In this document: piece by piece, positions 1 through 64,000 of the stretch | How positions within the stretch are numbered: the first letter of the stretch is position 1 | Layout of the letters: each line of letters begins with the position of its first letter | DNA from: Pseudogymnoascus verrucosus | Taxonomy: Eukaryota | Assembly: GCA_001662655.1 (NCBI GenBank) | Contig: KV460220.1 | Length of the DNA stretch: 64,000 nucleotides | Reading direction: 5' to 3' (one strand) | The notes under the pieces: generated by a model | The model's input: only the letters and a program-made list of their open reading frames with translations | Database searches by the model: none | Told to the model about the DNA's origin: nothing | Made by a program: the position numbers and the translations under genes

Positions 1-1217
1 TCGCCTTCTTTTCCACGCGATATTGGCACTATGTTGCCGGCATCAGAACCATTTGACGGGCACTTGGGCCAAAGAAGCCTCTGAGCACCGAACGAAGGCT
101 GTAGAGCTACTGGACAGCGCGTCTAAGAGTGACCAAGTCACCAAAATTGGACTACACGTCTTGGAACCAATCTTGGTCATGTTTACCTTGGATGTATGAT
201 ATTCCATTTTATAAGACTTACCATTTTTTACTTGAGCTAACTAGAGTTTCAGTGCACACTCTCCGCCACAGGGCCGTGGAGTGGACATTTAATGCGCGTG
301 AGATCGGTTTTAGACGCCTGCGGAGGGCCTCTGGCGCTCGATAACTCGCGCGTGCGCTCGCAAGTTGGAATGCTATTCTGGTAAGTCAAGATGTGGATCA
401 GCCTCCTGAGGTAGCGCAAACTGTTCAACTAACGCAAACCAGGTGGGATGCTACTCTGGCACTGATCTCCCGACAGGGCATAATCATTGATCAGTCGTAC
501 CTTGACCACCTGATGCTCAGTCAAGGCCAAGACGAATGGTCTTTCTACGACCTAACCGGCTGCCCCGGAGACCTCTTCGTGCACCTAGTTCAGCTATCTG
601 AGCTGGCGAAGCAAAGAGAGTTGGCCGCATGCATGACCTGGCTCACCTTCGATCTGTCGCCAGTGATCAAGATCGAACGCGAAATCCAACAATGGCAAAG
701 CAGCCTATTCGCCGATGCATACGGTTCGAATTTCGATACAATCGTGGAAAATGCGTCGGAATCGGACGCCGAAGCCGACATCGAGGAACGGTTCCACGCC
801 AAGCAGGACCGGTACCACTGCGCAGAGGCGTGGCGGTACTCATTGCTGATCTATATCGAGCGAGTTTTCCGCTGGGACAGGAAGTGCCCTCGGCCTCTGA
901 TCCTGACGTGGCTGGTTCGGAAGACGATGGATCACGTCCGTTGTTGTCGACGCACGTCTCAAACGCAGAAACAGCTCCTGCTGCCCGTATTCCTTGCAGG
1001 GAGCGAGATGACCGATGAGGAAATGCGCGGGTTTACGCGGCAATACTGCAAGTGGTGGGCCAACAGGAGCCGATATAATATGTTCAATTCGGTGTCATCG
1101 CTGCTGGAGGATATTTGGGAAGAGGGACACTCACATGCGTGGTGGGGGTCTGTGATTGATCGGAAGACAAGGAGTACTGGAGTCGGTGACCCAGGTGTTC
1201 AATTCCTGTTTGGATAA
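1..1217 (+). CDS. Fungal-specific transcription factor domain protein (Fungal_trans_2-like), 5' part outside window
   Basis: Open frame from the window start (RLLFHAILALCCRHQNHL...MFTLD). Introns at ~194-252 and ~381-442 join it to CTLSATGPWSGHL...MLFWWDATLAL and the 393..1217 ORF. AEAWRYSLLIY and LLLPVFLAGSE are typical of this domain. Confidence 0.75.
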
Positions 1218-1938
1218 CGGTGAGGCTACTGAGTGCCTGGTGGTGCTCCATGTGTATGAATATCCCTGGCGTTGTTTTAGCGAATTGGGCTTCGTAATAC
1301 GATCTCATTTCCTGCATATATATTGTGCCAAGCAAACGATCGTGCTCGCATTCCCCCGCAATTCATCTTGATCGACGTGAACTTTGTTCAATTGCAAAAG
1401 GGCTCTGAAATGCGACCAAAAAATGCGAAAGCACAGTAGAGGATTTAAGAGAAGAGTAGAATAATATCATCGGGTGGGATTGTGCCAGTGACTTGGGAAG
1501 GTACATACAGTGAAGTACTGTAACCAAGTATGCGGGCCGAAACCAGCCCATCGGTCTCATGGGTGCGAACCCTGAACCTTCGGTCCCCAACAATTTCCTG
1601 CGAGACCGATCACATCGGTCCCTGACGTCAAATTGCGATATCTTATTGTGTCACTTGTGAATGTCAACACTTTCCAAGTGCTATATCAAAACTCTGCCAT
1701 AATTCGCTATGGCCCGAGTCCTGTCACCAGGCTCTGTCTCTTTATGCCCCTAAAATAAGTTGTAAATATGTATAATATTGAGGTAGATTATTATTTTATC
1801 CACTCGGATCGGAGGGTCAAATTTCAGCCACTTCTCCGCCAAAACAAAGGAAAATTACAAGGGAACACAAGTATGTGCTGTGTGTTGTGAACATTACACG
1901 CCTCCACCACTCCAACTCCATTATCTCCAATCAACCTC

Positions 1939-2963
1939 TTACAACCAAGCCATGATAGCGATCATGGAGCCAACAATCGCACCAACGGGCGCGAAGAGCC
2001 TATCAGCGGCGCCCTCCTTGGAAGCGCCATCGGTGGAGACAGGGCCATCACCGTTGGAGGAAGTGTTGGTTGGGTCAGTGGTTGTAGAGTTGTTGCTGGA
2101 GCCAAGGTTGAAACCAGTTCCGGTGCTGTCCGCAGCAGACGAGGTACTGGTGCTGTCGCCGCCGGGGATGCCGCTGTTGAAATCGGTGCTCGAGCTGTCG
2201 TCGGCGCTGCTCGTGCGGGTGCTGCCGCTGCTGCTGCCGCTGGTGGATGCCTGGCAAGCGGCTACTTCCTCCTCGATTTGGAAGGCGCGCTGGGGGCAGT
2301 AGCTATCGAAGCACCTGTGAGGGTTAGCATGGCCGGGTTGGTAGCAAGGGAGAGAGGGGGGCGTACTTTGCTGCTTTCAAGATCACCTCGCATGTCTGGT
2401 CTAACTTCGCCAGGGGGTTAATGCAATCCGAGTAGGCCCTGTGTTGTGTTAGCTAAGTCGTGGGTGTCAGAGAGCAAGGATAGACGAACTGGCGATCGGT
2501 GCAGGTGGCTCCGCCGCTACCACTTCCACTGCCGCTGGTGCTAGTGCTTGAGCTGCCACTGCCAGTGGGAGTTCCAGTCTCGCTGCCCGTTCCGCTGCCA
2601 GAGCCGGATCCCGATCCTGGCAAAGCTCCACCGTTTTCACAGATATCAATATACGAGTTTAACTCTTTGGGGACGCCGAGCTGGGGACAGTAATCTTCGT
2701 AACATCTGCGAGAATGAGCATGATATTAGTAGCAGAGGAGAGGGGACACGCACGCTTTTACGCCCATGATTTTTGCGCATGATATGTCTCCGTCGGCATA
2801 CTTGAGCACACATGAACTGGCGGCCCTGTGTGTGGTTAGATAGGCAACCCATTTATGAGGGGGAAGAAGGGACGAACTCGGCGTCAGTGCATGATGATGG
2901 CGATTGCGCGACGGCGATGCCGATGACCGAAGCAAGAACGATGACAGAAGCAGAGGAACGCAT
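1939..2963 (-). CDS. Secreted, probably GPI-anchored Ser/Gly/Thr-rich protein with two tandem 6-cysteine modules (5 exons)
   Basis: Manual splicing: ATG at 2963, signal peptide MRSSASVIVLASVIGIAVA, GT-AG introns at 2826-2877, 2706-2753, 2439-2489 and 2315-2366 that keep the frame open. S/G/T-rich linkers. Hydrophobic C-terminus (...GAADRLFAPVGAIVGSMIAIMAWL*). Confidence 0.85.
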
Positions 2964-3783
2964 TATGGCAGGAGGAGTTTATTTGCTTGCGGCGGAAATA
3001 AGACTAATTGGTAGGAACGAAGGAAGGAATTAAAATGCAAAAGCGAGGGCACAATGTTGAGGTAAGGGAATCGAGAAGAGAGACGAAGGAGAGAAGGAGA
3101 TGGCGAGTTTGTATAAGCTCTTGCCAAGCCCAGGATTTCCTACAGGCACCCGACGGGATATTGGAGGGGTGAAGCTGAAAGAGTAATGGGCTAATTTTCC
3201 CTAATTGAGACAACTTCGCCCTACCTAAAATAAACTATCCAATAGGGAGAGTGACAGCGGCGCCAGACAGACAGGGGACGGCATCTCGGAATGGAGATTG
3301 AGGGGATCATTGAGCTGTCTTATTCTGGTAGTGTGGAAGAAGTGGAATTGGTATTGGGTAGTGGTGTTTTAGTTTGCGTTGCGGCGTTATTGCTGACCCG
3401 ATTTTTCTGTCTTGGCGGTGCTGGGCTGAGCCATTAGTGAGTGTTGTGGCACATTTGTTCAGCACTCTAGTAAGGGGTTCGCTAGGAATTACTTGGCGAC
3501 ATGTCCATCACAATCTTAGCAGCCACCAGTCACTTTAATTCAGCCTCGCGCTATTTGTCTGACAGTCAGCAGCTTAAACTCTTGGCTGTTAGTTTGCTTT
3601 AGGTAGAGATCCCCAGGCGGAGATCATTGTGTGGGGCGGACGGTCCAGCTATTATCTGACATGCGGAGTACCACATACCAGGCTTGACACATTCAGGGTT
3701 CGTCTGCCTTCGTTCGCTCTGTCATAAATACATCGTGCCTAGTCTCGCAAAGGTTCTTGCCAAGTCGAAGATCGAAAGTCAAT

Positions 3784-4548
3784 ATGCGTCGGTCGCTGTT
3801 GCCAGTAGAACCTTGGCCGGCCAGTCGTGATGCCCCCATATCTGACAACGACAGGCTTACACTGCGCTTCCCAATCATCATTAGCCAAGACAGCTTAATC
3901 TCATCCGCTGAGAAGCTTCAGGAGCTCGTTGGTCTTCCAACGCTCCCCCCGGTTGTGACCACACGGACAGCACCCAGGCGATGGGCGCCTAGGCGAGGGG
4001 AAGTTTTGGAGGCTACTCCCGCTGACAGAGAAGTGCAGATATGTCATGTTGACGGGGATCAGCTAGATAAGATTGAAGAAGCCACGGAAGGCGAGTCGAT
4101 TAGCGTATGGTTTAGGGGGATGAGAAGGGACGCCTGGATGGCAGAGTCGCTAAAGCTAGTATCACAGAACTTAGATATCGGAGAGAGTCTCTCGTCGCAA
4201 CAGACTCTAAGTGCTGAGGAGGCCAACTTAGAGGAAACGCAAACTGCACACACGTCGCCATGGTCAGCGGGAGCTTGGCAGGCCGCTCATGAAGCCTACT
4301 CGTCTGGCACGGATAAGCCTCCGCCACGATTCCCAATCATCATTAGTCAAGACAGCGTAATCTCATCCGCTGAGAAGCTCCAGCAGCTCGCTGACCTTCC
4401 AACGCTGCCGCAGATTGAGACCACAAGGACAGCACCTAGGCGATGGGAAGATTTGGACGCCCCTCCTGCCGATGATAGAGAAGTATATATATGCGATGTC
4501 GATTTGGGCCAACAAATCAAAATTGAAGATACCACAGAAAGCGTCTAG
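3784..4548 (+). CDS. Hypothetical protein with an internally duplicated ~75-aa domain
   Basis: ORF 3757..4548 (first ATG 3784). RFPIIISQDSxISSAEKLQxLxxLPTLP...TTRTAPRRW...ADxREVxICxVD occurs twice. Confidence 0.6.
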   Translation: MRRSLLPVEPWPASRDAPISDNDRLTLRFPIIISQDSLISSAEKLQELVGLPTLPPVVTTRTAPRRWAPRRGEVLEATPADREVQICHVDGDQLDKIEEATEGESISVWFRGMRRDAWMAESLKLVSQNLDIGESLSSQQTLSAEEANLEETQTAHTSPWSAGAWQAAHEAYSSGTDKPPPRFPIIISQDSVISSAEKLQQLADLPTLPQIETTRTAPRRWEDLDAPPADDREVYICDVDLGQQIKIEDTTESV

Positions 4549-4607
4549 TTATGGCCCCTTTATTATGCAATCTACACAGTTTATTTCATTTACTCGATAC
4601 GCACCAC

Positions 4608-5528
4608 TCAGGAGGGCTTCTCCGATACTGCTTCAGTGTTGGCATTAATATACCTGAAATCATCGCTGCGGAATTCCGCGTCGAAAGCCTCCACATCCGA
4701 CGGCTCCCGGAAATACATGCCAGAGCCCATAACGTGTTGGAATTCAACAGCAAAGTCTATCTCATTCATCATTTCTTGAACGCCTTCTTGGGTGTCGAAC
4801 ACAAATCGTAATCCCAGTCCCCTTTGTGTTACCGGGAACCACTTCATGGAGTTGTGCTCACGATGGCCTGAGTGATATTGAACCATATCGTATAGTTCAC
4901 CCATCCGAAGACCTCCACGGGATGGCTCTACCATTGCTGTCGATACCGTTTGCCACGCTGGGCTTAAATCTGCCCAACAGTAACCACGTAATGGCGGGGG
5001 TGGTTGTGAGACTAGCATCTGTCGCCAGCTTGCACCGCTGCGTGTGAAACATCGCCTAATTGACTTCTCTTCTGCAACCACTTCCGGGCCTGGTTCATCT
5101 TCATCTGAGACTTCGTCCCAAGCATCGATGTTGACATAGGCAGCGTTCCTAGCATACCAGGGAAGCTTGTAGAAGTATTTGGCAGGGTGGCATATTTGAG
5201 TGTAGTAGCCCTCGTTACCACGCCTAAAGAAAGCAGAACCAAACTTTGCCACTAGCAATGGGTTATATATTATCTTAGAGTCATGATCGCCGAAATCGTT
5301 GTCTTTGTCTGTCGGATCAAATGGGATTATTGATGACGCCTTCTGAACAGGCCGAAAGAACAGTGCCTGTTGTATTATAAGAGACGAAGCCATGATGCGC
5401 CCCCAGCGTCGGCTCACTCTCTGTGATAATAAAAGAGTCTTCATATCGACGTTCAGTAAGATTGCCTCGAGAAGCTCAGGAGTAGACAGGACAGCTATAG
5501 CCGCGCTATATCGAGCTTTTGTATCCAT
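4608..5528 (-). CDS. F-box domain protein
   Basis: N-terminal VLSTPELLEAILLNVDMKTLLLSQRVSRRW...IQQALFF, followed by NPLL and ASWRQMLVSQPP motifs typical of fungal F-box proteins. Confidence 0.8.
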   Translation of the reverse strand: MDTKARYSAAIAVLSTPELLEAILLNVDMKTLLLSQRVSRRWGRIMASSLIIQQALFFRPVQKASSIIPFDPTDKDNDFGDHDSKIIYNPLLVAKFGSAFFRRGNEGYYTQICHPAKYFYKLPWYARNAAYVNIDAWDEVSDEDEPGPEVVAEEKSIRRCFTRSGASWRQMLVSQPPPPLRGYCWADLSPAWQTVSTAMVEPSRGGLRMGELYDMVQYHSGHREHNSMKWFPVTQRGLGLRFVFDTQEGVQEMMNEIDFAVEFQHVMGSGMYFREPSDVEAFDAEFRSDDFRYINANTEAVSEKPS

Positions 5529-6067
5529 CCTTGGTGCGAACGATAATTAGATGCTGTGGTGAGGGTAAACAAGTCGTATTATAGGTTTGTAATCACAACG
5601 ACCGTTGCTGCAACGATTACTTGCAGCTTGTGGCATAATAGGATATATAGTAAAGCTGAAACCCTATCTGACGATGGCTCAATGACTGACAGGCTCAGTT
5701 CTGTGCCTACCCCGCTAACCCACCCCCCAGTGGCTTGCCCCCAATTCGGTTCCTGATGTTGTGAACGCACGGACCAACCCTAGTCTCGGTGGTGCTACAA
5801 CATCCAACCAAATTTATTTTCAGACTACAAAGTATCAGGCAAGACTGATGTCATAACAAGGAGGTTGTATATATAATGTTGAGATTTGCCGGCGTGTACT
5901 ATTTGAATAGAATCATATTTCTTAGAGATCACGTATCTGTTTGTAAAAAGAATTTAACTTCTGACAGAACCAAATTATATTCCTCAATTGATATTCTAAG
6001 CCACATCAACCTATTCAGATATTGAAAACAGAATTAAACATCCGATCCTCCCAGACCAGCCGCAACC

Positions 6068-7251
6068 ATGGCCACGCCAAAGATCCAGAAGTTCCTTGCA
6101 GCAATGGAAGCCGTCTATGGAAACCTAGGAAGCCTAGAAGCCCGAGCACTGGGCACCTGGATCCCCCCACCGAACTCAGGCGGCCACCGCGGCCGATACC
6201 TCTGGACCGACGCCTTCGGGGTTGTCAACTTCCTTACTCTACACAAAGAGCTCAAAGAAGACAAGTATTTGGTACTTGCCAAGAGACTCGTCGTGCGCGT
6301 TCACGATATACTTGGTTGGACACGGGATGGTAAAAGCCGTCTCCCAGGAGCGACGGATGAGAATCCTTTGGGAGGCGGATTGAGGATAGGGAAAGAGGAA
6401 TCAAGTGGGCCAGATGGCGACGGGCAATACCACCACTACCTGACACTTTGGATGTTTGCTCTCAACCGCCTATCTATTGCCTCGGGCATGGCAACCTACA
6501 ACGATCAGGCAATAGCTCTAGCTCGTGCCATACACCCGAAGTTTTTCATCAACCAAACATCTGCGTCGGCGCGGATGGTGTGGAAGATATCAATGGACAT
6601 GTCGCGGACTCTTGTTTCGAGCCAGGGACGTCTTGATGCTACGACCGGGTTCGTGGTGTATCGGCTGCTACAAGCAGCGGCGAATGAGCCGAAGGTTTTG
6701 GAGAGAGAGATTGCGGATTACCAAAGAGTTATGAAATCGCGTGATACAGTCGACGCTACTCATGATACCCTGGATCTTGGGATGGCACTCTGGATTGCGC
6801 ATTGGCATGCAGGGACAGAACTTTGGGCCGATCAACTCGGCGAGAACTGTTTAATAGCGATGAGTATGGTATATCCCCACCCTTTCTGACCCAGCTAACC
6901 AGATATTTGCTAGACGCGATCTTTGGCGACGAGAGATATAAGACAAGAGCTGTGCCACATCGCCTTGCTTTCCGGGAGCTTGGTGCTTTGATGGGCGCGA
7001 AATGCTATACTCACAATGTCGATGTGGTAACATTGACTGATTCGGTCATTGATGTGTGGATTGAGGTTTGGAGTGAGTTTATAAATACGACTGTGGAGGA
7101 CCTGAGGCCCATTACTATGGTCATGTATAGCGCTGCGCTGTTACCAACTGGTATGATCCCATTGTCGAAATTAGAATGGCGTTGATACTGATACTGAAGT
7201 GTAGGCTTTGAAAAGAACGGCTTGAAGCCAGAGCCAGGGAACCTAAATTAG
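6068..7251 (+). CDS. Conserved hypothetical protein (RYLWTDAF family; possibly an alpha/alpha-toroid, six-hairpin glycosidase-like fold)
   Basis: ORFs 6068..6889 and 6802..7185 joined by intron ~6864-6913. A last intron ~7151-7205 leads to TAG at 7249-7251. Motifs GRYLWTDAFGV, GGGLRIGK, DGQYHHYLTLWMFAL, RLAFRELG. Confidence 0.7.
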
Positions 7252-7629
7252 CACTACCAGATGCCAGGCGTCATGGAGTAATTTCTTATTTCACCATTAA
7301 TAGACAAGACGGTAGTTTCCATAAAATAACTCAGCTGTCATAATATAATCAACACTGCACACGCAGAAACAAGCCATAAAAGCCATCACCTCAGTCCCGT
7401 GCGAGTACTATACACGCGTCAAGATAGCAAAGATAAAATGCCAGCCCACGCCATGACAGAAAAAACAAAATAAAAGGCCGCGTTTGCCGTCGCGAATAGG
7501 CACCGTACAACTCCCCCCAATATGATAACGACGCCTCAGGAAGCGCTTTTTCTCCCCATCCCCCTAGCACCAACCATCACACCAAACGCAAGCAAACGAG
7601 AAAAAACACACCAATCAACCATCACAAAT

Positions 7630-9948
7630 CTACCTAGCCTCCCCTCCCAAAACCCCCAAGAATCCGCCCCTAGTAATAGTAGCCGGATCCCAGCTCACCG
7701 CCGCGACAGCCGTGCCGCCCTCCTTTGGCTCAACCGCCTCTCCCGCCGTCGCCAGATCAGCAAGGTGTTGCAGTCCCTGACTAGCCGTTAGAGCCGCGGC
7801 GCTCGGTGCTGCTGGGCTTGCTGCCCTCGTGTGACGGGCCACTAGGTCGCGCAGGGCTTTGTCCCAGGGCGCGGAAGTGCGGACCGGGCCTTCAAAGAGG
7901 GAGCGCAGGGTGCGGTCTGCTTCTTCACGAGTAGCTTCGTTGTCGAGGAGTTCCAGAAGGGTAGCGGACGCGAGAGTGGTGAAATGGATGTGTAATGGCG
8001 AGGGCGGAGCGGCGGCGAGGAGAGTGGTGATCTGAACAGCGGGGTGGAGGAGGGTAGCAGGTGGAGTACCAGGCGTGGCGCGCAGGGTGAGGAGTTGCAC
8101 GTGCCAGTAGGTGAGGTGCATGAGCGGGGCCGTGGCGGTGGTTAGGGCGGCAGGAAGGGATTCGCGGAAGCGCTCGAGTTCGCCGGTGAGAAGAGTGGAG
8201 AGGAGGGGAGTGGCGGACGATGGGAAGGCGAGGAGGGAGGGTGGAGAGGTGAGGACTGTGGCGACGTGGCCGAGGATTGAGGAGAGGCCTGGTTTGGTTA
8301 GTAAGTTGTAGGGAATGAGAGTAGTGAGGGAACTTACGGGCTAGGTGGTACAGCTGTTCGCCTAAAACGTTGATATCATCAAGGCGGAGGACGGCGCTGG
8401 TGTCGGGGATCAGGAGAGGGCTTGATGTGCCTGATGCATGGAACCTGTCGAGAATGACAAGACTCCACCAGATGCGTCGGGAGAGTTTATCAGTTGAGTC
8501 TTCGTCTTCGCCCTCTGCTGGGTTAGAAGTGTGCAGCTTCAACGAGAACGCGTGGCCAACTGCTGCTCCAAGCCACACGGCCTGACACCCAGCACTACGT
8601 GCACTAGATGCTCCGTGGCTACCAGCCTCGATGGCCATGAAAATCTGAGCTGAGAGCAAAAGCAAGCTGTCTGAAAGCGTCTTGGTCGCTGTGTTATCGA
8701 ATTGGCAGGCAGAGACCAAACTTGCAGCTCTTCTCGTTGGCGCACTGTCTACGGGAGGTCGGACGGCAACATACAGAGCCTCCAGGAATGCGTCCTTCAG
8801 GAGCGGTGGGGCATTCGCAAGTCTGGCAGCGACATTGCCCTGGGGCCCTGGCAGAAGTGGGAATGTTGGCTGAATGGTCTTGTAGTACTCCTCAGAAATA
8901 TACTCGTCCCATTCCAGCTTATGGTCTCCATGTGCGCCTTCTCCAGCTGGCAGTCCGTCAAATGAAGCTCGGCCTGCCTCCGGAGGCGCATTTCTCCATT
9001 GAGGCTGAGGAGCCAAACCGTTTGGCGAGTACAAAGGAGCCCGATATGAAGACTCTGCTGCGGCGTTTGCCTGACCATAGGTTGTGGCTGGGGCACCGTG
9101 GTGTCTTGGTGTGTCGAGTGCTTGCCATTGTCCTGATTGTCTTTGTGACTGGTAGCCAGAAGTGAAATCTTGCGAGATAGACGAATACGCGCGCTTTCTT
9201 GGCTGTCCCTCCGTGTGTGGTGGCGGCGGAGAGTAATCGTGCGAGGCTCGTCTGGACCCGGCACCTTCAACATGAGGGGGGTAATGCAAGGCTTCGCCGG
9301 ATTGGTTCTGCATGGCGCCTTCCAAGTGGTTCAATCGATCTGCAAGTTCCTTGATGTAGCTATCCGGTAAAGTTAGCATTGTTTGCAGATTAGACCGGAA
9401 AGGTTAACATACCCTTTGCTAGGTCCTCGCTTCATTGGAACGCGACTGAATTGACAATGGGTTCCGACCCGCTTACAGCTTGTACACTGTTCCTCGCCAG
9501 ACTCGGTTGTTGCGTCGCAGCGGATCTTCTTTCGCCTACACTCATCACAAGCTCTCGAGACTTTAGATCGCTTACGCGGTGTGGTCCCATCCCCCATCTG
9601 ATACTGGCTATGGTCCATGTTCGCCGCATGGCTCATCTCAGCCATCATCTGCTGCTCATGTGAGAAGCCATGGTTGGGATTGCTCTGAGGAGAATGAGCC
9701 GCGTCATTTCCGCCGCCACCTCCCATCATAGGCTCAAGCCCACGCGAGAGCTGAGCCGCCAGCTGCAGGTCATCGGGATTCGACAAGCGCTGCGTCTGCT
9801 GCTGTTGTTGTTGTTGTGGTTGCGGCTGCTGCTGCTGCGGTTGTTGCTGGCTAGCGTTCCCAGAGGCGTAAAATGGTCCGTTACCCTCAGCCGCAACAGC
9901 TGTGGGATCGGGGTAGTTCTGCATCATTTGCGCGTCCTGTTGGTTCAT
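7630..9948 (-). CDS. Zn(II)2Cys6 transcription factor, Rgt1-like (glucose transport regulator family)
   Basis: KRSKVSRACDECRRKKIRC...CTSCKRVGTHCQFSRVPMKRGPSKGYIKEL, a Gln-rich N-terminus and a fungal TF middle region (SRRIWWSLVILDR). Introns 9360-9412 and 8289-8337. Confidence 0.85.
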
Positions 9949-11909
9949 GCTGATCGTTTACGAGTGCTACTGGTCGTGTTTATCCGTCGGCTTAGTGCTG
10001 GGAAACGGCTGCGGGTGGGATTTGGACAACTATAGTTGTCGCACTGTCGATTGCGAGTCGCGTGGCAGTCGGAATGGGATGAGGCCACCGAGCAGGAAAA
10101 TACAGGTCTACGCGACCATGATCAGCTATTTCGCAAGTGATATGAAGACGTGGATGATGCATACCAGTATGATTGAGATGGAGCTTGATACAACTTGGAT
10201 CAGTTGTGATGGATGGTTCGGAGTTGAAAGCTTCCGTTCCGCTGGATGTCGTGGGAAGAGGTTCTTCCGTGCGGTGGAGGTGCGGAGGTGCGGACAGAGA
10301 AAAGTTCGGCTAGAGTGGTAGTAATATTGTGAGTGGGTGGCGGGTTTTAGGTGTGGGTACCTATTGGACGCTGTTTGTGTGTGAACAGTACGGGTGGCTG
10401 GTCGGGAAGGTACATACATTTTGTAACGCACATACGTTTTTCCTTCACAACCTCAGTCAAAAGTCACAACCTGATACGTCGGCGGGTCGAACATCCGGCA
10501 AATCTTTCTCCACAGGTTAATAAACAGGACCAAACAGAACTTCAGACTTTGTATTTCATACTCTAAAGGTTCTAAGGTTATGGATGGTGCAGGGAGAAGA
10601 GACTAGCAGGATATTGCTTCAAGTTGCATGATGGTGCTCCTTTGATAGTGCTGCTTTGACGGGGCATCTCACTTCTTCTCAATCAAAGGCTACAACAACA
10701 ACAACTATGGTACCGCCAGCAACAGCAGTGTAGTCATGTCTTTTGACCTACCACACTACCTGAATCGGCGATCAGTTGAAGACGTCCGGGCGGATGGATG
10801 GATGGATGAGTAGATGATTCACTGCTACTTCAGGGGCGGCCAGGGGGGAGGTCCGCTTGTTACTGGACGACGATGACATTTACAGGTAGAGGGTAGAGTA
10901 CTCGTATGGTCGGCTCTGGGGTATACGATATATCGATATCGGCGTTATTCGTTGGCGGCGTGAAATAGATACCCTTCGGATATATACACGGAACAACCTG
11001 CCCTGGCACACCTGTCAAGTCTGTGCAAAGTAAGTCCGGACGACGGAGACGTTTCCCTCAAGCTCGCTCGTCTCCACAAACTTCCCCGCCTTCTGGGCCC
11101 CTGGTAGATGAAACGATGGCCGGCTGATGATGGCTACGGCGATGAGTATGACTGAGATAGGCTTCATCTCCACGGCTGCTGCGAGCTCACTTGGTCCGTT
11201 CATTCAGCGTCCCTGTCCTCACAGCTTCTTTCCCCACATCCTCCACATCACATCCACCAAGCTCGATGGCAGGGAGAGATCCATCAATCAGAGATTCCGC
11301 ATACTCCCATTGTCATGCATCACATTAGCCATCTCGTCCCCGTCTTCTTAATCCGACGACAGTACCACGCGCTGCTGATCCTCCGAGTCCTATCATGATT
11401 GTGGCGTCCCAGCAGATCAGTTTATCCAGTTTCACCCGGCTGCTTCCCCAGAAAATCATTCTGCCACTATCCACGCGGGTCACATGTTAGCGAGGCCTTG
11501 TATCAGAGTATGTAGTTCCCCGCCAGTTCATCTGCACTCCGCGCTGTGGCTGGCTGGTGGCATTGTTTTCGCTGGACGATCCTCCGAGGCATAAATCGGG
11601 ATGCTTGGCTCCTGTCGTATGGGGGGGATTGGGCGTTGAAGGGTTGGTATCATCTTGGGCTGATGCCAAGATCTGGAGATGGTACTCTCCAGACAGAATG
11701 CGACCCTCTAGATATATCATGATAGTTTAGGATTGCGGTGGGGATCAGAGGAGATGGTTGGGGGGTAGAGTTATGAAGATTCAACAAGGGCCCACAAACA
11801 CTCGGAGATGTAAAGCTCTCGGGCAATAGAAGAGCGAGACTGGAGAATGAGTTCGGTCTTACAGATACTGATAGGCTTTTGTAAGAATACCGACGGGTAT
11901 AGTGCACAG

Positions 11910-11954
11910 TCACGTGGTATATCACGTGCTCCAAAACATTTTGATTTCACGTGA
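11910..11954. promoter_or_regulatory. Cluster of three TCACGTG E-boxes (candidate bHLH sites)
   Basis: CACGTG at 11911, 11923 and 11948, each preceded by T, in the divergent intergenic region between two TF genes. Confidence 0.4.
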
Positions 11955-14430
11955 TGTGCATCAAATGCGCTTGGCTGCATTAGGCAAGTGATTTGGGAGT
12001 GGAGCACAGGTACGCCTCTCAGATCACGATCGGCTCTCATTTGCCGTTCTGCCACGTTTGAGTAAGCCATCGCGGTCATCGCCGTGGGCGCTGACCTGTA
12101 GATGAAAGCAGGTCTGTAAAGTCTGCTCTTCTGTTGGTTGTGCTATACTGTAGGAGAAGAAGATTATTTACGGGCATGGATGGACTCGACCTAGGCCAGA
12201 TGCATGTGCAACTGTTGTCCAAGCGCCAAGACTATTTGAGAGAGCATATGAAATCCGTCCACAGGCAAAAATGCCTCAGCAGCAATGTACGGAGGAAGGT
12301 ACGGCAGGAAGGGACGTAACTTCCGAATTGACGCCAAACGCCCGGCCAAGATCGGAAGGCTGACTCTCCAAGAGCCTGGGGAAAGACTGAAAGATTGAGT
12401 ATACGATACATTCATTCAACGGCGCATACAACCTACAACGGCCATGTAACGACGATGCCATGGCGAACTCGAGGCTACGATGCGATGTTGCTTCTATCCT
12501 GCGAGTACCGTCTACAACTGCCCTCTCTCTCAGCTGTGGGGACAAGAAAATGAGACTACTGCAACTCACTCTTACAGCTCTGATCGTCCCCCTTTTCCGC
12601 ACCTAAGGCATGGGGGGGTGATACCACACTGGACGGAACAACAACGCATCCAACAGCGGAAAGGAAAGAAACGATGAGGCTAGCACGGACATGCTGCAAC
12701 GCTCGTGCAACGGGGATTCTGGGATGGGGATGGATGAGGATTGAACTCTTTCGCCGGCGGTATTCTTAGCGATTCCCCATTAACCCCCATTCAGAATGAT
12801 ACGGCCGTGTCCATAACAGGGAAGGTGGGCGGCATGGACCCTGAGGTGCGGGTACGGGCAGAACTTTACGGGGGAGGGTCGCGATTGGGTTCTGTCGATG
12901 GCTGGGGGAGGGGAGAAAAGCTGGGGACTAATCTCACGATGCCCTCATGCTCTCTTGCTCAACGGAGTCTGACCGAGAGAGCGCAAGGAGAAGGAAAGGA
13001 GGTCGGTTATGGATAGGAGAGATGAGAGCTGGGCAATGGAGAATAGAGAGAGACAAGCCGATGGACTCACTCCCTCCTCCTAAGACATGACCCAACACGC
13101 TTGGCCCATTTTCTCACCTCCTCATCTCAGCTCAACTCAAACAACCCACCATGCATCTGCCGCCATGGTGGGCCAAGATGAACTATGACTACTCCCTATG
13201 GAATGAGGGCTTTCGCGTATATGTCATGTATGTGTCTGTATTGCTGCACCCCACGCGACTGTACTTGTACATCCTTCGTCGACTCCCGCGGCACGCGCCC
13301 TCTGGTTTGACGGGTTTGAATGGCAAGTTGGCTGCCGCTTGTCTATGTGTGTGTGTGAGTTGAGCTGAACAGCAAGCCTGTTTACGTATCAGATGAGGCG
13401 TACGTTTGGTACACTCTTTGAGTGTATACACAGATTCCTTCGGGTCTTAACGGCTGCCGCCGATTGTCGTCGAAACAGGCATCATTATTCCTTTGACAAC
13501 AGCAATGAAGGACGAAGGAGAAGGGAGACGTGACAGCCGGTACAGATCAGAAGAAGCTATACTATACTATACTCTACTATACTATACTGATGCGGTACAT
13601 GCAATATCCCTATATCTCCATATATCTCCACCGAGTGCTTCAAGTACCTGGTATCGTGCTTGTACTGAAAGCGTATTGAAGTTGTATGAGTGGACTGTTT
13701 GCTGTAGTGGAGTACTTCCCTTCCTGCCCTGTACTATTCCATCCTATCCTATCCTATCCTATCTGTACTATTAGGTTATGTTTATGTCACGACCGCTCTC
13801 TCTGCCTCTCCCTACTCCGCCTATCTGCTTCCTCCAAAAAACTTACACTACCTACACCTACCACCTCCCCTACAAACTTCCTTCCCCCCCCCCAACAACT
13901 CCTCCCGTTGCATTTATGCGTCCTTGGTCCCTACTGCTCTCCGTCCCACACAAAGACTTCGCCATCCCCCCACCGGCACCCATGAACCTCTTCTTCCCTT
14001 TTGCTTCTTCCCTCTCCTCTTCTTCACAATTTCTTCGTCTTTGAGGCTGAAATCCTCATCGCCGCCATCCTGGTTGCCCATACCGCCCATTCGGTTGTTC
14101 TGCTGTTCACAGTAGGCGCCGTTCGGTGCTAAGGCTTCGCCACCCCAGCCTTGTCCCTCTCCTCTCATCTCCTCTCTATTCTCGGGCGTTGGATCGGATT
14201 CGTCTCAATATCACTTTTTGGAGTCCGCTGCCTGTATATACTCGGAAGAACTTCACCAAATACCCCAGATTTAGCTTTTGCTCCGTTTTCTGTTCTACTT
14301 CGCGAATTACACGACTCGGACTTTTTGTTCGACTCCGCGGTCACTCCGACCGCCTACAATAAATCAACCACCATATTGAAGTTGTCGCCTTCTTTCGGTC
14401 GTCCTCTGGACGGCCACCCATTGAGTGAGG

Positions 14431-15964
14431 ATGTTGATTGCTGGGGAGAAATTTGCTTGCGACGTATGAGACTCACTCTTCCATCGCTATTCTGAAGATA
14501 CTGACAATGACAGGCATGCGTCAGAGGCCACCGTGTAAGCAACTGTCAGCACGCTGGTATGCAACCTCGAAGCCATTGATTCAACCTCGAACCATGCTAA
14601 CAACTCGTAGACCGCGCCTTACAACATATTGCCAAAAAGGGCCGACCCGTTTCGCAGTGCACGCACTGTCGCACTCTCCGCAAGTCTCGCTCCGCTCATG
14701 TGAAGTGTGATTGTGGAGAGAAGATCCACAGCAAGGCTGCATGTACGCATGGAAAGGAGGATTCCAAGGGTGAGCTTTGTCTGAGCTCTGGGTGGCAGTT
14801 GTGGCCCGCATTCTGATACATTTAGATACGTGCTGTTGCAGTCATGGAGGCCGTTGCGCCTGCGCATTGAAGAAGGAATACCTCGAAGCAGTACCCGAGT
14901 CCGAGTCGGATGAAGGGTCAATTCCCGAATCTACAGAGATTCGCCGTCCTCGTGCCCATACCGGACAATCGGAGAGCACTGGCTTGACCGTGCTCGCCAA
15001 TGGTCACCACAAGTCCGCTCACAAGCATACCCACATGGCACATAAGAAATGCGGACACCCATATGTCGTACCTCGCCCACACCCAATTCAAGGCTCAACC
15101 TCGACAGGACTAGCCAACCGTTCCGTCGATAATCTACCGCATTTGAGCAACGTTGAGGCTCTTCATGGCGAGTCACACATCAAGGACTCGATCGTCAGTG
15201 CTCGCCAAGAGCAGAGGAAGATCAAATCGGAACATGGCTCCCCTGTCGCGGGTCCGAGCTCCCTCGAGGAATTAAACAGTCATCTACCACCACTTGACCT
15301 TACCAACGTGGAAAGCTTCCCCGACTTTGGCTTTCCAATTTCTCTCGACAACTATGGGCTTCTTCAGGATATCGATCAGCCTATCTTTTCGGCCGGGTTG
15401 ACTGCAACATCTATCGATTGGTCTCACTATGACGGACTCGACTTCAACAATGACAGCTTTGCTGCACCAGCCTTTAGTCAAGCCGCATCCTACACCGGAT
15501 TCGAGTTCGGCAGCCTTGAGCACCCAGCACTGACAACGACGTCAACGTCTGGGGAGATCTCTGAAGTCGAAGACGCAGGTCTTTACATGGACATTGGCAA
15601 CAATGGCATGGCCCAGACAACCAAGTACGGCTCAGACTACTCTGAGACCGGCGAGAATGAGCTCTACCGCCTACCAACCGACTCGTCCTACCACAGCGTC
15701 CAGAACCAGATGCTATCAACTCCCGTGACGTCCATCGACTTCGACGAGCTCCTCAAGACCGCCGCGGCGAACTCCTACCTCGACACGAATCACGGCCTCC
15801 CCATGCCATTCACAGACAACAAATACCTCCCCTCCGCCTTCGACGCGCCCTTCACCCTACCAGCCGACGACGACGCCGCCTGGATGGCCCCCTACATGCC
15901 CAACCAGGGCGCGCACCACCCCAACGTGGCGGAACCGCACGACCACAGGGTCTGGGACCAATAA
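14431..15964 (+). CDS. Copper-fist transcription factor (Ace1/AceA/Haa1 type)
   Basis: Spliced N-terminus MLIAGEKFACDACVRGHRVSNCQHADRALQHIAKKGRPVSQCTHCRTLRKSRSAHVKCDCGEK (introns 14464-14513, 14557-14610, ~14770-14826), then CCCSHGGRCAC and an acidic activation region. Confidence 0.9.
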
Positions 15965-16779
15965 CAAGCGTGGAAGGGCAGCAGGCCTGTCGGGGCGTGC
16001 GCCTTGGCGACGACGGCTCACCATGCTTCCTCCCTTTCCCTGGAGGACCCATGCGCCTGAGCAAAGACGGCGAGCGGCTAGGGGCGGCTGGAATTGGGGG
16101 GTTGGGTGATATTTGAATTTTTTTGTGGTTTTTGTGGTTTTGCTTGATGTTTTCTTTGTTTAACGCATACGCGGTGGAATGAATGTGATTCATGATTGGA
16201 ATTTTAGATGATTATGAAGTGGGAGCTATAGATTTGCTGTGCTGATAATGCAATTCGTATTCAGCCCGCCTTTTTCGTATTCGTGTTTTTTTCCGTCTTG
16301 TCGCCCTTGCAGGTGTGTTCCGTGATGACTGATGGTACTGTGATGACTGATGATGTCTGCGTATTTGGCCCCCACCTCGCCAAGTCGCCGTTTTTTTGTG
16401 CAACTACAACTACTGACTGCCTATCTGCAGTGATGGCGGGAGTATAACGGTTTATAGCATGTACGACAGTGCAGCGCCGCAGTGTAAGGTGGCACAATCA
16501 CCATCCGCTGCGGAACCATGCGAACAGCGCCATACTCACTACTGGCGCCCAGCATTACATGCATATAGCCGCCTGCCAACCCTTGAAAGGGATTGGAATA
16601 CATGTCACTAAGACCTACAGCAGGTGAATACATATATTGTATGAGAGAGACACTACTCGTCAATAAATGCGCATTTTTTGGCGGGTAAACTTTGAAAAGG
16701 AGAGTCTTCCTTGAGTCGAAGGAGAGCAGTTGAATCTCAAATAGAAAGCGCACGTGATAGGAATAATATCAATAGTGGG

Positions 16780-17165
16780 AATAGTAGAGCGCTTTACTAT
16801 TTCTAACTATTCATTTTAGCACTGTGCTATATTATATAAGTATATAGTAGATCGTCAATTCCAACTTTTAAGGTTCTAACCGTGCGATGGATAATCGCCC
16901 ATCTTAGTGAGCTTGAAATATAAAGACTATCTATTAATGGGAAGGAACGTCCTATAAAATAGTTAAATACAATCGTTATTTCCCCTTAGTATTTTAATGA
17001 GGAAAGAGCAACGGGCTGTAGAAGGAAGGAACGACTAGCTAAACTATGTGAGGAAGGAACGACGGTGTTAAAATGGGAAAGAACGACTAGCTGAGTGAGG
17101 AAGGAACGACTGTGTAAAAAGAGAAAGAACGATCGTGTGTAGCTGTATTTTTTCGTTCCTTATAT
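16780..17165. repeat. AT-rich segment with degenerate ~6x GAA(G/A)GAACG(A) repeats; possible transposon-end relic
   Basis: ggaaggaacgtc, aggaaggaacgactagct, aggaaggaacgacggtgt, ggaaagaacgactagct, aggaaggaacgactgtgt, agaaagaacgatcgtgt within ~16938-17140, plus an inverted copy (tcgttcctt) near 17153. TpA-rich flanks. Confidence 0.45.
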
Positions 17166-17414
17166 AGATGAGAAGGCTAGATTTTATATCATACGGTTGG
17201 TATAGACCTCAGTTAGAGGGATGATGCACTCAGCTCCATACTGCGCAGTGGCTTCCGCCGCTACGGCTATAGGAGGGCGACCAGTTCGGACACAATGATT
17301 ACGTTGAGTTGTAATTAATTTTAGAAATAGTAAAATTAGTTAAATCTGAACCAGTATATATATGATGCTTCAATGAAGGTCCTAAGTTACTTGTACATTT
17401 TCATCCCAATCCAT

Positions 17415-20400
17415 CTAATTAGCAATCATTTGATTGAGGACGTTTGCACGATAGGTCTCCGACCTATTGAAGAGCTCATTGTGCGTACCCGCATCTGCAC
17501 ACTGTCCGGCTTCGATCAAGAAAATGACGTCGGCGTGACGAATGGTATTCAGACGATGTGCTATGACTAGAACAGTAATGCCTTGTGTCGCGATTCTCAA
17601 GTTCTCCTGCAAGACCTTCTCGGTCTCTGCGTCCAGCGCGCTGGTCGGCTCATCGAGGATCAGTAGCCTGGGCTTGCGGATCAGAGCACGGGCGATTGCC
17701 AATCTATGCTTCTGTCCAGTCGAGAGTTGGCTTCCATTGGCGCCGCATAATGTATCGTAGCCCTGCGGCAGCTTGTCAATCGTGTCGTGGATGCTGGCTA
17801 GCTTGCATGCCTCGATCATGTCCTCGTCCGAGACCGAGGATCCGGGACGTGCACCTAATGAGAGGTTGAAACGTATTGTGCCGTCGAAGAGCACGCCGTC
17901 TTGCGGCACGAGGGCTATGTCGTCCCGGAAGGATATCCCTTTTTGTTTCGTGATGTCTACTCCATCAATGTAGATCTCCCCATGGCTGGGAACATACATG
18001 CGCTCCACAAGCGATGTAATGGTGGACTTACCCGCGCCAGAGGGTCCCACGAGCCCAGCAAACTGGCCAGGCTGAACGTGCACACTCAGACCGGAAAGAG
18101 CTGGGGCAGACTGGCGACCTGGGTAGGCGAAATGGACGTTTTGTAACTTAACCTCCGTGCCACCTTCTCTGTGTGGCAATGGCCCCTTGGTTTCTGCAAC
18201 GGCTTCGACGTCTTGTTTCTTGTCTCCCGGCCGCCCTTGGGCGTCGGATCCGGATGATCCCAATTCAATCACATTGACGACTCGTGCAACGGCCCCGCGA
18301 GCGTTGGAAATCTCGGGAGCGAGCGCGAACATTTGGCTCCAAAGCTGTGCGCTTACTAGGAGAGAGAATACGACCATGATGAACTCCGTCTGGCTGTACC
18401 TGCCGCTGAAGACTTGCTTGGACCCCCACCAGAATCCTAGTGCAAATGCTAGGTTTCCGACTAAGTACTGAAGAGCGAGCCAGAGACTGGTATATAAGCT
18501 GACGGCAGTCACCTCCTTTCGGGGCCCATCCAGAGTACTGCGATAAACTCCTAGAATCTCATGTTCGAGCGCTAGTGCGGCAACGGTTTTGATGGAGTTG
18601 ACGGCTTCGACGCTGATTCCGACGGACTCGTTGAAGGCTTTCTCGTGTTTCTCTGTGAATCGGGCAAGAGCACGTAGCTGTGCAAGCCCAACCCCTAGAA
18701 GAATCGGCACAATGGCGAGACATACTAGGGAGATACGCCAGGCTATTATCAGTGTCATGATGACAGCCGCAACTAGATTAATGCATATCGACAAGACAGT
18801 GCCGATGATGGACCCACTAAGGCCGGCAATCTGATTCCCGTCGTTGGTGATGAGTGCGAGCAGGCTGGACGGCGTACGGCCCGCAGACTGGTGCCACTGC
18901 ACATCTTGCTCGAAGAGAGCGCGGAACACGGACGTGCGGATAGCGTAGATGGCATCCTCAGAGACCCGGCCAAAGCCGACCCAGCTTATAACGTTGGCGA
19001 AAAACTCAATGATGGCCAGCACGAAGAACAAGAGTCCATAGAGGCGACCACTGGATCGAATGTGATCGGGGGTGCCACATGGACTTAGCCCACTGACGGT
19101 GTGGCCAAAGATAACAGCATCGGCACAGTAAGCTCCGCCGACAATACTGGCCGCTGCGAGAGCAACGACTGCGACCAGAGCGTTGGGGCGTATATAGCGC
19201 GACATATTGCTAATCAAGTACCCAAGAGATTGGTTCACCGGTGGCTCATCTTCTTCAGAAGCGGAATCAGACATTGACGGCATCCTCTTCTCAAGACTTT
19301 CCTTGGCCACATCGGCAGAGATATCTCCTTTGTCCGTGCTCTCAAGGCCGTAGTCAGCTTTCTCAACGGCAGTCGCACCACCTATTGACCCGTCTTGACT
19401 AGACCGCTGCTCTGGGGACTCTGTATCTAGGTTTTGCAGATTGACAAGGCTAGCGTATGCGCCTTGTTTGCTCATTAGTTCTGCCGGACTGCCTTCTTCC
19501 ACGATGCAGCCGTTCTTCATGACAATAATTTTGTCTGCCTTCTGAATTGTGGAGAGGCGATGAGCTACCGAGATGACTGTGCGACCTTCCGAACAACGAT
19601 CGAGGGCCGCGAGAATTTCTTTCTCGCTCTGGGAGTCGAGAGATGCTGTGGCTTCGTCGAGAATAAGGATCTGGGGATCCTTGACCATGCTCCTAGCGAT
19701 GGCAATACGCTGCCTTTGACCTCCGCTAAGACGTGTGCCACTAGACCCAACGATGGTGCCTAGGCCCTCTGGCATTTCGCTGATGAATCGCTCGGCGTCT
19801 GCAATCCCAGCTGCGTGCTGAATCATGCCGAGAATCTCTACCACTATCGGGCCTTCCTCTATAGCAGCCTCTGTTGCGTCGCGACCCCTTCTGATAGCGG
19901 CCGCTAGGGAGCGGAGTTGTGGCCCAAGCAATGTTTCGCCGAGATGTTCATGTTCGGGGACCGCAGAGTTGACTAAACCGTGAGCGATATTCTCCAAAAT
20001 CGATCGATCGAGTAATGTCGATTCCTGCTGGACAATGCCGATCAAACTTCGAACCTGACGCACATTCAGGTCGCGGAGGTCATGGCCGTCTAAGAGGACC
20101 GTACCCTCTGTTGGGTCGTACAATCGGAGCAACAAACTGGTTACAGTGGACTTTCCGCTACCAGAAAAACCAACCAGGGCCGTCTTTTTGCCAGCTGGAA
20201 GTTCCAAAGATACGTTCTGGAGGACATTTTGCTCTGATCGGGACGGATAGGAGAAGGTGACGTTCTCCAGCTTGAACTGACCCACAGTGACGTTCTCCAG
20301 TCGAAGGCCAGTGTCTGACGTTCCATCAATCCTTGATGGTCTGTCCATATCTTTCTTGAGTTTGGCGAAGGATGCAGAAGCTGCCGCAAAGATGGCTAGG

Positions 20401-21550
20401 TATGGAGTCATTTGGCTCAGAACAAGGGTAGCTATTCAAGAGGATTATCAATTAGCACTGTTTTTTTACGTGAAGAAAAGCGTTCGTTGCGCTCAAAGAA
20501 GACTCACCATTGACCAGAAGAAAAATCACTGTGAAAACGGACCCCACCGTCGATCCTGTCCCATTACTTGCCACTGAATCCGCAATCATGTGGCTACCTT
20601 GCCAGAAAGCCAATGCATCAGCGGCGTAGGCAATAAAGAAGATCAAGCCAGCCTGGATGCCGCTGACGAGGGCCTTCTTAAGACCATCCTTCCTGGCTAA
20701 GCTAATGTGCGACGAGAAGTTTGCTTCTAGCTTATCGCTTGCATTGAATGCGTGCACAACAGCAACATTGGACAGAGCCTCGGAGGCTACGGCCGAACCT
20801 GCTGAAAAGTGATCTGATACCTGAGAAGAGTACTTCTTGATGAAATATCCGCCTACAAGTGACATGGAGAAGTAGGCCGGCACCAAAGAAACCAAGATCC
20901 CAGCGAGCTTTGGAATCTTGATAAAAGCGATGATATACGCGGTGACGAAGAAAGATATGCTCGAAAGGTAGATCCCGACCTTCTCTGAGGTGCCCATGCG
21001 GATCATGGTAATGTCGCCATTGAGTCGCGACGACACTTCACCGCCGGGATGGTCGTCAAAGAAGGCTGGCTCCTTGTGAAGCAGGCTTCGGAGATACTGC
21101 TCGCGCAGACGTTGAGCCAGCCTGGCGCCTCCCAGTGACCAACTCACTAGGTGGATGTAGACGAAGCCGAACTGGGCAATGGCGAGATAAATTATATAGA
21201 GAACCTTAAAGTTCACATCGGATTGGTAGTCAGCGCCCGATGTCGCCTCGACGGCGCAGCTCTCGGCGTTGAAGTCATCGAGGAGCTGGCCAAAGATGAT
21301 GCCTAGCAGCGGAAATGGAATTCCAGAAGCAATGGCGCTGATTATACCAGTAACGAAGAGAAGAGTGTCGAGTTTTGATGGCTCTGTTTGAACAAAAATA
21401 GCGAAGTACGCAAACGTTTTCTTAAGCCGCGACCAAGGGGTCAACTAGATACCTATGTCAATACCACTCAACCTGCGAGTAGAATCATTAACTTACGGCT
21501 GTGGCATCGCTAGCGGCTATGGGCTTCTCTGTTGATATAGCGTCCGCCAT
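17415..21550 (-). CDS. Full-length ABC-B (MDR/P-glycoprotein-type) transporter associated with the siderophore cluster
   Basis: TMD-NBD-TMD-NBD layout. Walker A GFSGSGKST and GPSGAGKST, signatures LSGGQRQR and LSTGQKHR, Walker B ILILDE. ATG 21550, introns 21445-21496 and 20432-20507. Confidence 0.93.
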
Positions 21551-22784
21551 GGCTGCAGCACGCCCTTGCACTCTTGGTGTTTCCAGTAGAGACGTGTGTT
21601 ATATCCAGTGGGCACTGCGGCAACCTAATTGATTCATGGAGCTTAAAAGAATGATAACGGTCGATCAAAAATTACGTTCCATAAGGCTACCATACTCTGT
21701 CTCCAAAGATGAGGTAGTTTATTTTGATTTTAAGAATTGCTTCGAGGGTAGAGGTTTGGTGTGTCACGTGGAGTGGTGGAACCCCTCACGTCTTATACTG
21801 CAGATCCATTATAAGCCAAGACCCGACGATGAGTCCCGAAGCGATGTCGGATGGTGAGATAATATTAGTGCTTCAGTTGGGGCGCATCCAACCCCCCAAC
21901 GGTGGCCGCAGCTGTGTTCCTTCGGAGAGAAAGGGGGTTCGGCGTTGCTATCCCTGGAAAGAGCCACTCGGAGATAAGATTGATTGATTAGATTAAGGTG
22001 GATGAGCAAATCGTTCCTACGTTAGGCTAGCTACAGTAGGGTATGCTGTCCGTCTGTGGCAGGATTGACACTGCACCGCTCAGTAGCGGAGACTGGGATA
22101 CGAGTCATATTACCTTATCCCTATTCTTCCTCTTTCTATTACTTGCCGCCAAGGGCACCACTTCGGCATCAACCTAGGGAATGGCGACGAAATGGTACGG
22201 TCGATCAGTCGGACGCTGCACATGTGGGCGACCTGATTGATTAGATTAGATGAGCAGATTATCAGAAGGTTCTCGCCGGTTATTACATTAGCCTCTGCTC
22301 TCTCTCTCATCCTTGACTGTGATATTCCTGATCTCCTTGACTCCCTTACTATACGCATCTATAAGGGGGATACGACATGGTTGATCTCAACTTCAAATGC
22401 AAAACCTGCATACATGTGCACAGCGCACCGAATCCTTCTTGGAAATATGGGCCATCAAGGATCATTCCGAAGATGACCTACAATGCAGATCAAGGTGATG
22501 GAATTGTTGTGGTTCACGATGGAAAATTGAACACGAGGCAAAGATGACAGTATCTCACGTTGCTCACTGCTGGATCTGTCGTAGCTCTGTCAATCCATGC
22601 TGTCTATGCATGCCCATGACCTTGCGAGCTCAAGTCGACGCTGCCTATATTGTAAAAGTATAAGAGATGGTCGAGCAGTACACAGCAATCTCGCAAATTT
22701 GTAAATAGCTGAGGACATATTCAAAGAACGAAGACGCAAAACGAGACAGCACAAATCTTACCTATAGCCATCGCATCAGACACC

Positions 22785-23441
22785 ATGACCCTTCCACAAG
22801 GAACTCTGCGCACTGCGCGCCTCGAGCTACGACCCCTCGGCCCTGAGCACGAGGAACTCACCAGGAAACTGGACTTTGATCCAGATGTCATGAAATACGT
22901 TCTGTTCGGTAGAGCGTTGACACTCGACGAGTCGATTGAGACACATAAATGGCTGCTTAATGCGGCAACAATTGTCCCTGGGCTCGGATGCTGGGCCGGC
23001 TACGTTGGCGACGACTTTGTTGGCTGGTGGGTTCTCGCGCCATCCCAAAGTAATGCAGGACAAGATGGACCTCCACAATGCAACAGGGAGCGAGCGGAAT
23101 TTGGCTGGAGACTGTTGCCGAAGTTTTGGAGAAAAGGGTACGCGAAGGAAGGTTCATTCGAGCTGCTGAGACATGCCTTCCAAGACTTGGGCCTGAAGGA
23201 AGTGGGTGGAGACACCATGTCAGTCAACGCTGGTTCTCAGGCGACAATGGCATCTTGTGGAATGAAGAAAGTTCGCACATACTATACCAAGTACGATAAC
23301 CCTCCTCCTGGAATCGAGGATGGTGAAGTGGAATATGTTATCACCAAGGACGAGTGGAAGGCGCAACACGACAAGAACTACGAGTCTCCGAACCATACGC
23401 AACCTCTTGTGCAGAGCATGCGTGCACAAGAGACTGTGTAG
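22785..23441 (+). CDS. sidG: GNAT N2-acetyltransferase converting fusarinine C to triacetylfusarinine C (SidG-like)
   Basis: RimJ-type GNAT (LRTARLELRPLG...FWRKGYAKE...TMSVNAGSQATM...KYDNPPPGIEDGEV) closely resembling A. fumigatus SidG as I recall it. Adjacent to mirB and estB homologues. Confidence 0.82.
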   Translation: MTLPQGTLRTARLELRPLGPEHEELTRKLDFDPDVMKYVLFGRALTLDESIETHKWLLNAATIVPGLGCWAGYVGDDFVGWWVLAPSQSNAGQDGPPQCNRERAEFGWRLLPKFWRKGYAKEGSFELLRHAFQDLGLKEVGGDTMSVNAGSQATMASCGMKKVRTYYTKYDNPPPGIEDGEVEYVITKDEWKAQHDKNYESPNHTQPLVQSMRAQETV

Positions 23442-24237
23442 TTAGGTGCTTTTGGGCCGTCATGATACGGGTATGGTCGGGAAGAGTTTGACAAATCCTA
23501 GCAAGGAATAAGCATATGAGTCGGAATGGATCCGGAATGGACAGACAACATGATCCTAGAGAGGCTGGGAACAACCTGCAAACTCGTATCAAATATAGTT
23601 ACCTCACAATACACAAAGTCACTCTCAAATCACACGTCAGATCGTATGGTGCATAAAGTACGAGTGGGGGGCGTCAGTTGAATTGGCCGACGGGTATATC
23701 TCGGGCTTCTTTGTACGGTGTAGCGGGAGGGGCGTAGTGGGGCCGGCCAGGCCCGCTTTAAGGATCTGATTAGCGTTTCGGCCAACAAATTTTCCTTGCA
23801 ACCATATCTAATCAAATGATCAATCAGATTAGATGCAACCTGAAGGTCTCAGCCCCTTGGCATTGTTGGTGATCTCAGCGATCCCTACCAAAACAACCTC
23901 CCAAGCCAACATCCCTCAGGGATATCACCAACCACGGCGCGTAGGGTGGAAATAAAATCTTCCTGAGCATGTGTTCGCTCAAAAGGGGCTAGGTCGTGAC
24001 TGATCAATTTACTAACTGTAACCCCCACTCGTCTCCCTACCATCCGGTCTCGGGATCATGTCGACCACGAGGTCTCCATGGGCGTAATCTCAGACACTGT
24101 CGTGCGCGACGTCTGCGGAGCTAGCCGAACCCGGGAGCCGCATATACTGCTATCATGGTCCTTGCAGCCCTCGATATTTATTTGAGAGCTCTCTCTTGCA
24201 TACAACTTGCGTTTTTATCTATATCTATTTGAGATCA

Positions 24238-26245
24238 ATGGCAATTCTGGACAAGTCTCACGGCATTATGGATGTTAACACGCCCAACAACACTAAGCTG
24301 CCTTCTTCGATTGAGGAGGGACAGACTCCAGCTGACCCTACGAACGAGAAGACCACTACGTCTGGCTCGTTGGAAAAGGTATCCGACTCAGAAGCCCAGG
24401 AAGACGAAAAGCCTAGCGAAGATGCGCAGAATGGTGTCAGGAAAATAGAGGCCGTGACTCTGGCTTGGTCGAAGAAATCGCTCGCTGGAGTTCTAATACT
24501 GTACGTCCTAGCATTGCCCCAACTTGCCCTTTGCATTACTGATATTCTTTCCTGCCAATAGTATCTGGCTCGTCACCCTGGTCAACAACTTTAAAGCCAC
24601 CGTTGTTGGCAGCTTAACTCCTTTTGCTACTAGCGATTGGAAGTCTCATTCGCTCTTAACGGTCATTGACATTGTTGCAAGTGCTATGACTGCAGCAGTC
24701 TATATCCCTATGGCTAAGCTGTTAGACGTCTGGGGTAGAGCTGAGGGTTTCCTTCTCATGTTGTGCTTGTGCACTCTGGGTCTAATTCTTATGGCTGCAT
24801 CTAAGAATCTTCCTACCTATTGCGCTGCTCAGGTAAGACAAATGTCAACCTCTCATTAAGGCCTATCCCCCCTGTCAGGAGTTCCAAAGCTAATAAAAAT
24901 GATAGGTCTTCTACTCTGTCGGCTTCGGAGGCCTCGCTTACAGCTGGAATGTCATTGCCACAGATGTTACGAACTTAAGAAATCGAGGTTTGGCGTTTGC
25001 CTTCACCTCTTCCCCGGCCGTGATCACGGCGTTCGCTGGATCAAAAGCTGCTGAAGGCTTCTACAACAATGTTAGCTGGCAATGGGGAATCGGCTGCTGG
25101 GCTATCATTTTCCCTTGCGTGGCTTTGCCCTTGTACTGGGTACTAAATCACAATCTTCGCAAAGCCGAAAAACAAGGAATCATTACCCAGGAGAAGAGTG
25201 GCCGAACTTTGCCACAACAGGTCTGGTATGTCATCAAGGAGTTCGACTGTAAGTGCCGAAAAATTCCTGTGTTGTAACAAAGTCATAATGCTGACATGCT
25301 TTGGAATCAACAGTACCGGGTGTCATCTTATTTGCCAGTGGCCTCATTTTATTCCTGTTGCCATTTACCCTGGCCGCCACCGCACCTAACGGATGGAAGA
25401 CCGGCTACATTATTGCCATGATCGTAGTAGGCATTGTACTTCTATGTCTTTTCGTTCTCCACCAGACTTACGTGGCTCCGACGCCATTCCTCAAATCTCG
25501 TTTCCTCCTTGACCGGACCGTCTTAGGGGCATGCCTCTTGGATGCCACCTACCAGATATCTTACTTTTGCTACGCCAGCTACTTCTCGTCCTTTCTGATG
25601 GTTGTCAACAACCTAACGATATCAGAGGCTGGATATGTGTCCAACACCTTCAGCGCTGTTGCATTTGTGTTCCTGTTTATCACCGGTTACATCATCCGCG
25701 TCACAGGCCGCTTCAAGTGGATCCTCTGGTTCTGCCTCCCGTTGTATGTCTTCGCATTGGGCCTAATGATTCATTTCCGACAGCCAAACGGATACATTGG
25801 TTACATCGTCATGTGCGAGATCTTCTTCTCTGTCTCTGGGGCCATCTTCATTCTCTGCGTCCAGCTGGCCGTTCTAGCCACCGTTGACCATCAATACGTC
25901 GCCTCGGTGCTCGCTTTCCTTTTCGTGAGTGGCACCATTGGTGGTGCCATAGGCAGTGCCGTCTCTGGAGCCATCTGGACAAACACGTTCAAGAAGGCCC
26001 TTGAGCGGTATCTACCAGAATCTGCCCAGCCAGACTTGCAAGCCATATATGAAAGTTTACCTGTGCAGCTCACCTATAAGGTTGGAACCCCCGAACGACT
26101 TGCAATCCAACAAGCCTACGGATATGCGCAGACGAGAATGCTTGCTGCTGGTTGCGCCGTGATGGTCTTGGGCTTTATCGCGGTCGCTATGATTAGAGAC
26201 ATCAATGTCAAGAAGATGTCCCAGACAAAGGGTACCGTGTTCTAA
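24238..26245 (+). CDS. mirB: Siderophore-iron MFS transporter (SIT family, MirB-like)
   Basis: AQNGVRKIEAVTLAWSK, KLLDVWGRAEG, DVTNLRNRG and AYGYAQTRML motifs. Introns ~24501-24561, ~24833-24906, ~25249-25312. Confidence 0.85.
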
Positions 26246-26509
26246 ATTCATTGCGATATACTGTACCAAGCGAAGAGTATATTACAGTAATTATAGATAT
26301 AGTATGTAACGCGAGGGTTGAAGATTTAATTAATCGGTTGATTCCTCTCGTTATGAATAGTATCGAACACCTTCGCATGAAAGCCCTTCGTCCCCGTCGT
26401 CGCACTCGTAGGATTGGCTGGAGTTAATTAAATGGGCTACTGCTGGATTGAACCAACCAGACCACTCGGTGGGAATTAGTATTTGTCAAAGCTCCACATC
26501 CACCAGCGG

Positions 26510-26562
26510 ATCAGATAAAAATCCCGCAGAATCTGATAACTTTAACTGTTATCAGATTCTGC
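26510..26562. promoter_or_regulatory. Three SreA/Sre1-type GATA sites (ATCWGATAA) upstream of estB
   Basis: ATCAGATAA at 26510, ATCTGATAA at 26531 and the reverse-strand site TTATCAGAT at 26549. The last two lie within a perfect 15-bp inverted repeat. Confidence 0.8.
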
Positions 26563-26853
26563 CAAGCCCCTGGAGCGGAGAAGCGACATCGGAAAGGGCA
26601 AAGATGTATGGCGACACTTGACCTGACAACGTTAAGCCGACCATATCCTTAGGTGTAATGGGGCCTACCAGATGTGGATCCGATTCTTCGAGTGGGTGGG
26701 GGGAAACTTACGTAGTGCAGCGTCAGCCTCGGGGATAATCTCTGGGCAGCAGGGCACAACTTCCCCATTCGCGACATTTTCACCGTCATCACACTCCGAG
26801 CAATTTTCCGACTTCACAAAAGCTACTTCGCTAGTATGCAATTCAGCCGTCAA

Positions 26854-27778
26854 ATGGGTGGCGAGACAACTGCAATTGCGCTTCCCAACTCGGAGCAGTT
26901 CTATCTGGACAATGAACGCGGGGAAACATATCTGATCCAGGTGTCGTGGCCACTGCATTGGCAGCATGATCGCACCTCTCACAGCGAGCTGCTTCCCATC
27001 ATGCAAGTACCCGCTGAAGATAACACAAGATAATTCTCTGACCGAAACTAGATATGTCGTCGACGGGAACGCATTATTCTTGACCGCGACGGAAGCTGCC
27101 TGGCGTCGCAAGGCTGCGTCACACTTCGCTGGCGGGGGCATCATTGTCGCCATCGGATATCCTCTGACCAGAAAGCTATACGATGCACGCCGGCGCAGCC
27201 TCGACCTAACCCCGCCTACACCAACTCCTGTACCTGGGCACGGAGGTGCAGATGAATTTGTCGATTTCATCGACAAGAAAGTTCGCCCAGCAGTCAAGGC
27301 AAGATTCCCACAAACGACTTCCTGGAGGGAAGCTATCTATGGCCATTCATATGGGGGGTTATTCGCCCTGCACGTTTTGTTTACACGCCCGCAGTTATTC
27401 GACTGTTATATAGCCAGTAGTCCCTCGATTTGGTGGAGTACTCGGTGCATATTAGACGAAGCAAAGGCGTTCTTGGAGGATAACACTTTAGATGGCCGGT
27501 TGCCGTCGCTGATGCTGTTCTATGGCTCTTTCGAGCAAAACCCGCCTCAATGGAATGACGAACCACTCGACCACTATGAAGGGCGAAAGCAAGTCGCCGC
27601 CGACTTCAGAATGTGTGACAATATCCTCGACCTCTGTGAGTTGCTGCGAGATTGCAATCGACTACATACGGTCTCGTTGAAGCCGTACGAGGGCGAGGAA
27701 CATACAAGTGTGATGGCATGCTCAATGAGTCGGAGCTTAACTGTATTCTTTGAAGAATGGCCTCTACCTCGTAAATAG
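26854..27778 (+). CDS. estB: Triacetylfusarinine C esterase (EstB / IroE-like alpha/beta hydrolase)
   Basis: LPNSEQFYLDNERGETYLIQVSWPLHW...LPIIYVVDGNALFLTATEAAWRR, nucleophile GHSYGG, ASSPSIWW, GEEH. Needs a GC-AG intron at 27003-27051. An alternative in-frame ATG lies at 26836. Confidence 0.88.
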
Positions 27779-28438
27779 ACGGTGGTGATAACTGTGGTGT
27801 TAAAGACGTTTTTCGGAATTGGATTGTCTGGGGCATAGGAGATGGTGGCGTTAGTGATATGAAACAGGCTAGCTAAGGTCATAAAGAGCATTAGATATTT
27901 CAAAGAAGATAAGACGTTTGTGGGAAGTATAGTGCTGCTAGTTCCAGGAGATATATTGATCTTGCAGCATGCGAGTATCGACACCTTCCTTAAAAACTGC
28001 CTTGATCGGAATATTAATACGGATTTCCAAAAATATATATCTTAGACTCGAACCGCAGAATGCTTTAATGAGGCTCGTATGTTTAATAAGCTAGTTGACC
28101 GAGCCCCGACGCCCCAGGAAGTTGATTCCTACGCAATCAGCGTCAATTAATAATCTTCCATGTATTGTGAAGTGGTCTCAGGTCACAACCCACCTGCCGA
28201 GAGCAACGAAACACTTTACTTTATGAGAAAGCATAGTAGGAGACTTGGAGTTAACGAGCCTACGAGTGTTGAATATGTGACATCCCGGCTCAAGCCGGAT
28301 GCATTTCCAAAGCCACCACGCAAAGAAATTTCACGAAACTGTCTCGTAGACGCGCCCCCATGTGCCGTTTTTATTTCAATCATATATGAACTATGAAATA
28401 TAGAACTAGATTATATTAGTTAGGGGCTAAAATTTAAC

Positions 28439-28852
28439 ATCTGTTCCGGCCCAACCACCAACTTCTCAGTTGGTGTTCGGCCGGCCTAACCGCCAACTCA
28501 AAGTAGCTTTGCACTATAATTTATATGTAAAGATACTTATTCTTAATTTCTTCTCTACTACTTTATAATAGTTAGCTAGTATAATAGCTACATCTATACT
28601 CTAATTATAACTACTTTTATATCTTCTAAAAGTAATTAAGTTGTAGCAATAACTATATTTTATTAAGTACTAGATAGTACTTATAAAGGCTACTTTTTAC
28701 CTACTAATTTACATAGAGAAGAACGTGCACAGTAAGTACCTTGTAAATAAGTAGCATTGCATAGAAATTACACCAAAAAGCTACCTTAGGTTGGTGGTGG
28801 TTAGGCCGGCCGAACGACCAACCTGAAAGTTTGGTGGTTCGGCTGGTCAGAT
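28439..28852. mobile_element. Degenerate non-autonomous DNA transposon (MITE-like) with ~105-bp imperfect terminal inverted repeats and a RIP-like AT-rich core
   Basis: Left arm atctgttccggcccaaccaccaac...gttcggccggcctaacc...gtagcttt...tacttatt (28439-28541) matches the reverse complement of 28746-28852. The interior is TpA-rich and non-coding. Confidence 0.7.
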
Positions 28853-29281
28853 ATCTTCGGAATAACAACACCCCGATTAATAATCGGACGTCATGGAACC
28901 AGTTACGAAACGCCATGATTCAAGAGCTCGCTAAATAGAGAAACTTGTCACAATGCTCTAAGAGAATGACAAATCTCGGGAGTATTACGAGTGATTAATG
29001 ATCTCTTTTAGATTTTGAGTTTTCTATATCCTTAAAAAGTTAGCTAATGCTAGTGTTTAGGATAAATATACACTAGCCCGGAATCTTGCTTGCACACATA
29101 TGCTTTATTCATGTTTCGTACATTCCTGTCACGGCTAAAGAATTACACCTCTGTAAGCCACTATTTAAAGCTCCGAGGTTTCCCAGCTAGAAATTTCACA
29201 AGTGTTATTTATGCTATAAAATTATATCTTATCGTAGCACTCCTTGTCTGCTTCTACTTCTTGTTAAATCCAGGGAGGGCT

Positions 29282-30393
29282 ATGTCCCAAAAGGCTCTTT
29301 TACTTCGAAAGGTGGGCACGCCACTGGCTCTGGGTGATCGCCCGATTCCTCAACCCGGTCAGAATCGGTTGTTGGTCAAGGTTCTCGTCGCTGGGCGTGA
29401 GTTTGACAAGTGATCCTGCGGAGGCGCACCGATGCTAACCCTCACCTTCTAGTCAACCCCCATGATCAGAGAACTCGCGACGCCGGCCTCTTCGTCACGA
29501 GCCTGCCTTATGTTCTTGCTAGCGATCTAGTCGGTGAAGTCGTGACCGTAGGCAGAGGGGAGCATTCTACGAAATTTGTCGTTGGCGATCATGTCTTTGG
29601 GCATACATTCGTCAAGGATGGTGATGCCAATGACTTTAATGGTCTTCAGCAATACGCTCTTGCGGACGCGCGATTCGTTGCCAAAGTGGCGGATACCGGT
29701 TTGGCCGATGATGAGGCATCAACAATACCAGTCATCGTGTTGGCTGGGTTCATTGCTCTCTTCTCCAGCTCTGGTCTTGGCCTTCCTCCGCCGTTCTCGC
29801 CGGCGGCAGGCTCCTTCGACTTCGCGGCCACCACTCTTCTAGTTGTCGGAGGCGGCTCTAACACTGGAAGGGCTACAATTGAACTGGCAAGGTTGGCAGG
29901 AATTGGACGAGTTATTGCAGTTGCCGGGCTTCACAATGAGGCCGAGCTCAAAGCCCGGGGGGCTTCCCATGTGATAGACCGGCACACCGCCGATGCGTTG
30001 GAACAAGTCCGCGCTATCACTGGAGATGACCTGATCTATGCGATTGACACGGTGAATACTGGTCAGGAACAGGAGCTTGGCGTTGCTGCACTTTCAAACT
30101 CGAAGCGAGGTACACTCATCACGCTCCGTCGAGCTGACGGAGAATTTGATCCTGACCGCATTGGCACGAAGACGGCAGGTTACGAGCGTAGGCTGGTGAT
30201 GGGCATCTCACCAGTACATCCGGAAGTAACGGTGGGCTTTTGGAGAGAGGTCCCTGCGTGGCTTAAAGATGGGAAGATTAAGCCAAGCAATTACAAGGTT
30301 GTGAAAGGTTTGGACGCAGATGCCATAAACGAGGCTCTGGATAGTTACCGGGACGGGAAGGTAGAAAAGACCAATGTCCACCCATGGGAGTAA
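29282..30393 (+). CDS. Medium-chain dehydrogenase/reductase (zinc-independent enoyl/quinone reductase-like)
   Basis: MSQKALLL...PIPQPGQNRLLVKVLVAGLNPHD (intron 29397-29452), VLASDLVGEV, VVGGGSNTG nucleotide-binding motif, LKARGASHVIDR. Confidence 0.85.
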
Positions 30394-30935
30394 GGAGTTT
30401 GCATGTAGTAAGGCACAAGTTCTCATATTCCCACATCGAGTATGACGTGAATCTGCAGATCCTTGAAGCGGAATTTACTTATCCACACTCTTTCTTCAGT
30501 CCTCAGCGACGTGTAAATCATGGGAGTTGCAAAGCTGAGATGATGTTGGAAGTGATTGTGATGACCAGCCACAAATTGATGAGGCTGCCGTTAAGCCCCA
30601 CCACAGGAGCCCAAGTGCCTTGTCCTTACTCATAGGCACACGCTTGAGGAGCACAAGCATTATGGCGAACGAATAATGAACAAAAATTCCTTCTCAATTG
30701 CTATTTTAATGTCTCCGAAGCGCGTCGCGCTCCACAATCAGACGACTTAATCTCCAATTTGGTAACGCAAGACGAATAGAACAATTTGAACTTCATCGAA
30801 TGTATAGTTTGTTTTCACTGTACTAGACTATCTAACTTGGCATCTTCTAAAGACGTAGTAGCAACTGACAAGAGAAAATCAGGTAGAAAGAGTGATAAAA
30901 ACCTCATTATTCCTGCTACTTCTGTCCAACGCAGC

Positions 30936-31943
30936 CTACTGATCATCTGTCAGCCCCACCATCTTCAACGAATCTTTCCAGAGCCGAGCCTCTTTCTCGG
31001 GATCATAAGCATGCCCTGCAAACCCTACACCAGTGATCTCGTGATTGTTGTTTCCACGGGTTGTTTTGCCGCACTCAGCAAGATATTCTCCACCCTTCTT
31101 GTCCCATTCCTGCCCAATCGCAGCCCACACCGTCGTTGCAGCGCCCTGCTCTGGTGACTTCATCATTTTGTAGGCCTTTTCGTCCGTTTTCAACGTTTCG
31201 ACCATAGCAGGGTCCATATGCTGCATCAATGCCGTCGCAATCATGCCAGGATGCACACTATTAGCGTGAAGGCCTCGCGATCCGTAGCGCCGCTCGATCT
31301 CATTGGTCATGAAGATGTTGGCGGTCTTTGATTGTCCATATGAAACCCAGTCATTATATTCAATTTTCTTAAAATTGTAGTCGCCTGATTCATTAATCGA
31401 GGCGACGTGATGGGCAGAAGAAGAGAGATTCACAACTCGAGATGAGAACTCAGCGGTGGTGCTAGCGAGGAGAGCTAGTTTCAAGAGCTCAAAGAGCAGA
31501 AAATGGGCGAGGTGGTTAACTCCAAACTGCATTTCAAAGCCGTCTTTCGTGTACTCCAACTTGGGCAGAGCCATGATACCGGCGTTGTTGACAAGGACGT
31601 TGACTTGGTTGTTCGACTTCTGGAGAATGGCTTTCGCGGCAGCACGCACACTGCTCAAGGAAGTATTGTCCATCTCAATGAGTTCAATACGCCCTGGTTC
31701 GAGGATCCTGTCCAGAGCAGTCTTGGCTTTGTTCAGGTCTCGTGCTGTCAACAATAGTCTTGCTCCAGTCAAAGACAGAGCGCGAGCTGTCTCGATCCCT
31801 ATTCCAGACGAAGTGCCTGTGATGACGATAACCTTCCCGGCTAGCTTGCCCTCTACTCCTTCGTCCTTGATAATCTGAAGGGCTGTCGGACGAGCGTCTC
31901 CCGGGCCACTAGGATTCAAATGAGCTTCTGCGTATCGGGACAT
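30936..31943 (-). CDS. Short-chain dehydrogenase/reductase (retinol dehydrogenase/WWOX-like)
   Basis: GPGDARPTALQI, TGTSSGIG, NNAGIM, GFEMQFGVNHLAHF, catalytic YGQSK, SVHPG. Confidence 0.92.
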   Translation of the reverse strand: MSRYAEAHLNPSGPGDARPTALQIIKDEGVEGKLAGKVIVITGTSSGIGIETARALSLTGARLLLTARDLNKAKTALDRILEPGRIELIEMDNTSLSSVRAAAKAILQKSNNQVNVLVNNAGIMALPKLEYTKDGFEMQFGVNHLAHFLLFELLKLALLASTTAEFSSRVVNLSSSAHHVASINESGDYNFKKIEYNDWVSYGQSKTANIFMTNEIERRYGSRGLHANSVHPGMIATALMQHMDPAMVETLKTDEKAYKMMKSPEQGAATTVWAAIGQEWDKKGGEYLAECGKTTRGNNNHEITGVGFAGHAYDPEKEARLWKDSLKMVGLTDDQ

Positions 31944-32342
31944 CGTGATTGAATAAGGGACCTGGCAGATTCGGTACTAGGTAATGGTTGAATGAAACGT
32001 TTCTGACAAGTCTTTAGTTTCAGCTTTCGGGAGCATAGGTGAACTATTTATCTTGCTATTTGTTGCATCAGACCCTTGGAATGGTTCGGAGCTTTTGTCT
32101 CTGTCACCAATATTCGGACCATGAAATATCCCAAGTGTAGCGCTATGTTTGGCCCTAATGAACTTACCAGAGGTGACCATCAGCCGCTTGATTTTTAGAG
32201 TTTAACATATCCTTATAACAAGGATAACGAATCAAGAGATTAAACTAGCATGGGCAATAGGCTTGGCCTGATATCCTAATAGCGTGACTAGTATGGTGTA
32301 GACGTGGCATTTTTGAGTTGCAATACCGCGCGCCAATCCGAT

Positions 32343-32776
32343 CTACAGCCCAAGAAAGTCCGACTGCTTTGAAATGTGGAATATGATTTGTAAACGCGGG
32401 ACTGGGCACTCCGTCCGTTCAGGAATTGAAGGCATTTCTACCGCGGCTCACTAAGGATCATATGCTGAGTCTGGAATCCACGCTAGCTTAGTTCCCTTGA
32501 TTTGTGTCGCTCACTATAAGGATATTAGTTGCACATCTCTCCGCCTCCGATTTCGACTACAGCTTAAGAAAGTCCGATTGCTTTGAAATGTGGAATATGA
32601 TTTGTAAACACGGGAACTAGGCACTACGTCCATTCGGGAAGGGAAGACATTTCCACCACGGTCCACTAAGGATCATATGCTGAGTCTGGAATCCACGCTA
32701 GCTTAGTTCCCTTAATTTGTGTCGCTCACTATAAGGATATTAGTTTGCCCATCTCTCCGCCGCCTCCGATTTCGAC
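32343..32776. repeat. Tandem direct duplication of ~215 bp in a divergent promoter
   Basis: Copy 1 ~32343-32556 and copy 2 ~32557-32776 both run ctacagc..aagaaagtccga...cactaaggatcatatgctgagtctggaatccacgctagcttagttccc...ctccgatttcga. Confidence 0.92.
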
Positions 32777-33036
32777 AATGTTGTGAACACATCACAACCA
32801 AATTCAACCTGAAATTACTCAGCCCACATTTCTATAGCGATAATACCGAGATCTTGGCATAATCTGCTGTTCTTCCACTCTCCTCATAGTCCTCTCTTAC
32901 TTTGACAGGTAACTTTCACCCCCCTCAACCCCCGAATTTACCACTGCAACCTGTTCACGCGAACCGGTGCATCCTTACGCTTCCCTTTAGGATTTGACGC
33001 TTCAATTCAGCAAGAGGCGAGCCAAGACAGCAAACA

Positions 33037-34305
33037 ATGGGTTCCTCTAGGACCGCGATTCCCCACTCACAGCGCGTGGCGCTACGCCACTATTATCAGA
33101 CTACCAACCCAAAGCCATCTCACTCTGCTCTTAAAATATGGTTCAAATTTCATTTCGGCCACGAGATCAGTCAGTCCATTGTCAGCCGAAGCCTAAACGA
33201 TAGCTTCGCTTATCTTGACATCTATGTTCCAACACGTCAAGTCGTCCCTAAGTTCCGTATGCGAAGCTGCCAATGGCCTTGGATAGATTTGTTGCTCTCC
33301 GATTGGCTTCATGTAGTAGAGGGTCTGTCAGGTAGAGTGTCGAACGACGTCATCAAACGCAAGGCCAGGCAGATATGGAACGACTCAGACGAGTCACAGG
33401 GTTTAGCGATGCCAAAATTCTCTTCGGGCTGGGTTGCCAAATTTAGGAAAAGACACGAGATGCAGCATCGGCCTCCTCCAGATCGACACCATGCCCTGGC
33501 GACACCCGGCCATTTAACTTCTTCGCCATCACATAATGGTTCTGTACAGACACTCGAACAAGCTCCTATTATATTTCCACCCAAGTCAAAGGCAATGACA
33601 AGGAATGTTCTCTCTAATAGTACCAGCCCCGACTCTGAATTCAGCACATCGACCACCCTCACCTTCTCCTCTGATCATCTAATTCACCTTATTCAACACA
33701 ACGTCTTCCGAGCATTAATCTCCAATAAGTCTCTACTTCGTACTGCAGCGATTTTTTTGAAAGCACCACATCCCGCTACACTCGGCAACGAATCCACTAC
33801 AAGGCTTTGTGGCGGCCTGACAGTCATCCGTCCACTTTCTGACCATAATATGCCTAGTTCACTATACCCAACGCTACTACAGATGAACTGTGTTCACACA
33901 AGCTGGATTGATATGTTTCCTTTCCCGAAGTTTCGAGATAATCTCATCAAGAAAGGTGTGGAGTTTGTGCCTGAAAAAATGCGCCAGGACCTCTTCGGTG
34001 ATATATTTCCAGACTTTGTCACACCGATCCCAGGCGGCAATGAGAGTGCGCTACTATCGACGCTGCCGTCAACCCCTGCAATCAGCGGTGCCAGCAACGA
34101 TAGGGAGTTTGGAAATCCAGACGATTACACAGCTGGGCGCAGATGTCTGATTACCTGGGGTGACCCGTGGAAAATCGAAAGCTGGGAAGTCACGCCCGGT
34201 TTTTTGAAGAGTTGGGGATGGGCATTAGAAGGATGTGATGATTTGATCCAAGCAAGTAATCGATGGCGAGCATTGAGAAATGAGGAGCTCATGACTTCTC
34301 CATAA
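33037..34305 (+). CDS. Putative transcription regulator: CENP-B/pogo-type HTH (ABP1_N + Tc5 HTH) fused to a DUF3425 domain
   Basis: N-terminus QRVALRHYY...LKIWFKFHFGHEISQSIVSRSL...WPWIDLLLSDW...VSNDVIKRKARQIW...FSSGWVAKFRKRH. C-terminus PSSLYPTLLQ...HTSWIDMFPFPKFRDNLI...WGDPWKIESWEVTPGFLKSWGWAL...SNRWRALRNE. No DDE domain, and the ORF is intact. Confidence 0.8.
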   Translation: MGSSRTAIPHSQRVALRHYYQTTNPKPSHSALKIWFKFHFGHEISQSIVSRSLNDSFAYLDIYVPTRQVVPKFRMRSCQWPWIDLLLSDWLHVVEGLSGRVSNDVIKRKARQIWNDSDESQGLAMPKFSSGWVAKFRKRHEMQHRPPPDRHHALATPGHLTSSPSHNGSVQTLEQAPIIFPPKSKAMTRNVLSNSTSPDSEFSTSTTLTFSSDHLIHLIQHNVFRALISNKSLLRTAAIFLKAPHPATLGNESTTRLCGGLTVIRPLSDHNMPSSLYPTLLQMNCVHTSWIDMFPFPKFRDNLIKKGVEFVPEKMRQDLFGDIFPDFVTPIPGGNESALLSTLPSTPAISGASNDREFGNPDDYTAGRRCLITWGDPWKIESWEVTPGFLKSWGWALEGCDDLIQASNRWRALRNEELMTSP

Positions 34306-34700
34306 TATGTGGATAATTTAGCTACCAAAGTTCCTCAGATATTGCATCCCACTCGATTGAATATCGGCTCGCTATGGGGAGGTGCAAAGCTCGTGAAGAA
34401 ATGATTATATGTGTGGTCTCAATGTTGACTGTGTAACCAGTTGTCAAAAGTAATCCCAGGCTTCAATCATTAATATTTGTGTCGTGGCTGGTTTCTTGTT
34501 GTCAAATACGTCGCAACTTTAAATGCACTAAGACAAGTCAAAGAGGACGGTACTCTGTTATCGATGGTGTGGGTTCTCTAAATGTGTTTTGGGGCGAGAA
34601 AACACTATATGCAACAAAAGGAATGTCAAATTAAATCACATTTTCTTCTGCGCAGGATACCTTCGAGAAGTCAATCCGAATTCGTTGCGCCTGTCGCGTC

Positions 34701-35626
34701 TCAAGAAGAGCCAAGCCATTTCCCTAAGAACTCAATCTGTCCTCTAATATTCTGTTCAAACCAATCCCCAGTATAGATGTCAAAATAACCTGCGCCATCA
34801 ATATACAAAAGCTGCTTTGGCTCGATGGCCTTTTCGTACGTGGCCATCTGAGATGCCGTGGTGGTGACAAGAATGTCGTTCCCAGGAATGACCATCAACA
34901 GCGGAGTCGGCGAGATACGATGCACCATACTCTGTCCTTCAAAAGCTAGCATATTGAGCTGTGTCTGAGCCGTCACAGAATTCTCCCAACGACCACCGCA
35001 ATCGTACGAACCGCGCACCTGCTCATAAGCATGGACACCGGGAAACATGGCAGTAGTGGTCCCTGACTGCGCTGCTTCCAAGTTCTCCGCAATAAGTGGA
35101 ACCCTTTTTGGTTCTGATCCTGTAATGATACGAGCGCACTCTTTCAGAATACCCGGGATTCGGTCTTTGAAGGCCAAGGATCGCGTCTCTCCAGACACTG
35201 CAGGGCATTGTACGATAGCAGCTTTGTATACTATGCGAGTATCATCATCCACACTGGGGAATGATGTCGCGAAATTGAACGCATCGTAGTAGTCGGCTTG
35301 TTGAAGGGGCGGGTTTGACTCTTGCCGCGGTAGTCCATCACTGTCACCCCAATTCCGATTATCATAGAGGAGTACACTGTACCCGCCTTGCTGGAATCGA
35401 TCTGCGAAATTTGGAAGCCAATAGTGGCGGACACCACCAGGCTATTTGTAACAAACGGACGAGAATTAGCCAATTTCATAAGAAAATTCAATATCTCAAT
35501 AATTACGGAGTACGCACCCCGTGGGTCATGATCACACACGCCGATTTCTCAACTTGGGGATAACTATCCCCGGAGCATAGTGCTATCACAAGTTTTGAAC
35601 TCAATGGTTTCACGAGCGAGGACCAT
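34701..35626 (-). pseudogene. Alpha/beta-hydrolase pseudogene (AidA/CocE-like family)
   Basis: MVLARETIEFKTCDSTMLRG* has TAG at 35564-35566, then a frameshift before VIMTHG. Exon 2 has YDNRNWGDSDGLPRQE...DYYDAF but jumps from RIVY straight to KAAIVQCP, lacking the GxSxGG nucleophile elbow. The expected C-terminal His reads GAGYFD. Confidence 0.75.
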
Positions 35627-36191
35627 TGTTACAGAGATATTGATTGTTCCAGGTGTAAGTCGAAATTGAAGATTGTCGAGTTGGCTATTTGAGAACGACA
35701 AATAAAGTAGCAGAGGCGATATTATGATATTGTCCTCCTGTTCTTTTGCAAGCCTAGGTTTAACAATGGACGAGTAATCCGAAAACCATCGAACTTTTGA
35801 TCACGTTGCTTTAGCCGACCGGGGTGTCCCTCGTGATCCCCGCCCGAGGTTGCTCAAGTGATTAGTGATTAATCTGATGTCACACATAAGACAGCATAAA
35901 TACCATTTAGAAATGTGAACTACATTAAAAAACGGCAAAAAACATACAACAGTGGGTATTCGCTGGTGGTCACCCACCCAACTACTAATCCACCGATCTC
36001 AAGCTTGTGTATGGCAGAGCGGACGGGATGCCCAATTCTCTTGAGTCTATGGTCGTATGTGTCTGTTCTTCGAGTGTCGTTGATTATATAGCGAATATCA
36101 AGTATTAGTCGTGGCTGCCCAATTTGCCCTTCGGTGAGTGTAAGTAGGTCGACGACATAATCAGGTATGCGGCTCGGCGCAGAAGAACAGA

Positions 36192-36296
36192 GCAAGCAAA
36201 GTAACGATATGCCACAATGTGCGATATGTTTACTTATAAACATATCTATTACTTATAAACATATCGCACATTGTGGCATATCATTACTTTGCTTGC
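36192..36296. repeat. 41-bp inverted repeat (1 mismatch) with 23-nt spacer
   Basis: gcaagcaaagtaacgatatgccacaatgtgcgatatgttta (36192-36232) versus taaacatatcgcacattgtggcatatcattactttgcttgc (36256-36296). Confidence 0.95.
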
Positions 36297-36863
36297 AAGT
36301 AGATGGGATCACTTAGGAGTGTGCAGTATGGCTTGCCTTGATTCAGTATAGAGGAAGTGATTAATTAGGAAAGAGACGCCATCATTCGTATATCCCCATT
36401 ATGATCCTTATCAGCCCACGCTTTTAGGAAAGTGACCCAAATGAATATTTATTTTCTTTCAAATTTATAAAGATGGATGTACGATAAATAGGTGAGTGCC
36501 GCGATTAATTAGTTGTGGAAAATAAATTGGCTTGTTTCGTAGAATTGCAAGACGGGTATGTCTACTTTATGGCCAGAGTTCCTGGTCGATGGCCTAATCC
36601 CTCCATAATGTATAACTGATGATACTACTCGTGGACAGTCCTGACAGCTGCTAGCTGCTAGCTTTGACCTCTTCTAAATAAAGGAAAATAAATTGTAGCT
36701 AACCTTGTTACCAGTTGCAAGAGTAATTTGTCAGACGATATTTGTCAAAATCCACCTACGCCAAAAGATTGGACTCTAGAAAATATTAAGCTGTGTGTGA
36801 TATCATCATCTCATTGTAAAGGCTATACTAGAACAATTTAGGTCATTTTTCGCTTTCTTAGCA

Positions 36864-39800
36864 TTACATGTGTACGCATAATTCTTCAGGAATGGTAGGA
36901 GGTAGGTCAGCCGATTTTACCAGCTGATTCCCACACACTGGACAGCTATTTGTTTCCGTAGGGGGACAGAACCTACATATGTCGAGATATTCACACTCAT
37001 AGCGCTCTGCATTTTTCGAGAACCGTCCGAGGCAAATATCACAAAACCGGCTACTCAAATCCTTAGATGGCAATGTAGCCCAAGTTTCTAGGTTTGAATT
37101 TTCTGCTTCGCTTGTTTCGTAGAGGAGCGAGTGGATTTCATGCATTCCCCTCTGCTGGGCCACCATGGCCGGCGTAAGTCCCCAGACATCGGAGCAACAT
37201 TTCTCAACGCCTGGTAAGCTGATTAGGAATTGAATCATGTCTAGATGGCCTCCGCAGACAGCAGCAAATAGTGGTGTTCGTCCAAATCGATCTGGGGTAT
37301 CTGGTCTCGCTCCAGCTGTTATAAGGAGACTCGCTTCCGATATGTGGCCTTCGGCGCTCGCTATGTGCAAAGGGGTTCGACCAAGGAAATTCAAATCAGG
37401 ATTATTCCCATGTTTGAGTAAAGCCCTACCAGCCACATCATGGCCACCCTCAGCCTCCACCAAGGGCAACTGTTGTGGTCCAGTCCCAAGAGGTTCCGGA
37501 TTAGCGCCCCTATCTAAGAGCAGTCTAAGTACCTTCTCATGGCCACTCCATGCAGCCCAGGATAGCGAGGTGTAACCTAATTGATCACTACCATCGATGT
37601 TGGCGCTATTGTTCAGGAGCATCGTAACCACCATATCGTTGCCATTCATGGCTGCTAATTGTAATGGCGTTTGTCTCCTGTGGGACTTTGGGTCAATACA
37701 GGCACCCCTGTTCAGAAGAAGCTTCACAGTCGATTCTGAGCCATTGAAAGCAGCTAGGCATAATGGAGTCAGGCCGTCGCTGTCTCGTCTAGCCTTAATA
37801 TTGGCACCACTATCTAACAAATGTTTGGTTTGTATTTCGTAACCCCTTTTTGCAGCTCGATGTAGTGGCGTTTCCCCCTCCGTGTCCTTCGCTTCGGTGT
37901 TGGCGCCCCTGCCTAAGAGAATCCTGACTACGCCTTCGTTGTTCACCTGCCAAGGTAGGAAGACCCTAGTGGCTTTATGTAGTGGTGTTTCGCCATTTTT
38001 GCCGATAACGTTCGAACTAGTTCAAGGAGCAGTTCAACTATTGTCGGTTGACTACTAAATGCCGCGTGATGTAACGCGCCTTCTCTATATTCACTCGTGC
38101 TTTTGAAATTGGCGCCCATACTTAGAAGCAGTTTGACTGTCGTCGTATGCCCTCGTTTTGCGGCTGTAACAAATGGAGTCCTTCCCCAGTTAGACTTAGA
38201 TTCAATGTTGGCGCCTCTATCCACCAGCAGTGTGAGCACCATATCATGGCCTTTAGATGCAGCAGTATCTAATGGAGTTTCCGAGCTTCCATTCTTGATT
38301 TCAATATCAGCATTATTATCTAGGAGAAGGTTGGCAATCGCTCCATGACCCTGCGACGCAGCCGCATGCAATGGTGACATGCCATCCACGCATATTATAT
38401 CGGTGTGGGCTCCCCTGTCAAGAAGCATCTTGGTTACCATCTCATGGCCGTGGATTACAGCAAAGAATAGGGGTGTGTTATTAATTGAGTCAAGAATATC
38501 CACGTTGTTGGGATTTGTTACAAGAAGTTCTTGCATCAAATGCTCGAGATTGAAAAATGCTGCAATGTGCTCTGCCTTTACATCACTCGTTTTTACCCCG
38601 CGTGTCTCAATGCCAGTAAATGGTTCAAATCCGCAGCGATCACGATCATATGCGGATATTTTAGCCTGACTCTGAAGAAATTTTAGAGCATTAGATGAAA
38701 TCTCAGGCCCTTCTCGGAAATGATGTCCCCAATTGTAGGACGCGTAATTGTAGAAGGGGTATTCGCGAGGAATCCCTTCAATCTCAGCTTCGGTTTGGAA
38801 TCGATCTTCAAACACATCATATGATACGTATGTCAAACAACTATCCGCCATGAGATCGTGAATATTGGGGAACCACGTCTTCTAGGTGTCCTCAAAGTAC
38901 TTCTAGGTGGTGTAGTGTACGAGCGTCACATTTCTCGTTTGCTCGTCCACAGTAACTAGACTACAGCAATATGAAGTCAACTGTTCGATGTTGGTGATGT
39001 TCGTCTCGTCAAATTCGCTCGTTTCAATCTCGACCGCTAGCGCATGTTCCAGCTCTGCGACGGTCAGGGTTCGTCTGGCGTTTAGGATCCAACCGATGGT
39101 CTTCTTCGCGAGGTCAGAAGCATTTGCACTCTGGCGATCGATTCTGCTCATAGTCTCATTATACGCATGGTCATAAGCATTAGACTCAGAGCCAGTGCGG
39201 AACTGTTCCAGCATCCTTTGAATTCCCTTTTCGTTTACTTAGTCGAGGAGCAGGTCAAAATAGAGCCGAGCAAGGAGGAACCTAATTATATTAGCACTGA
39301 CTTAGAATGGCACAGATATCGTACATTTCTTTAGCAAATTCGGTAATAGTATCCTTGATGACCAGCTGCAGGTTTGGCCTCTTTCGAATAAATAGCGGGA
39401 GATCTCCTAGGCGCATGTCGACATAGTGCTGGATATCTTCAGTGCTTGCCCGTATCTCAAGGGAAGCGACGCCCTCAAAATACACCGCAATCTCCTGATC
39501 TAGTCGAGATGTTGCAAGGATTTTGAAACCTTCATCTTGCAGACGGACAAGCCGGCGAATGAATGGGTGACGTACGCTGTGACCACCATCGGAAATCCGG
39601 CATTCATCGAGGGCATCGATGATGACAAAAGCTCTTGTGCACGAAGAAAGGACAGATCGTAATTCGCCGAGCACCTCACCCTCGGAAGGACGACTCCCTT
39701 TTAACGAGTAGTTTTGATAAAATGATCTAGTACTCTCCGGAATTGAGGTCTTTCGCTGCACGGCTTGTCTTAGAAGGGCAGAATAGAGCTCGACAAGTGC

Positions 39801-40625
39801 ATGCTGCTGCCGATAGTTGCAAAAGAGGTACGCGATTCCGATCTCGTCTTGGTTAGGAAATACCTGCTCTAGGTGATCAATGATGATTGATGAGAGAACT
39901 GTCTTTCCGGCCCCAGGAATCCCAGGACAGAAGAGAATCTGCTCTTCGCCGCCGACCCATTGCTGAAACCTCTCCGTTTTCAGCAACCACGTCCCTGTCC
40001 CATCCTGGTGAGAATTGAATACTTCGCTTTGCCGTGCCGAAGGGCTGATTGGGCTTAGCCAAGATAGGATCTTCTCACGTTCATGATCTTCTTGCCCCCG
40101 GTTGAGTTTTTCGATTCCGTGTCTATCATGTTATTCAAAGACATCAGAGTGAGTGTGGGAAGTAGTCATACTGGTTGGCCTTCCCTACAATGAGATTCAG
40201 CATAGAAATATTGGACACGATCCGCGATCGGAAATTGTTGATCTCCGTCTGATCCCATCTGAGTCTCTTCCACGTCTGGCGTACTTTGCCCTTCTAGTCC
40301 GGGGTTGAATCGTTCGCGATAACATTGAGTTTGTTCAGCTTGGCTGAAAGCTCCTCGAGAACATTCTGGCAGCCTTGGATGACTTTGTGGACGCCATCTT
40401 TCTGCTGGCTATCAAATTCTTTTTCATCGAGGCCGTCGATACGGTGTAGTGTGAATATGAGAGATTCGACTCTGGCATCAGTCAATAATGTAATGAACTA
40501 AAGGGTTTGTCTTACTCCTCAGTAATTGCTTTGTACTCTCTGGGAGCCTGCGCAAAGCGGCCTCGCAGGTCGTTTGCGAGTTGTACCAGTAGCACGAAAT
40601 CCCCCACGCTATAGCCGAAGCTCAT
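36864..40625 (-). pseudogene. Fungal NLR (STAND) pseudogene: SesA/HeLo-like N-terminus, NACHT, ankyrin repeats, Cys-rich tail
   Basis: MSFGYSVGDF start, Walker A GIPGAGKT, Walker B IIDALDE, many TPLH ankyrin repeats. In-frame stops at ~40294 (TAG), ~39239 (TAA), 38903 (TAG) and ~38883 (TAG). 1-nt frameshift near 38017. Confidence 0.88.
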
Positions 40626-40974
40626 GTTGTCAGAGGCGAGGTTACTAGCTAGAACAAATACTAAGAGCTAGATGGTGGTCTCAAAGTGTAAATCAACATA
40701 CTGGTAATGGCCTCACGTAGTTTTGCATAGTCGGTTCGAATTGTACCTTGATGCAGGTGGGTGGAGCGAGCCCGAAATGTGCCAGCACGGCTATGTGAGG
40801 TAGTCGTCGTGACCAGCTTTTCGCTTCGTGCGAGGTTTGAGGTGGCAGCAACGACGTGGTTTAATGTTCGTGATCACCAAAATGCGTGAGTATCTTTTTA
40901 TAGCAGTTTATATGTAAAGGTGCATAAATTAATTGCCACGTTAAATTAATTCTCACTTCGGTGCTCCCAGCCCC

Positions 40975-41073
40975 ATCCACTCTCACGTCCACTCCTACAC
41001 CCACTCCTACACCCACTCCTACACCCACTCCTACACCCACACTCACTCCTATTCCCACTTCTACTCCAACTCC
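40975..41073. repeat. Low-complexity (CCCACTCCTACA)n minisatellite
   Basis: About four perfect 12-mer units from ~40989, with degenerate hexamers on both sides. Confidence 0.8.
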
Positions 41074-41227
41074 TGATAATCATCTTGGGTGCACGTCGGA
41101 GGCTAGTACTCAGAATCTAAGGAGTTCTAGAAGAGGATACAGACAATCGAATACAGATGGAAACAACATTAATATCCATTGCCTCTATCTGAAAATGGGC
41201 ATCGCATCATTCAAGATGCTTCACCCG

Positions 41228-42754
41228 CTAATTAAACCCTTTAAAAACATCCGTACATACCACATCCAACGTAGAGGCATCGACATTTAAGCAGTAGGCC
41301 TCATTCTTGCCGCCTGGGCTCACGACATTGATATCGCTTGCCACAATGCCATTACACACTGTACTTGAACTGCAAGCAAACGTACCAATCTGCGGCTGGT
41401 ACTTTGTGCTTGTTTTCCCAATGAAATTCTTGAACACGATATCGGTGATTGTAAGAGGGGATGGGTATTCCAGACAGAGGGTAAGATTCTTCTGGCCGTA
41501 GCACTGATCGACTTCAATCGCGTAGTCGACGTTGTTGATATACATTGTGTCGTAGGTTATGTTGTTAACCCTTCCTGAACCACCGCCACCTTGGAGATCC
41601 CCAGAGAGGGCGGAGGCAGTGTTCGGCCACACCTTGATGCGGGCACCGTCAGAGGCGTCAGTCATAGATATGTTGTAGACATGGACATTTTCGACAATGC
41701 TGTAGTATTTTAGTATTGATTTGAGACACGACAATTTGGAGATGCTCACTCAAATTGGCCAACATATTGGCCGAGAGAACCGACGGATATACCGTGGGAG
41801 CCCTTGCAGACGAGGTTTTGGATCAGGATGTTGGTGCTGTTTGGTTTAAACGCAACGCAATCTTCACTTGTCATTAGATTGTTTGAGGTGGTCGGAGGGG
41901 AGTTTGCTTACCATCACCATTAACGATGTAAGAATTTTGAATCGTGATATCCGTACTCCTGTAGGTGTCCCAGCCATCCGTGTTCTTCGCTGGGTTTGCA
42001 CTGTTACTTCCTCCTGCAATGTTGATGTTATCAAAAATAACATTGCTAGAATTAGCGACGAAATGATAATACTGTGGCGAATAACGCAGTACCAAATCGC
42101 TCAATATCGAGTTCTTAAGACCGTCAACACCGAAGAGGACTGGGCGAAGAGTGTAGATATCCTTGGCATATAAATCATACCAAGCTTGTCCGTTGCCGTC
42201 GATAGTTCCGCCACCGTATATGTTGACGTCGTTGCCACCCAGTTTGAAAAACGAGGTTACGTTCTGGAAGACGAATGGGAAAGAGTTGGCTTGCCAGTAG
42301 TCGGTGTCATTAGAGAAGAGCCACATTCCTTGGATGTCTGCAATTGGGTTAGTTTGGATGTTCAGAGTATTTTGTTGTGATTCTTACCAAGGTCAATGTG
42401 GTTTAAGAAAGTCAAATCCATTGCGGTGCCTATGAAATACTGAACCCCCTCCCTGAAAACAACATGCCCGCCATTGTTGCAGTCATGCAGCGCCTTCATG
42501 ATATACGGCGTGTCGTCTGTCTTGCCATCCCCGTGGCTCTTCGCGTAGCACACCTTGTGGCGCGCTGCAGGAGATGGAGGTGGCACATGGGGTTTGTGGG
42601 GGTGGCACTTGACATTTGGTCGGGACGAGGTGTGATCTGGTCGTTTCTGGCCAGCGTTGCTCTTCCCCCAGTTACTCACAGCCTCAAATGTTGGAGACGC
42701 AACTGAGAGCGTCGCCGACGCAATTGTCAGGGCGGTTGCAAGTTGGAATCGCAT
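41228..42754 (-). CDS. Secreted exo-polygalacturonase (GH28, PgxB-like)
   Basis: Signal peptide [19 protein letters not shown] and the four GH28 motifs NTD, GDD (across an intron), GSHG and RIK. Three introns. Confidence 0.92.
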
Positions 42755-43791
42755 GTTGGTGACTGTCTTTGCTTATTGGGTTGATATGAGCGAAGCTGCA
42801 GAATATCTCTGGGCATCCTGCCAATTTTATAAGCTTTGGGATAATTTGGGCGGTGACGTGCCCCCCAGCCCATGGCTATTTCCCATGCCAGGGGCGCGGT
42901 AAAATTGTCCGGATCCGCGTCGACATTGGACGACAGCTGCGAATAACGGAAGCACAACGGAAGCATTCAGGCCCACAAGAGCTACCAACATAGCTCTCAA
43001 TTGAGGGGAAATACCCCAACTTACGCCCTACCCCGCAGATTTCGAGCCGCTATCAGTGGTCGAGTGATTTACTTCCCGTTGGGCGGGTTAGGATCCCTGC
43101 CAAGCAAATCGTGGAAATGTCGCTATTGGTGGAACTTAGGTCGCTGTCCGACCGTACGCATAAATTATCAAGATGCTCATCAGATTTGACGTTTCTAGAA
43201 GATTTGCCGAAATTTATGTGTGCACAAAATTGCCATGGAGAAGCCAGGGCACATTTACGCTGTCGACGTAGTCTCACCATACAATCCGCAATTACTGTTA
43301 ATCTCATCTCATTAGCTAATTTAGCCCATTTTAGCCAATTTTGAGGTTCCGTATTGAGTGTGTTTTACCAACTCTTATTACTCTTATTACTCTCGTTATT
43401 TTTATCAATATCTGTCACTACACGCCTTGAAGGTTTCTTTTTGCCAAGATGACTGTCGTTTGGTTCTAATTTAAGGTTAGAGCCATCTGAAAAAAGCACA
43501 CCACATCTGTTATGCGGGAGATCGCTGATCGGCATTGTCGCAGGTTTATATTAGACTTATGTCTCCTTTACTTCTTTACACATCATATCTGGAAATCACA
43601 GAGGCTTTTAGCAAAGGAATATATAACAGGATCGAGTATACTTCGTTAATAATTAAAGCTTTGCTTGGCCTGCTTAATTAGGTTAGACCTACCACTACCT
43701 AAATTGAATGCTGTGCCGCCTGGAGATAGGTTCCAAACCTTTTCTAATCGTAGAAGTTCAGCAAAATCACATCCACAAAGTACGGAATGCA

Positions 43792-45576
43792 ATGGTTTGC
43801 TATCAATTGCGATCGTGGCTTCATGTCGTAGTCGGGCTTCTTCTCTTGGGCCAGATATCCTTCATCCAATGCTCCAGTCAACCCCCGCGTCGGGGAGGCC
43901 GACTAGGATCCCCCGGATGTCCCCGGCAGCCACACCATGTCGACCCAGGCCCCCCTCCGCAGCCGATAGGTATTGAGTTTGGCCCCGAACATGTGTATGA
44001 GTACCTCTAATCTACGATTGCCTCATGTGCTAATACTTCACAGCGTCGCAGCATATGCTCATTCCCCCACCAATATCACTATCCTCGCCATGATCAACGG
44101 CCGTAATTCAAGTCACGCGGCTTATTTTGAGAACATGATGCTGCTCCGTCTGGCAAACGATAAAAGAGTTATAGCCATGGCCAAAATCAGCAGGGAGAAT
44201 TTTCCTGTCCCAACTGGGAAAGAAATAGTACTAGCCGTTAAGAATTTGTTGTGGCATTATTTGCGCAACAAATTGCCTGCCATTCCCTTCTTTGGCGGCC
44301 CAAAGCATGGTGAGTCGGATGATGGATTCGACGATGAATTATACTATGAATCAGACCATGAATCAGCATCATGGATTTGGATGCCATGGATTTGGATGCG
44401 CTCTATCCTCAGCGGGGTTGGGGATGACATAGAAGATGCACTTATCTTCGCCCTCGACAAATTCATGGAGGTTGCCGGACTTATCACGCTCAATGAAGTT
44501 CTTCGGCGTAAAGCCAAATCGCTAACGGACAACGCCATCAGAGAAAGCTTCACCCCCGTCATCCAAGAGCTCCTAGACAGCGCCCTGAAGAACCATAACG
44601 TCACCATCGACTTCGCCCTCCTCAGTCTCCCTGAATACTTCCCCCAGAAACACGAATACATCCCAATCAATGCCTGCTTCTCTCTCGGGGTCAAGTCAGC
44701 CCATGCTATCATCCCTAAACCCCTTGCCGCACTTGAAAGCGTGGCCACTAAGCCAGAGGCACGTATCCTCCTCCTCGATCAAGGCCACCACCACATGAGT
44801 GTCCAGGTGGTTCACTACCGTCGCAGTGCCCCCACGCCGTTTGACGCATTCCGGGGTGAGGCGTTGGAGAAGACTCTTTTCGCACGGGTGACGGCGAAGG
44901 GAGCACTGCACGATCAGTTTATGTTGAAAGATAAGTTCAACATCGTACGGGATGGGTGGAAAGTTCATAACGAAATTGAGCGAGCGAGGATCTTGATTAA
45001 AGATAATATCTTAGATTGCGTTAGTAAGGATAGGGCAGACGAGGATTGTGAGGAGGATCGCCACCACAATGAGTGGCCGCTCGATCTCAAAAATTGGTGG
45101 ACCATCATCGAAGATTTCGGGCCCAGCTCCATCCCAACAGTCGTTTTAGAATGGGAGGATGTGAAAGCCAGCGAGGACGAATACGTAGAGAGATTAAGCA
45201 ACAGTCTCGAGAACTTCCTAAGGGCTTCACGAAGTTAGTATCACGGTCCCATTAATGCTCCTAGTTCCGAGACTAATGCCTTACAGAAGTCCGCCTGGAC
45301 AAAGAGAATGGTGGGTTGAGCGATTTCGGACCGCCGCAAGAAGTCGACACTGTTGTCATCGTGACAGACCAGCCCCATGGAGCTCTGCTTAGACGCGCAG
45401 CTAAGCTCACTGTTGGAGATGGAGTGCGGATCTACGGGGGTAGGATTACAGATTTCTCCATGGCTGCTGAAGGGGCGGCGATTCTCGCACTCAAGCGAAG
45501 ACGGCGTTGGGATGATTTGCAGGAGTACGAGGAGGGTTTGACATTAGATCCGCCGGTGTGCGACGTGCATGTATGA
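43792..45576 (+). CDS. Hypothetical protein, probably a diverged actin-like ATPase/Hsp70-fold with an N-terminal hydrophobic leader
   Basis: ATG 43792, introns 43995-44043 and 45234-45286. IGIEFG, LLSLPEYF, ILLLDQG and MAAEGAAILA loosely parallel the Hsp70 motifs GIDLG, VITVPAYF, VLVFDLG and AVAxGAAI. Confidence 0.55.
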
Positions 45577-46098
45577 TATACTTAATGAAATAGACTTTGC
45601 TACTACCCAATACTTCTCGCCCTTATATGCGAGAGTAATTTGTGGCTACTCGAGGGGAAGGCTGTAGACTGGCTCATGAAGCGCCAACCGATCTTCAAAC
45701 AGGATATACAATAGATAGAAGAACTAGAACAATAGATGGGCCCATTAATTGATTCCACATAGTCTCGCTTCCAGCAGAATATTGACCTTCGTAGTGTTCA
45801 GTTGATATAGAAAACAATGCGAATAGGAAGTGGTTTTACTTCAGGATTAATGGGATTGATGTTGGATTCCTGTCGACAATTTCACGCCATGGGTATCTTT
45901 CGATGGAGCCAGAGAGTAGTCAATATTATTAATAGAGAGTAATCAAATCACAACACAGTGAGTAACACCAGGGCCCAATTTTTACACTAAATACAGCTAT
46001 CATAGAGCCTTCATATACAAACGCCGCCTATATAATCCCCGCTATACCCTTGCTTACTTCTCTACACATAAAAGTCGCGAGAAAATAGAAATCAAGAT

Positions 46099-48443
46099 TT
46101 AATGGTCGTACCCAGCGCCGCGCTGCCACGGACTACTATAAACCGTTAGCATCAGTGACCGGACAAGAGAGGAAACAAATGCAAAACTCACCTCGGGGTA
46201 TTCTGATCCCTCACCCCCCCAAGCGGACTCGCATTGTTCGCACGGCTATAACCCCCCTGGCTCGAGGCCAGAGACGTTCCACTCCCCCTCGCCCCAGCTC
46301 TTCCCATAAACTGTGGCGTTGGTGACGGACCCATGCGCGTACTAGCTGCGAGAGGCACATCACTATTGTGCCTCGACTCTGCCGCCAACGACCCCTGATA
46401 TACGCGCTTCTCATCAAATGGGCTCCCACGGCCGTCGTAGGAGTTCGCCGTTGATGGAGGGAGGCCGATGTTTGCAGGGTGGTGACGGATCGAGTCCGAT
46501 TCAAAGGAGTCGTCGTCGAGGTCGAGTCCGGGCTTGAAGCCGCCCTTCATCTCGCCGCGGGCCGTGGCACCGAGGGCATCAAGCTCCGTCGACAGTGCGG
46601 TTTGGGACTTGATGAAAGATGCGCGGTCGTCAGACATGGTTTGGTAGCGTGTGTCTGGGTTCTTGCGCGTGGAGGCGAGGATGGTGGAGACGATGACGAG
46701 GACGAGGAGGACAAAGGCGAAGGCAGCGTTGACAACGAAGAAAACGACGCCGATGACACCTGTAACGATGGCAGGCTGACCGAAGATGTCTGAGAAGAAG
46801 ATCAAGCAGACTGCGTTGAAGAGGTTAATGGAGCAGATCGAGATGTTGACCGTGTTAGTGCTCTTGTCCATCCAAGGCTTGAGGACGCTCGCGGCGACAA
46901 GCACGCCGGCTTCGATGATTAGAAGACCGATGGCTTGCGCACTGCCGCTGCGCTGGCCAAGCGCAATGAACATGCCTTTAACGAGGATGTAAACCAGGGT
47001 TGGTATGATGTAGTAGTATGCCGTTGCGCGGAACTGGATGTATAGGAAGCCCCATCTGTTCAGCGACGTTGGGTCGGAGTAGAGCATGTACGCGGGGTTG
47101 TTGTGCATAGCTTTCGAGCGGCGCCCGATCAGGACCACCTTGGAAGCTGCCCAGGCCAGAATACCTGTCATCCCGAAGAAGAAGATGACGGCTAGGGTGA
47201 CCTCAGCAGGCGAATCGGCCTTGGTGAATTCCCAGAGACAGAGGATCGTCATCTGCGGATATCCAATGAGGACCATGCGGTACATAATCCCCTTTAGGAC
47301 GACCTTCCAGCCATTGCGGAAGTCCTCGAACTTGTCGCTCTTCATCCACTTAGACTTGACAGCAAGCTCACAGAAGCCCTTAAAGGCCACAACGCCTAGG
47401 GTCGTGGCAGCTAGGAAGAAGCAGAAGAACATGAGACCAGTAAGAAACACATTTGTCGCCTCCATACCAGCGCGGAACGCCACCCGGTCAATGCCCCTGA
47501 CAGTGTAAGTCCCAGTAATGGGGTTAGCGACATTCTGGTTAGTTGCTCGCTTTAAGATGGAAACGCCGCTGGAGTTCTCCTCTGCAGCCAACGTCAGTGA
47601 GCGCCTCAAGACGTGGACAGACGTTGTCGTGAGGGAGTTGAGGATCGTAGCTGGCGTTCCTCCAGTCGACTTCTGGTACCACGACGCAATACGCTGCATG
47701 AATTCCACGCCGATGATGCCCATGGTCCACTGGAAGTTCTGGGTCCACGACTGAGCCATTGGCGGGAGTGGGACCGATGACATTCCGACTATAGCAATGG
47801 CCTGGAAGTAACCGAAGAGCGAGAGTGCATATGCGGCAATGTGCGCAGCGGTGTTGGAGTGGCCCAATCCTGCAATCACAGCCGATATCACGAGAGCCAA
47901 ACCAGCAACACCAGCAGTGGCCCAGCTGACACCGTTCTGATCAACCGTTTTACCATTCGATAGTTGCGCCTCGACGCAGGCCGAGATCACGCCGGGGTTT
48001 GTTTTCGACTCAAAGTTGATCTTGACGGTCGCGTCAAGATCGGGCACGGTGTACGCGATAAACGGGACATTCTTCACAACATCCTCACTAACGGTGTAAT
48101 GTGTAGTGAAGGGCATCGGGCCGGGTTGCATCGTGCACAAGCCAATCAGCTCCTTGGTGGTGCATGGGTCGATGGAGGTTTTTATAATGACATAGCCGTA
48201 CGCGGCCACCTCGATCACGAGGGTGAAGTTTCCGGTGAGCGTGGAGGTGCCGTCCACGTCGAAAGCGATGGTGCGGTTGTCGGGCGTGAAGGCGACATTG
48301 AACAGCTTGGCTGTGAAGTTCGAGTTGTCGATGCATTCGCTGAGGGATGTGGATGCGAGGAGCCGCTCCGCCGATGCCGTGCTGGCGATGAAGGAGATGA
48401 GGGCGATGAGGGTGGTGAGTGGGGAGAGCTTTGCGAAGCGCAT
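46099..48443 (-). CDS. FLC-family (flavin carrier / TRP-like, Pkd2-related) membrane protein
   Basis: Signal peptide, ML-like TRP_N domain, ACVEAQLSNGKTV, SWTQNFQWTMG, WGFLYIQFR, PWMDK. Final mini-exon SPWQRGAGYDH* after an intron at ~46133-46191. Confidence 0.92.
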
Positions 48444-49285
48444 GATGGGCGATTCTGTCGGGGCAAACGAGTGTGAGCAATAGTTGCTGGTTGAATGTTG
48501 TTGGTAGTCGGCAAGACTCGAGAAGTCGGGTCAACAAGACGTCGTTGTTGTCGCCGTCGTTGTCGCCGTCGCCGTTGCCGTCGCTGTCGTGAAGATAAGT
48601 CTCTTTATGCGCACTTGACTACCATAGTAGCTTCTTCATTCCTTGGCTACTCCTTGCATCGTTTGTTCGGGCTTCTTCGTGATTGTTGTATTGTATGGAT
48701 GATGATGATGATGATGATGGATTTAAAGAAGACTCCTTGGCGATGGACTACCGTCTTCCCTCCATGTCCGCAAATACATGTGTATAGTGTGGAGTAATAC
48801 TTGTAGTGCAGTCAGTGAACATCCGCATACGCAACGCTGACTGCGCCCCAATAATCCTTCTCCGGCTTTAGCGGATGTGCCCTGTATTGACCCTGTATCG
48901 GCCCTGTATTTCTGGCTTCCGTGTGGCTAGATCCAAGTTTAGCAGTCTGGATCAGAGCGGGGTGTGGTTCGTATTGGCGCTTGGCGCAATTTTAGCATTT
49001 TAGCTGGACCCTATGAAGGATCGGCCTTCTGACAGGGAGGGGAAAGGATGTCAGCAGGGGTCACGTGCGATGAACGAGCATAAATATAGCACGTGACCTC
49101 ATATTATTGTTGTTCTTGTGATATGGTCACATGACCACTCACCACTTCACCACAATTTTATAAATAGAGGGCGTGAGATGAGATGTAAGTGTGCAAGCAT
49201 ATCTTTAATTATAAGAGCTTTACTACAGTATACTACAGTGTATAGCACCGATTTATAATAACCAATTCACTGACCTAGTCCTCCC

Positions 49286-50881
49286 TTACTCAACTACATC
49301 CAAGGTATTGATAACATATCCCTGAAACTTCCTGGCCGAAACCTTGCTCTCAAAGAGAATATCCAATTCCATGTACGTCCTGCCCTTGGTCTCAGGCAAC
49401 CTGAAATACGCCCACACGAGGCAACACAAGCTCATTGACGCAGCCGGGAACGCAGCAATGCCTTTGAGATTTCCCTGCTTTGGATTGAGCATGTACGGTG
49501 CCACAACCGCGCTGATAATAACCATTATATAGCAACTGTTTCGCGCCAATCCGAGAGTCTTGCTGCGCAGGCGACTCGACGATATTTCACTCGCGATGAC
49601 GAATGGGATTGGCCCAACGCTAAGGCCGTAGGTTCCAAACCAGACGAGCAGGAGGACACACTGCGCCCATGCAATGCTGCCTGTGCTTGGTGCGAGAGCG
49701 AGGAATCCCACGATCCACATGATCACGGTCATTACTGCGAGGCCGCAGAGGAAGATCTTTCGTCGTCCGATGTAGGCTTGCAGGAACCAAGAGATGGCTG
49801 TCCCGACAAAGGCGATGCTATAGGTGCCTAGCGCGAGCTTATACGAGTCGCCTGGCGACAGGCCGGCAAGTGTGAAGAAGTAAGTGATGTAGGCCTGTAT
49901 GGCGAAACCAGAGAAGACCTGTGTGGTCCAGGCTAGGCAGGCGATCTCTGTGCGGCGGAAATCCGTGCCCTTGAAGCAGTCGAGGTAACTGCTACCGGCG
50001 CTCACTTCCTTTTCGTGTTGGTTGGTATAGATGATCATGTCCAGATTCCGTTTGACATGGATATTATCTTCATCGTTGAATTCAGACAGGCGTGATAGAG
50101 CGTGTTCGGCGTCTTTGAAACGTCCCTGGCGTACTAGCCACCAAGGAGAGTCAGGCGCAAACCAGAGGATGAAGAAGAGTGGAACAGGCCAGACCCATTG
50201 CACGGCAAAGGGGATCCTGTACGACCATTCCGTGGGGTTTGATATCAAGCCATCAAGGACACCGGCTGCGATTATATGGCCAATGACCCAGCAGAGGTTA
50301 ACGAATGTGGTGAGGTAGCCCCGAAGAACCGTGGGGCAGACTTCTGCAGCATACGACGGCGCGAGGATGCCAAAGAAGCCCCATGGGAGTCCGCACAAGA
50401 CTTCACCCACGAAGAGGACCTCGATGTTTGGCGCGAAGAAAGTGATGAAGATAAAGGCCGTCATTAGCGCATACGAGGCGAGCAACAATTTCTTGTGTCC
50501 AAATCTATCGACCAAGATTCCGTTGGCGAAGATGCCAATCATGATACCGATGTTCGCGCCTGCGGTGAGGCCCACCTGCCAGGGCGCGGCAATGGAATAT
50601 TTGCCGTTTGGGAGTTGTTCGCCGTACTTCTTCTGAAAGGTTGGATAGGCGTAGAAGGAGCCGATGATCTGGATGTCGTAGCTCTCCATGACTGTGGCCA
50701 TGGACACAATGACGGACCAGGCCACGGCTTTTCGATAGATTTTCATGGCCTGCCAAAAGGTCAGATCGTGCTCGGCCTCAGTGGCAAGGCGTGCATTTTC
50801 GCCCACGACCTTGCTAGAGGACCCGAGTGCTGCGTCTCCATGGTCCGTTAGGACTTCCGTCTTCTCCTTTGTGGTGTCCAT
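49286..50881 (-). CDS. MFS sugar porter (alpha-glucoside/maltose permease-like clade)
   Basis: Intronless. MESYD, DRFGHK, YAAEVCPTVLRGYLT, YRIPFAVQW, PDSPWWLVR, DCFKGTDFRRTEI, LPETKGRT. First in-frame ATG at 50881. Confidence 0.92.
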   Translation of the reverse strand: MDTTKEKTEVLTDHGDAALGSSSKVVGENARLATEAEHDLTFWQAMKIYRKAVAWSVIVSMATVMESYDIQIIGSFYAYPTFQKKYGEQLPNGKYSIAAPWQVGLTAGANIGIMIGIFANGILVDRFGHKKLLLASYALMTAFIFITFFAPNIEVLFVGEVLCGLPWGFFGILAPSYAAEVCPTVLRGYLTTFVNLCWVIGHIIAAGVLDGLISNPTEWSYRIPFAVQWVWPVPLFFILWFAPDSPWWLVRQGRFKDAEHALSRLSEFNDEDNIHVKRNLDMIIYTNQHEKEVSAGSSYLDCFKGTDFRRTEIACLAWTTQVFSGFAIQAYITYFFTLAGLSPGDSYKLALGTYSIAFVGTAISWFLQAYIGRRKIFLCGLAVMTVIMWIVGFLALAPSTGSIAWAQCVLLLVWFGTYGLSVGPIPFVIASEISSSRLRSKTLGLARNSCYIMVIISAVVAPYMLNPKQGNLKGIAAFPAASMSLCCLVWAYFRLPETKGRTYMELDILFESKVSARKFQGYVINTLDVVE

Positions 50882-51013
50882 ATCTGCTGCCCGCTCCAAG
50901 CGCTTGTTTTTTTTTAAAAATAGAGGGGGAACCGCATGTTAATTAAGCTTCGAGATTTCTTAGACAGCCGCGCAAGCTGTCAAACGTCAACATGATCAAT
51001 ATCAAACTAGTCC

Positions 51014-51023
51014 ATGGCGCCAT
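51014..51023. promoter_or_regulatory. ATGGCGCCAT palindrome, matching the CYS3/MetR (sulfur-starvation bZIP) consensus ATGRYRYCAT
   Basis: Perfect 10-bp palindrome in the divergent promoter of the sugar porter and the sulfatase. Confidence 0.55.
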
Positions 51024-51929
51024 ATGGAGGATTCTCACCCAGCCATGTGGAAACAGATACTGAACTCACCAGCAGGTTACATTAACATTGCTTCTGTGCC
51101 GCAAATGTAACCATACTATATAGGGGCTCGTAGGTCAATTAGGCATTTCTACTCTCACCACCAATAACAGATCAACCATCTATCTCAATCCAGCAACAGA
51201 GTTGCGGCTCGACGAATCAATCCAGATGCTGCACAGAGGGCCCCACAGTTGCTGTGGCCGTCGGCTATCGGCTCGCGTCGCCTTGCGACTCCGGGGTGCA
51301 TCCCAGCCGATTTCCGCAATAACATCATCCGACGTTGTGGGTGATATCAGTGTGTCCCCATTATTTTTTACCACACAAACCCACAACTTGTATTTAGTTT
51401 TTATAAATCACATCTCGTAACTACTTACTCTTTAACTTTAATATTTCGGATAAACAGTGTTTTCACTTTGAATGCCACAACCGGGAAAGGGGAATATGAA
51501 ATTTTAGGGTGGAAGGCGTCTTATTCTAAGATTCATACCTATATTACATGCCCCACAAAATATTTACTTATGGAGTAGTAGTATAGTAATTAACATCACA
51601 CAATAAACTCCTGTAACTTTTCTTTTTGATTCAGCTCCTACAGCTCTTATCATTTCACTGTTTCGTGGTTACTGTGTCGTTCGTTGCAAAGTTCCAACCC
51701 GTATCATGTGGGCTTTGATAGTTTAGGCTAGCAACGTCAAAAGCAACATCAAAAGCAACATCAACAGCAACGTGGTTACGGTTATGGAACCTGGACACCC
51801 CCGCTCTAGATAGCCTTTTTTGGCGCTAGTATGCTGGTGCTATAATAGTGCAACTTACCCGACTGCGCCGGGCTGTCATATATCGCATAGGGTTCTCCCC
51901 GTCAAGGTTGTACTTACAGTTTAGTATAG

Positions 51930-51997
51930 TACGTGTGCTGCCTATCATTTTCGTCCTCTACATTACGTGTGCTGCCTATCATTTTCGTCCTCTACAT
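51930..51997 (+). repeat. Perfect 34-bp tandem duplication just upstream of the sulfatase start
   Basis: tacgtgtgctgcctatcattttcgtcctctacat at 51930-51963 and at 51964-51997. Confidence 0.95.
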
Positions 51998-52026
51998 TGA
52001 CCTATACAGCCAAGCCCAACCTCAAG

Positions 52027-53544
52027 ATGGCGACCCGTCCCAACATTCTTTTTATCATGGCCGATGACCATGCGTCAAAGGCAATAGGATGCTATGGCGC
52101 GAACATTAACAGCACTCCTAATATGGACCGCATTGCTGAAGAAGGAATGCGGTTCAACCACTGCTATGTCACCAACTCGATCTGCACGCCAAGCAGAGCT
52201 TCAATTTTAACTGGCACCTACAACCACGTCAATGGCGTCGTCACCCTTGCAAGCAAGATAAACAAGCACATACCTAATGTCGCCAAGCACTTACGCACGG
52301 GCGGATATCAAACTGCTATGATCGGAAAATGGCATCTGGGTGAAGGAAGTGATCATGAGCCTACTGGATTTGACTTCTGGTCGGTTGTGTCTGGGCAGGG
52401 CGCGTATCACGATCCGGAGATGATTGAGATGGGCGAGACGCGGTATGAGAAAGGATACGCGACAGACATCATTACAGACAAGTCTCTGGACTGGCTGAAA
52501 AGCCGTGATCAAGACAAGCCGTTTTTCTTAATGTGCCACCACAAAGCACCACATCGGTCTTGGGAGTGTGATCCAAAACACGCAGACCTCTACACGGAAG
52601 ACGTCAAGGTCCCGGAAACTTTTGATGATGACTACAAGAATCGCGCAAAAGCAGCAGCCGAGGCCAAGATCAGGGTAGACACTGATCTAACGTACTTTGA
52701 TCTTGGGCTGGCTCAGCCTGATGGAGGATCTGAGGTTGGCGAATTGATCAGCCTTACATCTACGTTAAGAAAGATCCCAAACCCTGAGGATGTGACAAAA
52801 TTACGCCTCATTGATAAGCAGAGCGGTGAGGTGTTCACGTTTAAGACGAACGCTGAGCTTCGGCATTTCAAATATCAGCGTTATATCAAGCGCTACCTAC
52901 GCACCATTGCCTCGATAGATGATAACGTTGGGAGGATGTTGAAGTACCTTGACGATGAAAACCTGACAAATGACACCGTCGTCATTTATACATCCGACCA
53001 AGGCTTTTTCCTTGGAGATCACGGCTGGTTCGACAAGAGATTCATGTACGAAGAATCTTTCCAGATGCCATTCATGATTCGATATCCACGAGAGATCGCC
53101 AAGGGCAGCGTATGCGACGACATTGTCTGCAACGTCGATTTCGCCTCCACATTCCTAGATCTGGCCGAGCTGCACAAGCCATCTTACATGCAGGGCCGCT
53201 CGTTCCGTAAGATATTGAACGGTAACACGCCAGACGATTGGCAACAGATCGCTTATCACCGCTACTGGATGCACAGAGATGCTGAGCATAACGCGTATGC
53301 GCATTATGGCATTCGTGATCAACAGTATAAGCTGATATACTGGTATAATGAAGGTTATGACCTTCCTGGTACGTCTGCTGGAGGACAGCCAAGAGAGTGG
53401 GAGCTTTTCGATTGTGAGAAGGATCCTCTGGAACTGTTTAACGTCTTTGGACAATCTCAGTATACGGAGGTTGCCAAGAGGATGATTGCTCAATTAGACG
53501 ATAAGATGAGGGAGATTGGGGATGAACCGGAGCATATACCTTGA
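52027..53544 (+). CDS. Cys-type formylglycine sulfatase, bacterial-type N-acetylglucosamine-6-sulfatase-like (S1_11-like), no signal peptide
   Basis: MATRPNILFIMADDH, signature CTPSRASILTG, GYQTAMIGKWHLG, HHKAPHRSW, YTSDQGFFLGDHGWFDKRFMYEES, WELFD..KDPLE. Single exon. Confidence 0.88.
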   Translation: MATRPNILFIMADDHASKAIGCYGANINSTPNMDRIAEEGMRFNHCYVTNSICTPSRASILTGTYNHVNGVVTLASKINKHIPNVAKHLRTGGYQTAMIGKWHLGEGSDHEPTGFDFWSVVSGQGAYHDPEMIEMGETRYEKGYATDIITDKSLDWLKSRDQDKPFFLMCHHKAPHRSWECDPKHADLYTEDVKVPETFDDDYKNRAKAAAEAKIRVDTDLTYFDLGLAQPDGGSEVGELISLTSTLRKIPNPEDVTKLRLIDKQSGEVFTFKTNAELRHFKYQRYIKRYLRTIASIDDNVGRMLKYLDDENLTNDTVVIYTSDQGFFLGDHGWFDKRFMYEESFQMPFMIRYPREIAKGSVCDDIVCNVDFASTFLDLAELHKPSYMQGRSFRKILNGNTPDDWQQIAYHRYWMHRDAEHNAYAHYGIRDQQYKLIYWYNEGYDLPGTSAGGQPREWELFDCEKDPLELFNVFGQSQYTEVAKRMIAQLDDKMREIGDEPEHIP

Positions 53545-54159
53545 AAAATAGTTTACAGACGATGCGGAGGGGCGGTGTAGCAATAATATGCTATTTTGTA
53601 GTAGACCTTTGACGCTGGTGTAAATAGAGTAGCTTCACAAAATATATTATACAACCAACATTTTTATAATATATATATTTGAAATCCCTAGGAAAATGAA
53701 AGAGTCCCAGCAGCAGCACAGTCACAATTCGAAAGGATAAAACGGCCGAGTACGAATGCATAAATAACAAGATCTGTATGAACTTGGGAGGCCGCATTAT
53801 TCACGCTTGATATCCCATTTTTGTCAAACTGACCCGGGGAAGAGGTTGAGACTAGAAGTATGGATGATCCGACTGAGCTGAGCGGATTGATCCTAGATCA
53901 AGACTACGCTACTCTTGTTTTGTGAGGTTGAACTGACCATGCAACGTTACTTATCCGAATCGCGTAATTTGGGGTGTTCTCTGCTTTTTCCTAATTTGGA
54001 TTCAAACAGCCATACGATCGGCGGGCTTGGTAGAGTTGGCAATTATCCTAACTGGGAGATGTCCATAGCATTTGGAGATAAGTTGAGCCGCTCTACCCAT
54101 TTTTAAACAGTCATTGATTTTTATGTTCATATTTCAAATCATTACATACATGTTTCACC

Positions 54160-56026
54160 ATGAAGATATTTGCTTTATTATCACTCGTCTCTCGGGTGAC
54201 AGCAATATGGCCAGCCCCTCAATCTTTCTCTAACGGAAGTTCCGCTGTTTGGCTTGCGGAGGACTTCCTGGTCACATACAATAATCATAATGTAATGTTC
54301 TTGTGAGGGTGTATTTCAACTATCAAGCCGTCTTATTTTCAATGAAGAAACTGATAATTGCGTTCTACTGCAGCTTCACAAACGCACAGAAGAGACAAGA
54401 TCAACAAGAATATCCAGCTTAGAAATTGTCCAGGCGGCCGTAGACAGGGCTCGAAAGTCAATATTCACAGAAAGCTTTGTCCCTTGGAAGTTCTACCCGC
54501 GTAATGAGATTGATAAATTCGAACCACCTGCCAACGGTAAATCAAAAACATATATACGGCAACTCGAGATAACTCAAACCACACCTGACAATTCGGCAAC
54601 ATTCAAGCCTCTCGCGGGACAAGTTGACGAAACTTATAACTTAACAATAGGAGCAGATGGAGTAGCATCCATTACCGCAGTATCCTCAACTGGCGTCCTC
54701 CATGCTCTTGAGACTTTCAAACAACTGTTTTACTTACACTCGGTTAGTGGTACGGCTGGAGTGTATTGCAACCTCGCCCCGGTCAATATCAGAGATGGCC
54801 CAAAGTTTGGCCATCGGGGTGTGAACTTGGATGTTGCTAGAAATTGGTTCCCAAAGGAGACCATCCTTCGAACCATTGACGCCCTTTCCTGGAACAAGTT
54901 CAATCGCTTCCACATCCACATGACAGATGCACAGTCTTGGCCCATAGATATCCCTGCATTGCCAGAGTTGTCAAAAAAAGGCGCGTACCAGACTGGATTA
55001 TCCTATACTCCTCAAGATATCGAGGATATCCAAGTCTACGGCATCTATCGTGGTGTTGAAGTCATCATAGAGATAGATATACCAGGCCATACAACAGCTA
55101 TTGGGTTTTCGCATCCAGAGCTCATTACTGCCTTCCGGGAAAAGCTATGGCACAATTACTGCGGCGAGCCACCTTGTGGACAGTTAAAACTTAACTCGAC
55201 CGCCGTATACGACTTTATCACTCAACTATTCGACGATCTTTTGCCCAGAGTTTCTCCTTATTCGGCATACTTCCACACTGGCGGCGACGAAATCGACGCT
55301 CGAGACTATGTTCTGGATGAGACCGTGAAGTCCAACGATACCGCAGTATTAACCCCGTTGATTCAAAAGTTCATTGATCACAGTCATGACCTAGTCAGGA
55401 AAGCCGGCCTCGCACCAATTGTTTGGGAGGAGATGCTTCTCGACTGGAACCTCAAGCTCGGTGATGATGTCGTGGTTCAGACCTGGATCAATAGTGCATC
55501 TCTCGACAAGGTAACCGCGCGTGGACATAAAGCTCTCTTCGGCAGTAACGACTTCTGGGTCAGTAACCCCCAAGCCTCCTCAAATAATTTGCGGGTCACT
55601 AACAAGCGACAGTACCTTGCCTGTGGTCACGGACAGTGGTTCAACTTCAACGACGATACCTTCGCTGCCCACTACCCATTCAACGACTTCTGCTCTCCGC
55701 TTAAGAACTGGCGTCTAATGTACTCGTACGACCCAACCGCCAACCTATCTGCCAAACAGGCTGCGTTGGTACTTGGAGGCGAGGTCCACCTCTTCACCGA
55801 GCGGTCTGACCCGTCAAACTTGGATGCGATAATGTGGCCACGCACAGGTGCGGCAGGAGAAGTGATGTGGAGCGGGCGTCAAGATTCGAGCGGGAAGAAT
55901 AGGGGACAGGTTGACGCAGCACGGAGGTTGTCTGATATGAGAGAGAGGATGGTAATAAGGGGGGTTAAGTGTGAACCAATTCAGATGGCATACTGCACAC
56001 AATACGATGGTGACTGCACCTGGTAA
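54160..56026 (+). CDS. Secreted beta-N-acetylhexosaminidase (GH20)
   Basis: Signal peptide then IWPAPQ. HRGVNLDVARNW, HIHMTDAQSWP, EIDIPGH, catalytic HTGGDE, VWEE, MWPR. Introns ~54292-54373 and 55559-55612. Confidence 0.93.
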
Positions 56027-56259
56027 GGGGCCTGGCTCTAGTTGTTAACAGGTGGGACGGGGAGGGGCAGACAAGTTATTAGGGGGCATACTACATTTAC
56101 AGGACATATAGCCATGAATGAACGGAAAATGGGCACTCTGGCTGTCTAGTTTTCTATGAAGACCAGTATCGTTTGTATGGGTGTGAAATATGCATATATA
56201 TTATCCCAGCAATCTATATATTTTTATAGATGGCTTAGCTCATGAGTCTCTTCACCTGC

Positions 56260-57147
56260 TTACTCGTAGAATACGAGACACCTAACCTCAATACTCTGTC
56301 TCCCCGGGGCCTCTTTCGGCGTCTGCGGATCTATAAACGCCGTATGCCCCGAGCCATGCGCAATTCCCCCTCTCCCAGTCATCAGCTCGCTCTCTGAATC
56401 AAAGCACTTGATAAACATAGCCATGTCGGGCGTCATATCCTTGAAGTAATGGAACCGGTGCTTCTCGTTCGGTGCTATGACATACTGCTCGCCCGTGACC
56501 TCGTACCCCTCTGTCGACGCCGCGGAGCTCGGATCCGCGAGGACTTCGCCCGTTTGGCTCGCGCCTTTGGGGTACAGGAGGTCCACCTTGACGAAGTCGC
56601 TAGGGTCAATGCTGCGCCCGTCGATGACGGCGAGGGGGAAGTCCGACGCGGGGTGCTGGATTGGTCGCCAGACGTTTATAATTTGGTACCGACCCTTGAG
56701 GAGTCCCTCGATTTCGTCTTCTGGGGCATGACGACGCACTCTGACCTCAGCTGCGGCGGGGGTCTGGTCTATATGGACTAGTTGGACTGGTTGTCGCGGA
56801 GAGGCCTTCGCCCTTCGTCGTATCGTGTGATCAAATATGACCACCTTTTTCACGCCCGGAAGCTTCTGGCGAACTAGAGCCTCAACTTCACCGTAATACC
56901 CCTCTTTCACTTGCTTATCATCTGTAAAGGACGTTTCTTTCGCTGGGGCAGTGTACACAGCAAAGCCACAATTATCGGTAGTGAACTCTTTCTCATGGCC
57001 AGTTAAGTCATGGACTGGACGGCTATAATCTTTTAGCCGGTAGGAATTGCCAGCTCCATCAACCTTCGTCCAAGGTTTCTTAAAGGGTTCGGTGGCGTGT
57101 GGATCGTATGAAGTTGGATCAATATATTTGAATGACGCAGTAGTCAT
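56260..57147 (-). CDS. AsaB/GA4-desaturase/CmcJ-like protein (putative non-heme iron hydroxylase/desaturase)
   Basis: FDHTIRRR, VHIDQT, RYQIINVWRPI, PLAVID, FIKCFDS, HTAFIDP, RQSIEVRCLVF. Likely start MTTASF at 57147. Confidence 0.8.
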   Translation of the reverse strand: MTTASFKYIDPTSYDPHATEPFKKPWTKVDGAGNSYRLKDYSRPVHDLTGHEKEFTTDNCGFAVYTAPAKETSFTDDKQVKEGYYGEVEALVRQKLPGVKKVVIFDHTIRRRAKASPRQPVQLVHIDQTPAAAEVRVRRHAPEDEIEGLLKGRYQIINVWRPIQHPASDFPLAVIDGRSIDPSDFVKVDLLYPKGASQTGEVLADPSSAASTEGYEVTGEQYVIAPNEKHRFHYFKDMTPDMAMFIKCFDSESELMTGRGGIAHGSGHTAFIDPQTPKEAPGRQSIEVRCLVFYE

Positions 57148-57761
57148 CGTAGCGGTTAGGTAGCTGACAGTGCTGGTATGAACGAAAGATATAGGAATCC
57201 CTTGCTTCAAAACTAAAGCTCTCACTTGCTTTCTTAGAAGTGGGATATCGGTGACGAGACAACGAAATGCTTGAAATGTCATGGTACTATTTTGGCGGAA
57301 TGAGGGGTCGTTGAAGCTTACAAATTAAGCTACTTACATGGCCCACTAAGCCAAGAAGTTAGCGATGCCACCCTCACCACATCCCTTAACCGCAACAACG
57401 CATTGAGCTATTCTCTCTCGAAGCTGCCCCTTCCCGTCTCTTTGATTAGGTTACTCTGATTGTGGTAGTAAGAGCAGGGATGGAGGATTGCTGCGATGAT
57501 GAAATAATTCTAATATGTTTTTGAGCACGTGACAGGCGCTGTTCATGAGCAGTGATTATACGATTGGGTTTGATGATTGATGTATTTATATATCTATATC
57601 TTATAAGAATTGTAGTTTATAAAACCCATAATAGTAACATGCTGAATCGGTAAGGCCTTCAACATCTATATGTGAAAAGCTGTCCACAACGACCGTTTCT
57701 CAACGTCTCTAGTATACCGCGTAAACATCTATATGATAAACCACATATCCCCTGTACTCCC

Positions 57762-59670
57762 CTAATTTGCCGAGTTTGATGGCTGGGACTGTTTATTGCC
57801 GACAAAGCTGTTCTGTCGACTCGCCACATAGCTGTTCGGCCGGCTCGCCACGTAGCTGTTCTGACGACTCCCCATACCCTGTCGAACCCTAACACTCTGC
57901 TGAGATCGCGCGAAAGAATTAGCCCTCGAGTGTGTAGGCATTCTTGAAAGGCGATGGCCGCCGGTAGCCATTTCTTCACGCGCACTAGAGAGTTGTTGCG
58001 CGAAGGGTGAGCGCTTGCGTAGCTGAGGTCCACGGAGATAAATGACGTAGACGGCAACAACAAGGACGCAAGAAATGCAGAAGAGGATGGTGAAAGCGTA
58101 TGGAAGGTGATTTTTCCCACCGATATCTGCAGTTGTTGTTAGCTTGGAATCTGGATGGGTTAAAATACGACAACTTACTTTGGAAAAATGGAGTCGCAGG
58201 AATAGTAAGGACACCAGCGAGGAAGTCACGCGACCATCCATTACCACCCGTCGCAGAAGCTGAATATGGTCCGTAGGCACAGACCATATAATCGATTGTT
58301 GCCATGTAAATACTATAGTTGGCGATTCCAACAATAGCTGCTGCAATACAGGTGCCGATCCAGTGGATAGGTGGTCCGGTCGAAGTCCATCCGAAGATTA
58401 TTAGTCCTATTGGCAGGCATGGAGCAGTAAATAGAAGCCACCAGAGACGTGATTCGTATTGGGCCTTCTCGTCGTGTGGTTTCTCCTTCCGTTCCTTGAT
58501 ATTGCGCCTAATGGCGGGAATAAAAGAGGCCCACGCGATAAAATATCCGACCAGAAGTGGGATGAAGGCGAGGCCGACCTGGTACGTGTTGAAGCCCCAT
58601 TGCTTGTAAACGAGTCCATATGACTGGACAAACATGAAGATGAGGGCATCGCTGAAGCCACTGAGGAGTGATAGTGTGAGAACGATTGGCTCTGTTAAGA
58701 ACATCTTGAAAGGCCGAATCCAAGTGGCTAAGATTTCCCGAGCAGAAAACCGTTCCCTGAATGGAACAAGCTCGTTGGGGCCATAGACATTGGGACTTGT
58801 GCCGTCCTTGCGCCGCCTTTTAGCGATCTTATCCATCATGACTGTAGTTCTAGTCTCCGGGACGGTAAGTAAGTGAAGAAGCTGGACAGCAACACCAAAA
58901 ATGAGTTGGATCCAGATATTCCACCTCCAGGCACAATATTGCTCGACAAAACCGCCAACAACAGGACCAAGGACGGAACCTCCCACCGACGAAAAGACAA
59001 TGAAGGCGACGGCATATTGTTGCCTGTCGGCTTCAAACATATCGGCAATCATCCCCAACGTGACCGAGCCACCAGCGGATGAGAGACCGCCGAGCGCACG
59101 ACCAACTAAAACAGTTGCAAAGTTCGGTGCAAGAGCAACCGGAATTTGCCAAATATTGACCAGAAACAAACTTGCTTGAAGGATTGGCTTGCGACCCAGT
59201 TCCTCACTCCACGGTGCCCAGAGTTCGCAGCCAAAAGCGTAGGTGATGAGGAAGATTGCCGCTCCAGCACGGGCAGCTTGATCGCTAACACCGAACTCCG
59301 CACCTATGCCACCGATGGCATTGGAGTATAAACTAGTGTTGAAGTTCATTGACACTTGGACAATGAAAATAACGCTTAATATCCACCACTTCTTCGCCGA
59401 GGTAAATGAGAACCCAAGTTCATCGTAGCAGTCCTCCTCGGTGATCTCTTGCTGTACGTTTGTTCCGGTCTTTTCGATTACACGAGTTTCCTCGAGGCCA
59501 TGAATGGGAAAGCGCGGGCGGTTTGGCGGTGCCTTTTCGCCTGTCGAATCGTGATTGTCGGTGCTGGTGGACGTTGTTAAGTCCTCACTGGAGCTTGCGT
59601 GTCCTATGGTTTCGATTGTTTCCAGGGCATTCGCATCTCTGTGGGGGTCTGATTCATGGGGAGTCGCCAT
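57762..59670 (-). CDS. MFS drug:H+ antiporter (DHA1 family)
   Basis: KKWWIL, WAPWSEELGRKP, VPETR, LTEPIV, ESRL, YGPYSASA. Intron 58127-58178 joins the 57985.. and 57762.. ORFs. Confidence 0.9.
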
Positions 59671-60869
59671 CTTGGAGTGCGAGGCCTCAGGTAGTAGTAT
59701 ATGGATTAACCAGTAAAATATTCATGACAAGTTGGCTAAATAAAAGGCGACATAGATTGATATCAGGGAGCGGAAAATGGCGTCCAAGATGCACAGCAGC
59801 GCCTCAAGTTATAATAATTAGGCTCGGTAGATACAACATTAATTTAGACAGCGAAACGCGGCATATATATGGTCACGGCCAGCATGGCATTTATCAAGTT
59901 TTAGTAACTAAGTCATTTTTAAACAGAAATTGTGGAGCTGTAGGATTTCTTGCCTCTCTCCCCCGGGTTATGGTTCTCCAGTAGGAAAAGATCTATCGCC
60001 AGATCAACTGGGGCGCCCACTGAAAAGAGCGATGTTATCCAAACAAATTTCCCCTTAAATGTGACGTCACAAGCGCTTACACCTTGCCAGCGAATCCGCA
60101 ATGAACAATCAGGGAAGAAGAGAAAGACATGTAAGCGTAGAAATCCGGGCTGCCTTTTGTAAATAGCTATTTTATTTGATTTCATATATATATATATGTG
60201 TTTTTTTATAAAGGGCGATAATAAATATGATCTTTCTACCGCAATTAAATGTTATTCACTTTTTGAGTGGCAAGATCTTCCCTCGTACCTCGTTAATCGG
60301 ACTTGGCCTCTGAATCGGCTTGGCCGCCTAATCGGGTATCGCACCGAGACGTACCTTGCCGCTACTTCCGAAAAGGGGTATGGATTGTTGCAGGGAATCA
60401 AGCTAACTATCCCGCTAGTGGCTGGTCTAAAAGCCGTCTCCGCCGCCTTCGCCGTGTTCGACCGCCGTAGCCGCCTCTGGAGAAGTTGGGGAGAGGAGGG
60501 GAGAGAGTTGCGGAGAGTCGTGGAGGGTTGGGGGGGGTTGGGGAAGGGGACGATCCTGATGAGCGGGTACTCTACGAGGGTGTGTTGAGTTTGAGCTTAC
60601 GTAACTGATATTTTTCAGGTACCGTGCTATTGCAGTATTTTCCTTGATTCGCCATGTGCGAGCCACAAGTTCGGAAAGTGCTAAGGTTCCAGCCACATCA
60701 TTGCTAGTCAGCTGACGCCCATCATCATCAAAGTTGTAGAAATCGTAGTGCAAAGACAATGCCAAGAGGGGGGCTCTATTTTTTTTTTTGTGGATAACCG
60801 AATAGCTTCAGTATGTTAGGTAAAATATTCATGCTTCTTGTATTTGTATGACACAGTAAGTAAATTATG

Positions 60870-61115
60870 AAAGTAACGCGTGTGGGAGTTGAAAGTTTGC
60901 AGGGCCACGAAAAGTGTTTAGATGACCGATGATATGCCTGCTTCTTAGATTGTACGAACATACTCCGTAGTAAGTAAAATATAAAAATAACGCGTGCAGA
61001 AGTTGAAAGTTAGCAAGATCACCAAAAAGTGTTTTAGGTGATAATATACTTCTTAGGTTTGTACTGTTGAAAAGTTGAAAGTTGAAAGTTTAGTAGCAGG
61101 GTCACAAAACGTGTT
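60870..61115. repeat. Degenerate tandem repeat (~115-bp unit, ~2.5 copies)
   Basis: aacgcgtg...agttgaaagtt.gca.g..cac.aaaagtgttt...cttcttag.ttgtac at ~60875 and ~60989, with a partial third copy gttgaaagtt...gcagggtcacaaaacgtgtt at ~61081. Confidence 0.7.
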
Positions 61116-61374
61116 CTGTGTGCCGGTGACGATATCTCCAGGTACCAGGGTCCTGATAAACCACCTTCGTTATCTGATATTAGAGTTTTGCAATGGGCAC
61201 CCAGTATATAAGCTACACTACCCAGCGTTCAACTCGGACCGTAGGTTATCGCCTTGCCAAGTTCTTAGCGGCGTTTCAGCTGATCGGGACGGATCCCCAG
61301 CCGCGAGTGCTTATTTTGACAGGTCAATCATTTCGGAGTGAGAGCTGGACTGGGAAGAGTGTAAATACTCCGTC

Positions 61375-63865
61375 ATGTCGGAACAACACAACCCCAACGT
61401 CGCGGCCGGGCTCGAGCCAAATGGCAATTTTTCATGGGATGATTCCTTCGCAAGTGAATCCCAATCGAAGCGGCAGTCTTCGCACCGTAATTGCCATTGC
61501 TATCGTTCACATGCGGATGCGGCTGACATGAACTACAGAGGACAAGAAGAAGTACCATTGCCCATGCGGCAGCACCATGTCTCGAAGGTATGTCCATGGG
61601 ATCTTCGAACTCAGGCTACAACAAAAGAGAGCAAAGATGATCTAATCGTCCTCGCATTTAAGCGACGTACTGTTGCGACATATTCGAAAGTGCCAGATGG
61701 CCCGGGATACACTTGAGAGCTCGGGTTCCACGTCAAGAAGGCCGTCTCGGTCTAAAACGGCGTGCAATGAGTGTGCCGCCTCTAGACTGAAATGCGACTC
61801 TCAAAATCCTTGCTCAGGATGCAAAAAGAAGTCATTGAGGTGTGAGTACACAAGGAAAGGATACTCGGATCCATACAAAGTCTTCCGTATCCCAGCGGCA
61901 AATCCTGTCGTGGAACAGGCACAACAGGCACCCGAGCCACACCCTCATCAGCCTCAAAACATGAATGCAGAATCTGCCGCCAGCATTCTACCAACGCCGC
62001 CTGGCAATACTATATCTGCTGCGGAACAAAGTGGTGTGCTGGAATTCACCGGGTTTGATTTTAATACACCCTTCGATCACACAAATGCGACCCCCCTTTC
62101 AGGCTACAGCTCAGCCGGCATGAATGATGCTTTCCTAGACCTAGACTGGGACTCATTATTAACGAATTTAGACTGGCCGGAAAATATGGTCTCGGCAAAC
62201 AATGCCGCGACGGCTTCGTCAGATTTTACCGAAATAAGCTCAGTTCCGAAAGAGGCTGCATGGAATTTCACTGAAGGGCTTCAACTGCGGCAAATCGACA
62301 GTGTCGAAGCCAAGTGTGTTGAGATACAGAACTACATAGGGGCGTTTCAGACGGGTATTGACCATACCATTCTATCCAAGTACATAACTCGAGATCGGCT
62401 GGTCGATTGTGTCCAGCTCTACGGGAAATGCTTCCAATCCATCCACCCCATTCTTCATTTGCCAACATTTGAACTCACTAAGACGCCACCTGACTTACTT
62501 GCAGCCATGATGCTAGTGGGCGCTTGCTATTCCAGCAACATCATTCCTCCAGCGATTGTTGTACAGGGGGCAATACATATGCTGCTTGTATTAGAGTGCT
62601 CGTCGGTAAGCGCGTCTCGGTGGCTGTTTCGGAACATAGACGCTGACAGGTTTATTTTAGCACGAAAGAGCAATGAACGCGCCCCCATTAGCATCAATAC
62701 AGGCCACTGCTCTATTGTGTCAGCTCCTCATTTTAACCCAGAACCCCCAAGCCTATTATTTCGCCACAATGTATAGAGCTCGCACCATCTCGGTACGTCT
62801 AATATCAACGTTATTTTTCTTTGAAATTGGCCGGACTAATCATGGTTGTTCCTGAGTGTAGATGGCCGAACGTGCAGGTCTTTTCTACGCCAGCGACACC
62901 CCAAGTCACTGGGATTTGAAAGAGAGCTCCTTTGATTGGTTTCAATGGAGTCAATTAGAGATGCGAAAAAGGTTAGCAGGATATATGAACTGACGTATAT
63001 GTTCTGCACAACTAACATTGAGCGATCTGGTAGACTTGCGCATCACATTTTTGTCGACGACATTGGAGCCAATATGTTTACACGAAGCTCATCACACATA
63101 TCACCATTCACGTTCTACGTCGACACACCATGTTATAATGATTGCTGGGTAGCCCCCACTGCGAATGAATGCCTAGAGAAGCTACGAATCGCACCTCCTC
63201 CTATTAAGGTAGCAACGGCTGTCAAAAGGCTTCGATCGGCCTCCTCTCTACAGGGCAATCATCTTTTCGATGCATCAGATTGTGGGATGCTTGAAATCAT
63301 AGTAGCGCTTCACAACGTACTGTTCCGCGCAATGGAGGAGAGCTTGGATGATGAGAATAATGTGCCACTGGACGACGCCACCTCGTCAACCCAATCAACA
63401 GATGTGAATTTCTCAGACTTACTGAATCGCGACCTCCTCAATTACGACATTGCAAATATTGCCAGTAAGATTGTCGGTAAATACGGGTCCGCCTCTATCA
63501 GACGCGTTGACGATGCTCTCGATGCCTGGCTGAGGAATTGGAATGCTCGTCTAAGGCGTGACATCTACGACGAGAGACACGGCGCCTTCACTCATCCATT
63601 GAACTTCTGGCTCCTGGCTAAATTGTTTGTCGTTCTGCACTTTTTTCGAAACCGTTATCAAGGAAACGTCCCCGACATGGGGGAGGATGGCCAACCACAA
63701 CGAGATTCAGAACTGCATGCATTCTACAACAATAATGGAGCGGCCCAGGGTAGGTTGGCAATCCAGATGCAGGTGATTGGTTGGCTATCAAAGCTTAGAA
63801 AGCAACGAGAAGGAAGCTTGTTGTCTGGCGGGAGTTTCATATCGGAGGTTTTGAACATGCAATAG
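61375..63865 (+). CDS. Transcription factor with a C2HC zinc finger, a Zn(II)2Cys6 cluster and a fungal-specific TF domain
   Basis: Spliced KKKYHCPCGSTMSRSDVLLRHIRKC (introns ~61488-61538 and ~61588-61661), then ACNECAASRLKCDSQNPCSGCKKKSLRC and FQSIHPILHLPTF. Further introns near 62607, 62793 and 62971. Confidence 0.85.
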
Positions 63866-64000
63866 CGGTTAGTACACTTCGAATGTAAAAGAGAATGCTT
63901 TACTTAATTCTATAATGATATCCCAAGTAAGTTTAGACGTAAATATCCTGGGTTTAAATTGAGATCGACTTGACTGTCGAACGCATTGATGATGGCGCCA

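What the first reader, a model, noticed from the sequence alone, without database searches (positions are those of the whole stretch)
33037..34305. Chimeric regulator: pogo/CENP-B transposase DNA-binding domains fused to DUF3425
Seen: one intact single-exon ORF. The first ~140 aa are a bipartite CENP-B/Abp1/Tc5-type HTH (…SQSIVSRSL…FSSGWVAKFRKRH) with no DDE endonuclease, and the C-terminal ~200 aa are a DUF3425 domain. Known: DUF3425 usually sits behind a bZIP or Zn2Cys6 domain, and CENP-B, Abp1 and Pdc2 are domesticated pogo transposases. Inference: transposase capture has swapped in a new DNA-binding module, giving a TF that may control the divergent SDR and neighbouring MDR, or bind transposon-derived repeats such as the nearby MITE-like element.
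Basis: partly seen in the sequence, partly recalled or inferred. Interest (0 to 1): 0.72.

Follow-up and report, generated by a model that had tools for sequence, protein, structure and literature searches.

The report
Transposon-headed fungal regulator with candidate operator
A conserved, uncharacterised fungal gene joins the DNA-gripping head of a jumping gene to the body of a common regulator; it sits beside the same enzyme gene in several distantly related fungi, with a shared DNA word upstream that is probably its binding site, and the pair appears to have moved between fungal lineages.

Summary
Confirmed. The 422-aa ORF reads HTH_ABP1_N + HTH_Tnp_Tc5 + DUF3425 with no DDE domain. It is not a one-off: 30 of 86 homologue clusters share the architecture, in Leotiomycetes plus one Fusarium. 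The head is the Lemi-type pogo DNA-binding pair. The DUF3425 groups with bZIP-DUF3425 proteins, so the head most likely replaced a bZIP basic region. Both halves show purifying selection (one pair), and one RNA contig spans the junction. New here: (1) the same SDR is a neighbour in distant members; (2) TATAAGGATAT is the only 11-mer shared upstream of all three fusion loci in hand (0 of 2000 shuffles) and differs by one base from a word in some Lemi terminal repeats; (3) regulator and SDR are 88-96% identical across fungal orders and lie next to a Starship-captain relic. The nearby MITE is integrase-type and lacks the word, so that idea fails. Binding and regulation are inferred, not shown. 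I found no characterisation in print; the Botrytis orthologue was discarded from a TF list as 'centromere related'. The scan had not found this gene before.

The parts
33037..34305 (+). Fusion regulator ORF, 422 aa, single exon
   Evidence: RNA contig of run X1 covers 32792-34320 unspliced
33049..33219 (+). HTH_ABP1_N, first DNA-binding subdomain (aa 5-61)
   Evidence: Pfam E 4.4e-21; Abp1 1iuf match
33283..33468 (+). HTH_Tnp_Tc5, second DNA-binding subdomain (aa 83-144)
   Evidence: Pfam E 1.3e-11
33469..33651 (+). Disordered linker holding the fusion junction (aa 145-205)
   Evidence: pLDDT <50 over 148-206; dN/dS about 0.6 against 0.12-0.27 in the domains
33652..34290 (+). DUF3425 domain with its conserved N-terminal helix (aa 206-418)
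   Evidence: Pfam E 1.8e-13; alignments; model pLDDT 83.8
32730..32740 (+). Candidate operator TATAAGGATAT, 52 nt upstream of the 5' end of the RNA contig
32515..32525 (+). Second copy of the word, from a 215-bp tandem duplication (32343-32776)
32207..32227 (.). Copy of the word on the minus strand (32207-32217) facing the SDR, followed by an inverted AAGGATAA (32220-32227)
32271..32281 (-). One-mismatch copy of the word
30936..31943 (-). Divergent short-chain dehydrogenase/reductase, 335 aa; the conserved partner gene
   Evidence: adh_short E 4.4e-28; neighbour in L029, Hyaloscypha and Botrytis fragariae; RNA contig 30807-32066
29285..30393 (+). MDR-family oxidoreductase with intron 29397-29452
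   Evidence: ADH_zinc_N, ADH_N; intron skipped in run X1
29026..29036 (-). One-mismatch copy of the word inside a 70-nt GT..AG stretch (28991-29060) skipped in RNA upstream of the MDR start
28442..28850 (.). MITE of an rve-integrase (Ginger-like, label recalled) DNA transposon; not a pogo element, no copy of the word
27956..28346 (+). Decayed DUF3435 (Starship captain) fragment at the left edge of the block
   Evidence: PF11917 hit 28032-28208, E 1.3e-7, one stop; 71-75% DNA identity to another captain relic on C18
34701..35625 (-). Broken alpha/beta-hydrolase gene downstream
   Evidence: weak Hydrolase_4 hit; in-frame stop after the start codon and pieces in different frames
35941..36060 (-). 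Complete 5S rRNA gene near the right edge of the block
   Evidence: RF00001, 74 bits

Best explanation
It is a local, sequence-specific transcription regulator made by domain swap. An ancestral bZIP-DUF3425 gene facing an oxidoreductase lost its bZIP basic region and gained the two-HTH head of a Lemi-family pogo transposase, probably once, early in or before the Leotiomycetes. The head binds (T)ATAAGGATAT sites in the shared promoter and so controls the divergent SDR, probably its own gene, and possibly the MDR. DUF3425 supplies the effector or sensor function. The regulator-SDR pair is inherited stably in Botrytis/Sclerotinia and has also moved recently between orders, here inside a decayed Starship-like block. 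Shown: architecture, family, selection on one pair, transcription in one run, gene neighbourhood, shared upstream word. Inferred: binding to the word, regulation of the SDR, the role of DUF3425, direction of the swap, horizontal transfer and its vehicle.
For: Architecture in 30 of 86 homologue clusters. All 31 hits of an HTH-only profile carry either DUF3425 (24) or DDE_1 (7). HTH_ABP1_N + HTH_Tnp_Tc5 is described as the Lemi pogo pair, with Lemi in 30 Pezizomycotina species (PMC7386202 passage). In a DUF3425 tree of 68 rows, 26 of 28 fusion rows form one clade (SH-aLRT 98) lying among 40 non-fusion rows, 29 of them with a bZIP-like basic motif. dN/dS window vs L029: HTH 0.27, DUF core 0.22, C-terminal part 0.12, linker 0.60. 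One contig of run X1 spans 32792-34320; the same run splices the MDR intron and leaves intergenic DNA uncovered. SDR partner: divergent in L029 at 58% regulator identity, adjacent accession numbers in two Hyaloscypha assemblies, merged into one gene model in B. fragariae. Three of three non-fusion DUF3425 loci read (L002, L030, L031) also face an SDR. TATAAGGATAT is the only 11-mer common to the three upstream regions, 0 of 2000 shuffles; held-out L032, 4 of 5000; no exact copy around 17 of 17 other own-genome DUF3425 loci. TATAACGA occurs at the inner TIR of 6 of 20 fungal Lemi rows, and TATAAG in 3 more (read by eye). Transfer: 89-93% identity to Cadophora, Hyaloscypha and Halenospora, linker 79-89%, while the listed organism-named members of 7 of 7 control-gene clusters are all Pseudogymnoascus.
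Against: No binding or knockout data. Only three upstream regions were available, two of the three window copies come from one tandem duplication, and L032 is a partial gene with no visible neighbour or DUF3425. The word starts with TATAA and sits 52 nt upstream of the RNA contig end, where a TATA element could lie. It occurs 39 times in the genome against 22 for the control word, so it is not exclusive to this locus. The Pseudogymnoascus Lemi TIRs read TTAAGACGAT and do not hold the word, and no exact TATAAGGATAT is in the Lemi table. None of the 7 DDE-bearing relatives retrieved has a full catalytic triad, so the donor may have been a domesticated gene. Monophyly of all 28 fusion rows has support of only 3 in the DUF tree, which is midpoint-rooted. 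dN/dS rests on one pair with pS 0.51-0.62. Only 1 of 4 runs laid bridges the junction, and it is a 96%-identical relative whose RNA status is listed as a guess. Several Helotiales genomes hold two or three paralogues, so paralogy can explain part of the tree conflict.
Confidence: 0.65

Rival explanations
1. Same regulator, but the head came from an already domesticated, catalytically dead CENP-B-like fungal gene by ordinary domain shuffling, not by capture from a live transposon. (This rival concerns origin only and is compatible with the regulatory model.)
For: 0 of 7 HTH+DDE_1 relatives retrieved keep all three catalytic aspartates (motif positions recalled); they include conserved Penicillium and Talaromyces genes. 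They are 29-38% identical to the head. The ORF has no intron at the junction, unlike splice-mediated capture.
Against: The search scored only the 8000 best word matches and included one such protein in its query, which biases the set. Intact DD34D Lemi elements are listed from Pseudogymnoascus species; by a hand translation of one table row, its first HTH matches the fusion at about 23 of 54 positions. In the HTH tree the dead genes form a group apart from the fusions (92/96).
Confidence: 0.4
2. The protein is a regulator, but the shared word is a core-promoter (TATA-like) element or the site of another factor, and the true target site is different.
For: The word begins TATAA and lies 52 nt upstream of the RNA contig's 5' end. 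It lies roughly 200-300 nt upstream of the start codon in all three loci.
Against: The conserved part runs on through GGATAT. The AGGATA core recurs on both strands without the TATA start: 4 in 873 nt (12 of 5000 shuffles), 5 in 879 nt (0 of 5000), 4 in 1253 nt (10 of 5000). It is absent from the promoters of three non-fusion DUF3425 loci.
Confidence: 0.2
3. It is an Abp1/CENP-B-like chromatin or transposon-surveillance protein that binds Lemi-derived repeats or the nearby MITE, and the SDR is only a passenger.
For: Its closest solved relative is Abp1. A curated Botrytis list called the orthologue 'no, centromere related'. The candidate word resembles some Lemi TIRs.
Against: The genome holds no other HTH_ABP1_N, no intact Lemi-type protein and no match to the Pseudogymnoascus Lemi TIR. 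The MITE is integrase-type and has no AGGATA. The DDE-derived body of Abp1-type proteins is missing. SDR linkage holds across distant members.
Confidence: 0.08
4. The near-identity across orders reflects slow evolution with paralogue loss, or assembly contamination, not horizontal transfer. (Concerns distribution only.)
For: Multiple paralogues per genome in Cadophora and Leptodontidium. The AU rejections of Helotiales monophyly (p 0.0015) were for groups I named after seeing an earlier tree, and paralogy gives the same result.
Against: The unconstrained linker is 79-89% identical across orders but 10-36% to other Helotiales members such as Glarea, Botrytis and Sclerotinia. The named hosts' contigs are 42 kb to 3 Mb long, from four separate assemblies. 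7 of 7 control genes show no such cross-order cluster among listed members. Locus tags show the block missing at this site in four other Pseudogymnoascus genomes.
Confidence: 0.15

Closest known systems
Lemi-family pogo transposases (Gao et al. 2020, PMC7386202; passages and supplement file 3 rows read)
   Same: The HTH_ABP1_N + HTH_Tnp_Tc5 pair; present in Leotiomycetes including Pseudogymnoascus; inner TIR word TATAACGA in 6 of 20 fungal rows, one base from the candidate site.
   Different: No DDE domain, no flanking TIRs, single copy; a host DUF3425 domain follows the head.
S. pombe Abp1/Cbh1/Cbh2 and human CENP-B (PDB 1iuf, 1hlv)
   Same: Bipartite HTH head, E 6.5e-19 to Abp1 by sequence and matched by fold.
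   Different: Those keep a DDE-derived body and act at centromeres and retrotransposons (recalled, and PMC10799480 passage). This protein has DUF3425 and sits in a small oxidoreductase module.
bZIP-DUF3425 fungal transcription factors (TeSrdA, PMC12765306; C. lunata A7370, PMC13113314; F. fujikuroi FfbZIPs, PMC9223689; passages read)
   Same: The DUF3425 body, up to about 50% identity; facing an SDR in the three loci read.
   Different: The basic region is replaced by a transposase head, and the upstream word is not shared.
Host-transposase fusion transcription factors by transposase capture (KRABINER; Cosby et al. 2021, seen only as a sentence and reference entry in PMC10799480)
   Same: A transposase DNA-binding module joined to a host regulatory domain, conserved and expressed.
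   Different: Fungal, single exon, DDE fully absent, a local gene pair rather than a network, and apparently mobile between species.
Colletotrichum orbiculare homeobox + C2H2 + CenpB-type HTH + DUF3425 protein (PMC8406175, one passage)
   Same: The nearest thing I found in print: a CenpB-type HTH and DUF3425 in one gene model.
   Different: It also has homeobox and C2H2 domains, is reported from one species, and was not studied in the passage read; I did not fetch it.

Membership tests
Lemi-type pogo DNA-binding module | HTH_ABP1_N followed by HTH_Tnp_Tc5 | tested here: met
   definition from PMC7386202
Pogo transposase / active transposon | DDE_1 catalytic domain | tested here: not met
   no DDE family at E<=1
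Pogo transposase / active transposon | Terminal inverted repeats around the gene and multiple copies | tested here: not met
   no listed inverted repeat flanks the ORF; one copy in the genome
CENP-B / Abp1 domesticated proteins | Bipartite HTH head | tested here: met
CENP-B / Abp1 domesticated proteins | DDE-derived central body behind the head (recalled) | tested here: not met
CENP-B / Abp1 domesticated proteins | Centromere or repeat binding | not testable with these tools
   needs ChIP or localisation
bZIP-DUF3425 regulators | DUF3425 domain | tested here: met
bZIP-DUF3425 regulators | N-terminal bZIP basic region | tested here: not met
   residues 5-144 are the HTH pair; the basic motif seen in relatives is absent from the fusion alignment
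Host-transposase fusion transcription factors | Fusion transcribed as one RNA | tested here: met
   1 of 4 runs laid, one contig across the junction, 96% identical relative
Host-transposase fusion transcription factors | Purifying selection on both halves | tested here: met
   one pair, dN/dS 0.12-0.27 in domains, synonymous sites near saturation
Host-transposase fusion transcription factors | Donor is a live transposase | tested here: inconclusive
Host-transposase fusion transcription factors | Binds a site derived from the cognate terminal repeat | tested here: inconclusive
   one-base difference from 6 of 20 fungal Lemi TIR rows, by eye; binding needs a bench test
Starship cargo | DUF3435 captain at the 5' end of the block | tested here: inconclusive
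   only a short broken fragment at 27956-28346
Starship cargo | Associated NACHT-ankyrin (NLR) gene | tested here: met
   broken NACHT-ankyrin gene at about 36864-40625; feature from PMC9156397
Starship cargo | Target-site duplication at defined ends | not tested
   no empty-site DNA from a sister genome was available

The most novel reading that the evidence does not exclude
A fungal transcription factor born by capture of a Lemi transposase head that still reads a one-base variant of the transposon's terminal-repeat word, now fixed as the operator of a self-regulating regulator-SDR detoxification cassette. Because no host factor uses that site, the cassette is insulated from host wiring and travels between fungal orders as Starship cargo. 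DUF3425 is then a small-molecule sensor with a fold not yet in the PDB.
Probability: 0.3. Interest if true: 0.88.

Novelty: new variant of a known kind. Interest (0 to 1): 0.74.

Why it matters
Transposase capture is documented mainly in animals, and a kingdom-wide fungal screen does not list this fusion (its supplements hold neither PF11905 nor PF03221). This family gives a compact fungal case with all parts in view: donor family, ancestral state (bZIP-DUF3425), a predicted 11-bp site and a predicted target gene. One gel-shift and one knockout can test whether a captured head keeps its transposon-end specificity. It also offers a handle on DUF3425, which marks 18 or so loci in this genome (19 matches) and has no known function, and it corrects an annotation in a major crop pathogen, where the orthologue was set aside as centromere-related.

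Tried and rejected
Binding to the nearby MITE: rejected; integrase-type family, no AGGATA inside. Gene-model artefact or young neutral accident: rejected. Fold of DUF3425: Foldseek against the PDB gave no match at E<=0.001 and the wide search a best Z of 2.4; the ESM Atlas gave no usable hit outside PF11905. This does not show that the fold is new. Homodimer prediction for the DUF3425 domain returned no answer and is not evidence either way. Lemi elements in the own genome: none found by family, protein or TIR pattern; the assembly may be incomplete. dN/dS among close relatives: not possible, since the difference table was cut before the ORF and no other close DNA was available. Runs X6, X7 and X13 hold only short pieces of the ORF and do not bridge the junction. 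Genome-wide regulon from the 11-mer: 39 sites against 22 control; I read two of the multi-site loci (C9, C37), where the word lies in TA-rich sequence, and drew nothing from them. Literature: no paper for the Botrytis or Fusarium gene ids; the Sclerotinia ids had no occurrence in the 14 listed of 16 papers; 11 papers mention DUF3425, of which I read passages in five; searches showed no description of this fusion in their listings. Subscription papers, bioRxiv supplements and 2 of 14 supplements of PMC8637145 were not searched. Stretches fetched (three captain relics) gave no match to the block. Locus L061 was left out because it overlaps L056. P0031 (Rutstroemia) was labelled a fusion although its gene model starts after the HTH. 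Pdc2 as a pogo-derived regulator is recalled and was not checked beyond a search listing.

Full report
Observation. The ORF at 33037-34305 is real and reads as described: 422 aa in one frame, HTH_ABP1_N at 5-61, HTH_Tnp_Tc5 at 83-144, DUF3425 at 271-401, and no DDE domain. Its only significant PDB sequence match is the DNA-binding region of S. pombe Abp1 (E 6.5e-19). The AlphaFold model has two helical bundles, a disordered linker and a folded C-terminal domain; Foldseek ranks Abp1 and CENP-B first. By its neighbours the window is from a Pseudogymnoascus: the nearest named protein differs by one residue.

It is a family. Of 86 homologue clusters, 30 carry the same three domains. Named hosts are Pseudogymnoascus, Oidiodendron, Botrytis, Sclerotinia, Cadophora, Leptodontidium, Halenospora, Hyaloscypha, Glarea and one Fusarium. 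Orders were looked up for five of these; the rest are recalled. Identity to the window protein falls to 38% in the most distant members, with the linker decaying first. Against L029 (58% identical), dN/dS is 0.27 for the head, 0.22 for the DUF core, 0.12 for the C-terminal part and 0.60 for the linker; this is one pair with synonymous sites near saturation. In run X1, one 1542-letter contig covers 32792-34320 at about 96% identity. The run is only guessed to be RNA, but it skips the GT..AG intron of the MDR and leaves intergenic DNA uncovered. The other three runs laid hold short pieces only.

Origin of the two halves. The closest non-fusion relatives of the C-terminal domain carry a bZIP-like basic region. 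In a tree of 68 DUF3425 domains, 26 of 28 fusion rows form a clade (SH-aLRT 98) among 40 non-fusion rows, 29 of which have the basic motif; the two most distant fusions sit in an unresolved fork, and the root is the midpoint. A single swap of bZIP for HTH is the simplest reading but is not proven. The head's domain pair is described as that of Lemi pogo transposases, which occur in Leotiomycetes (PMC7386202), and intact Lemi elements are tabulated from Pseudogymnoascus species. Against direct capture, the 7 DDE-bearing relatives that my search retrieved all lack a full catalytic triad (motif positions recalled). They form a group apart from the fusions. The donor question stays open.

The partner gene. 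The divergent SDR travels with the regulator. It is divergent in L029, has the adjacent accession in two Hyaloscypha assemblies, and is merged with the regulator in one Botrytis fragariae gene model, there downstream on the same strand. Three environmental regulator records share contig lengths with SDR records, which suggests but does not show linkage. The three non-fusion DUF3425 loci that I read (L002, L030, L031) also face an SDR, and a DUF3425 gene lies in a salicylate-induced four-gene cluster of A. nidulans (PMC7842363 passage). So the layout of regulator facing oxidoreductase looks older than the swap. MDR linkage was seen only in the window and in co-expression in X1.

A candidate operator. 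Aligning the window and L029 promoters showed one long exact match. TATAAGGATAT is the only 11-mer common to the upstream regions of the window, L029 and L032; 0 of 2000 shuffles gave any shared 11-mer. L032 was not used to pick the word, and 4 of 5000 shuffles of it held a copy. The window has three exact copies between SDR and regulator, two from a 215-bp duplication, and one-mismatch copies at 32271 and upstream of the MDR. The AGGATA core recurs on both strands in all three promoters and AAGGATAW is absent from three non-fusion promoters; no exact 11-mer lies around 17 of 17 other own-genome DUF3425 loci, read to 1.5 kb on each side of the domain. The inner terminal repeat of 6 of 20 fungal Lemi rows reads TATAACGA, one base away, and 3 more read TATAAG; the Pseudogymnoascus elements read TTAAGACGAT and do not match (by eye). 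I put the chance of so close a match to some Lemi repeat at roughly 1 in 10 (hand estimate), so this is suggestive only. The rival is a TATA-like element, since one copy lies 52 nt upstream of the RNA contig end. Genome-wide the word occurs 39 times against 22 for a control.

The MITE. The element at about 28442-28850 belongs to a family whose 2.1-kb members carry an rve-integrase remnant (E 1.7e-7, just under the curated cut-off) and TGT ends. It holds no AGGATA. The genome has no second HTH_ABP1_N and no intact Lemi-type protein.

Mobility. The regulator is 93% identical to Halenospora, 91% to Hyaloscypha and 89% to Cadophora DSE1049 (three Helotiales families), with 79-89% in the linker, while other Helotiales members are at 47-76% overall. 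The SDR is 96% identical to Hyaloscypha and 88% to Leptodontidium. Of 9 control genes looked up, 7 were found, and their listed organism-named members are all Pseudogymnoascus (at most 15 listed per cluster). The Fusarium copy nests with this group (100/99). Four other Pseudogymnoascus genomes have 4-5 locus tags between the flanking GNAT and MFS genes, against about 10 genes and relics here. A broken DUF3435 fragment lies at the left edge, a broken NACHT-ankyrin gene to the right, both Starship-associated in PMC9156397. The 91 bp before the MITE lie next to the 3' part of a 5S gene at another locus, whereas here 7.5 kb separate them from a 5S gene, which suggests that the block was inserted. 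No element ends were defined, and paralogy complicates the trees.

Mechanism. Most likely (0.65): the HTH pair binds the AAGGATAT sites in the shared promoter, and DUF3425 modulates transcription of the SDR and of the regulator itself, in a small detoxification or catabolic module. Whether it activates or represses, and what it senses, is not known. The DUF3425 model is confident (pLDDT 83.8).

Prior knowledge. What I saw of each paper: PMC10799480, part 1 of 7, passages and supplement searches; PMC7386202, passages and the HTH_ABP1_N rows of supplement 3; PMC8637145, passages and 12 of 14 supplements, where Bcin14g01670 is marked 'no, centromere related'; passages only for PMC12765306, PMC13113314, PMC9223689, PMC7842363, PMC8406175, PMC4231638 and PMC9156397. 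Nine searches turned up no study of this architecture; the nearest is one sentence on a C. orbiculare homeobox protein with a CenpB-type HTH and DUF3425. Automatic databases already label members 'HTH CENPB-type domain-containing'. The scan's notes hold two other fungal transposase-head fusions with different partner domains, unchecked here.

Verdict. A real, conserved, uncharacterised host-transposase fusion regulator: a new variant of a known kind, with a testable site and target. Interest 0.74.

Noticed in passing
window:32343-32776: Head-to-tail duplication of about 215 bp (about 90% identical) in the SDR-regulator promoter; it doubles one copy of the candidate site.
   Followed up: partly
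window:28346-28436 and L066:1414-1591 (G000:C17): A 91-bp segment, 96% identical, lies directly beside a truncated 3' part of a 5S gene on C17, but 7.5 kb from the 5S gene here. It may mark an element end that favours 5S genes.
   Followed up: partly
window:36192-36296: A 41-bp inverted repeat, 98% complementary, with a 23-nt loop, just upstream of the 5S gene. Unexplained.
   Followed up: no
window:36864-40625 (-): NACHT-ankyrin (NLR-like) gene broken by several stops and a frame change.
   Followed up: partly
window:28991-29060: GT..AG stretch with a branch-point-like word, skipped in RNA upstream of the MDR start; probably a 5' UTR intron.
   Followed up: partly
L042 (G000:C20:465039-467158) and L043 (G000:C41): 2.1-kb elements with long TGT-ended inverted repeats and an rve-integrase remnant, the likely parents of the MITE.
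   Followed up: partly
G000, 19 places: Many broken DUF3435 relics in this genome, most with TAG/TAA stops; two open stretches near C46:252973-253811.
   Followed up: no
window:3784-4548 (+): ORF with an internal repeat of about 70 aa (FPIIISQDS...SAEKLQ twice) beside an F-box-like gene.
   Followed up: no
L002, L030, L031: Non-fusion DUF3425 genes also face an SDR, which suggests that bZIP-DUF3425 proteins are in general local regulators of adjacent oxidoreductases.
   Followed up: partly
P0207, P0343-P0348: Seven HTH_ABP1_N + Tc5 + DDE_1 proteins without a full catalytic triad, some from Penicillium and Talaromyces: apparently further domesticated Lemi-type genes in filamentous fungi.
   Followed up: partly

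Follow-up and report, generated by a model that had tools for sequence, protein, structure and literature searches.

A divergent pair of genes, encoding an MFS sugar porter and a sulfatase of the S1_11 type, was found next to a GH20 gene in the 64-kb stretch of DNA analysed here (hereafter the window), and the same transporter-sulfatase pair, adjacent or one gene apart, is present in at least 12 other records from Leotiomycetes and Eurotiales, which is the strongest new result of this analysis. With moderate confidence, we propose that the pair takes up a gluco-configured sugar sulfate, probably N-acetylglucosamine-6-sulfate (GlcNAc-6S), and removes its 6-O-sulfate in the cytosol, possibly under sulfur regulation, and that the GH20 supplies the substrate in Pseudogymnoascus. 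If true, the locus would allow this soil fungus to feed on sulfated amino sugars. The initial annotation had described three adjacent genes, a porter head-to-head with a sulfatase and a GH20 next to them; all three are present and intact at 49286-56026, with 1145 bp between the MFS and sulfatase genes, and the GH20 gene follows the sulfatase gene after 615 bp in the same orientation. The features are as follows.

49286..50881, minus strand: sugar-porter MFS, alpha-glucoside-permease-like subfamily (Pfam, NCBIfam, homologues)
50882..52026, no strand: divergent intergenic region common to MFS and sulfatase (sequence read)
51014..51023, no strand: match to the presumed CYS3/MetR-type consensus, palindrome ATGGCGCCAT (ATGRYRYCAT scan of the window)
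51930..51998, no strand: 34-bp unit perfectly duplicated in tandem, 28 bp ahead of the sulfatase ATG (TRF)
52027..53544, plus strand: intronless formylglycine-type sulfatase, S1_11 type, 505 aa, predicted to be cytosolic (Pfam, PDB matches)
54160..54291, plus strand: GH20 exon 1, signal-peptide-like N-terminus and propeptide start (spliced model equals P0251)
54374..55558, plus strand: GH20 exon 2, GH20b-like N-domain and most of the catalytic domain including HTGGDE (Pfam Glyco_hydro_20)
55613..56026, plus strand: GH20 exon 3, opening with Y440-L441-A442 and containing F500 (alignment to canonical GH20s)

The sulfatase is encoded by one uninterrupted ORF, matches the Pfam models Sulfatase (4.5e-56) and SGSH_C (6.4e-50), and contains the motifs quoted in the initial annotation, MATRPNILFIMADDH, HHKAPHRSW and a third. 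Its start lies 2 residues ahead of the first conserved strand, and in the alignment this strand corresponds to residue 27 of the 5g2v chain. Comparison with 19 fungal and bacterial homologues revealed that 14 begin at most 8 residues from this start, two are shorter models starting at MADDH, and three, including two from Pseudogymnoascus, carry a Ser-rich extension of 16-20 residues from an upstream ATG, which is GTG in the window. Given this start position and the GTG, the alignment with the 19 homologues and 5g2v leaves no room for a signal peptide and shows that the protein is not extended N-terminally beyond the first strand, suggesting that the enzyme is cytosolic, and the earlier description of an intronless sulfatase without signal peptide was borne out.

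The best solved relative is BT4656, an N-acetylglucosamine-6-sulfatase of S1_11 (PDB 5g2v; 445 bits, E 2e-132, full length), followed by a mucin-desulfating sulfatase (PDB 7p24; E 3e-112), in line with the S1_11 GlcNAc-6-sulfatase type assigned initially. The NCBIfam models for choline sulfatase and arylsulfatase reached scores of 152 and 217, far short of the cutoffs of 433 and 481, respectively. The formylglycine (FGly) motif is intact, with Cys53 at codon 52183-52185, and a D336/R338/H421 triad is present, with FDKR and DAEH at the positions aligned with the BT4656 triad. The latter (D385/R387/H471), whose equivalents in BT3177 were subjected to alanine scanning, has been suggested to restrict S1_11 enzymes to 6S-D-gluco sugars (Luis et al., bioRxiv 10.1101/2021.07.23.453482), making GalNAc-6S, originally put forward as another substrate, unlikely. 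D336, R338, H421, C53 and R57 are kept in all 120 nearest homologues, fungal ones included, an invariance that speaks for an active carbohydrate sulfatase under purifying selection. The counterpart of Y250 of BT3177, a residue in contact with the N-acetyl group, is Tyr223, and this position is Tyr in 117 of these homologues and Phe in 3. R290 of BT4656, an N-sulfate binder, is replaced by Ser in the window sulfatase and the N-substituent region is variable, so that Glc-6S stays a possible substrate; from these residues GlcNAc-6S appears indistinguishable from Glc-6S or another 6S-gluco glycoside.

Phylogenetic analysis placed 19 fungal sulfatases in a single clade (SH-aLRT 97), the sister of which is Marinobacterium/Marinomonas (SH-aLRT 96), within Pseudomonadota. 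This nesting points to one old transfer of the gene from a proteobacterium to Ascomycota. The cluster had been regarded as undescribed in fungi; S1_11 sequences in Ascomycota were already noted by Luis et al. (bioRxiv 10.1101/2021.07.23.453482), without mention of the gene pairing.

The porter ORF (49286..50899(-), first ATG at 50881, 531 aa) is apparently intronless and matches Pfam Sugar_tr (2e-86, profile positions 2-452 of 452), MFS_1 (2e-21) and the NCBIfam sugar porter model TIGR00879 (328 bits, cutoff 238), and its homologues have lengths of 525-536 aa with 79-94% identity. It belongs to an alpha-glucoside/maltose-permease-like group, relatives of which are named by the sources for neutral disaccharides; transport of an anionic sugar by this porter is predicted. 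Linkage to the sulfatase in fungi was judged from locus tags (Venustampulla BP5553_08298/08299, Cadophora malorum IFR04_009200/09201, Leptodophora ACEPPN_005842/005841 and Penicillium subrubescens N7473_005618/005617), accession numbers (two pairs of Leptodontidium, KAH6693378/77 and KAH9210629/28, Cadophora sp. MPI-SDFR-AT-0126 KAH7403014/15, Cadophora DSE1049 PVH73270/72, Aspergillus granulosus KAL2817204/206 and A. heterothallicus KAL3467307/305) or coordinates (a Tara contig with the sulfatase at 1112-2647 (-) and the MFS at 3618-5231 (+)). A relative in run X24 is also represented by contigs bridging MFS to sulfatase, one of which (record 8) spans 50660-52180. Four weaker records, including A. 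cavernicola, A. varians and P. nalgiovense, in which porter and sulfatase have just the length of their contig in common, were kept apart from the at least 12, and the best porter match and the sulfatase lie on separate contigs in four genomes (Cladophialophora immunda, Rasamsonia, Xylariomycetidae FL0641 and Coleophoma). The sulfatase-linked porters fall into at least three separate clades of a poorly resolved tree, and this scatter suggests that the pairing may reflect repeated recruitment rather than co-inheritance.

In bacteria, an importer lies beside the sulfatase in 10 of 13 annotated loci, and no adjacent importer was found at the other three. Two Marinomonas loci and one of Marinobacterium carry an IclR regulator and a TRAP transporter; four (Granulosicoccus, Roseobacter, Marinovum with IclR, and Aliiruegeria, where an IclR gene was not called) carry a CUT1 sugar ABC system; and three (Sinorhizobium, Mesorhizobium and Comamonadaceae) carry a ROK protein and an NMT1/TauA-like ABC system, the Mesorhizobium locus additionally containing an FGE, a second sulfatase and a DeoC aldolase. 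The fungal pairing, conserved far beyond Pseudogymnoascus, mirrors these transporter-sulfatase operons; the label of a PUL-like module given initially is no more than an analogy.

The shared promoter region contains the only match to ATGRYRYCAT in the 64-kb window (51014-51023), a motif which we take to be the CYS3/MetR-type consensus. A CYS3 site had been listed as further support for the cluster; the match does fall inside the divergent spacer, and it is a single one where 1.26 are expected per 64 kb, with a chance of landing in this 1.1-kb spacer of about 0.02, estimated post hoc. Sulfur regulation through this candidate CYS3-like site is possible. At the sulfatase-proximal end of the spacer, TRF detected 2.0 copies of 34 bp with 100% matches (51930-51998), and contigs of relatives skip 43-49 nt at this tandem duplication.

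Two introns with GT..AG borders, 82 and 54 nt long, interrupt the GH20 gene; the second has a CTAAC branch site, is in frame (55559-55612) and is read into by three public gene calls (P0156, P0165 and P0169). The spliced product of 576 aa shows 100% identity to P0251, an annotated P. verrucosus protein, across 574 columns and matches Pfam Glyco_hydro_20 (1.1e-83), with the HTGGDE catalytic pair intact and a hydrophobic N-terminus, MKIFALLSLVSRVTA, that by eye looks like a signal peptide. The D-to-A change pointed out initially is real, YLDCG being altered to YLACG (D442A, codon 55619-55621), and a second change, absent from that annotation, converts LW.E to LF.E (W500F, codon 55793-55795). Y/D/W is present in 107 of 120 GH20 homologue clusters, Y/A/F in 8 and Y/D/F in 1, with 4 truncated. 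Only six columns conserved in canonical GH20s are fixed differently in the variant clade, and the only non-conservative ones among them, D442A and W500F, both map to the pocket for C6 of the sugar. This clade is monophyletic (support 100, stem 0.46) and small, comprising Pseudogymnoascus and some Penicillium; the window GH20 shares about 61% identity with Leotiomycete canonical paralogues, and both forms occur in Pseudogymnoascus (P0150 is canonical). In TfHex, Asp472 (the Asp of YLD), Glu546 and Glu332 adjoin C6 and are blamed for the poor turnover of pNP-GlcNAc-6-sulfate, with <1-13% relative activity (Kulik et al., PMC4384365). The sulfate-binding residues of HexA (YLNR), Bt4394 (YYINR) and SGL (YYICR) directly follow the Tyr, and motif comparison found in YLAC none of the Arg/Asn, Gln/Trp or Cys/Arg sulfate-binding residues of the sulfoglycosidases described there (PMC11659886). 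Sulfate tolerance is therefore plausible, and the D-to-A change, read initially as a pointer to a sulfated substrate, is rightly placed at C6 but permissive rather than diagnostic; Ala and Phe might just as well suit a different C6 substituent.

Combining these data, we propose that the core is a two-gene module, in which a proton-coupled sugar porter would import a small sugar bearing a 6-O-sulfate on a gluco-configured ring, most likely GlcNAc-6S, free or as a short glycoside, and the cytosolic S1_11-type formylglycine sulfatase would strip the sulfate, Cys53 presumably being converted to formylglycine in the cytosol. Against this reading, eukaryotic FGly formation is known in the ER (PMC4659905) and no FGE was found in the 64-kb window. 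Inorganic sulfate would then enter assimilation and the sugar ordinary hexosamine or hexose catabolism. As an extension in Pseudogymnoascus, the secreted GH20 paralogue, with its O6-binding Asp now Ala and its pocket Trp now Phe, should accept 6-sulfated terminal GlcNAc and free GlcNAc-6S outside the cell.

Linkage of the GH20 to the sulfatase is confined to close relatives: the two genes are adjacent in the same orientation in every Pseudogymnoascus record seen (V496_06344/06343, VE00_04244/04245, VE03_04129/04128), are fused in public models (1003 and 1026 aa), and are bridged by an X24 contig covering 52974-55285 (record 10), so that the three-gene unit was found only within this genus. It is conceivable, though rather unlikely, that only the porter-sulfatase pair is functional, scavenging free 6-sulfated gluco-sugars (Glc-6S, GlcNAc-6S), and that the GH20 is a mere neighbour acting on another substrate, for instance another C6-modified HexNAc, or showing altered transglycosylation. 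The pair occurs in the other fungal records without evidence of a GH20, Venustampulla having a listed GH20 that is canonical and on another contig, and the variant-GH20 Penicillium species (expansum, crustosum, solitum, vulpinum, coprophilum, concentricum, paradoxum, flavigenum and others) do not overlap with the sulfatase holders among the best 120 sulfatase clusters listed (brevicompactum, salamii, olsonii, bialowiezense, nalgiovense and subrubescens). The missing sulfate-binding residues in YLAC, the putative identification of glucose-6-sulfate among free marine exometabolites (PMC12911362) and the sister bacterial loci, which couple the sulfatase with small-molecule importers and not glycosidases, fit the same role. 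However, two non-conservative clade-fixed changes exactly at the C6 pocket would be a striking coincidence beside a 6-O-sulfatase, the GH20 adjacency is constant in Pseudogymnoascus, and at the Comamonadaceae L114 locus the sulfatase does have a GH3 glycosidase as a neighbour.

An endogenous or signalling role, namely the turnover of sulfated chito-oligosaccharides (Nod-factor-like lipo-chitooligosaccharides, LCOs) or sulfated glycans that belong to the fungus or its partners, is improbable. Sulfated LCOs are produced by fungi, and trimming from the non-reducing end by a GH20 would leave GlcNAc-6S. Luis et al. (bioRxiv 10.1101/2021.07.23.453482) raised NOD-factor catabolism for soil and fungal S1_11, with 6S-GlcNAc at the Nod-factor reducing end, but a reducing-end sulfate needs no change in the GH20 -1 subsite, the candidate CYS3-like site and the importer pairing fit nutrient scavenging better, and no sulfotransferase or chitin-synthase-like gene was found in the 64-kb window. 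Most improbable is chance adjacency of an ordinary alpha-glucoside permease, a GH20 and a sulfatase whose substrate is a non-carbohydrate ester or which, without FGly maturation, has no activity in the cytosol: it would suit the permease names of the porter relatives, the lack of an FGE within the 64-kb window and the several yeasts with FGly sulfatases in which SUMF-type enzymes are not reported (PMC4659905), but it leaves unexplained a linkage that recurs in two fungal classes and parallels bacterial operons, the invariant catalytic Cys/Arg and sugar triad, and the choline-sulfatase and arylsulfatase scores below cutoff.

Turning to known systems, BT4656 (6S-GlcNAc/GlcNS) and BT3177 (6S-GlcNAc) align with the window sulfatase over the full length (E 2e-132 and 3e-112) and have in common with it the CxPxR FGly motif and the D/R/H triad, as well as an aromatic side chain at the position for the N-acetyl group, whereas the Bacteroides thetaiotaomicron S1_11 enzymes have signal peptides and are periplasmic and encoded in PULs, unlike the leaderless enzyme of this eukaryotic host. 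Proteobacterial relatives, 70-75% identical to the window sulfatase, are likewise leaderless and beside importers. The bifidobacterial route follows the same logic, with extracellular release of GlcNAc-6S by the B. bifidum GH20 BbhII and import and cytoplasmic desulfation in B. breve UCC2003, where the cluster also encodes the anSME that matures the sulfatase; nothing equivalent to this anSME was seen in the 64-kb window. B. breve metabolises GlcNAc-6S by an intracellular sulfatase in dependence on cross-feeding (review PMC7326374), and the route is divided between two bacterial species, unlike the single fungus proposed here. BbhII holds the sulfate by Gln and Trp (YFPQ..W), where the window GH20 has Ala (PMC11659886). 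In the HexA alpha subunit, Bt4394 and SGL, the specificity residues after the conserved Tyr lie where the window GH20 has replaced the canonical Asp; these enzymes add an H-bond donor and Arg, whereas Ala-Cys would merely remove a repelling carboxylate, together with the Trp-to-Phe change. Canonical fungal hexosaminidases (A. oryzae 5OAR, T. flavus, P. oxalicum) keep Asp472 and Trp544 (TfHex numbering), with 6-sulfated turnover of <1-13% (PMC4384365), and the window GH20 belongs to a separate clade. They resemble it in the signal peptide, the KR-site propeptide and the GH20 domain with its D-E pair (E 3.6e-59 to A. oryzae chain 5oar_B). In the yeast BDS1-SOA2 pair carbohydrate is not involved, BDS1 being an alkyl/aryl sulfatase of another fold and Soa-type transporters not being sugar porters. 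Nevertheless, this S. cerevisiae pair also combines a sulfatase gene of proteobacterial origin with a syntenic sulfur-compound transporter (Holt et al. 2017, PMC5303821), and the proposed window system is close to both the bifidobacterial route and BDS1-SOA2.

Three intact genes occupy 49286-56026, in agreement with the three-gene observation in the initial annotation, which had proposed a sulfated-hexosamine utilisation cluster here:

ATG at 50881, minus strand: sugar-porter MFS gene (porter), 531 aa; Pfam Sugar_tr, 2e-86, profile positions 2-452 of 452
52027-53544, plus strand: sulfatase, uninterrupted 505 aa; Pfam Sulfatase, 4.5e-56, and SGSH_C, 6.4e-50
54160-54291, 54374-55558 and 55613-56026, plus strand: three exons of a GH20 gene; Pfam PF00728, 1.1e-83

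The porter gave a full-length model match to the sugar porters (MFS, TC 2.A.1.1) and scored 328 bits against NCBIfam TIGR00879 (cutoff 238). It is transcribed divergently from the sulfatase, 1145 bp away, and the GH20 starts 615 bp beyond the sulfatase on the same strand. The spliced GH20 model of 576 aa is 100% identical over 574 columns to an NCBI protein of P. verrucosus (P0251). One NCBI name of this protein, 'N-acetyl-glucosamine-6-phosphate deacetylase', is a misnomer for a GH20 hexosaminidase and is also borne by several lichen and Geoglossum GH20 homologues. Intron 2 of the GH20 (55559-55612, 54 nt) is stop-free and in frame, which is why three public calls (P0156, P0165 and P0169) read into it, and two other public models (P0248 and P0250, 1003 and 1026 aa) fuse the sulfatase with the GH20. 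The genes around the trio encode a TRP-like channel, a CmcJ/NvfI oxidoreductase, an MFS_1 transporter and Zn-cluster factors, and do not suggest hexosamine metabolism or formylglycine (FGly) maturation. Among them, the 340-aa protein at 56260-57282 (minus strand) has no Pfam match but hits the NCBIfam model for CmcJ/NvfI family oxidoreductases (1.6e-70). Next come the MFS_1 transporter (57985-59670, minus strand) and, at 61673-62776, a Zn2Cys6 factor, and these genes may form a small unrelated metabolic cluster. Elsewhere in the window, ankyrin-repeat ORFs followed by an NPHP3_N/NACHT-like P-loop ORF (36864-39986, minus strand) display a fungal NLR-like architecture, and an ORF with centromere-protein/Tc5 transposase DNA-binding domains and DUF3425 (33037-34305, plus strand) could be a pogo-like transposase that has been domesticated or has degenerated.

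The best solved relative of the sulfatase is BT4656, the N-acetylglucosamine-6-sulfatase of B. thetaiotaomicron, with an end-to-end alignment of 445 bits (E 2e-132), followed by a mucin-desulfating sulfatase (379 bits, E 3e-112), which is S1_11 like BT4656; subsequent PDB matches, an exo-L-galactose-6-sulfatase among them, score 351-324 bits. The type I sulfatase motifs CTPSR, DDH, HHKAPH, DQG and GDHG are all present and are kept in 119-120 of the 120 best homologue clusters. According to the available text of Luis et al. (bioRxiv 10.1101/2021.07.23.453482), an Asp/Arg/His triad of S1_11 enzymes, D385/R387/H471 in BT4656, grips O4 and O3 of the sugar and occurs in 91% of 955 sequences. The FDKR and DAEH motifs of the window sulfatase align to this triad (D336, R338 and H421), which is invariant, together with the FGly Cys and its Arg, in all 120 best homologue clusters, fungal and bacterial. 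The S1_11-like assignment in the initial annotation is supported by both the top PDB matches and the conserved triad. In addition, Tyr223 aligns with Y250 of BT3177, an N-acetyl contact, and is Tyr in 117 and Phe in three of these clusters, and R290 of BT4656, which binds an N-sulfate, is replaced by Ser. Because the triad is kept, Tyr223 is present and R290 has given way to Ser, the substrate is probably an N-acetylated 6-sulfated gluco-sugar, glucose-6-sulfate (Glc-6S) being another possible candidate. GalNAc-6S and Gal-6S are unlikely substrates given the gluco-specific S1_11 triad, as opposed to the S1_15 arrangement. Identities as a choline-sulfatase, an arylsulfatase or PehA were rejected, as their NCBIfam scores fall far under the cutoffs.

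The sulfatase begins two residues ahead of the first conserved strand, and 14 of the 19 homologues printed likewise start within eight residues of it; of the others, two have shorter models and three begin at an upstream ATG that adds only a short Ser-rich stretch, a codon that is GTG in the window. Since the start hugs the first conserved strand, as in most homologues, the sulfatase is predicted to have no secretion signal, as originally proposed. It is 97% identical to the sulfatase of P. destructans; taken with the GH20 match above, this assigns the window to P. verrucosus or a strain nearly identical to it. Fungal homologues sharing 72-98% identity occur in Pseudogymnoascus, Venustampulla, Cadophora, Phialocephala, Coleophoma, Aspergillus, Penicillium, Rasamsonia, Cladophialophora, Diplodia, and even in a yeast, Trichomonascus. 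Leaderless proteobacterial homologues, mostly marine and rhizosphere, are 60-75% identical. In a 62-row tree obtained by a quick search with SH-aLRT supports only, for which 18 named fungal proteins and 43 of 80 bacterial loci were chosen and the remainder omitted, all 19 fungal rows fall together in a single clade (SH-aLRT 97), which lies within Pseudomonadota and has Marinobacterium/Marinomonas as its sister group (96). Because the fungal rows make up one clade inside Pseudomonadota, the tree fits a single bacterium-to-fungus transfer of the sulfatase. The order within the fungal clade is discordant with the species tree (Trichomonascus groups with a member of the Xylariomycetidae, Diplodia is enclosed by Eurotiales and Cirrosporium is placed next to Pseudogymnoascus), a hint that the gene, once acquired from bacteria, later passed from fungus to fungus. 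Two contigs in the same tree, one from a 'Methanobacteriota' MAG (L057) and one from SAR324 (L058), are almost the same, probably because of a binning error.

The neighbourhoods of 13 bacterial sulfatase loci were annotated as follows.

Neighbours of the sulfatase at 13 bacterial loci
Marinomonas (2) and Marinobacterium: IclR regulator and TRAP transporter
Granulosicoccus, Roseobacter, Marinovum and Aliiruegeria: CUT1 sugar ABC system, with IclR called in three of the four
Sinorhizobium, Mesorhizobium and a Comamonadaceae: ROK protein and TauA/NMT1-like ABC system, with a GH3 also present in the Comamonadaceae
Three further loci: no clear importer

TRAP systems transport organic anions. The locus of Mesorhizobium sp. 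Root554 (L102, 9568-12270) has the look of an entire island for the catabolism of sugar sulfates: genes for a ROK kinase and a DeoC aldolase precede the sulfatase, and a gene with an FGE-sulfatase domain lies directly 3' of it, followed by a second sulfatase. The available text of PMC12911362 gives a putative identification of glucose-6-sulfate among free exometabolites of the sea. Together with the importers beside the bacterial genes, this makes the sulfatase family look like one that desulfates imported sugar sulfates in the cytoplasm. Such a role may bear on a puzzle described in the accessible part of Luis et al. (bioRxiv 10.1101/2021.07.23.453482), namely that many marine S1_11 sequences have no known 6-sulfated gluco-substrate, as the bacterial relatives look like importers coupled to the cytoplasmic desulfation of free sugar sulfates. 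In fungi, a eukaryotic sugar porter appears to have been substituted for the bacterial importer.

Linkage of porter and sulfatase in other fungi was read from locus tags, consecutive accession numbers and same-sized contigs of the homologues.

Placement of porter and sulfatase genes in other fungi
Adjacent or one gene apart: Venustampulla echinocandica (BP5553_08298/08299)
Adjacent or one gene apart: Cadophora malorum (IFR04_009200/09201)
Adjacent or one gene apart: Leptodophora (ACEPPN_005842/41)
Adjacent or one gene apart: two Leptodontidium
Adjacent or one gene apart: Cadophora sp. MPI-SDFR-AT-0126 and Cadophora DSE1049
Adjacent or one gene apart: Aspergillus granulosus and A. heterothallicus
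Adjacent or one gene apart: Penicillium subrubescens (N7473_005618/17)
Divergent, 970 bp between: a Tara Oceans contig
Bridged by one contig: a relative in sequence run X24
On same-sized contigs only: A. cavernicola, A. varians, P. nalgiovense and one further record
On different contigs: Cladophialophora immunda, Rasamsonia, Xylariomycetidae FL0641 and Coleophoma

At only 48-54% identity, the porter matches in the four different-contig genomes may be paralogues. Those porters that are linked to a sulfatase are themselves only 53-58% identical to the window porter, compared with 73-74% for their sulfatases, and fall in at least three clades of a poorly resolved tree, which lends no support to one common origin for them. 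The pairing is therefore either ancient and followed by much loss, or has been repeatedly assembled, and under either history it argues for function, not chance. A porter-sulfatase module is well supported by the comparative evidence. The linkage expected for the proposed cluster recurs widely for these two genes, but that of the GH20 was seen among Pseudogymnoascus only. In all three Pseudogymnoascus genomes with both locus tags listed, the sulfatase has the variant GH20 (the Ala442/Phe500 form described below) as its neighbour, two further genomes carry fused sulfatase-GH20 models, and a relative's contig bridges the two genes. Because all these genomes are congeners, the adjacency is weak as evidence of selection. 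Venustampulla possesses the porter-sulfatase pair, and the GH20 among its matches listed is a canonical one on another contig.

The GH20 contains the catalytic domain, the HTGGDE Asp-Glu pair and the acetamido-polarising Tyr (Y440) of the family. The Asp (YLD) and Trp (W-x-E) of the canonical -1 subsite are absent, and A442 and F500 are found instead, so the D-to-A change pointed out earlier is real. At these three pocket positions, the best 120 GH20 homologue clusters read Tyr/Asp/Trp in 107 cases, Tyr/Ala/Phe in eight and Tyr/Asp/Phe in one, with four truncated there. The Ala/Phe enzymes form a monophyletic clade (support 100) on a long stem (0.46), comprising Pseudogymnoascus and Penicillium paradoxum, discolor, expansum, crustosum, solitum, vulpinum, griseofulvum, coprophilum, concentricum, flavigenum and others; one member of the clade (P0246) has kept the Trp, and a canonical paralogue (P0150) is retained in Pseudogymnoascus. 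A column scan, the canonical set of which was picked by the D and W motifs so that the unbiased counts are those of the 120-cluster tally, gave six columns conserved in canonical enzymes and otherwise fixed in the variant clade: four conservative changes (V/L, I/V, M/L and D/E) along with D442A and W500F.

In the Hex of T. flavus, as described in the available text of PMC4384365, C6 is encircled by Asp472 from the YLD motif, Glu546 from W-x-E and Glu332. These residues are blamed for the fact that pNP-GlcNAc-6-sulfate is turned over poorly, at <1% by A. oryzae, 6% by P. oxalicum and 13% by T. flavus. The sulfate binders of human HexA and bacterial sulfoglycosidases take up precisely the two positions that follow the Tyr (YLNR, YYINR and YYICR), according to the accessible part of PMC11659886, the authors of which regard GH20 sulfate-binding motifs as diverse and unpredictable from sequence. 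No such motif after the Tyr (NR, CR, Q..W or SN type) was found in the window GH20, which reads YLAC and offers no Arg, Asn, Gln or Trp donor there. We read the loss of the repelling carboxylate with no gain of Arg or Asn as a permissive C6 pocket that would fit a 6-sulfate. A metagenome scan with the GH20 returned 44 fungal loci of 42-67% identity, taken as canonical-type by identity only; none had a sulfatase or porter in its flanks (tblastn, E 1e-10), a weak negative control at best, and by the same identity-based classing no second lineage with the variant GH20 emerged from the scan.

In the promoter shared by porter and sulfatase, the sole match to ATGRYRYCAT in the 64 kb, ATGGCGCCAT (51014-51023), is a single post hoc match and a candidate site that would be suggestive of CYS3/MetR control of the pair. 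The same intergenic region contains a 12-nt repeat, AGCAACATCAAA, in 3.5 copies (51730-51771), and a perfect 34-bp tandem duplication (51930-51998) lies 28 bp 5' of the sulfatase ATG; contigs of relatives skip 43-49 nt at the latter, and the repeat copy number is therefore strain-variable. Three small sequence runs from three studies, guessed to be RNA (X1, X8 and X17), contain contigs the size of single genes from relatives that differ at about 6-7% of letters. These contigs span porter and sulfatase separately and leave the GH20 uncovered, and are taken as a sign of neither expression nor silence. No FGE gene was found among the window ORFs. As far as the available text of PMC4659905 goes, the known eukaryotic FGly-forming enzyme acts in the ER, and SUMF genes are unreported in several yeasts possessing FGly-type sulfatases.

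We tentatively propose, as a possibility that falls somewhat short of probable, that the locus combines a one-time sulfatase capture, a repeatedly rebuilt porter module and a GH20 sulfoglycosidase of Pseudogymnoascus. Ascomycetes would have captured a cytoplasmic 6-sulfated-gluco sulfatase once from a marine-type gammaproteobacterium, and an importer plus cytoplasmic sulfatase module would have been rebuilt repeatedly with eukaryotic sugar porters. The GH20, as the first fungal sulfoglycosidase, would complete this module in Pseudogymnoascus and perhaps also in certain Penicillium, tolerating the 6-sulfate by a new Arg-free 'YLAC / L-F-x-E' pocket. The interpretation first offered is supported in part: the porter-sulfatase module stands, but the role of the GH20 and the exact substrate are still inference.

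Organic sulfate esters are a major pool of soil sulfur, and to our knowledge almost nothing has been charted of how fungi use sugar sulfates. If the proposal is true, these fungi would possess a complete route by which to draw sulfur, nitrogen and carbon from the sulfated glycans of animals or microbes, and a function would be provided for both the widespread 'arylsulfatase A-like' gene of Ascomycota and a 'maltose permease-like' porter subfamily. It would also represent a bacterium-to-fungus transfer integrated with host transporters and imply a cytosolic formylglycine-generating activity new to fungi, sharpening the old question of fungal formylglycine without a recognisable ER-type SUMF. 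The pocket would be a candidate new solution to sulfate tolerance in GH20 enzymes, which are wanted as tools in the analysis and synthesis of sulfated glycans (PMC11659886, available text). The novelty claimed initially appears to hold for the porter pairing, which, like the HGT tree and the GH20 clade, we found undescribed in the literature on fungal sulfatases, but S1_11 sequences in Ascomycota were already remarked on in the accessible part of Luis et al. (bioRxiv 10.1101/2021.07.23.453482), the Table S7/Extended data 3 of which may list fungal members. Judging by titles and abstracts, none of the papers listed on HGT and sulfatases in Ascomycota deals with this sulfatase family.

Among known systems, membership of a Bacteroidetes PUL is out, as the locus is eukaryotic and has no TonB-dependent transporter or SusD among the window ORFs; the earlier description as 'PUL-like' is thus a functional analogy only, the SusC/SusD pair that defines such loci being absent. 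The S1_11/GH20 pairs of Bacteroides are one of the closest known systems. The proposed route also resembles that of bifidobacteria, in which, according to the available text of PMC7326374, a GH20 sulfoglycosidase frees GlcNAc-6S and B. breve desulfates it inside the cell after import. A fungal counterpart is BDS1-SOA2, described in the available text of PMC5303821, in which a horizontally acquired sulfatase is likewise paired with a transporter of sulfur compounds.

What the first reader, a model, noticed from the sequence alone, without database searches (positions are those of the whole stretch)
55613..55800. GH20 active-site substitution YLDCG->YLACG at the position that gates 6-sulfated substrates
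Seen: right after the intron the sequence reads TAC CTT GCC TGT GGT (YLACG; Ala codon 55619-55621). The later W-S/T-E motif reads HLFTE (Phe codon 55793-55795). The catalytic GGDE is intact. Known: fungal GH20s usually have YLDCG. The equivalent position in human hexosaminidase (beta Asp452/Leu453 versus alpha Asn423/Arg424) decides whether 6-sulfo-GlcNAc is accepted, and the Asp disfavours anionic substrates. Inference: loss of the Asp next to a GlcNAc-6-sulfatase-like gene suggests a specialised 6-sulfo-beta-hexosaminidase paralogue.
Basis: partly seen in the sequence, partly recalled or inferred. Interest (0 to 1): 0.8.

Follow-up and report, generated by a model that had tools for sequence, protein, structure and literature searches.

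The report
Fungal hexosaminidase with remodelled sugar-6 pocket
A secreted fungal sugar-cleaving enzyme has lost the acidic residue that normally blocks sulfated sugars and sits beside a sulfate-removing enzyme, so it may release sulfated N-acetylglucosamine, but this has not been tested at the bench.

Summary
The gene at 54160-56026 (+) has three exons. Its 576-aa product is identical to a database GH20 protein named Pseudogymnoascus verrucosus. Exon 3 opens with Y440-L-A442-C-G, the later motif reads H-L-F500-T-E502, and the catalytic D349-E350 pair is intact.

Ala442 is not common. It defines one well-supported clade, Pseudogymnoascus plus some Penicillium, in which 29 of 29 sequences covering the site have YLACG and 28 of 29 have Phe500. 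All 108 other close relatives have Asp. Among 111 representatives of wider clusters where the Tyr aligns, 104 have Asp and the only Ala is this clade's own.

The neighbour at 52027-53544 is an intracellular sulfatase. Its best solved relative is Bacteroides GlcNAc-6-sulfatase BT4656 (E 2e-132). The pair is adjacent in six Pseudogymnoascus genomes. Ordinary YLDCG GH20s lie on other contigs than this sulfatase in four other Leotiomycetes.

Three points weaken the 6-sulfo reading:
- The motif Ala-Cys offers no H-bond donor or Arg, unlike every characterised GH20 sulfoglycosidase.
- A nearby Lys/Arg became His.
- I found no orthologue of this sulfatase for the Penicillium carriers.

The enzyme is a conserved specialised paralogue (about 0.8), and 6-sulfo specificity is plausible (about 0.4) but unproven.

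The parts
54160..54291 (+). GH20 exon 1 (residues 1-44). The N-terminus MKIFALLSLVSRVTA looks like a secretion signal, which is an inference.
   Evidence: The spliced model is identical to P0251. Residues 1-12 are the only long stretch of the AF2 model with pLDDT below 50.
54292..54373 (+). Intron 1, 82 nt, GTAATG...CAG
54374..55558 (+). GH20 exon 2 (residues 45-439): the N-terminal GH20b-like domain and most of the catalytic barrel
   Evidence: Pfam PF14845 and PF00728
55286..55291 (+). Catalytic pair Asp349-Glu350 (GAC GAA) within H-T-G-G-D-E
   Evidence: Both residues are invariant in 9 of 9 clade rows and 108 of 108 outgroup rows.
55559..55612 (+). Intron 2, 54 nt, GTCAGT...CACTAAC...CAG. 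It is open in frame, so some public gene models read through it.
55613..56026 (+). GH20 exon 3 (residues 440-576 and the TAA stop)
55613..55615 (+). Tyr440, the conserved GH20 tyrosine that precedes the 6-position motif
   Evidence: Invariant in 9 of 9 clade rows and 108 of 108 outgroup rows. Its role is as described in PMC11659886.
55619..55621 (+). Ala442 (GCC), where relatives have Asp
55628..55630 (+). His445, where relatives mostly have Arg or Lys
   Evidence: Clade H in 9 of 9. Outgroup R 43, K 40 and H 11 of 108. One P. expansum sequence has Tyr here.
55793..55795 (+). Phe500 (TTC), where relatives have the Trp of the W-x-E motif
55799..55801 (+). Glu502, the conserved Glu of W-x-E
   Evidence: E in 9 of 9 clade rows and 107 of 108 outgroup rows
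52027..53544 (+). Single-exon sulfatase of 505 aa, related to GlcNAc-6-O-sulfatases, with no signal peptide
   Evidence: Pfam PF00884 and PF16347. The best solved relative is 5G2V, N-acetylglucosamine-6-sulfatase, E 2.1e-132. The alignment starts at query residue 3 against chain residue 27.
52183..52197 (+). C53-T-P-S-R57, the sulfatase signature whose Cys would become formylglycine
   Evidence: Translation. It is aligned to S-G-P-S-R of 5G2V.
49286..50881 (-). MFS sugar transporter, transcribed divergently from the sulfatase. I propose it as the importer, which is an inference.
   Evidence: Pfam PF00083, E 2e-86
50882..52026 (.). Intergenic region of 1.1 kb shared by the transporter and the sulfatase, a possible bidirectional promoter
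   Evidence: Gene positions. No motif shared with the GH20 upstream region beyond chance.

Best explanation
The gene encodes a secreted, catalytically competent GH20 exo-beta-N-acetylhexosaminidase. It belongs to a small specialised paralogue clade whose -1 subsite has been rebuilt on the C-6 side of the sugar. The Asp two residues after the catalytic Tyr is Ala, the Trp of W-x-E is Phe, and the Lys/Arg three residues after that Asp is His.

The most likely consequence is that the enzyme accepts, and probably prefers, non-reducing-end HexNAc carrying a 6-O-substituent, most plausibly 6-sulfo-GlcNAc. I propose a three-step route for Pseudogymnoascus:
1. The enzyme releases GlcNAc-6-sulfate outside the cell.
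2. The divergently transcribed MFS sugar transporter imports it.
3. The adjacent intracellular GlcNAc-6-sulfatase homologue removes the sulfate, giving GlcNAc and sulfate.

Shown: the gene structure, the substitutions, their fixation in one clade, the intact catalytic residues, the GH20 fold, the family of the sulfatase, and the adjacency within one genus.

Inferred: secretion, the substrate, the role of the transporter, and co-regulation.
For: - GH20 membership. Pfam PF00728 scores E 2.6e-83 and PF14845 E 8.8e-26. The AF2 model from a 94-row alignment has pLDDT 91.3 and matches OfHex1, HexA, HexB and the sulfoglycosidase Bt4394.
- The active site is otherwise untouched. R192, D229, H283, D349, E350, W395, W415, W439, Y440 and C443 are invariant, and E502 is kept in all but one row.
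- Few conserved columns differ. With 9 clade rows and 108 outgroup rows (4 partial rows dropped), only 5 columns that are at least 80% conserved outside differ inside: S131T, D442A, W500F, L524M and E547D. The two radical changes are both at the active site.
- The changes are fixed in the clade. Of 31 clade-cluster sequences, 29 cover the site and all 29 have YLACG. 28 of the 29 have Phe500.
- The clade is one branch. SH-aLRT is 100 in a 50-row quick IQ-TREE.
- Ala is rare more widely. Among 150 representatives of 50%-identity clusters, Tyr aligned in 111. Of these, D is 104, gap 5, S 1 and A 1, the Ala being the clade's own P0039.
- The literature ties this position to 6-sulfate. HexB Asp452 hinders it and HexA Arg424 allows it (one passage of PMC8162980). 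In the fungal TfHex, Asp472, Glu332 and Glu546 near C-6 make pNP-GlcNAc-6-sulfate a poor substrate, at 13% relative activity (PMC4384365). The characterised GH20 sulfoglycosidases named there have no Asp at Tyr+2 (YLNR, YYINR, YYICR, YFPQ; PMC11659886).
- The neighbour is GlcNAc-6-sulfatase-like. Its best solved relatives are GlcNAc-6-sulfatase 5G2V (E 2.1e-132) and a mucin-desulfating sulfatase 7P24 (E 2.6e-112).
- The pair is adjacent in Pseudogymnoascus. Locus tags are VE03_04129/04128, V496_06344/06343 and VE00_04244/04245. Two public models are fused (P0248, 1003 aa; P0250, 1026 aa) and hold both CTPSR and YLACG. The window is the sixth case.
- Canonical YLDCG GH20s are unlinked. They lie on different contigs from this sulfatase in Venustampulla, Phlyctema and two Coleophoma species, 4 of 4 checked.
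- Bacterial homologues of the sulfatase (55-72% identical in the 10 loci annotated, of 80 kept) sit beside transporters in at least 9 of those 10 loci and beside ROK sugar-kinase/regulator genes in 4 of 10. This fits a sulfated monosaccharide taken up whole.
Against: - No sulfate ligand at the motif. The motif is Y-L-A-C. Ala cannot donate an H-bond, and Cys443 is invariant in all relatives and is probably structural. Known GH20 sulfoglycosidases use N-R, C-R, Q..W or S-N, and Arg438 of BT4394 is described as critical.
- A nearby cation was lost. The Lys/Arg present at position 445 in 83 of 108 relatives is His in the clade. The net change is charge-neutral and more hydrophobic, where a sulfate site would be expected to gain positive charge.
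- Two of the three acidic residues named near C-6 in TfHex remain, as Glu309 and Glu502.
- The two substitutions are not strictly coupled. P0246 has Ala with Trp, and three sequences (P0096, P0569, P0592) have Asp with Phe.
- Linkage to the sulfatase is shown in one genus only, so it counts as one evolutionary event.
- None of the Penicillium species that carry YLACG appears among the 120 + 120 listed sulfatase hits or the 8 further Penicillium/Aspergillus clusters opened. Many other Penicillium species do appear. These lists are capped, so this is weak evidence.
- The sulfatase family is widespread in fungi that lack the YLACG enzyme.
- No promoter motif is shared beyond chance.
Confidence: 0.4

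Rival explanations
1. The rebuilt pocket serves another change at C-6, and not sulfate. The Ala/Phe/His set makes the pocket larger and more hydrophobic. That would suit 6-O-acyl or 6-O-methyl HexNAc, 6-deoxy-HexNAc, or simply a broad tolerance of bulky 6-substituents. On this reading the sulfatase next door in Pseudogymnoascus is a coincidence of gene order.
For: - The substitutions remove polar and charged groups and add none: D to A, W to F, K/R to H, L449 to F and Y/W465 to F.
- No H-bond donor or Arg appears at the motif, unlike the known sulfoglycosidases.
- The Penicillium carriers show no orthologue of this sulfatase in the capped lists.
- Fungal GH20s are already known to tolerate bulky C-6 groups (PMC4384365).
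Against: - The adjacency is kept in six Pseudogymnoascus genomes, while canonical GH20s are unlinked to the sulfatase in 4 of 4 other Leotiomycetes.
- The neighbour's closest solved relative acts on exactly the 6-sulfate of GlcNAc.
- No candidate natural 6-acyl or 6-deoxy substrate is suggested by any gene in the window.
Confidence: 0.3
2. It is an ordinary chitobiase-type hexosaminidase. Asp442, Trp500 and Lys/Arg445 contact each other in canonical enzymes. Their replacement by Ala, Phe and His is then a compensated, near-neutral swap that was fixed once and inherited, with no meaningful change of substrate.
For: - There was a single origin in the tree, so one event explains all carriers.
- The changes are charge-balanced, with acid and base lost together.
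- Mixed states exist: Ala with Trp in P0246, and Asp with Phe in three sequences.
- Everything else in the active site is canonical.
Against: - Asp is kept in 108 of 108 close relatives and in 104 of the 111 wider representatives where the Tyr aligns (5 gaps, 1 Ser, 1 Ala). This argues for strong constraint, so losing it should cost affinity for the 6-OH.
- The genome keeps a canonical paralogue as well.
- Ala has persisted across two genera whose enzymes are 71-74% identical.
Confidence: 0.22
3. It is a decaying or non-catalytic copy. Loss of the 6-OH-binding Asp and the stacking Trp would have crippled the enzyme.
For: Two residues that are almost universally conserved have been lost.
Against: - The reading frame is intact and identical to the public model.
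- The catalytic D-E pair, Tyr, Arg, His and three Trp residues are invariant.
- Only 5 conserved columns differ.
- The clade is kept in many species of two genera.
- Characterised active GH20s lack this Asp: HexA alpha, Bt4394, SGL and BbhII.
Confidence: 0.05

Closest known systems
Human beta-hexosaminidase A, alpha subunit (GH20; motif YLNR)
   Same: Same family and fold (Foldseek 2GJX/2GK1). The Asp of the beta subunit is likewise absent at Tyr+2, the position tied to acceptance of 6-sulfate.
   Different: HexA has Asn-Arg, which bind the sulfate. This enzyme has Ala-Cys with no donor and no Arg. HexA keeps the Trp of W-x-E, which is my recollection and was not checked here. It is lysosomal and dimeric, not a secreted fungal enzyme.
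Bacterial GH20 6-sulfo-beta-GlcNAcases: Bt4394 (YYINR), Prevotella SGL (YYICR), BbhII (YFPQ..WAC), F3-ORF26 (SN)
   Same: GH20 exo-enzymes with a non-Asp residue after the Tyr. Bt4394 and BbhII are structural matches of the model (7DUP/7DVA/7DVB and 7WDT).
   Different: They are only about 19-20% identical. Their sulfate ligands are polar or cationic, and Arg438 of BT4394 is called critical. None is from a fungus: 'fung' occurs 0 times in PMC11659886, and no title listed in my searches reports a fungal sulfoglycosidase.
Canonical fungal GH20 hexosaminidases (Aspergillus oryzae 5OAR, Talaromyces flavus TfHex, Penicillium oxalicum)
   Same: Same family, with a shared YL.CG.G motif and disulfide cysteines. 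Sequence match to 5OAR is E 3.6e-59.
   Different: These have Asp and Trp. They hydrolyse pNP-GlcNAc-6-sulfate poorly, at below 1%, 6% and 13% relative activity, which the authors attribute to Asp472, Glu332 and Glu546 near C-6. This clade has lost the Asp.
Ostrinia furnacalis OfHex1 (best solved match)
   Same: Best sequence match (E 9e-60 for the V327G variant 3S6T and 1.6e-58 for 3NSM) and best fold match (TM 0.82). The alignment places YFDCGYGAW against YLACGHGQW and LWSEQ against LFTER.
   Different: It is an insect chitinolytic enzyme with Asp and Trp, and no link to a sulfatase is known to me.
Bacteroides thetaiotaomicron GlcNAc-6-O-sulfatase BT4656 (PDB 5G2V), for the neighbouring gene
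   Same: Full-length alignment with E 2.1e-132, including the sulfatase signature and a PF16347 C-terminal domain in the query.
   Different: The fungal protein starts where the mature bacterial enzyme starts, so it has no signal peptide. It has Cys where BT4656 has Ser at the formylglycine position. It is even closer (about 70-75% identical) to cytosolic proteobacterial sulfatases that carry no specific functional name in these sources.

Membership tests
GH20 beta-N-acetylhexosaminidase | GH20 catalytic domain plus the N-terminal GH20b-like domain | tested here: met
   PF00728 at 280.7 bits (cut-off 22.3) and PF14845 at 91.6 bits (cut-off 27)
GH20 beta-N-acetylhexosaminidase | Catalytic Asp-Glu pair after H-x-G-G | tested here: met
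   H-T-G-G-D349-E350 at 55274-55291. The pair is invariant in relatives.
GH20 beta-N-acetylhexosaminidase | Conserved Tyr that stabilises the oxazoline intermediate, with the Arg, His and Trp residues lining the -1 subsite | tested here: met
   Y440, R192, H283, W395, W415 and W439 are invariant. E502 is kept in all but one row. The assignment of roles comes from the literature and my recollection.
GH20 beta-N-acetylhexosaminidase | (beta/alpha)8 barrel fold like solved GH20s | tested here: met
   AF2 pLDDT 91.3 and pTM 0.93. Foldseek gives OfHex1 TM 0.82 and HexA/HexB TMt 0.88-0.89.
GH20 beta-N-acetylhexosaminidase | Hydrolysis of terminal beta-HexNAc | not testable with these tools
   Needs an enzyme assay
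GH20 6-sulfo-beta-GlcNAcase (sulfoglycosidase) | No acidic residue at Tyr+2 | tested here: met
   Ala442. Known members have N, C or P at this position, and F3-ORF26 uses an S-N pair.
GH20 6-sulfo-beta-GlcNAcase (sulfoglycosidase) | Sulfate-binding residues (H-bond donors and usually Arg) in the motif after the Tyr | tested here: not met
   The motif is Y-L-A-C-G-H, with no Arg, Asn, Gln or Ser at Tyr+2 or Tyr+3. His445 or residues elsewhere could substitute, but I had no model coordinates to measure distances.
GH20 6-sulfo-beta-GlcNAcase (sulfoglycosidase) | Kinetic preference for 6-sulfo-GlcNAc substrates | not testable with these tools
   Needs an enzyme assay
GH20 6-sulfo-beta-GlcNAcase (sulfoglycosidase) | Genomic association with sulfated-glycan genes (supportive, not defining) | tested here: inconclusive
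   Adjacent to a GlcNAc-6-sulfatase homologue in 6 Pseudogymnoascus genomes. No such sulfatase was seen for the Penicillium carriers in capped lists. I could not read the Penicillium DNA.
Formylglycine-dependent sulfatase, GlcNAc-6-O-sulfatase type (neighbouring gene) | Sulfatase domain with the C/S-x-P-x-R signature | tested here: met
   PF00884 E 4.5e-56. C53-T-P-S-R57.
Formylglycine-dependent sulfatase, GlcNAc-6-O-sulfatase type (neighbouring gene) | Closest characterised relatives are GlcNAc-6-O-sulfatases | tested here: met
   5G2V E 2.1e-132 and 7P24 E 2.6e-112, ahead of galactose-6-sulfatase and arylsulfatases. I did not run a SulfAtlas subfamily assignment.
Formylglycine-dependent sulfatase, GlcNAc-6-O-sulfatase type (neighbouring gene) | A formylglycine-generating enzyme in the same organism, and activity on GlcNAc-6-sulfate | not testable with these tools
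   No whole genome is held for the window, and activity needs an assay

The most novel reading that the evidence does not exclude
This clade is the first fungal sulfoglycosidase. It would be a GH20 that binds the 6-sulfate of GlcNAc in an Arg-free pocket built from Ala442, Phe500 and His445, with His protonated at acidic pH. It would feed a route of outside release, import and inside desulfation, using a cytosolic GlcNAc-6-sulfatase that fungi share at 70-75% identity with marine and soil proteobacteria. The enzyme gene would also have moved between Leotiomycetes and Penicillium. That would give moulds of caves, and (by my recollection of these species' habitats, not checked) of dung and stored food, access to sulfated animal glycans such as mucins and keratan sulfate.
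Probability: 0.33. Interest if true: 0.75.

Novelty: new variant of a known kind. Interest (0 to 1): 0.55.

Why it matters
6-Sulfo-GlcNAc-releasing glycosidases are described as rarely identified and as wanted tools for locating sulfate on glycans (PMC11659886 and PMC10570127). All GH20 examples named in those papers are bacterial or human.

A fungal clade with a different, Arg-free solution would widen the known ways of recognising sulfate. It would show that sequence motifs now used to find such enzymes (for example YYINR) miss some, and it would point to fungal use of sulfated animal glycans.

Even if the substrate is not sulfate, the clade is a clean natural experiment. Only two radical changes occurred in an otherwise invariant active site, the unchanged paralogue is in the same genome, and revertants are easy to make.

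If the enzyme turns out to be ordinary, the result is still useful. It would show that loss of this Asp is tolerated and that adjacency to a sulfatase in one genus can mislead.

Tried and rejected
- **Own genome.** None is held for this window, so I could not look for paralogues, a formylglycine-generating enzyme or GlcNAc catabolic genes.
- **Earlier notes of this scan.** Nothing by place or by sequence.
- **Metagenome scan for more YLACG loci.** The tool chose N-terminal peptide patterns and returned a single locus at 32% identity (L001), which was of no use. I therefore could not read the DNA around the Penicillium genes or around P0049's 61.8-kb contig.
- **First structure prediction.** With 9 close sequences the model was poor (pLDDT 33.3) and I discarded it. 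The second, with 94 rows, was good. The tool gives no coordinates, so I could not measure distances from Arg299, His445 or Arg503 to the 6-position, and I could not dock GlcNAc-6-sulfate.
- **RNA evidence.** No RNA holder was listed, and I did not lay reads.
- **Shared promoter motif.** I compared 50882-52026 with 53545-54159. Shared 8- to 11-mers were at or below the shuffled expectation (23 against 24.0; 5 against 6.5; 1 against 1.8; 0 against 0.5).
- **Clade-specific gain of a basic residue.** Arg299 is fixed in the clade (9 of 9; outgroup N 65, D 18, G 13), but the Asp-type sister P0049 also has Arg there, so it is not tied to Ala442. Arg503 occurs only in Pseudogymnoascus and is Gln in Penicillium.
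- **GH20 beside a sulfatase homologue in Ornithinibacillus (L080).** Its best solved relative is 6JQF/7EZT, which is not labelled a sulfoglycosidase, so I draw nothing from it.
- **NCBIfam.** It gave no family for the GH20 and only sub-threshold sulfatase models.
- **Literature.** The one paper holding 'Pseudogymnoascus' and 'hexosaminidase' is about Prototheca. For 'sulfoglycosidase' with 'fung', 12 of 22 papers were listed, and no listed title concerns a fungal enzyme. I opened no supplementary files.
Full report
**What is in the sequence**

The region holds a three-exon gene on the + strand: 54160-54291, 54374-55558 and 55613-56026. Its introns are canonical. Intron 1 is 82 nt, GTAATG...CAG. 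Intron 2 is 54 nt, GTCAGT...CACTAAC...CAG. My first exon bounds were wrong and gave stops, and the corrected model gives 576 aa.

That protein is identical, letter for letter, to database protein P0251. Its sources name it Pseudogymnoascus verrucosus XP_018131486.1 / OBT97753.1. So the window most likely comes from that species or a near-identical strain.

- Exon 3 starts TAC CTT GCC TGT GGT, which is Y440-L-A442-C-G.
- H-L-F500-T-E502 has its Phe codon at 55793-55795.
- G-G-D349-E350 lies at 55280-55291.

**Family**

Pfam gives the GH20 catalytic domain (E 2.6e-83) and the GH20b-like N-terminal domain (E 8.8e-26). The best solved relatives by sequence are insect OfHex1, Aspergillus oryzae hexosaminidase and human HexB/HexA (E 1e-49 to 1e-60). 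The HMMER alignment to OfHex1 places YFDCGYGAW against YLACGHGQW, and GGEAALWSEQSD against GGEVHLFTERSD.

A first AlphaFold run with 9 close sequences failed (pLDDT 33). A second with 94 rows gave pLDDT 91.3 and pTM 0.93. Foldseek then ranked OfHex1, HexA, HexB and AoHex first, with the sulfoglycosidases Bt4394 and BbhII further down.

**Is Ala common?**

No. I aligned the model with the 120 listed hits of a search of 5.8 billion proteins.

| Column | Counts (121 rows) |
|---|---|
| Position 442 | D 108, A 9, gap 3, L 1 |
| Position 500 | W 107, F 10, gap 4 |

The L row is P0049, whose gene model runs through the intron out of frame. The nine Ala rows are the model, five Penicillium proteins, two Pseudogymnoascus proteins and P0066 from Penicillium flavigenum. 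All nine also have Phe.

I then dropped four partial rows (P0012, P0036, P0045, P0049) and compared the 9 clade rows with the 108 others. Only five columns that are at least 80% conserved outside differ consistently inside: S131T, D442A, W500F, L524M and E547D.

Opening the 90%-identity clusters added more members. Of 31 sequences, 29 cover the site and all 29 read YLACG. 28 of those have Phe500. One, P0246 (Pseudogymnoascus sp. 23342-1-I1, VE03_04128), has Trp. Many of these rows are near-identical Penicillium proteins and are not independent.

A search without a word index, across 1.84 billion cluster representatives, returned 150 best hits. The Tyr aligned in 111 of them. At position 442 these have D 104, gap 5, S 1 and A 1, and the only Ala is the clade's own representative P0039. 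Phe at position 500 appears in 3 of the 104 hits where Glu502 aligns, and two of those keep Asp.

**Phylogeny**

I built a quick IQ-TREE (LG+G4, SH-aLRT support only) from 50 rows that I chose. It contained 13 YLACG sequences, 4 partial rows and 33 other hits, and about 70 other YLDCG hits were left out.

All YLACG rows, plus three partial rows that lack the site, fall in one branch with support 100. That branch splits into a Pseudogymnoascus subclade (99) and a Penicillium subclade (100). Its sister is P0049, a metagenome protein, and the whole group is nested among Leotiomycete GH20s.

Reading P0049's out-of-frame residues back through the genetic code gives Y-L-D-C-G. The nearest outgroup therefore has Asp, but this is my inference and not a direct reading.

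Ala and Phe thus arose once. The Penicillium copies lie inside a Leotiomycete group, which suggests transfer between classes or an old paralogue with many losses.

A canonical YLDCG GH20 also exists in Pseudogymnoascus (the P0030 cluster). One of its accessions falls in the same accession block as the YLACG gene of strain VKM F-4515, so the two probably coexist in one genome.

**What the two positions do**

- One passage of PMC8162980 states that alpha-Arg424 allows HexA to bind 6-sulfated substrates, while beta-Asp452 hinders this.
- Passages of PMC4384365 report that canonical fungal enzymes hydrolyse pNP-GlcNAc-6-sulfate poorly: A. oryzae below 1%, P. oxalicum 6% and T. flavus 13%. The authors attribute this to Glu332, Glu546 and Asp472 near C-6.
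- The introduction and passages of PMC11659886 list the sulfate motifs that follow the conserved Tyr: HexA YLNR, Bt4394 YYINR, SGL YYICR, BbhII YFPQ(X10)WAC and F3-ORF26 SN. They state that prediction from sequence alone is not feasible.
- PMC10570127 calls Arg438 of BT4394 critical.

Loss of the Asp is therefore what one expects in an enzyme that takes 6-sulfate. However, every characterised case replaces it with a donor and usually adds Arg. This motif is Ala-Cys, and Cys443 is invariant in all relatives.

Position 445 is Arg or Lys in 83 of 108 relatives and His in 9 of 9 clade rows. One P. expansum sequence has Tyr there. The clade therefore lost an acid and a base together. Glu309 and Glu502, the counterparts of the other two acidic residues named for TfHex, are kept.

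In Bt4394 the residues after the Tyr are said to be held by a second-shell Trp485. I suspect this is the W-x-E Trp. If so, Asp442, Trp500 and Lys/Arg445 would be a contacting group that changed together. I could not verify that, because no model coordinates are returned.

**The neighbours**

The single-exon gene at 52027-53544 (+) encodes a 505-aa sulfatase with C53-T-P-S-R57. Its best solved relatives are N-acetylglucosamine-6-sulfatase 5G2V (E 2.1e-132) and a mucin-desulfating sulfatase 7P24 (E 2.6e-112). I recall 5G2V as BT4656 of Bacteroides thetaiotaomicron.

The alignment starts at residue 3 of the fungal protein and residue 27 of the bacterial chain. There is therefore no room for a signal peptide, and the enzyme should be intracellular. 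By contrast the GH20 begins with a hydrophobic signal-like segment. That it is secreted is my inference.

An MFS sugar transporter (PF00083, E 2e-86) lies at 49286-50881 on the other strand, 1.1 kb from the sulfatase start. Downstream of the GH20 are:
- a CmcJ/NvfI-family oxidoreductase;
- an MFS_1 transporter;
- a Zn2Cys6 protein.

I have no evidence that these three belong to the system.

**Is the linkage conserved?**

Within Pseudogymnoascus, yes.
- Consecutive locus tags pair the two genes in three strains: VE03_04129/04128, V496_06344/06343 and VE00_04244/04245.
- Two public gene models fuse them: P0248 (1003 aa) and P0250 (1026 aa). Both hold CTPSR and YLACG.
- With the window, that makes six genomes.

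This is one genus, and hence one historical event.

In four other Leotiomycetes that have both the sulfatase and a canonical YLDCG GH20, the two proteins come from contigs of different length, and so from different contigs. These are Venustampulla, Phlyctema, Coleophoma cylindrospora and C. crateriformis.

For Penicillium I could not read DNA. The sulfatase family is common in other Penicillium and Aspergillus species. None of the species that carry YLACG appears among the 120 listed hits to the window's sulfatase, the 120 listed hits to a Penicillium brevicompactum sulfatase, or the P. brevicompactum cluster and the eight further clusters I opened. All of these lists are capped (8000 candidates scored, 120 shown, 15 members per cluster), so this is weak negative evidence. 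As far as it goes, the Penicillium enzymes work without this sulfatase.

**What the sulfatase family does elsewhere**

The protein is 70-75% identical to sulfatases of Marinobacterium, Granulosicoccus, Marinomonas and roseobacters. I annotated ten of the 80 bacterial loci kept:
- The gene sits beside TRAP or ABC transporter genes in at least 9 of 10.
- IclR regulators are adjacent in 4 of 10.
- ROK-family sugar kinase/regulator genes are adjacent in 4 of 10.
- A formylglycine-generating enzyme gene is adjacent in 2 of 10.
- In one Ornithinibacillus locus, the neighbours are a GH2 beta-galactosidase and another GH20.

This fits an intracellular enzyme acting on an imported sulfated sugar. It does not identify the sugar.

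**Reading**

I put about 0.8 on the claim that this is a functional, specialised paralogue with an altered C-6 side of the -1 subsite. I put about 0.4 on the specific claim that it prefers 6-sulfo-HexNAc and works with the sulfatase and the transporter.

The rivals are:
- a pocket for another 6-modification, or broad tolerance (0.3);
- a compensated neutral swap in an ordinary hexosaminidase (0.22);
- decay (0.05).

Its refuting condition, Ala being common in unlinked GH20s, is clearly not met. Its positive claim remains untested, and it is weakened by the absence of any evident sulfate ligand.

**Novelty**

No title listed in my searches reports a fungal GH20 sulfoglycosidase or a Pseudogymnoascus hexosaminidase. 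I read those results as search listings only. The clade is best filed as a new variant of a known kind, pending assay.

Noticed in passing
window 52027-53544; loci L002-L081: The fungal sulfatase is 70-75% identical over its full length to cytosolic sulfatases of marine and soil proteobacteria (Marinobacterium, Granulosicoccus, Marinomonas). That is unusually high for a fungus-to-bacterium comparison, and suggests transfer between kingdoms or extreme constraint.
   Followed up: partly
P0003-P0006, P0024, P0066 and P0271-P0288 (Penicillium proteins): The Penicillium YLACG enzymes form a subclade inside a Leotiomycete group, sister to the Pseudogymnoascus ones (SH-aLRT 100). This is a candidate for gene transfer between fungal classes.
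   Followed up: partly
P0248, P0250, P0251, P0015 and other public records: Public annotation problems. Two records fuse the sulfatase and the GH20 into one protein of about 1000 aa. Several GH20 orthologues, including the window's own protein, are named 'N-acetyl-glucosamine-6-phosphate deacetylase'.
   Followed up: no
window 55559-55612: Intron 2 is 54 nt and has no in-frame stop. Read-through gives an 18-residue insert just before the catalytic Tyr. Some public or metagenome gene models run through or out of frame here (P0045, P0049).
   Followed up: yes
P0246 (Pseudogymnoascus sp. 23342-1-I1, VE03_04128): This is the one clade member with Ala442 but Trp at position 500 (HLWTE). It is nested among Phe-bearing sequences, so it looks like a reversion, which needs two base changes, or a conversion from the canonical paralogue.
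   Followed up: partly
locus L080 (Ornithinibacillus gellani), 1322-12647: The gene order is ROK, GH2 beta-galactosidase, sulfatase homologue (55% identical), an ORF with no Pfam family, a GH20 (best solved relative 6JQF/7EZT), then a formylglycine-generating enzyme. This looks like a bacterial operon for sulfated Gal-GlcNAc glycans.
   Followed up: partly
window 56263-57282 (-): A 340-aa ORF with no Pfam hit belongs to the CmcJ/NvfI oxidoreductase family (NCBIfam NF041278, E 1.6e-70). It lies directly downstream of the GH20 on the other strand.
   Followed up: partly
window 36867-48530: Further upstream there are ankyrin-repeat and NACHT/NPHP3_N ORFs, two GH28 fragments (41231-42383, -) that probably belong to one intron-split polygalacturonase gene, an ORF with no Pfam family (43970-45235, +), and a TRP-like channel gene (46191-48530, -).
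   Followed up: no
window 61646-62776 (+): An ORF with a Zn2Cys6 binuclear cluster domain (E 1.2e-07) lies 5.6 kb downstream of the GH20. It could be a local regulator, but nothing links it to the three genes.
   Followed up: no
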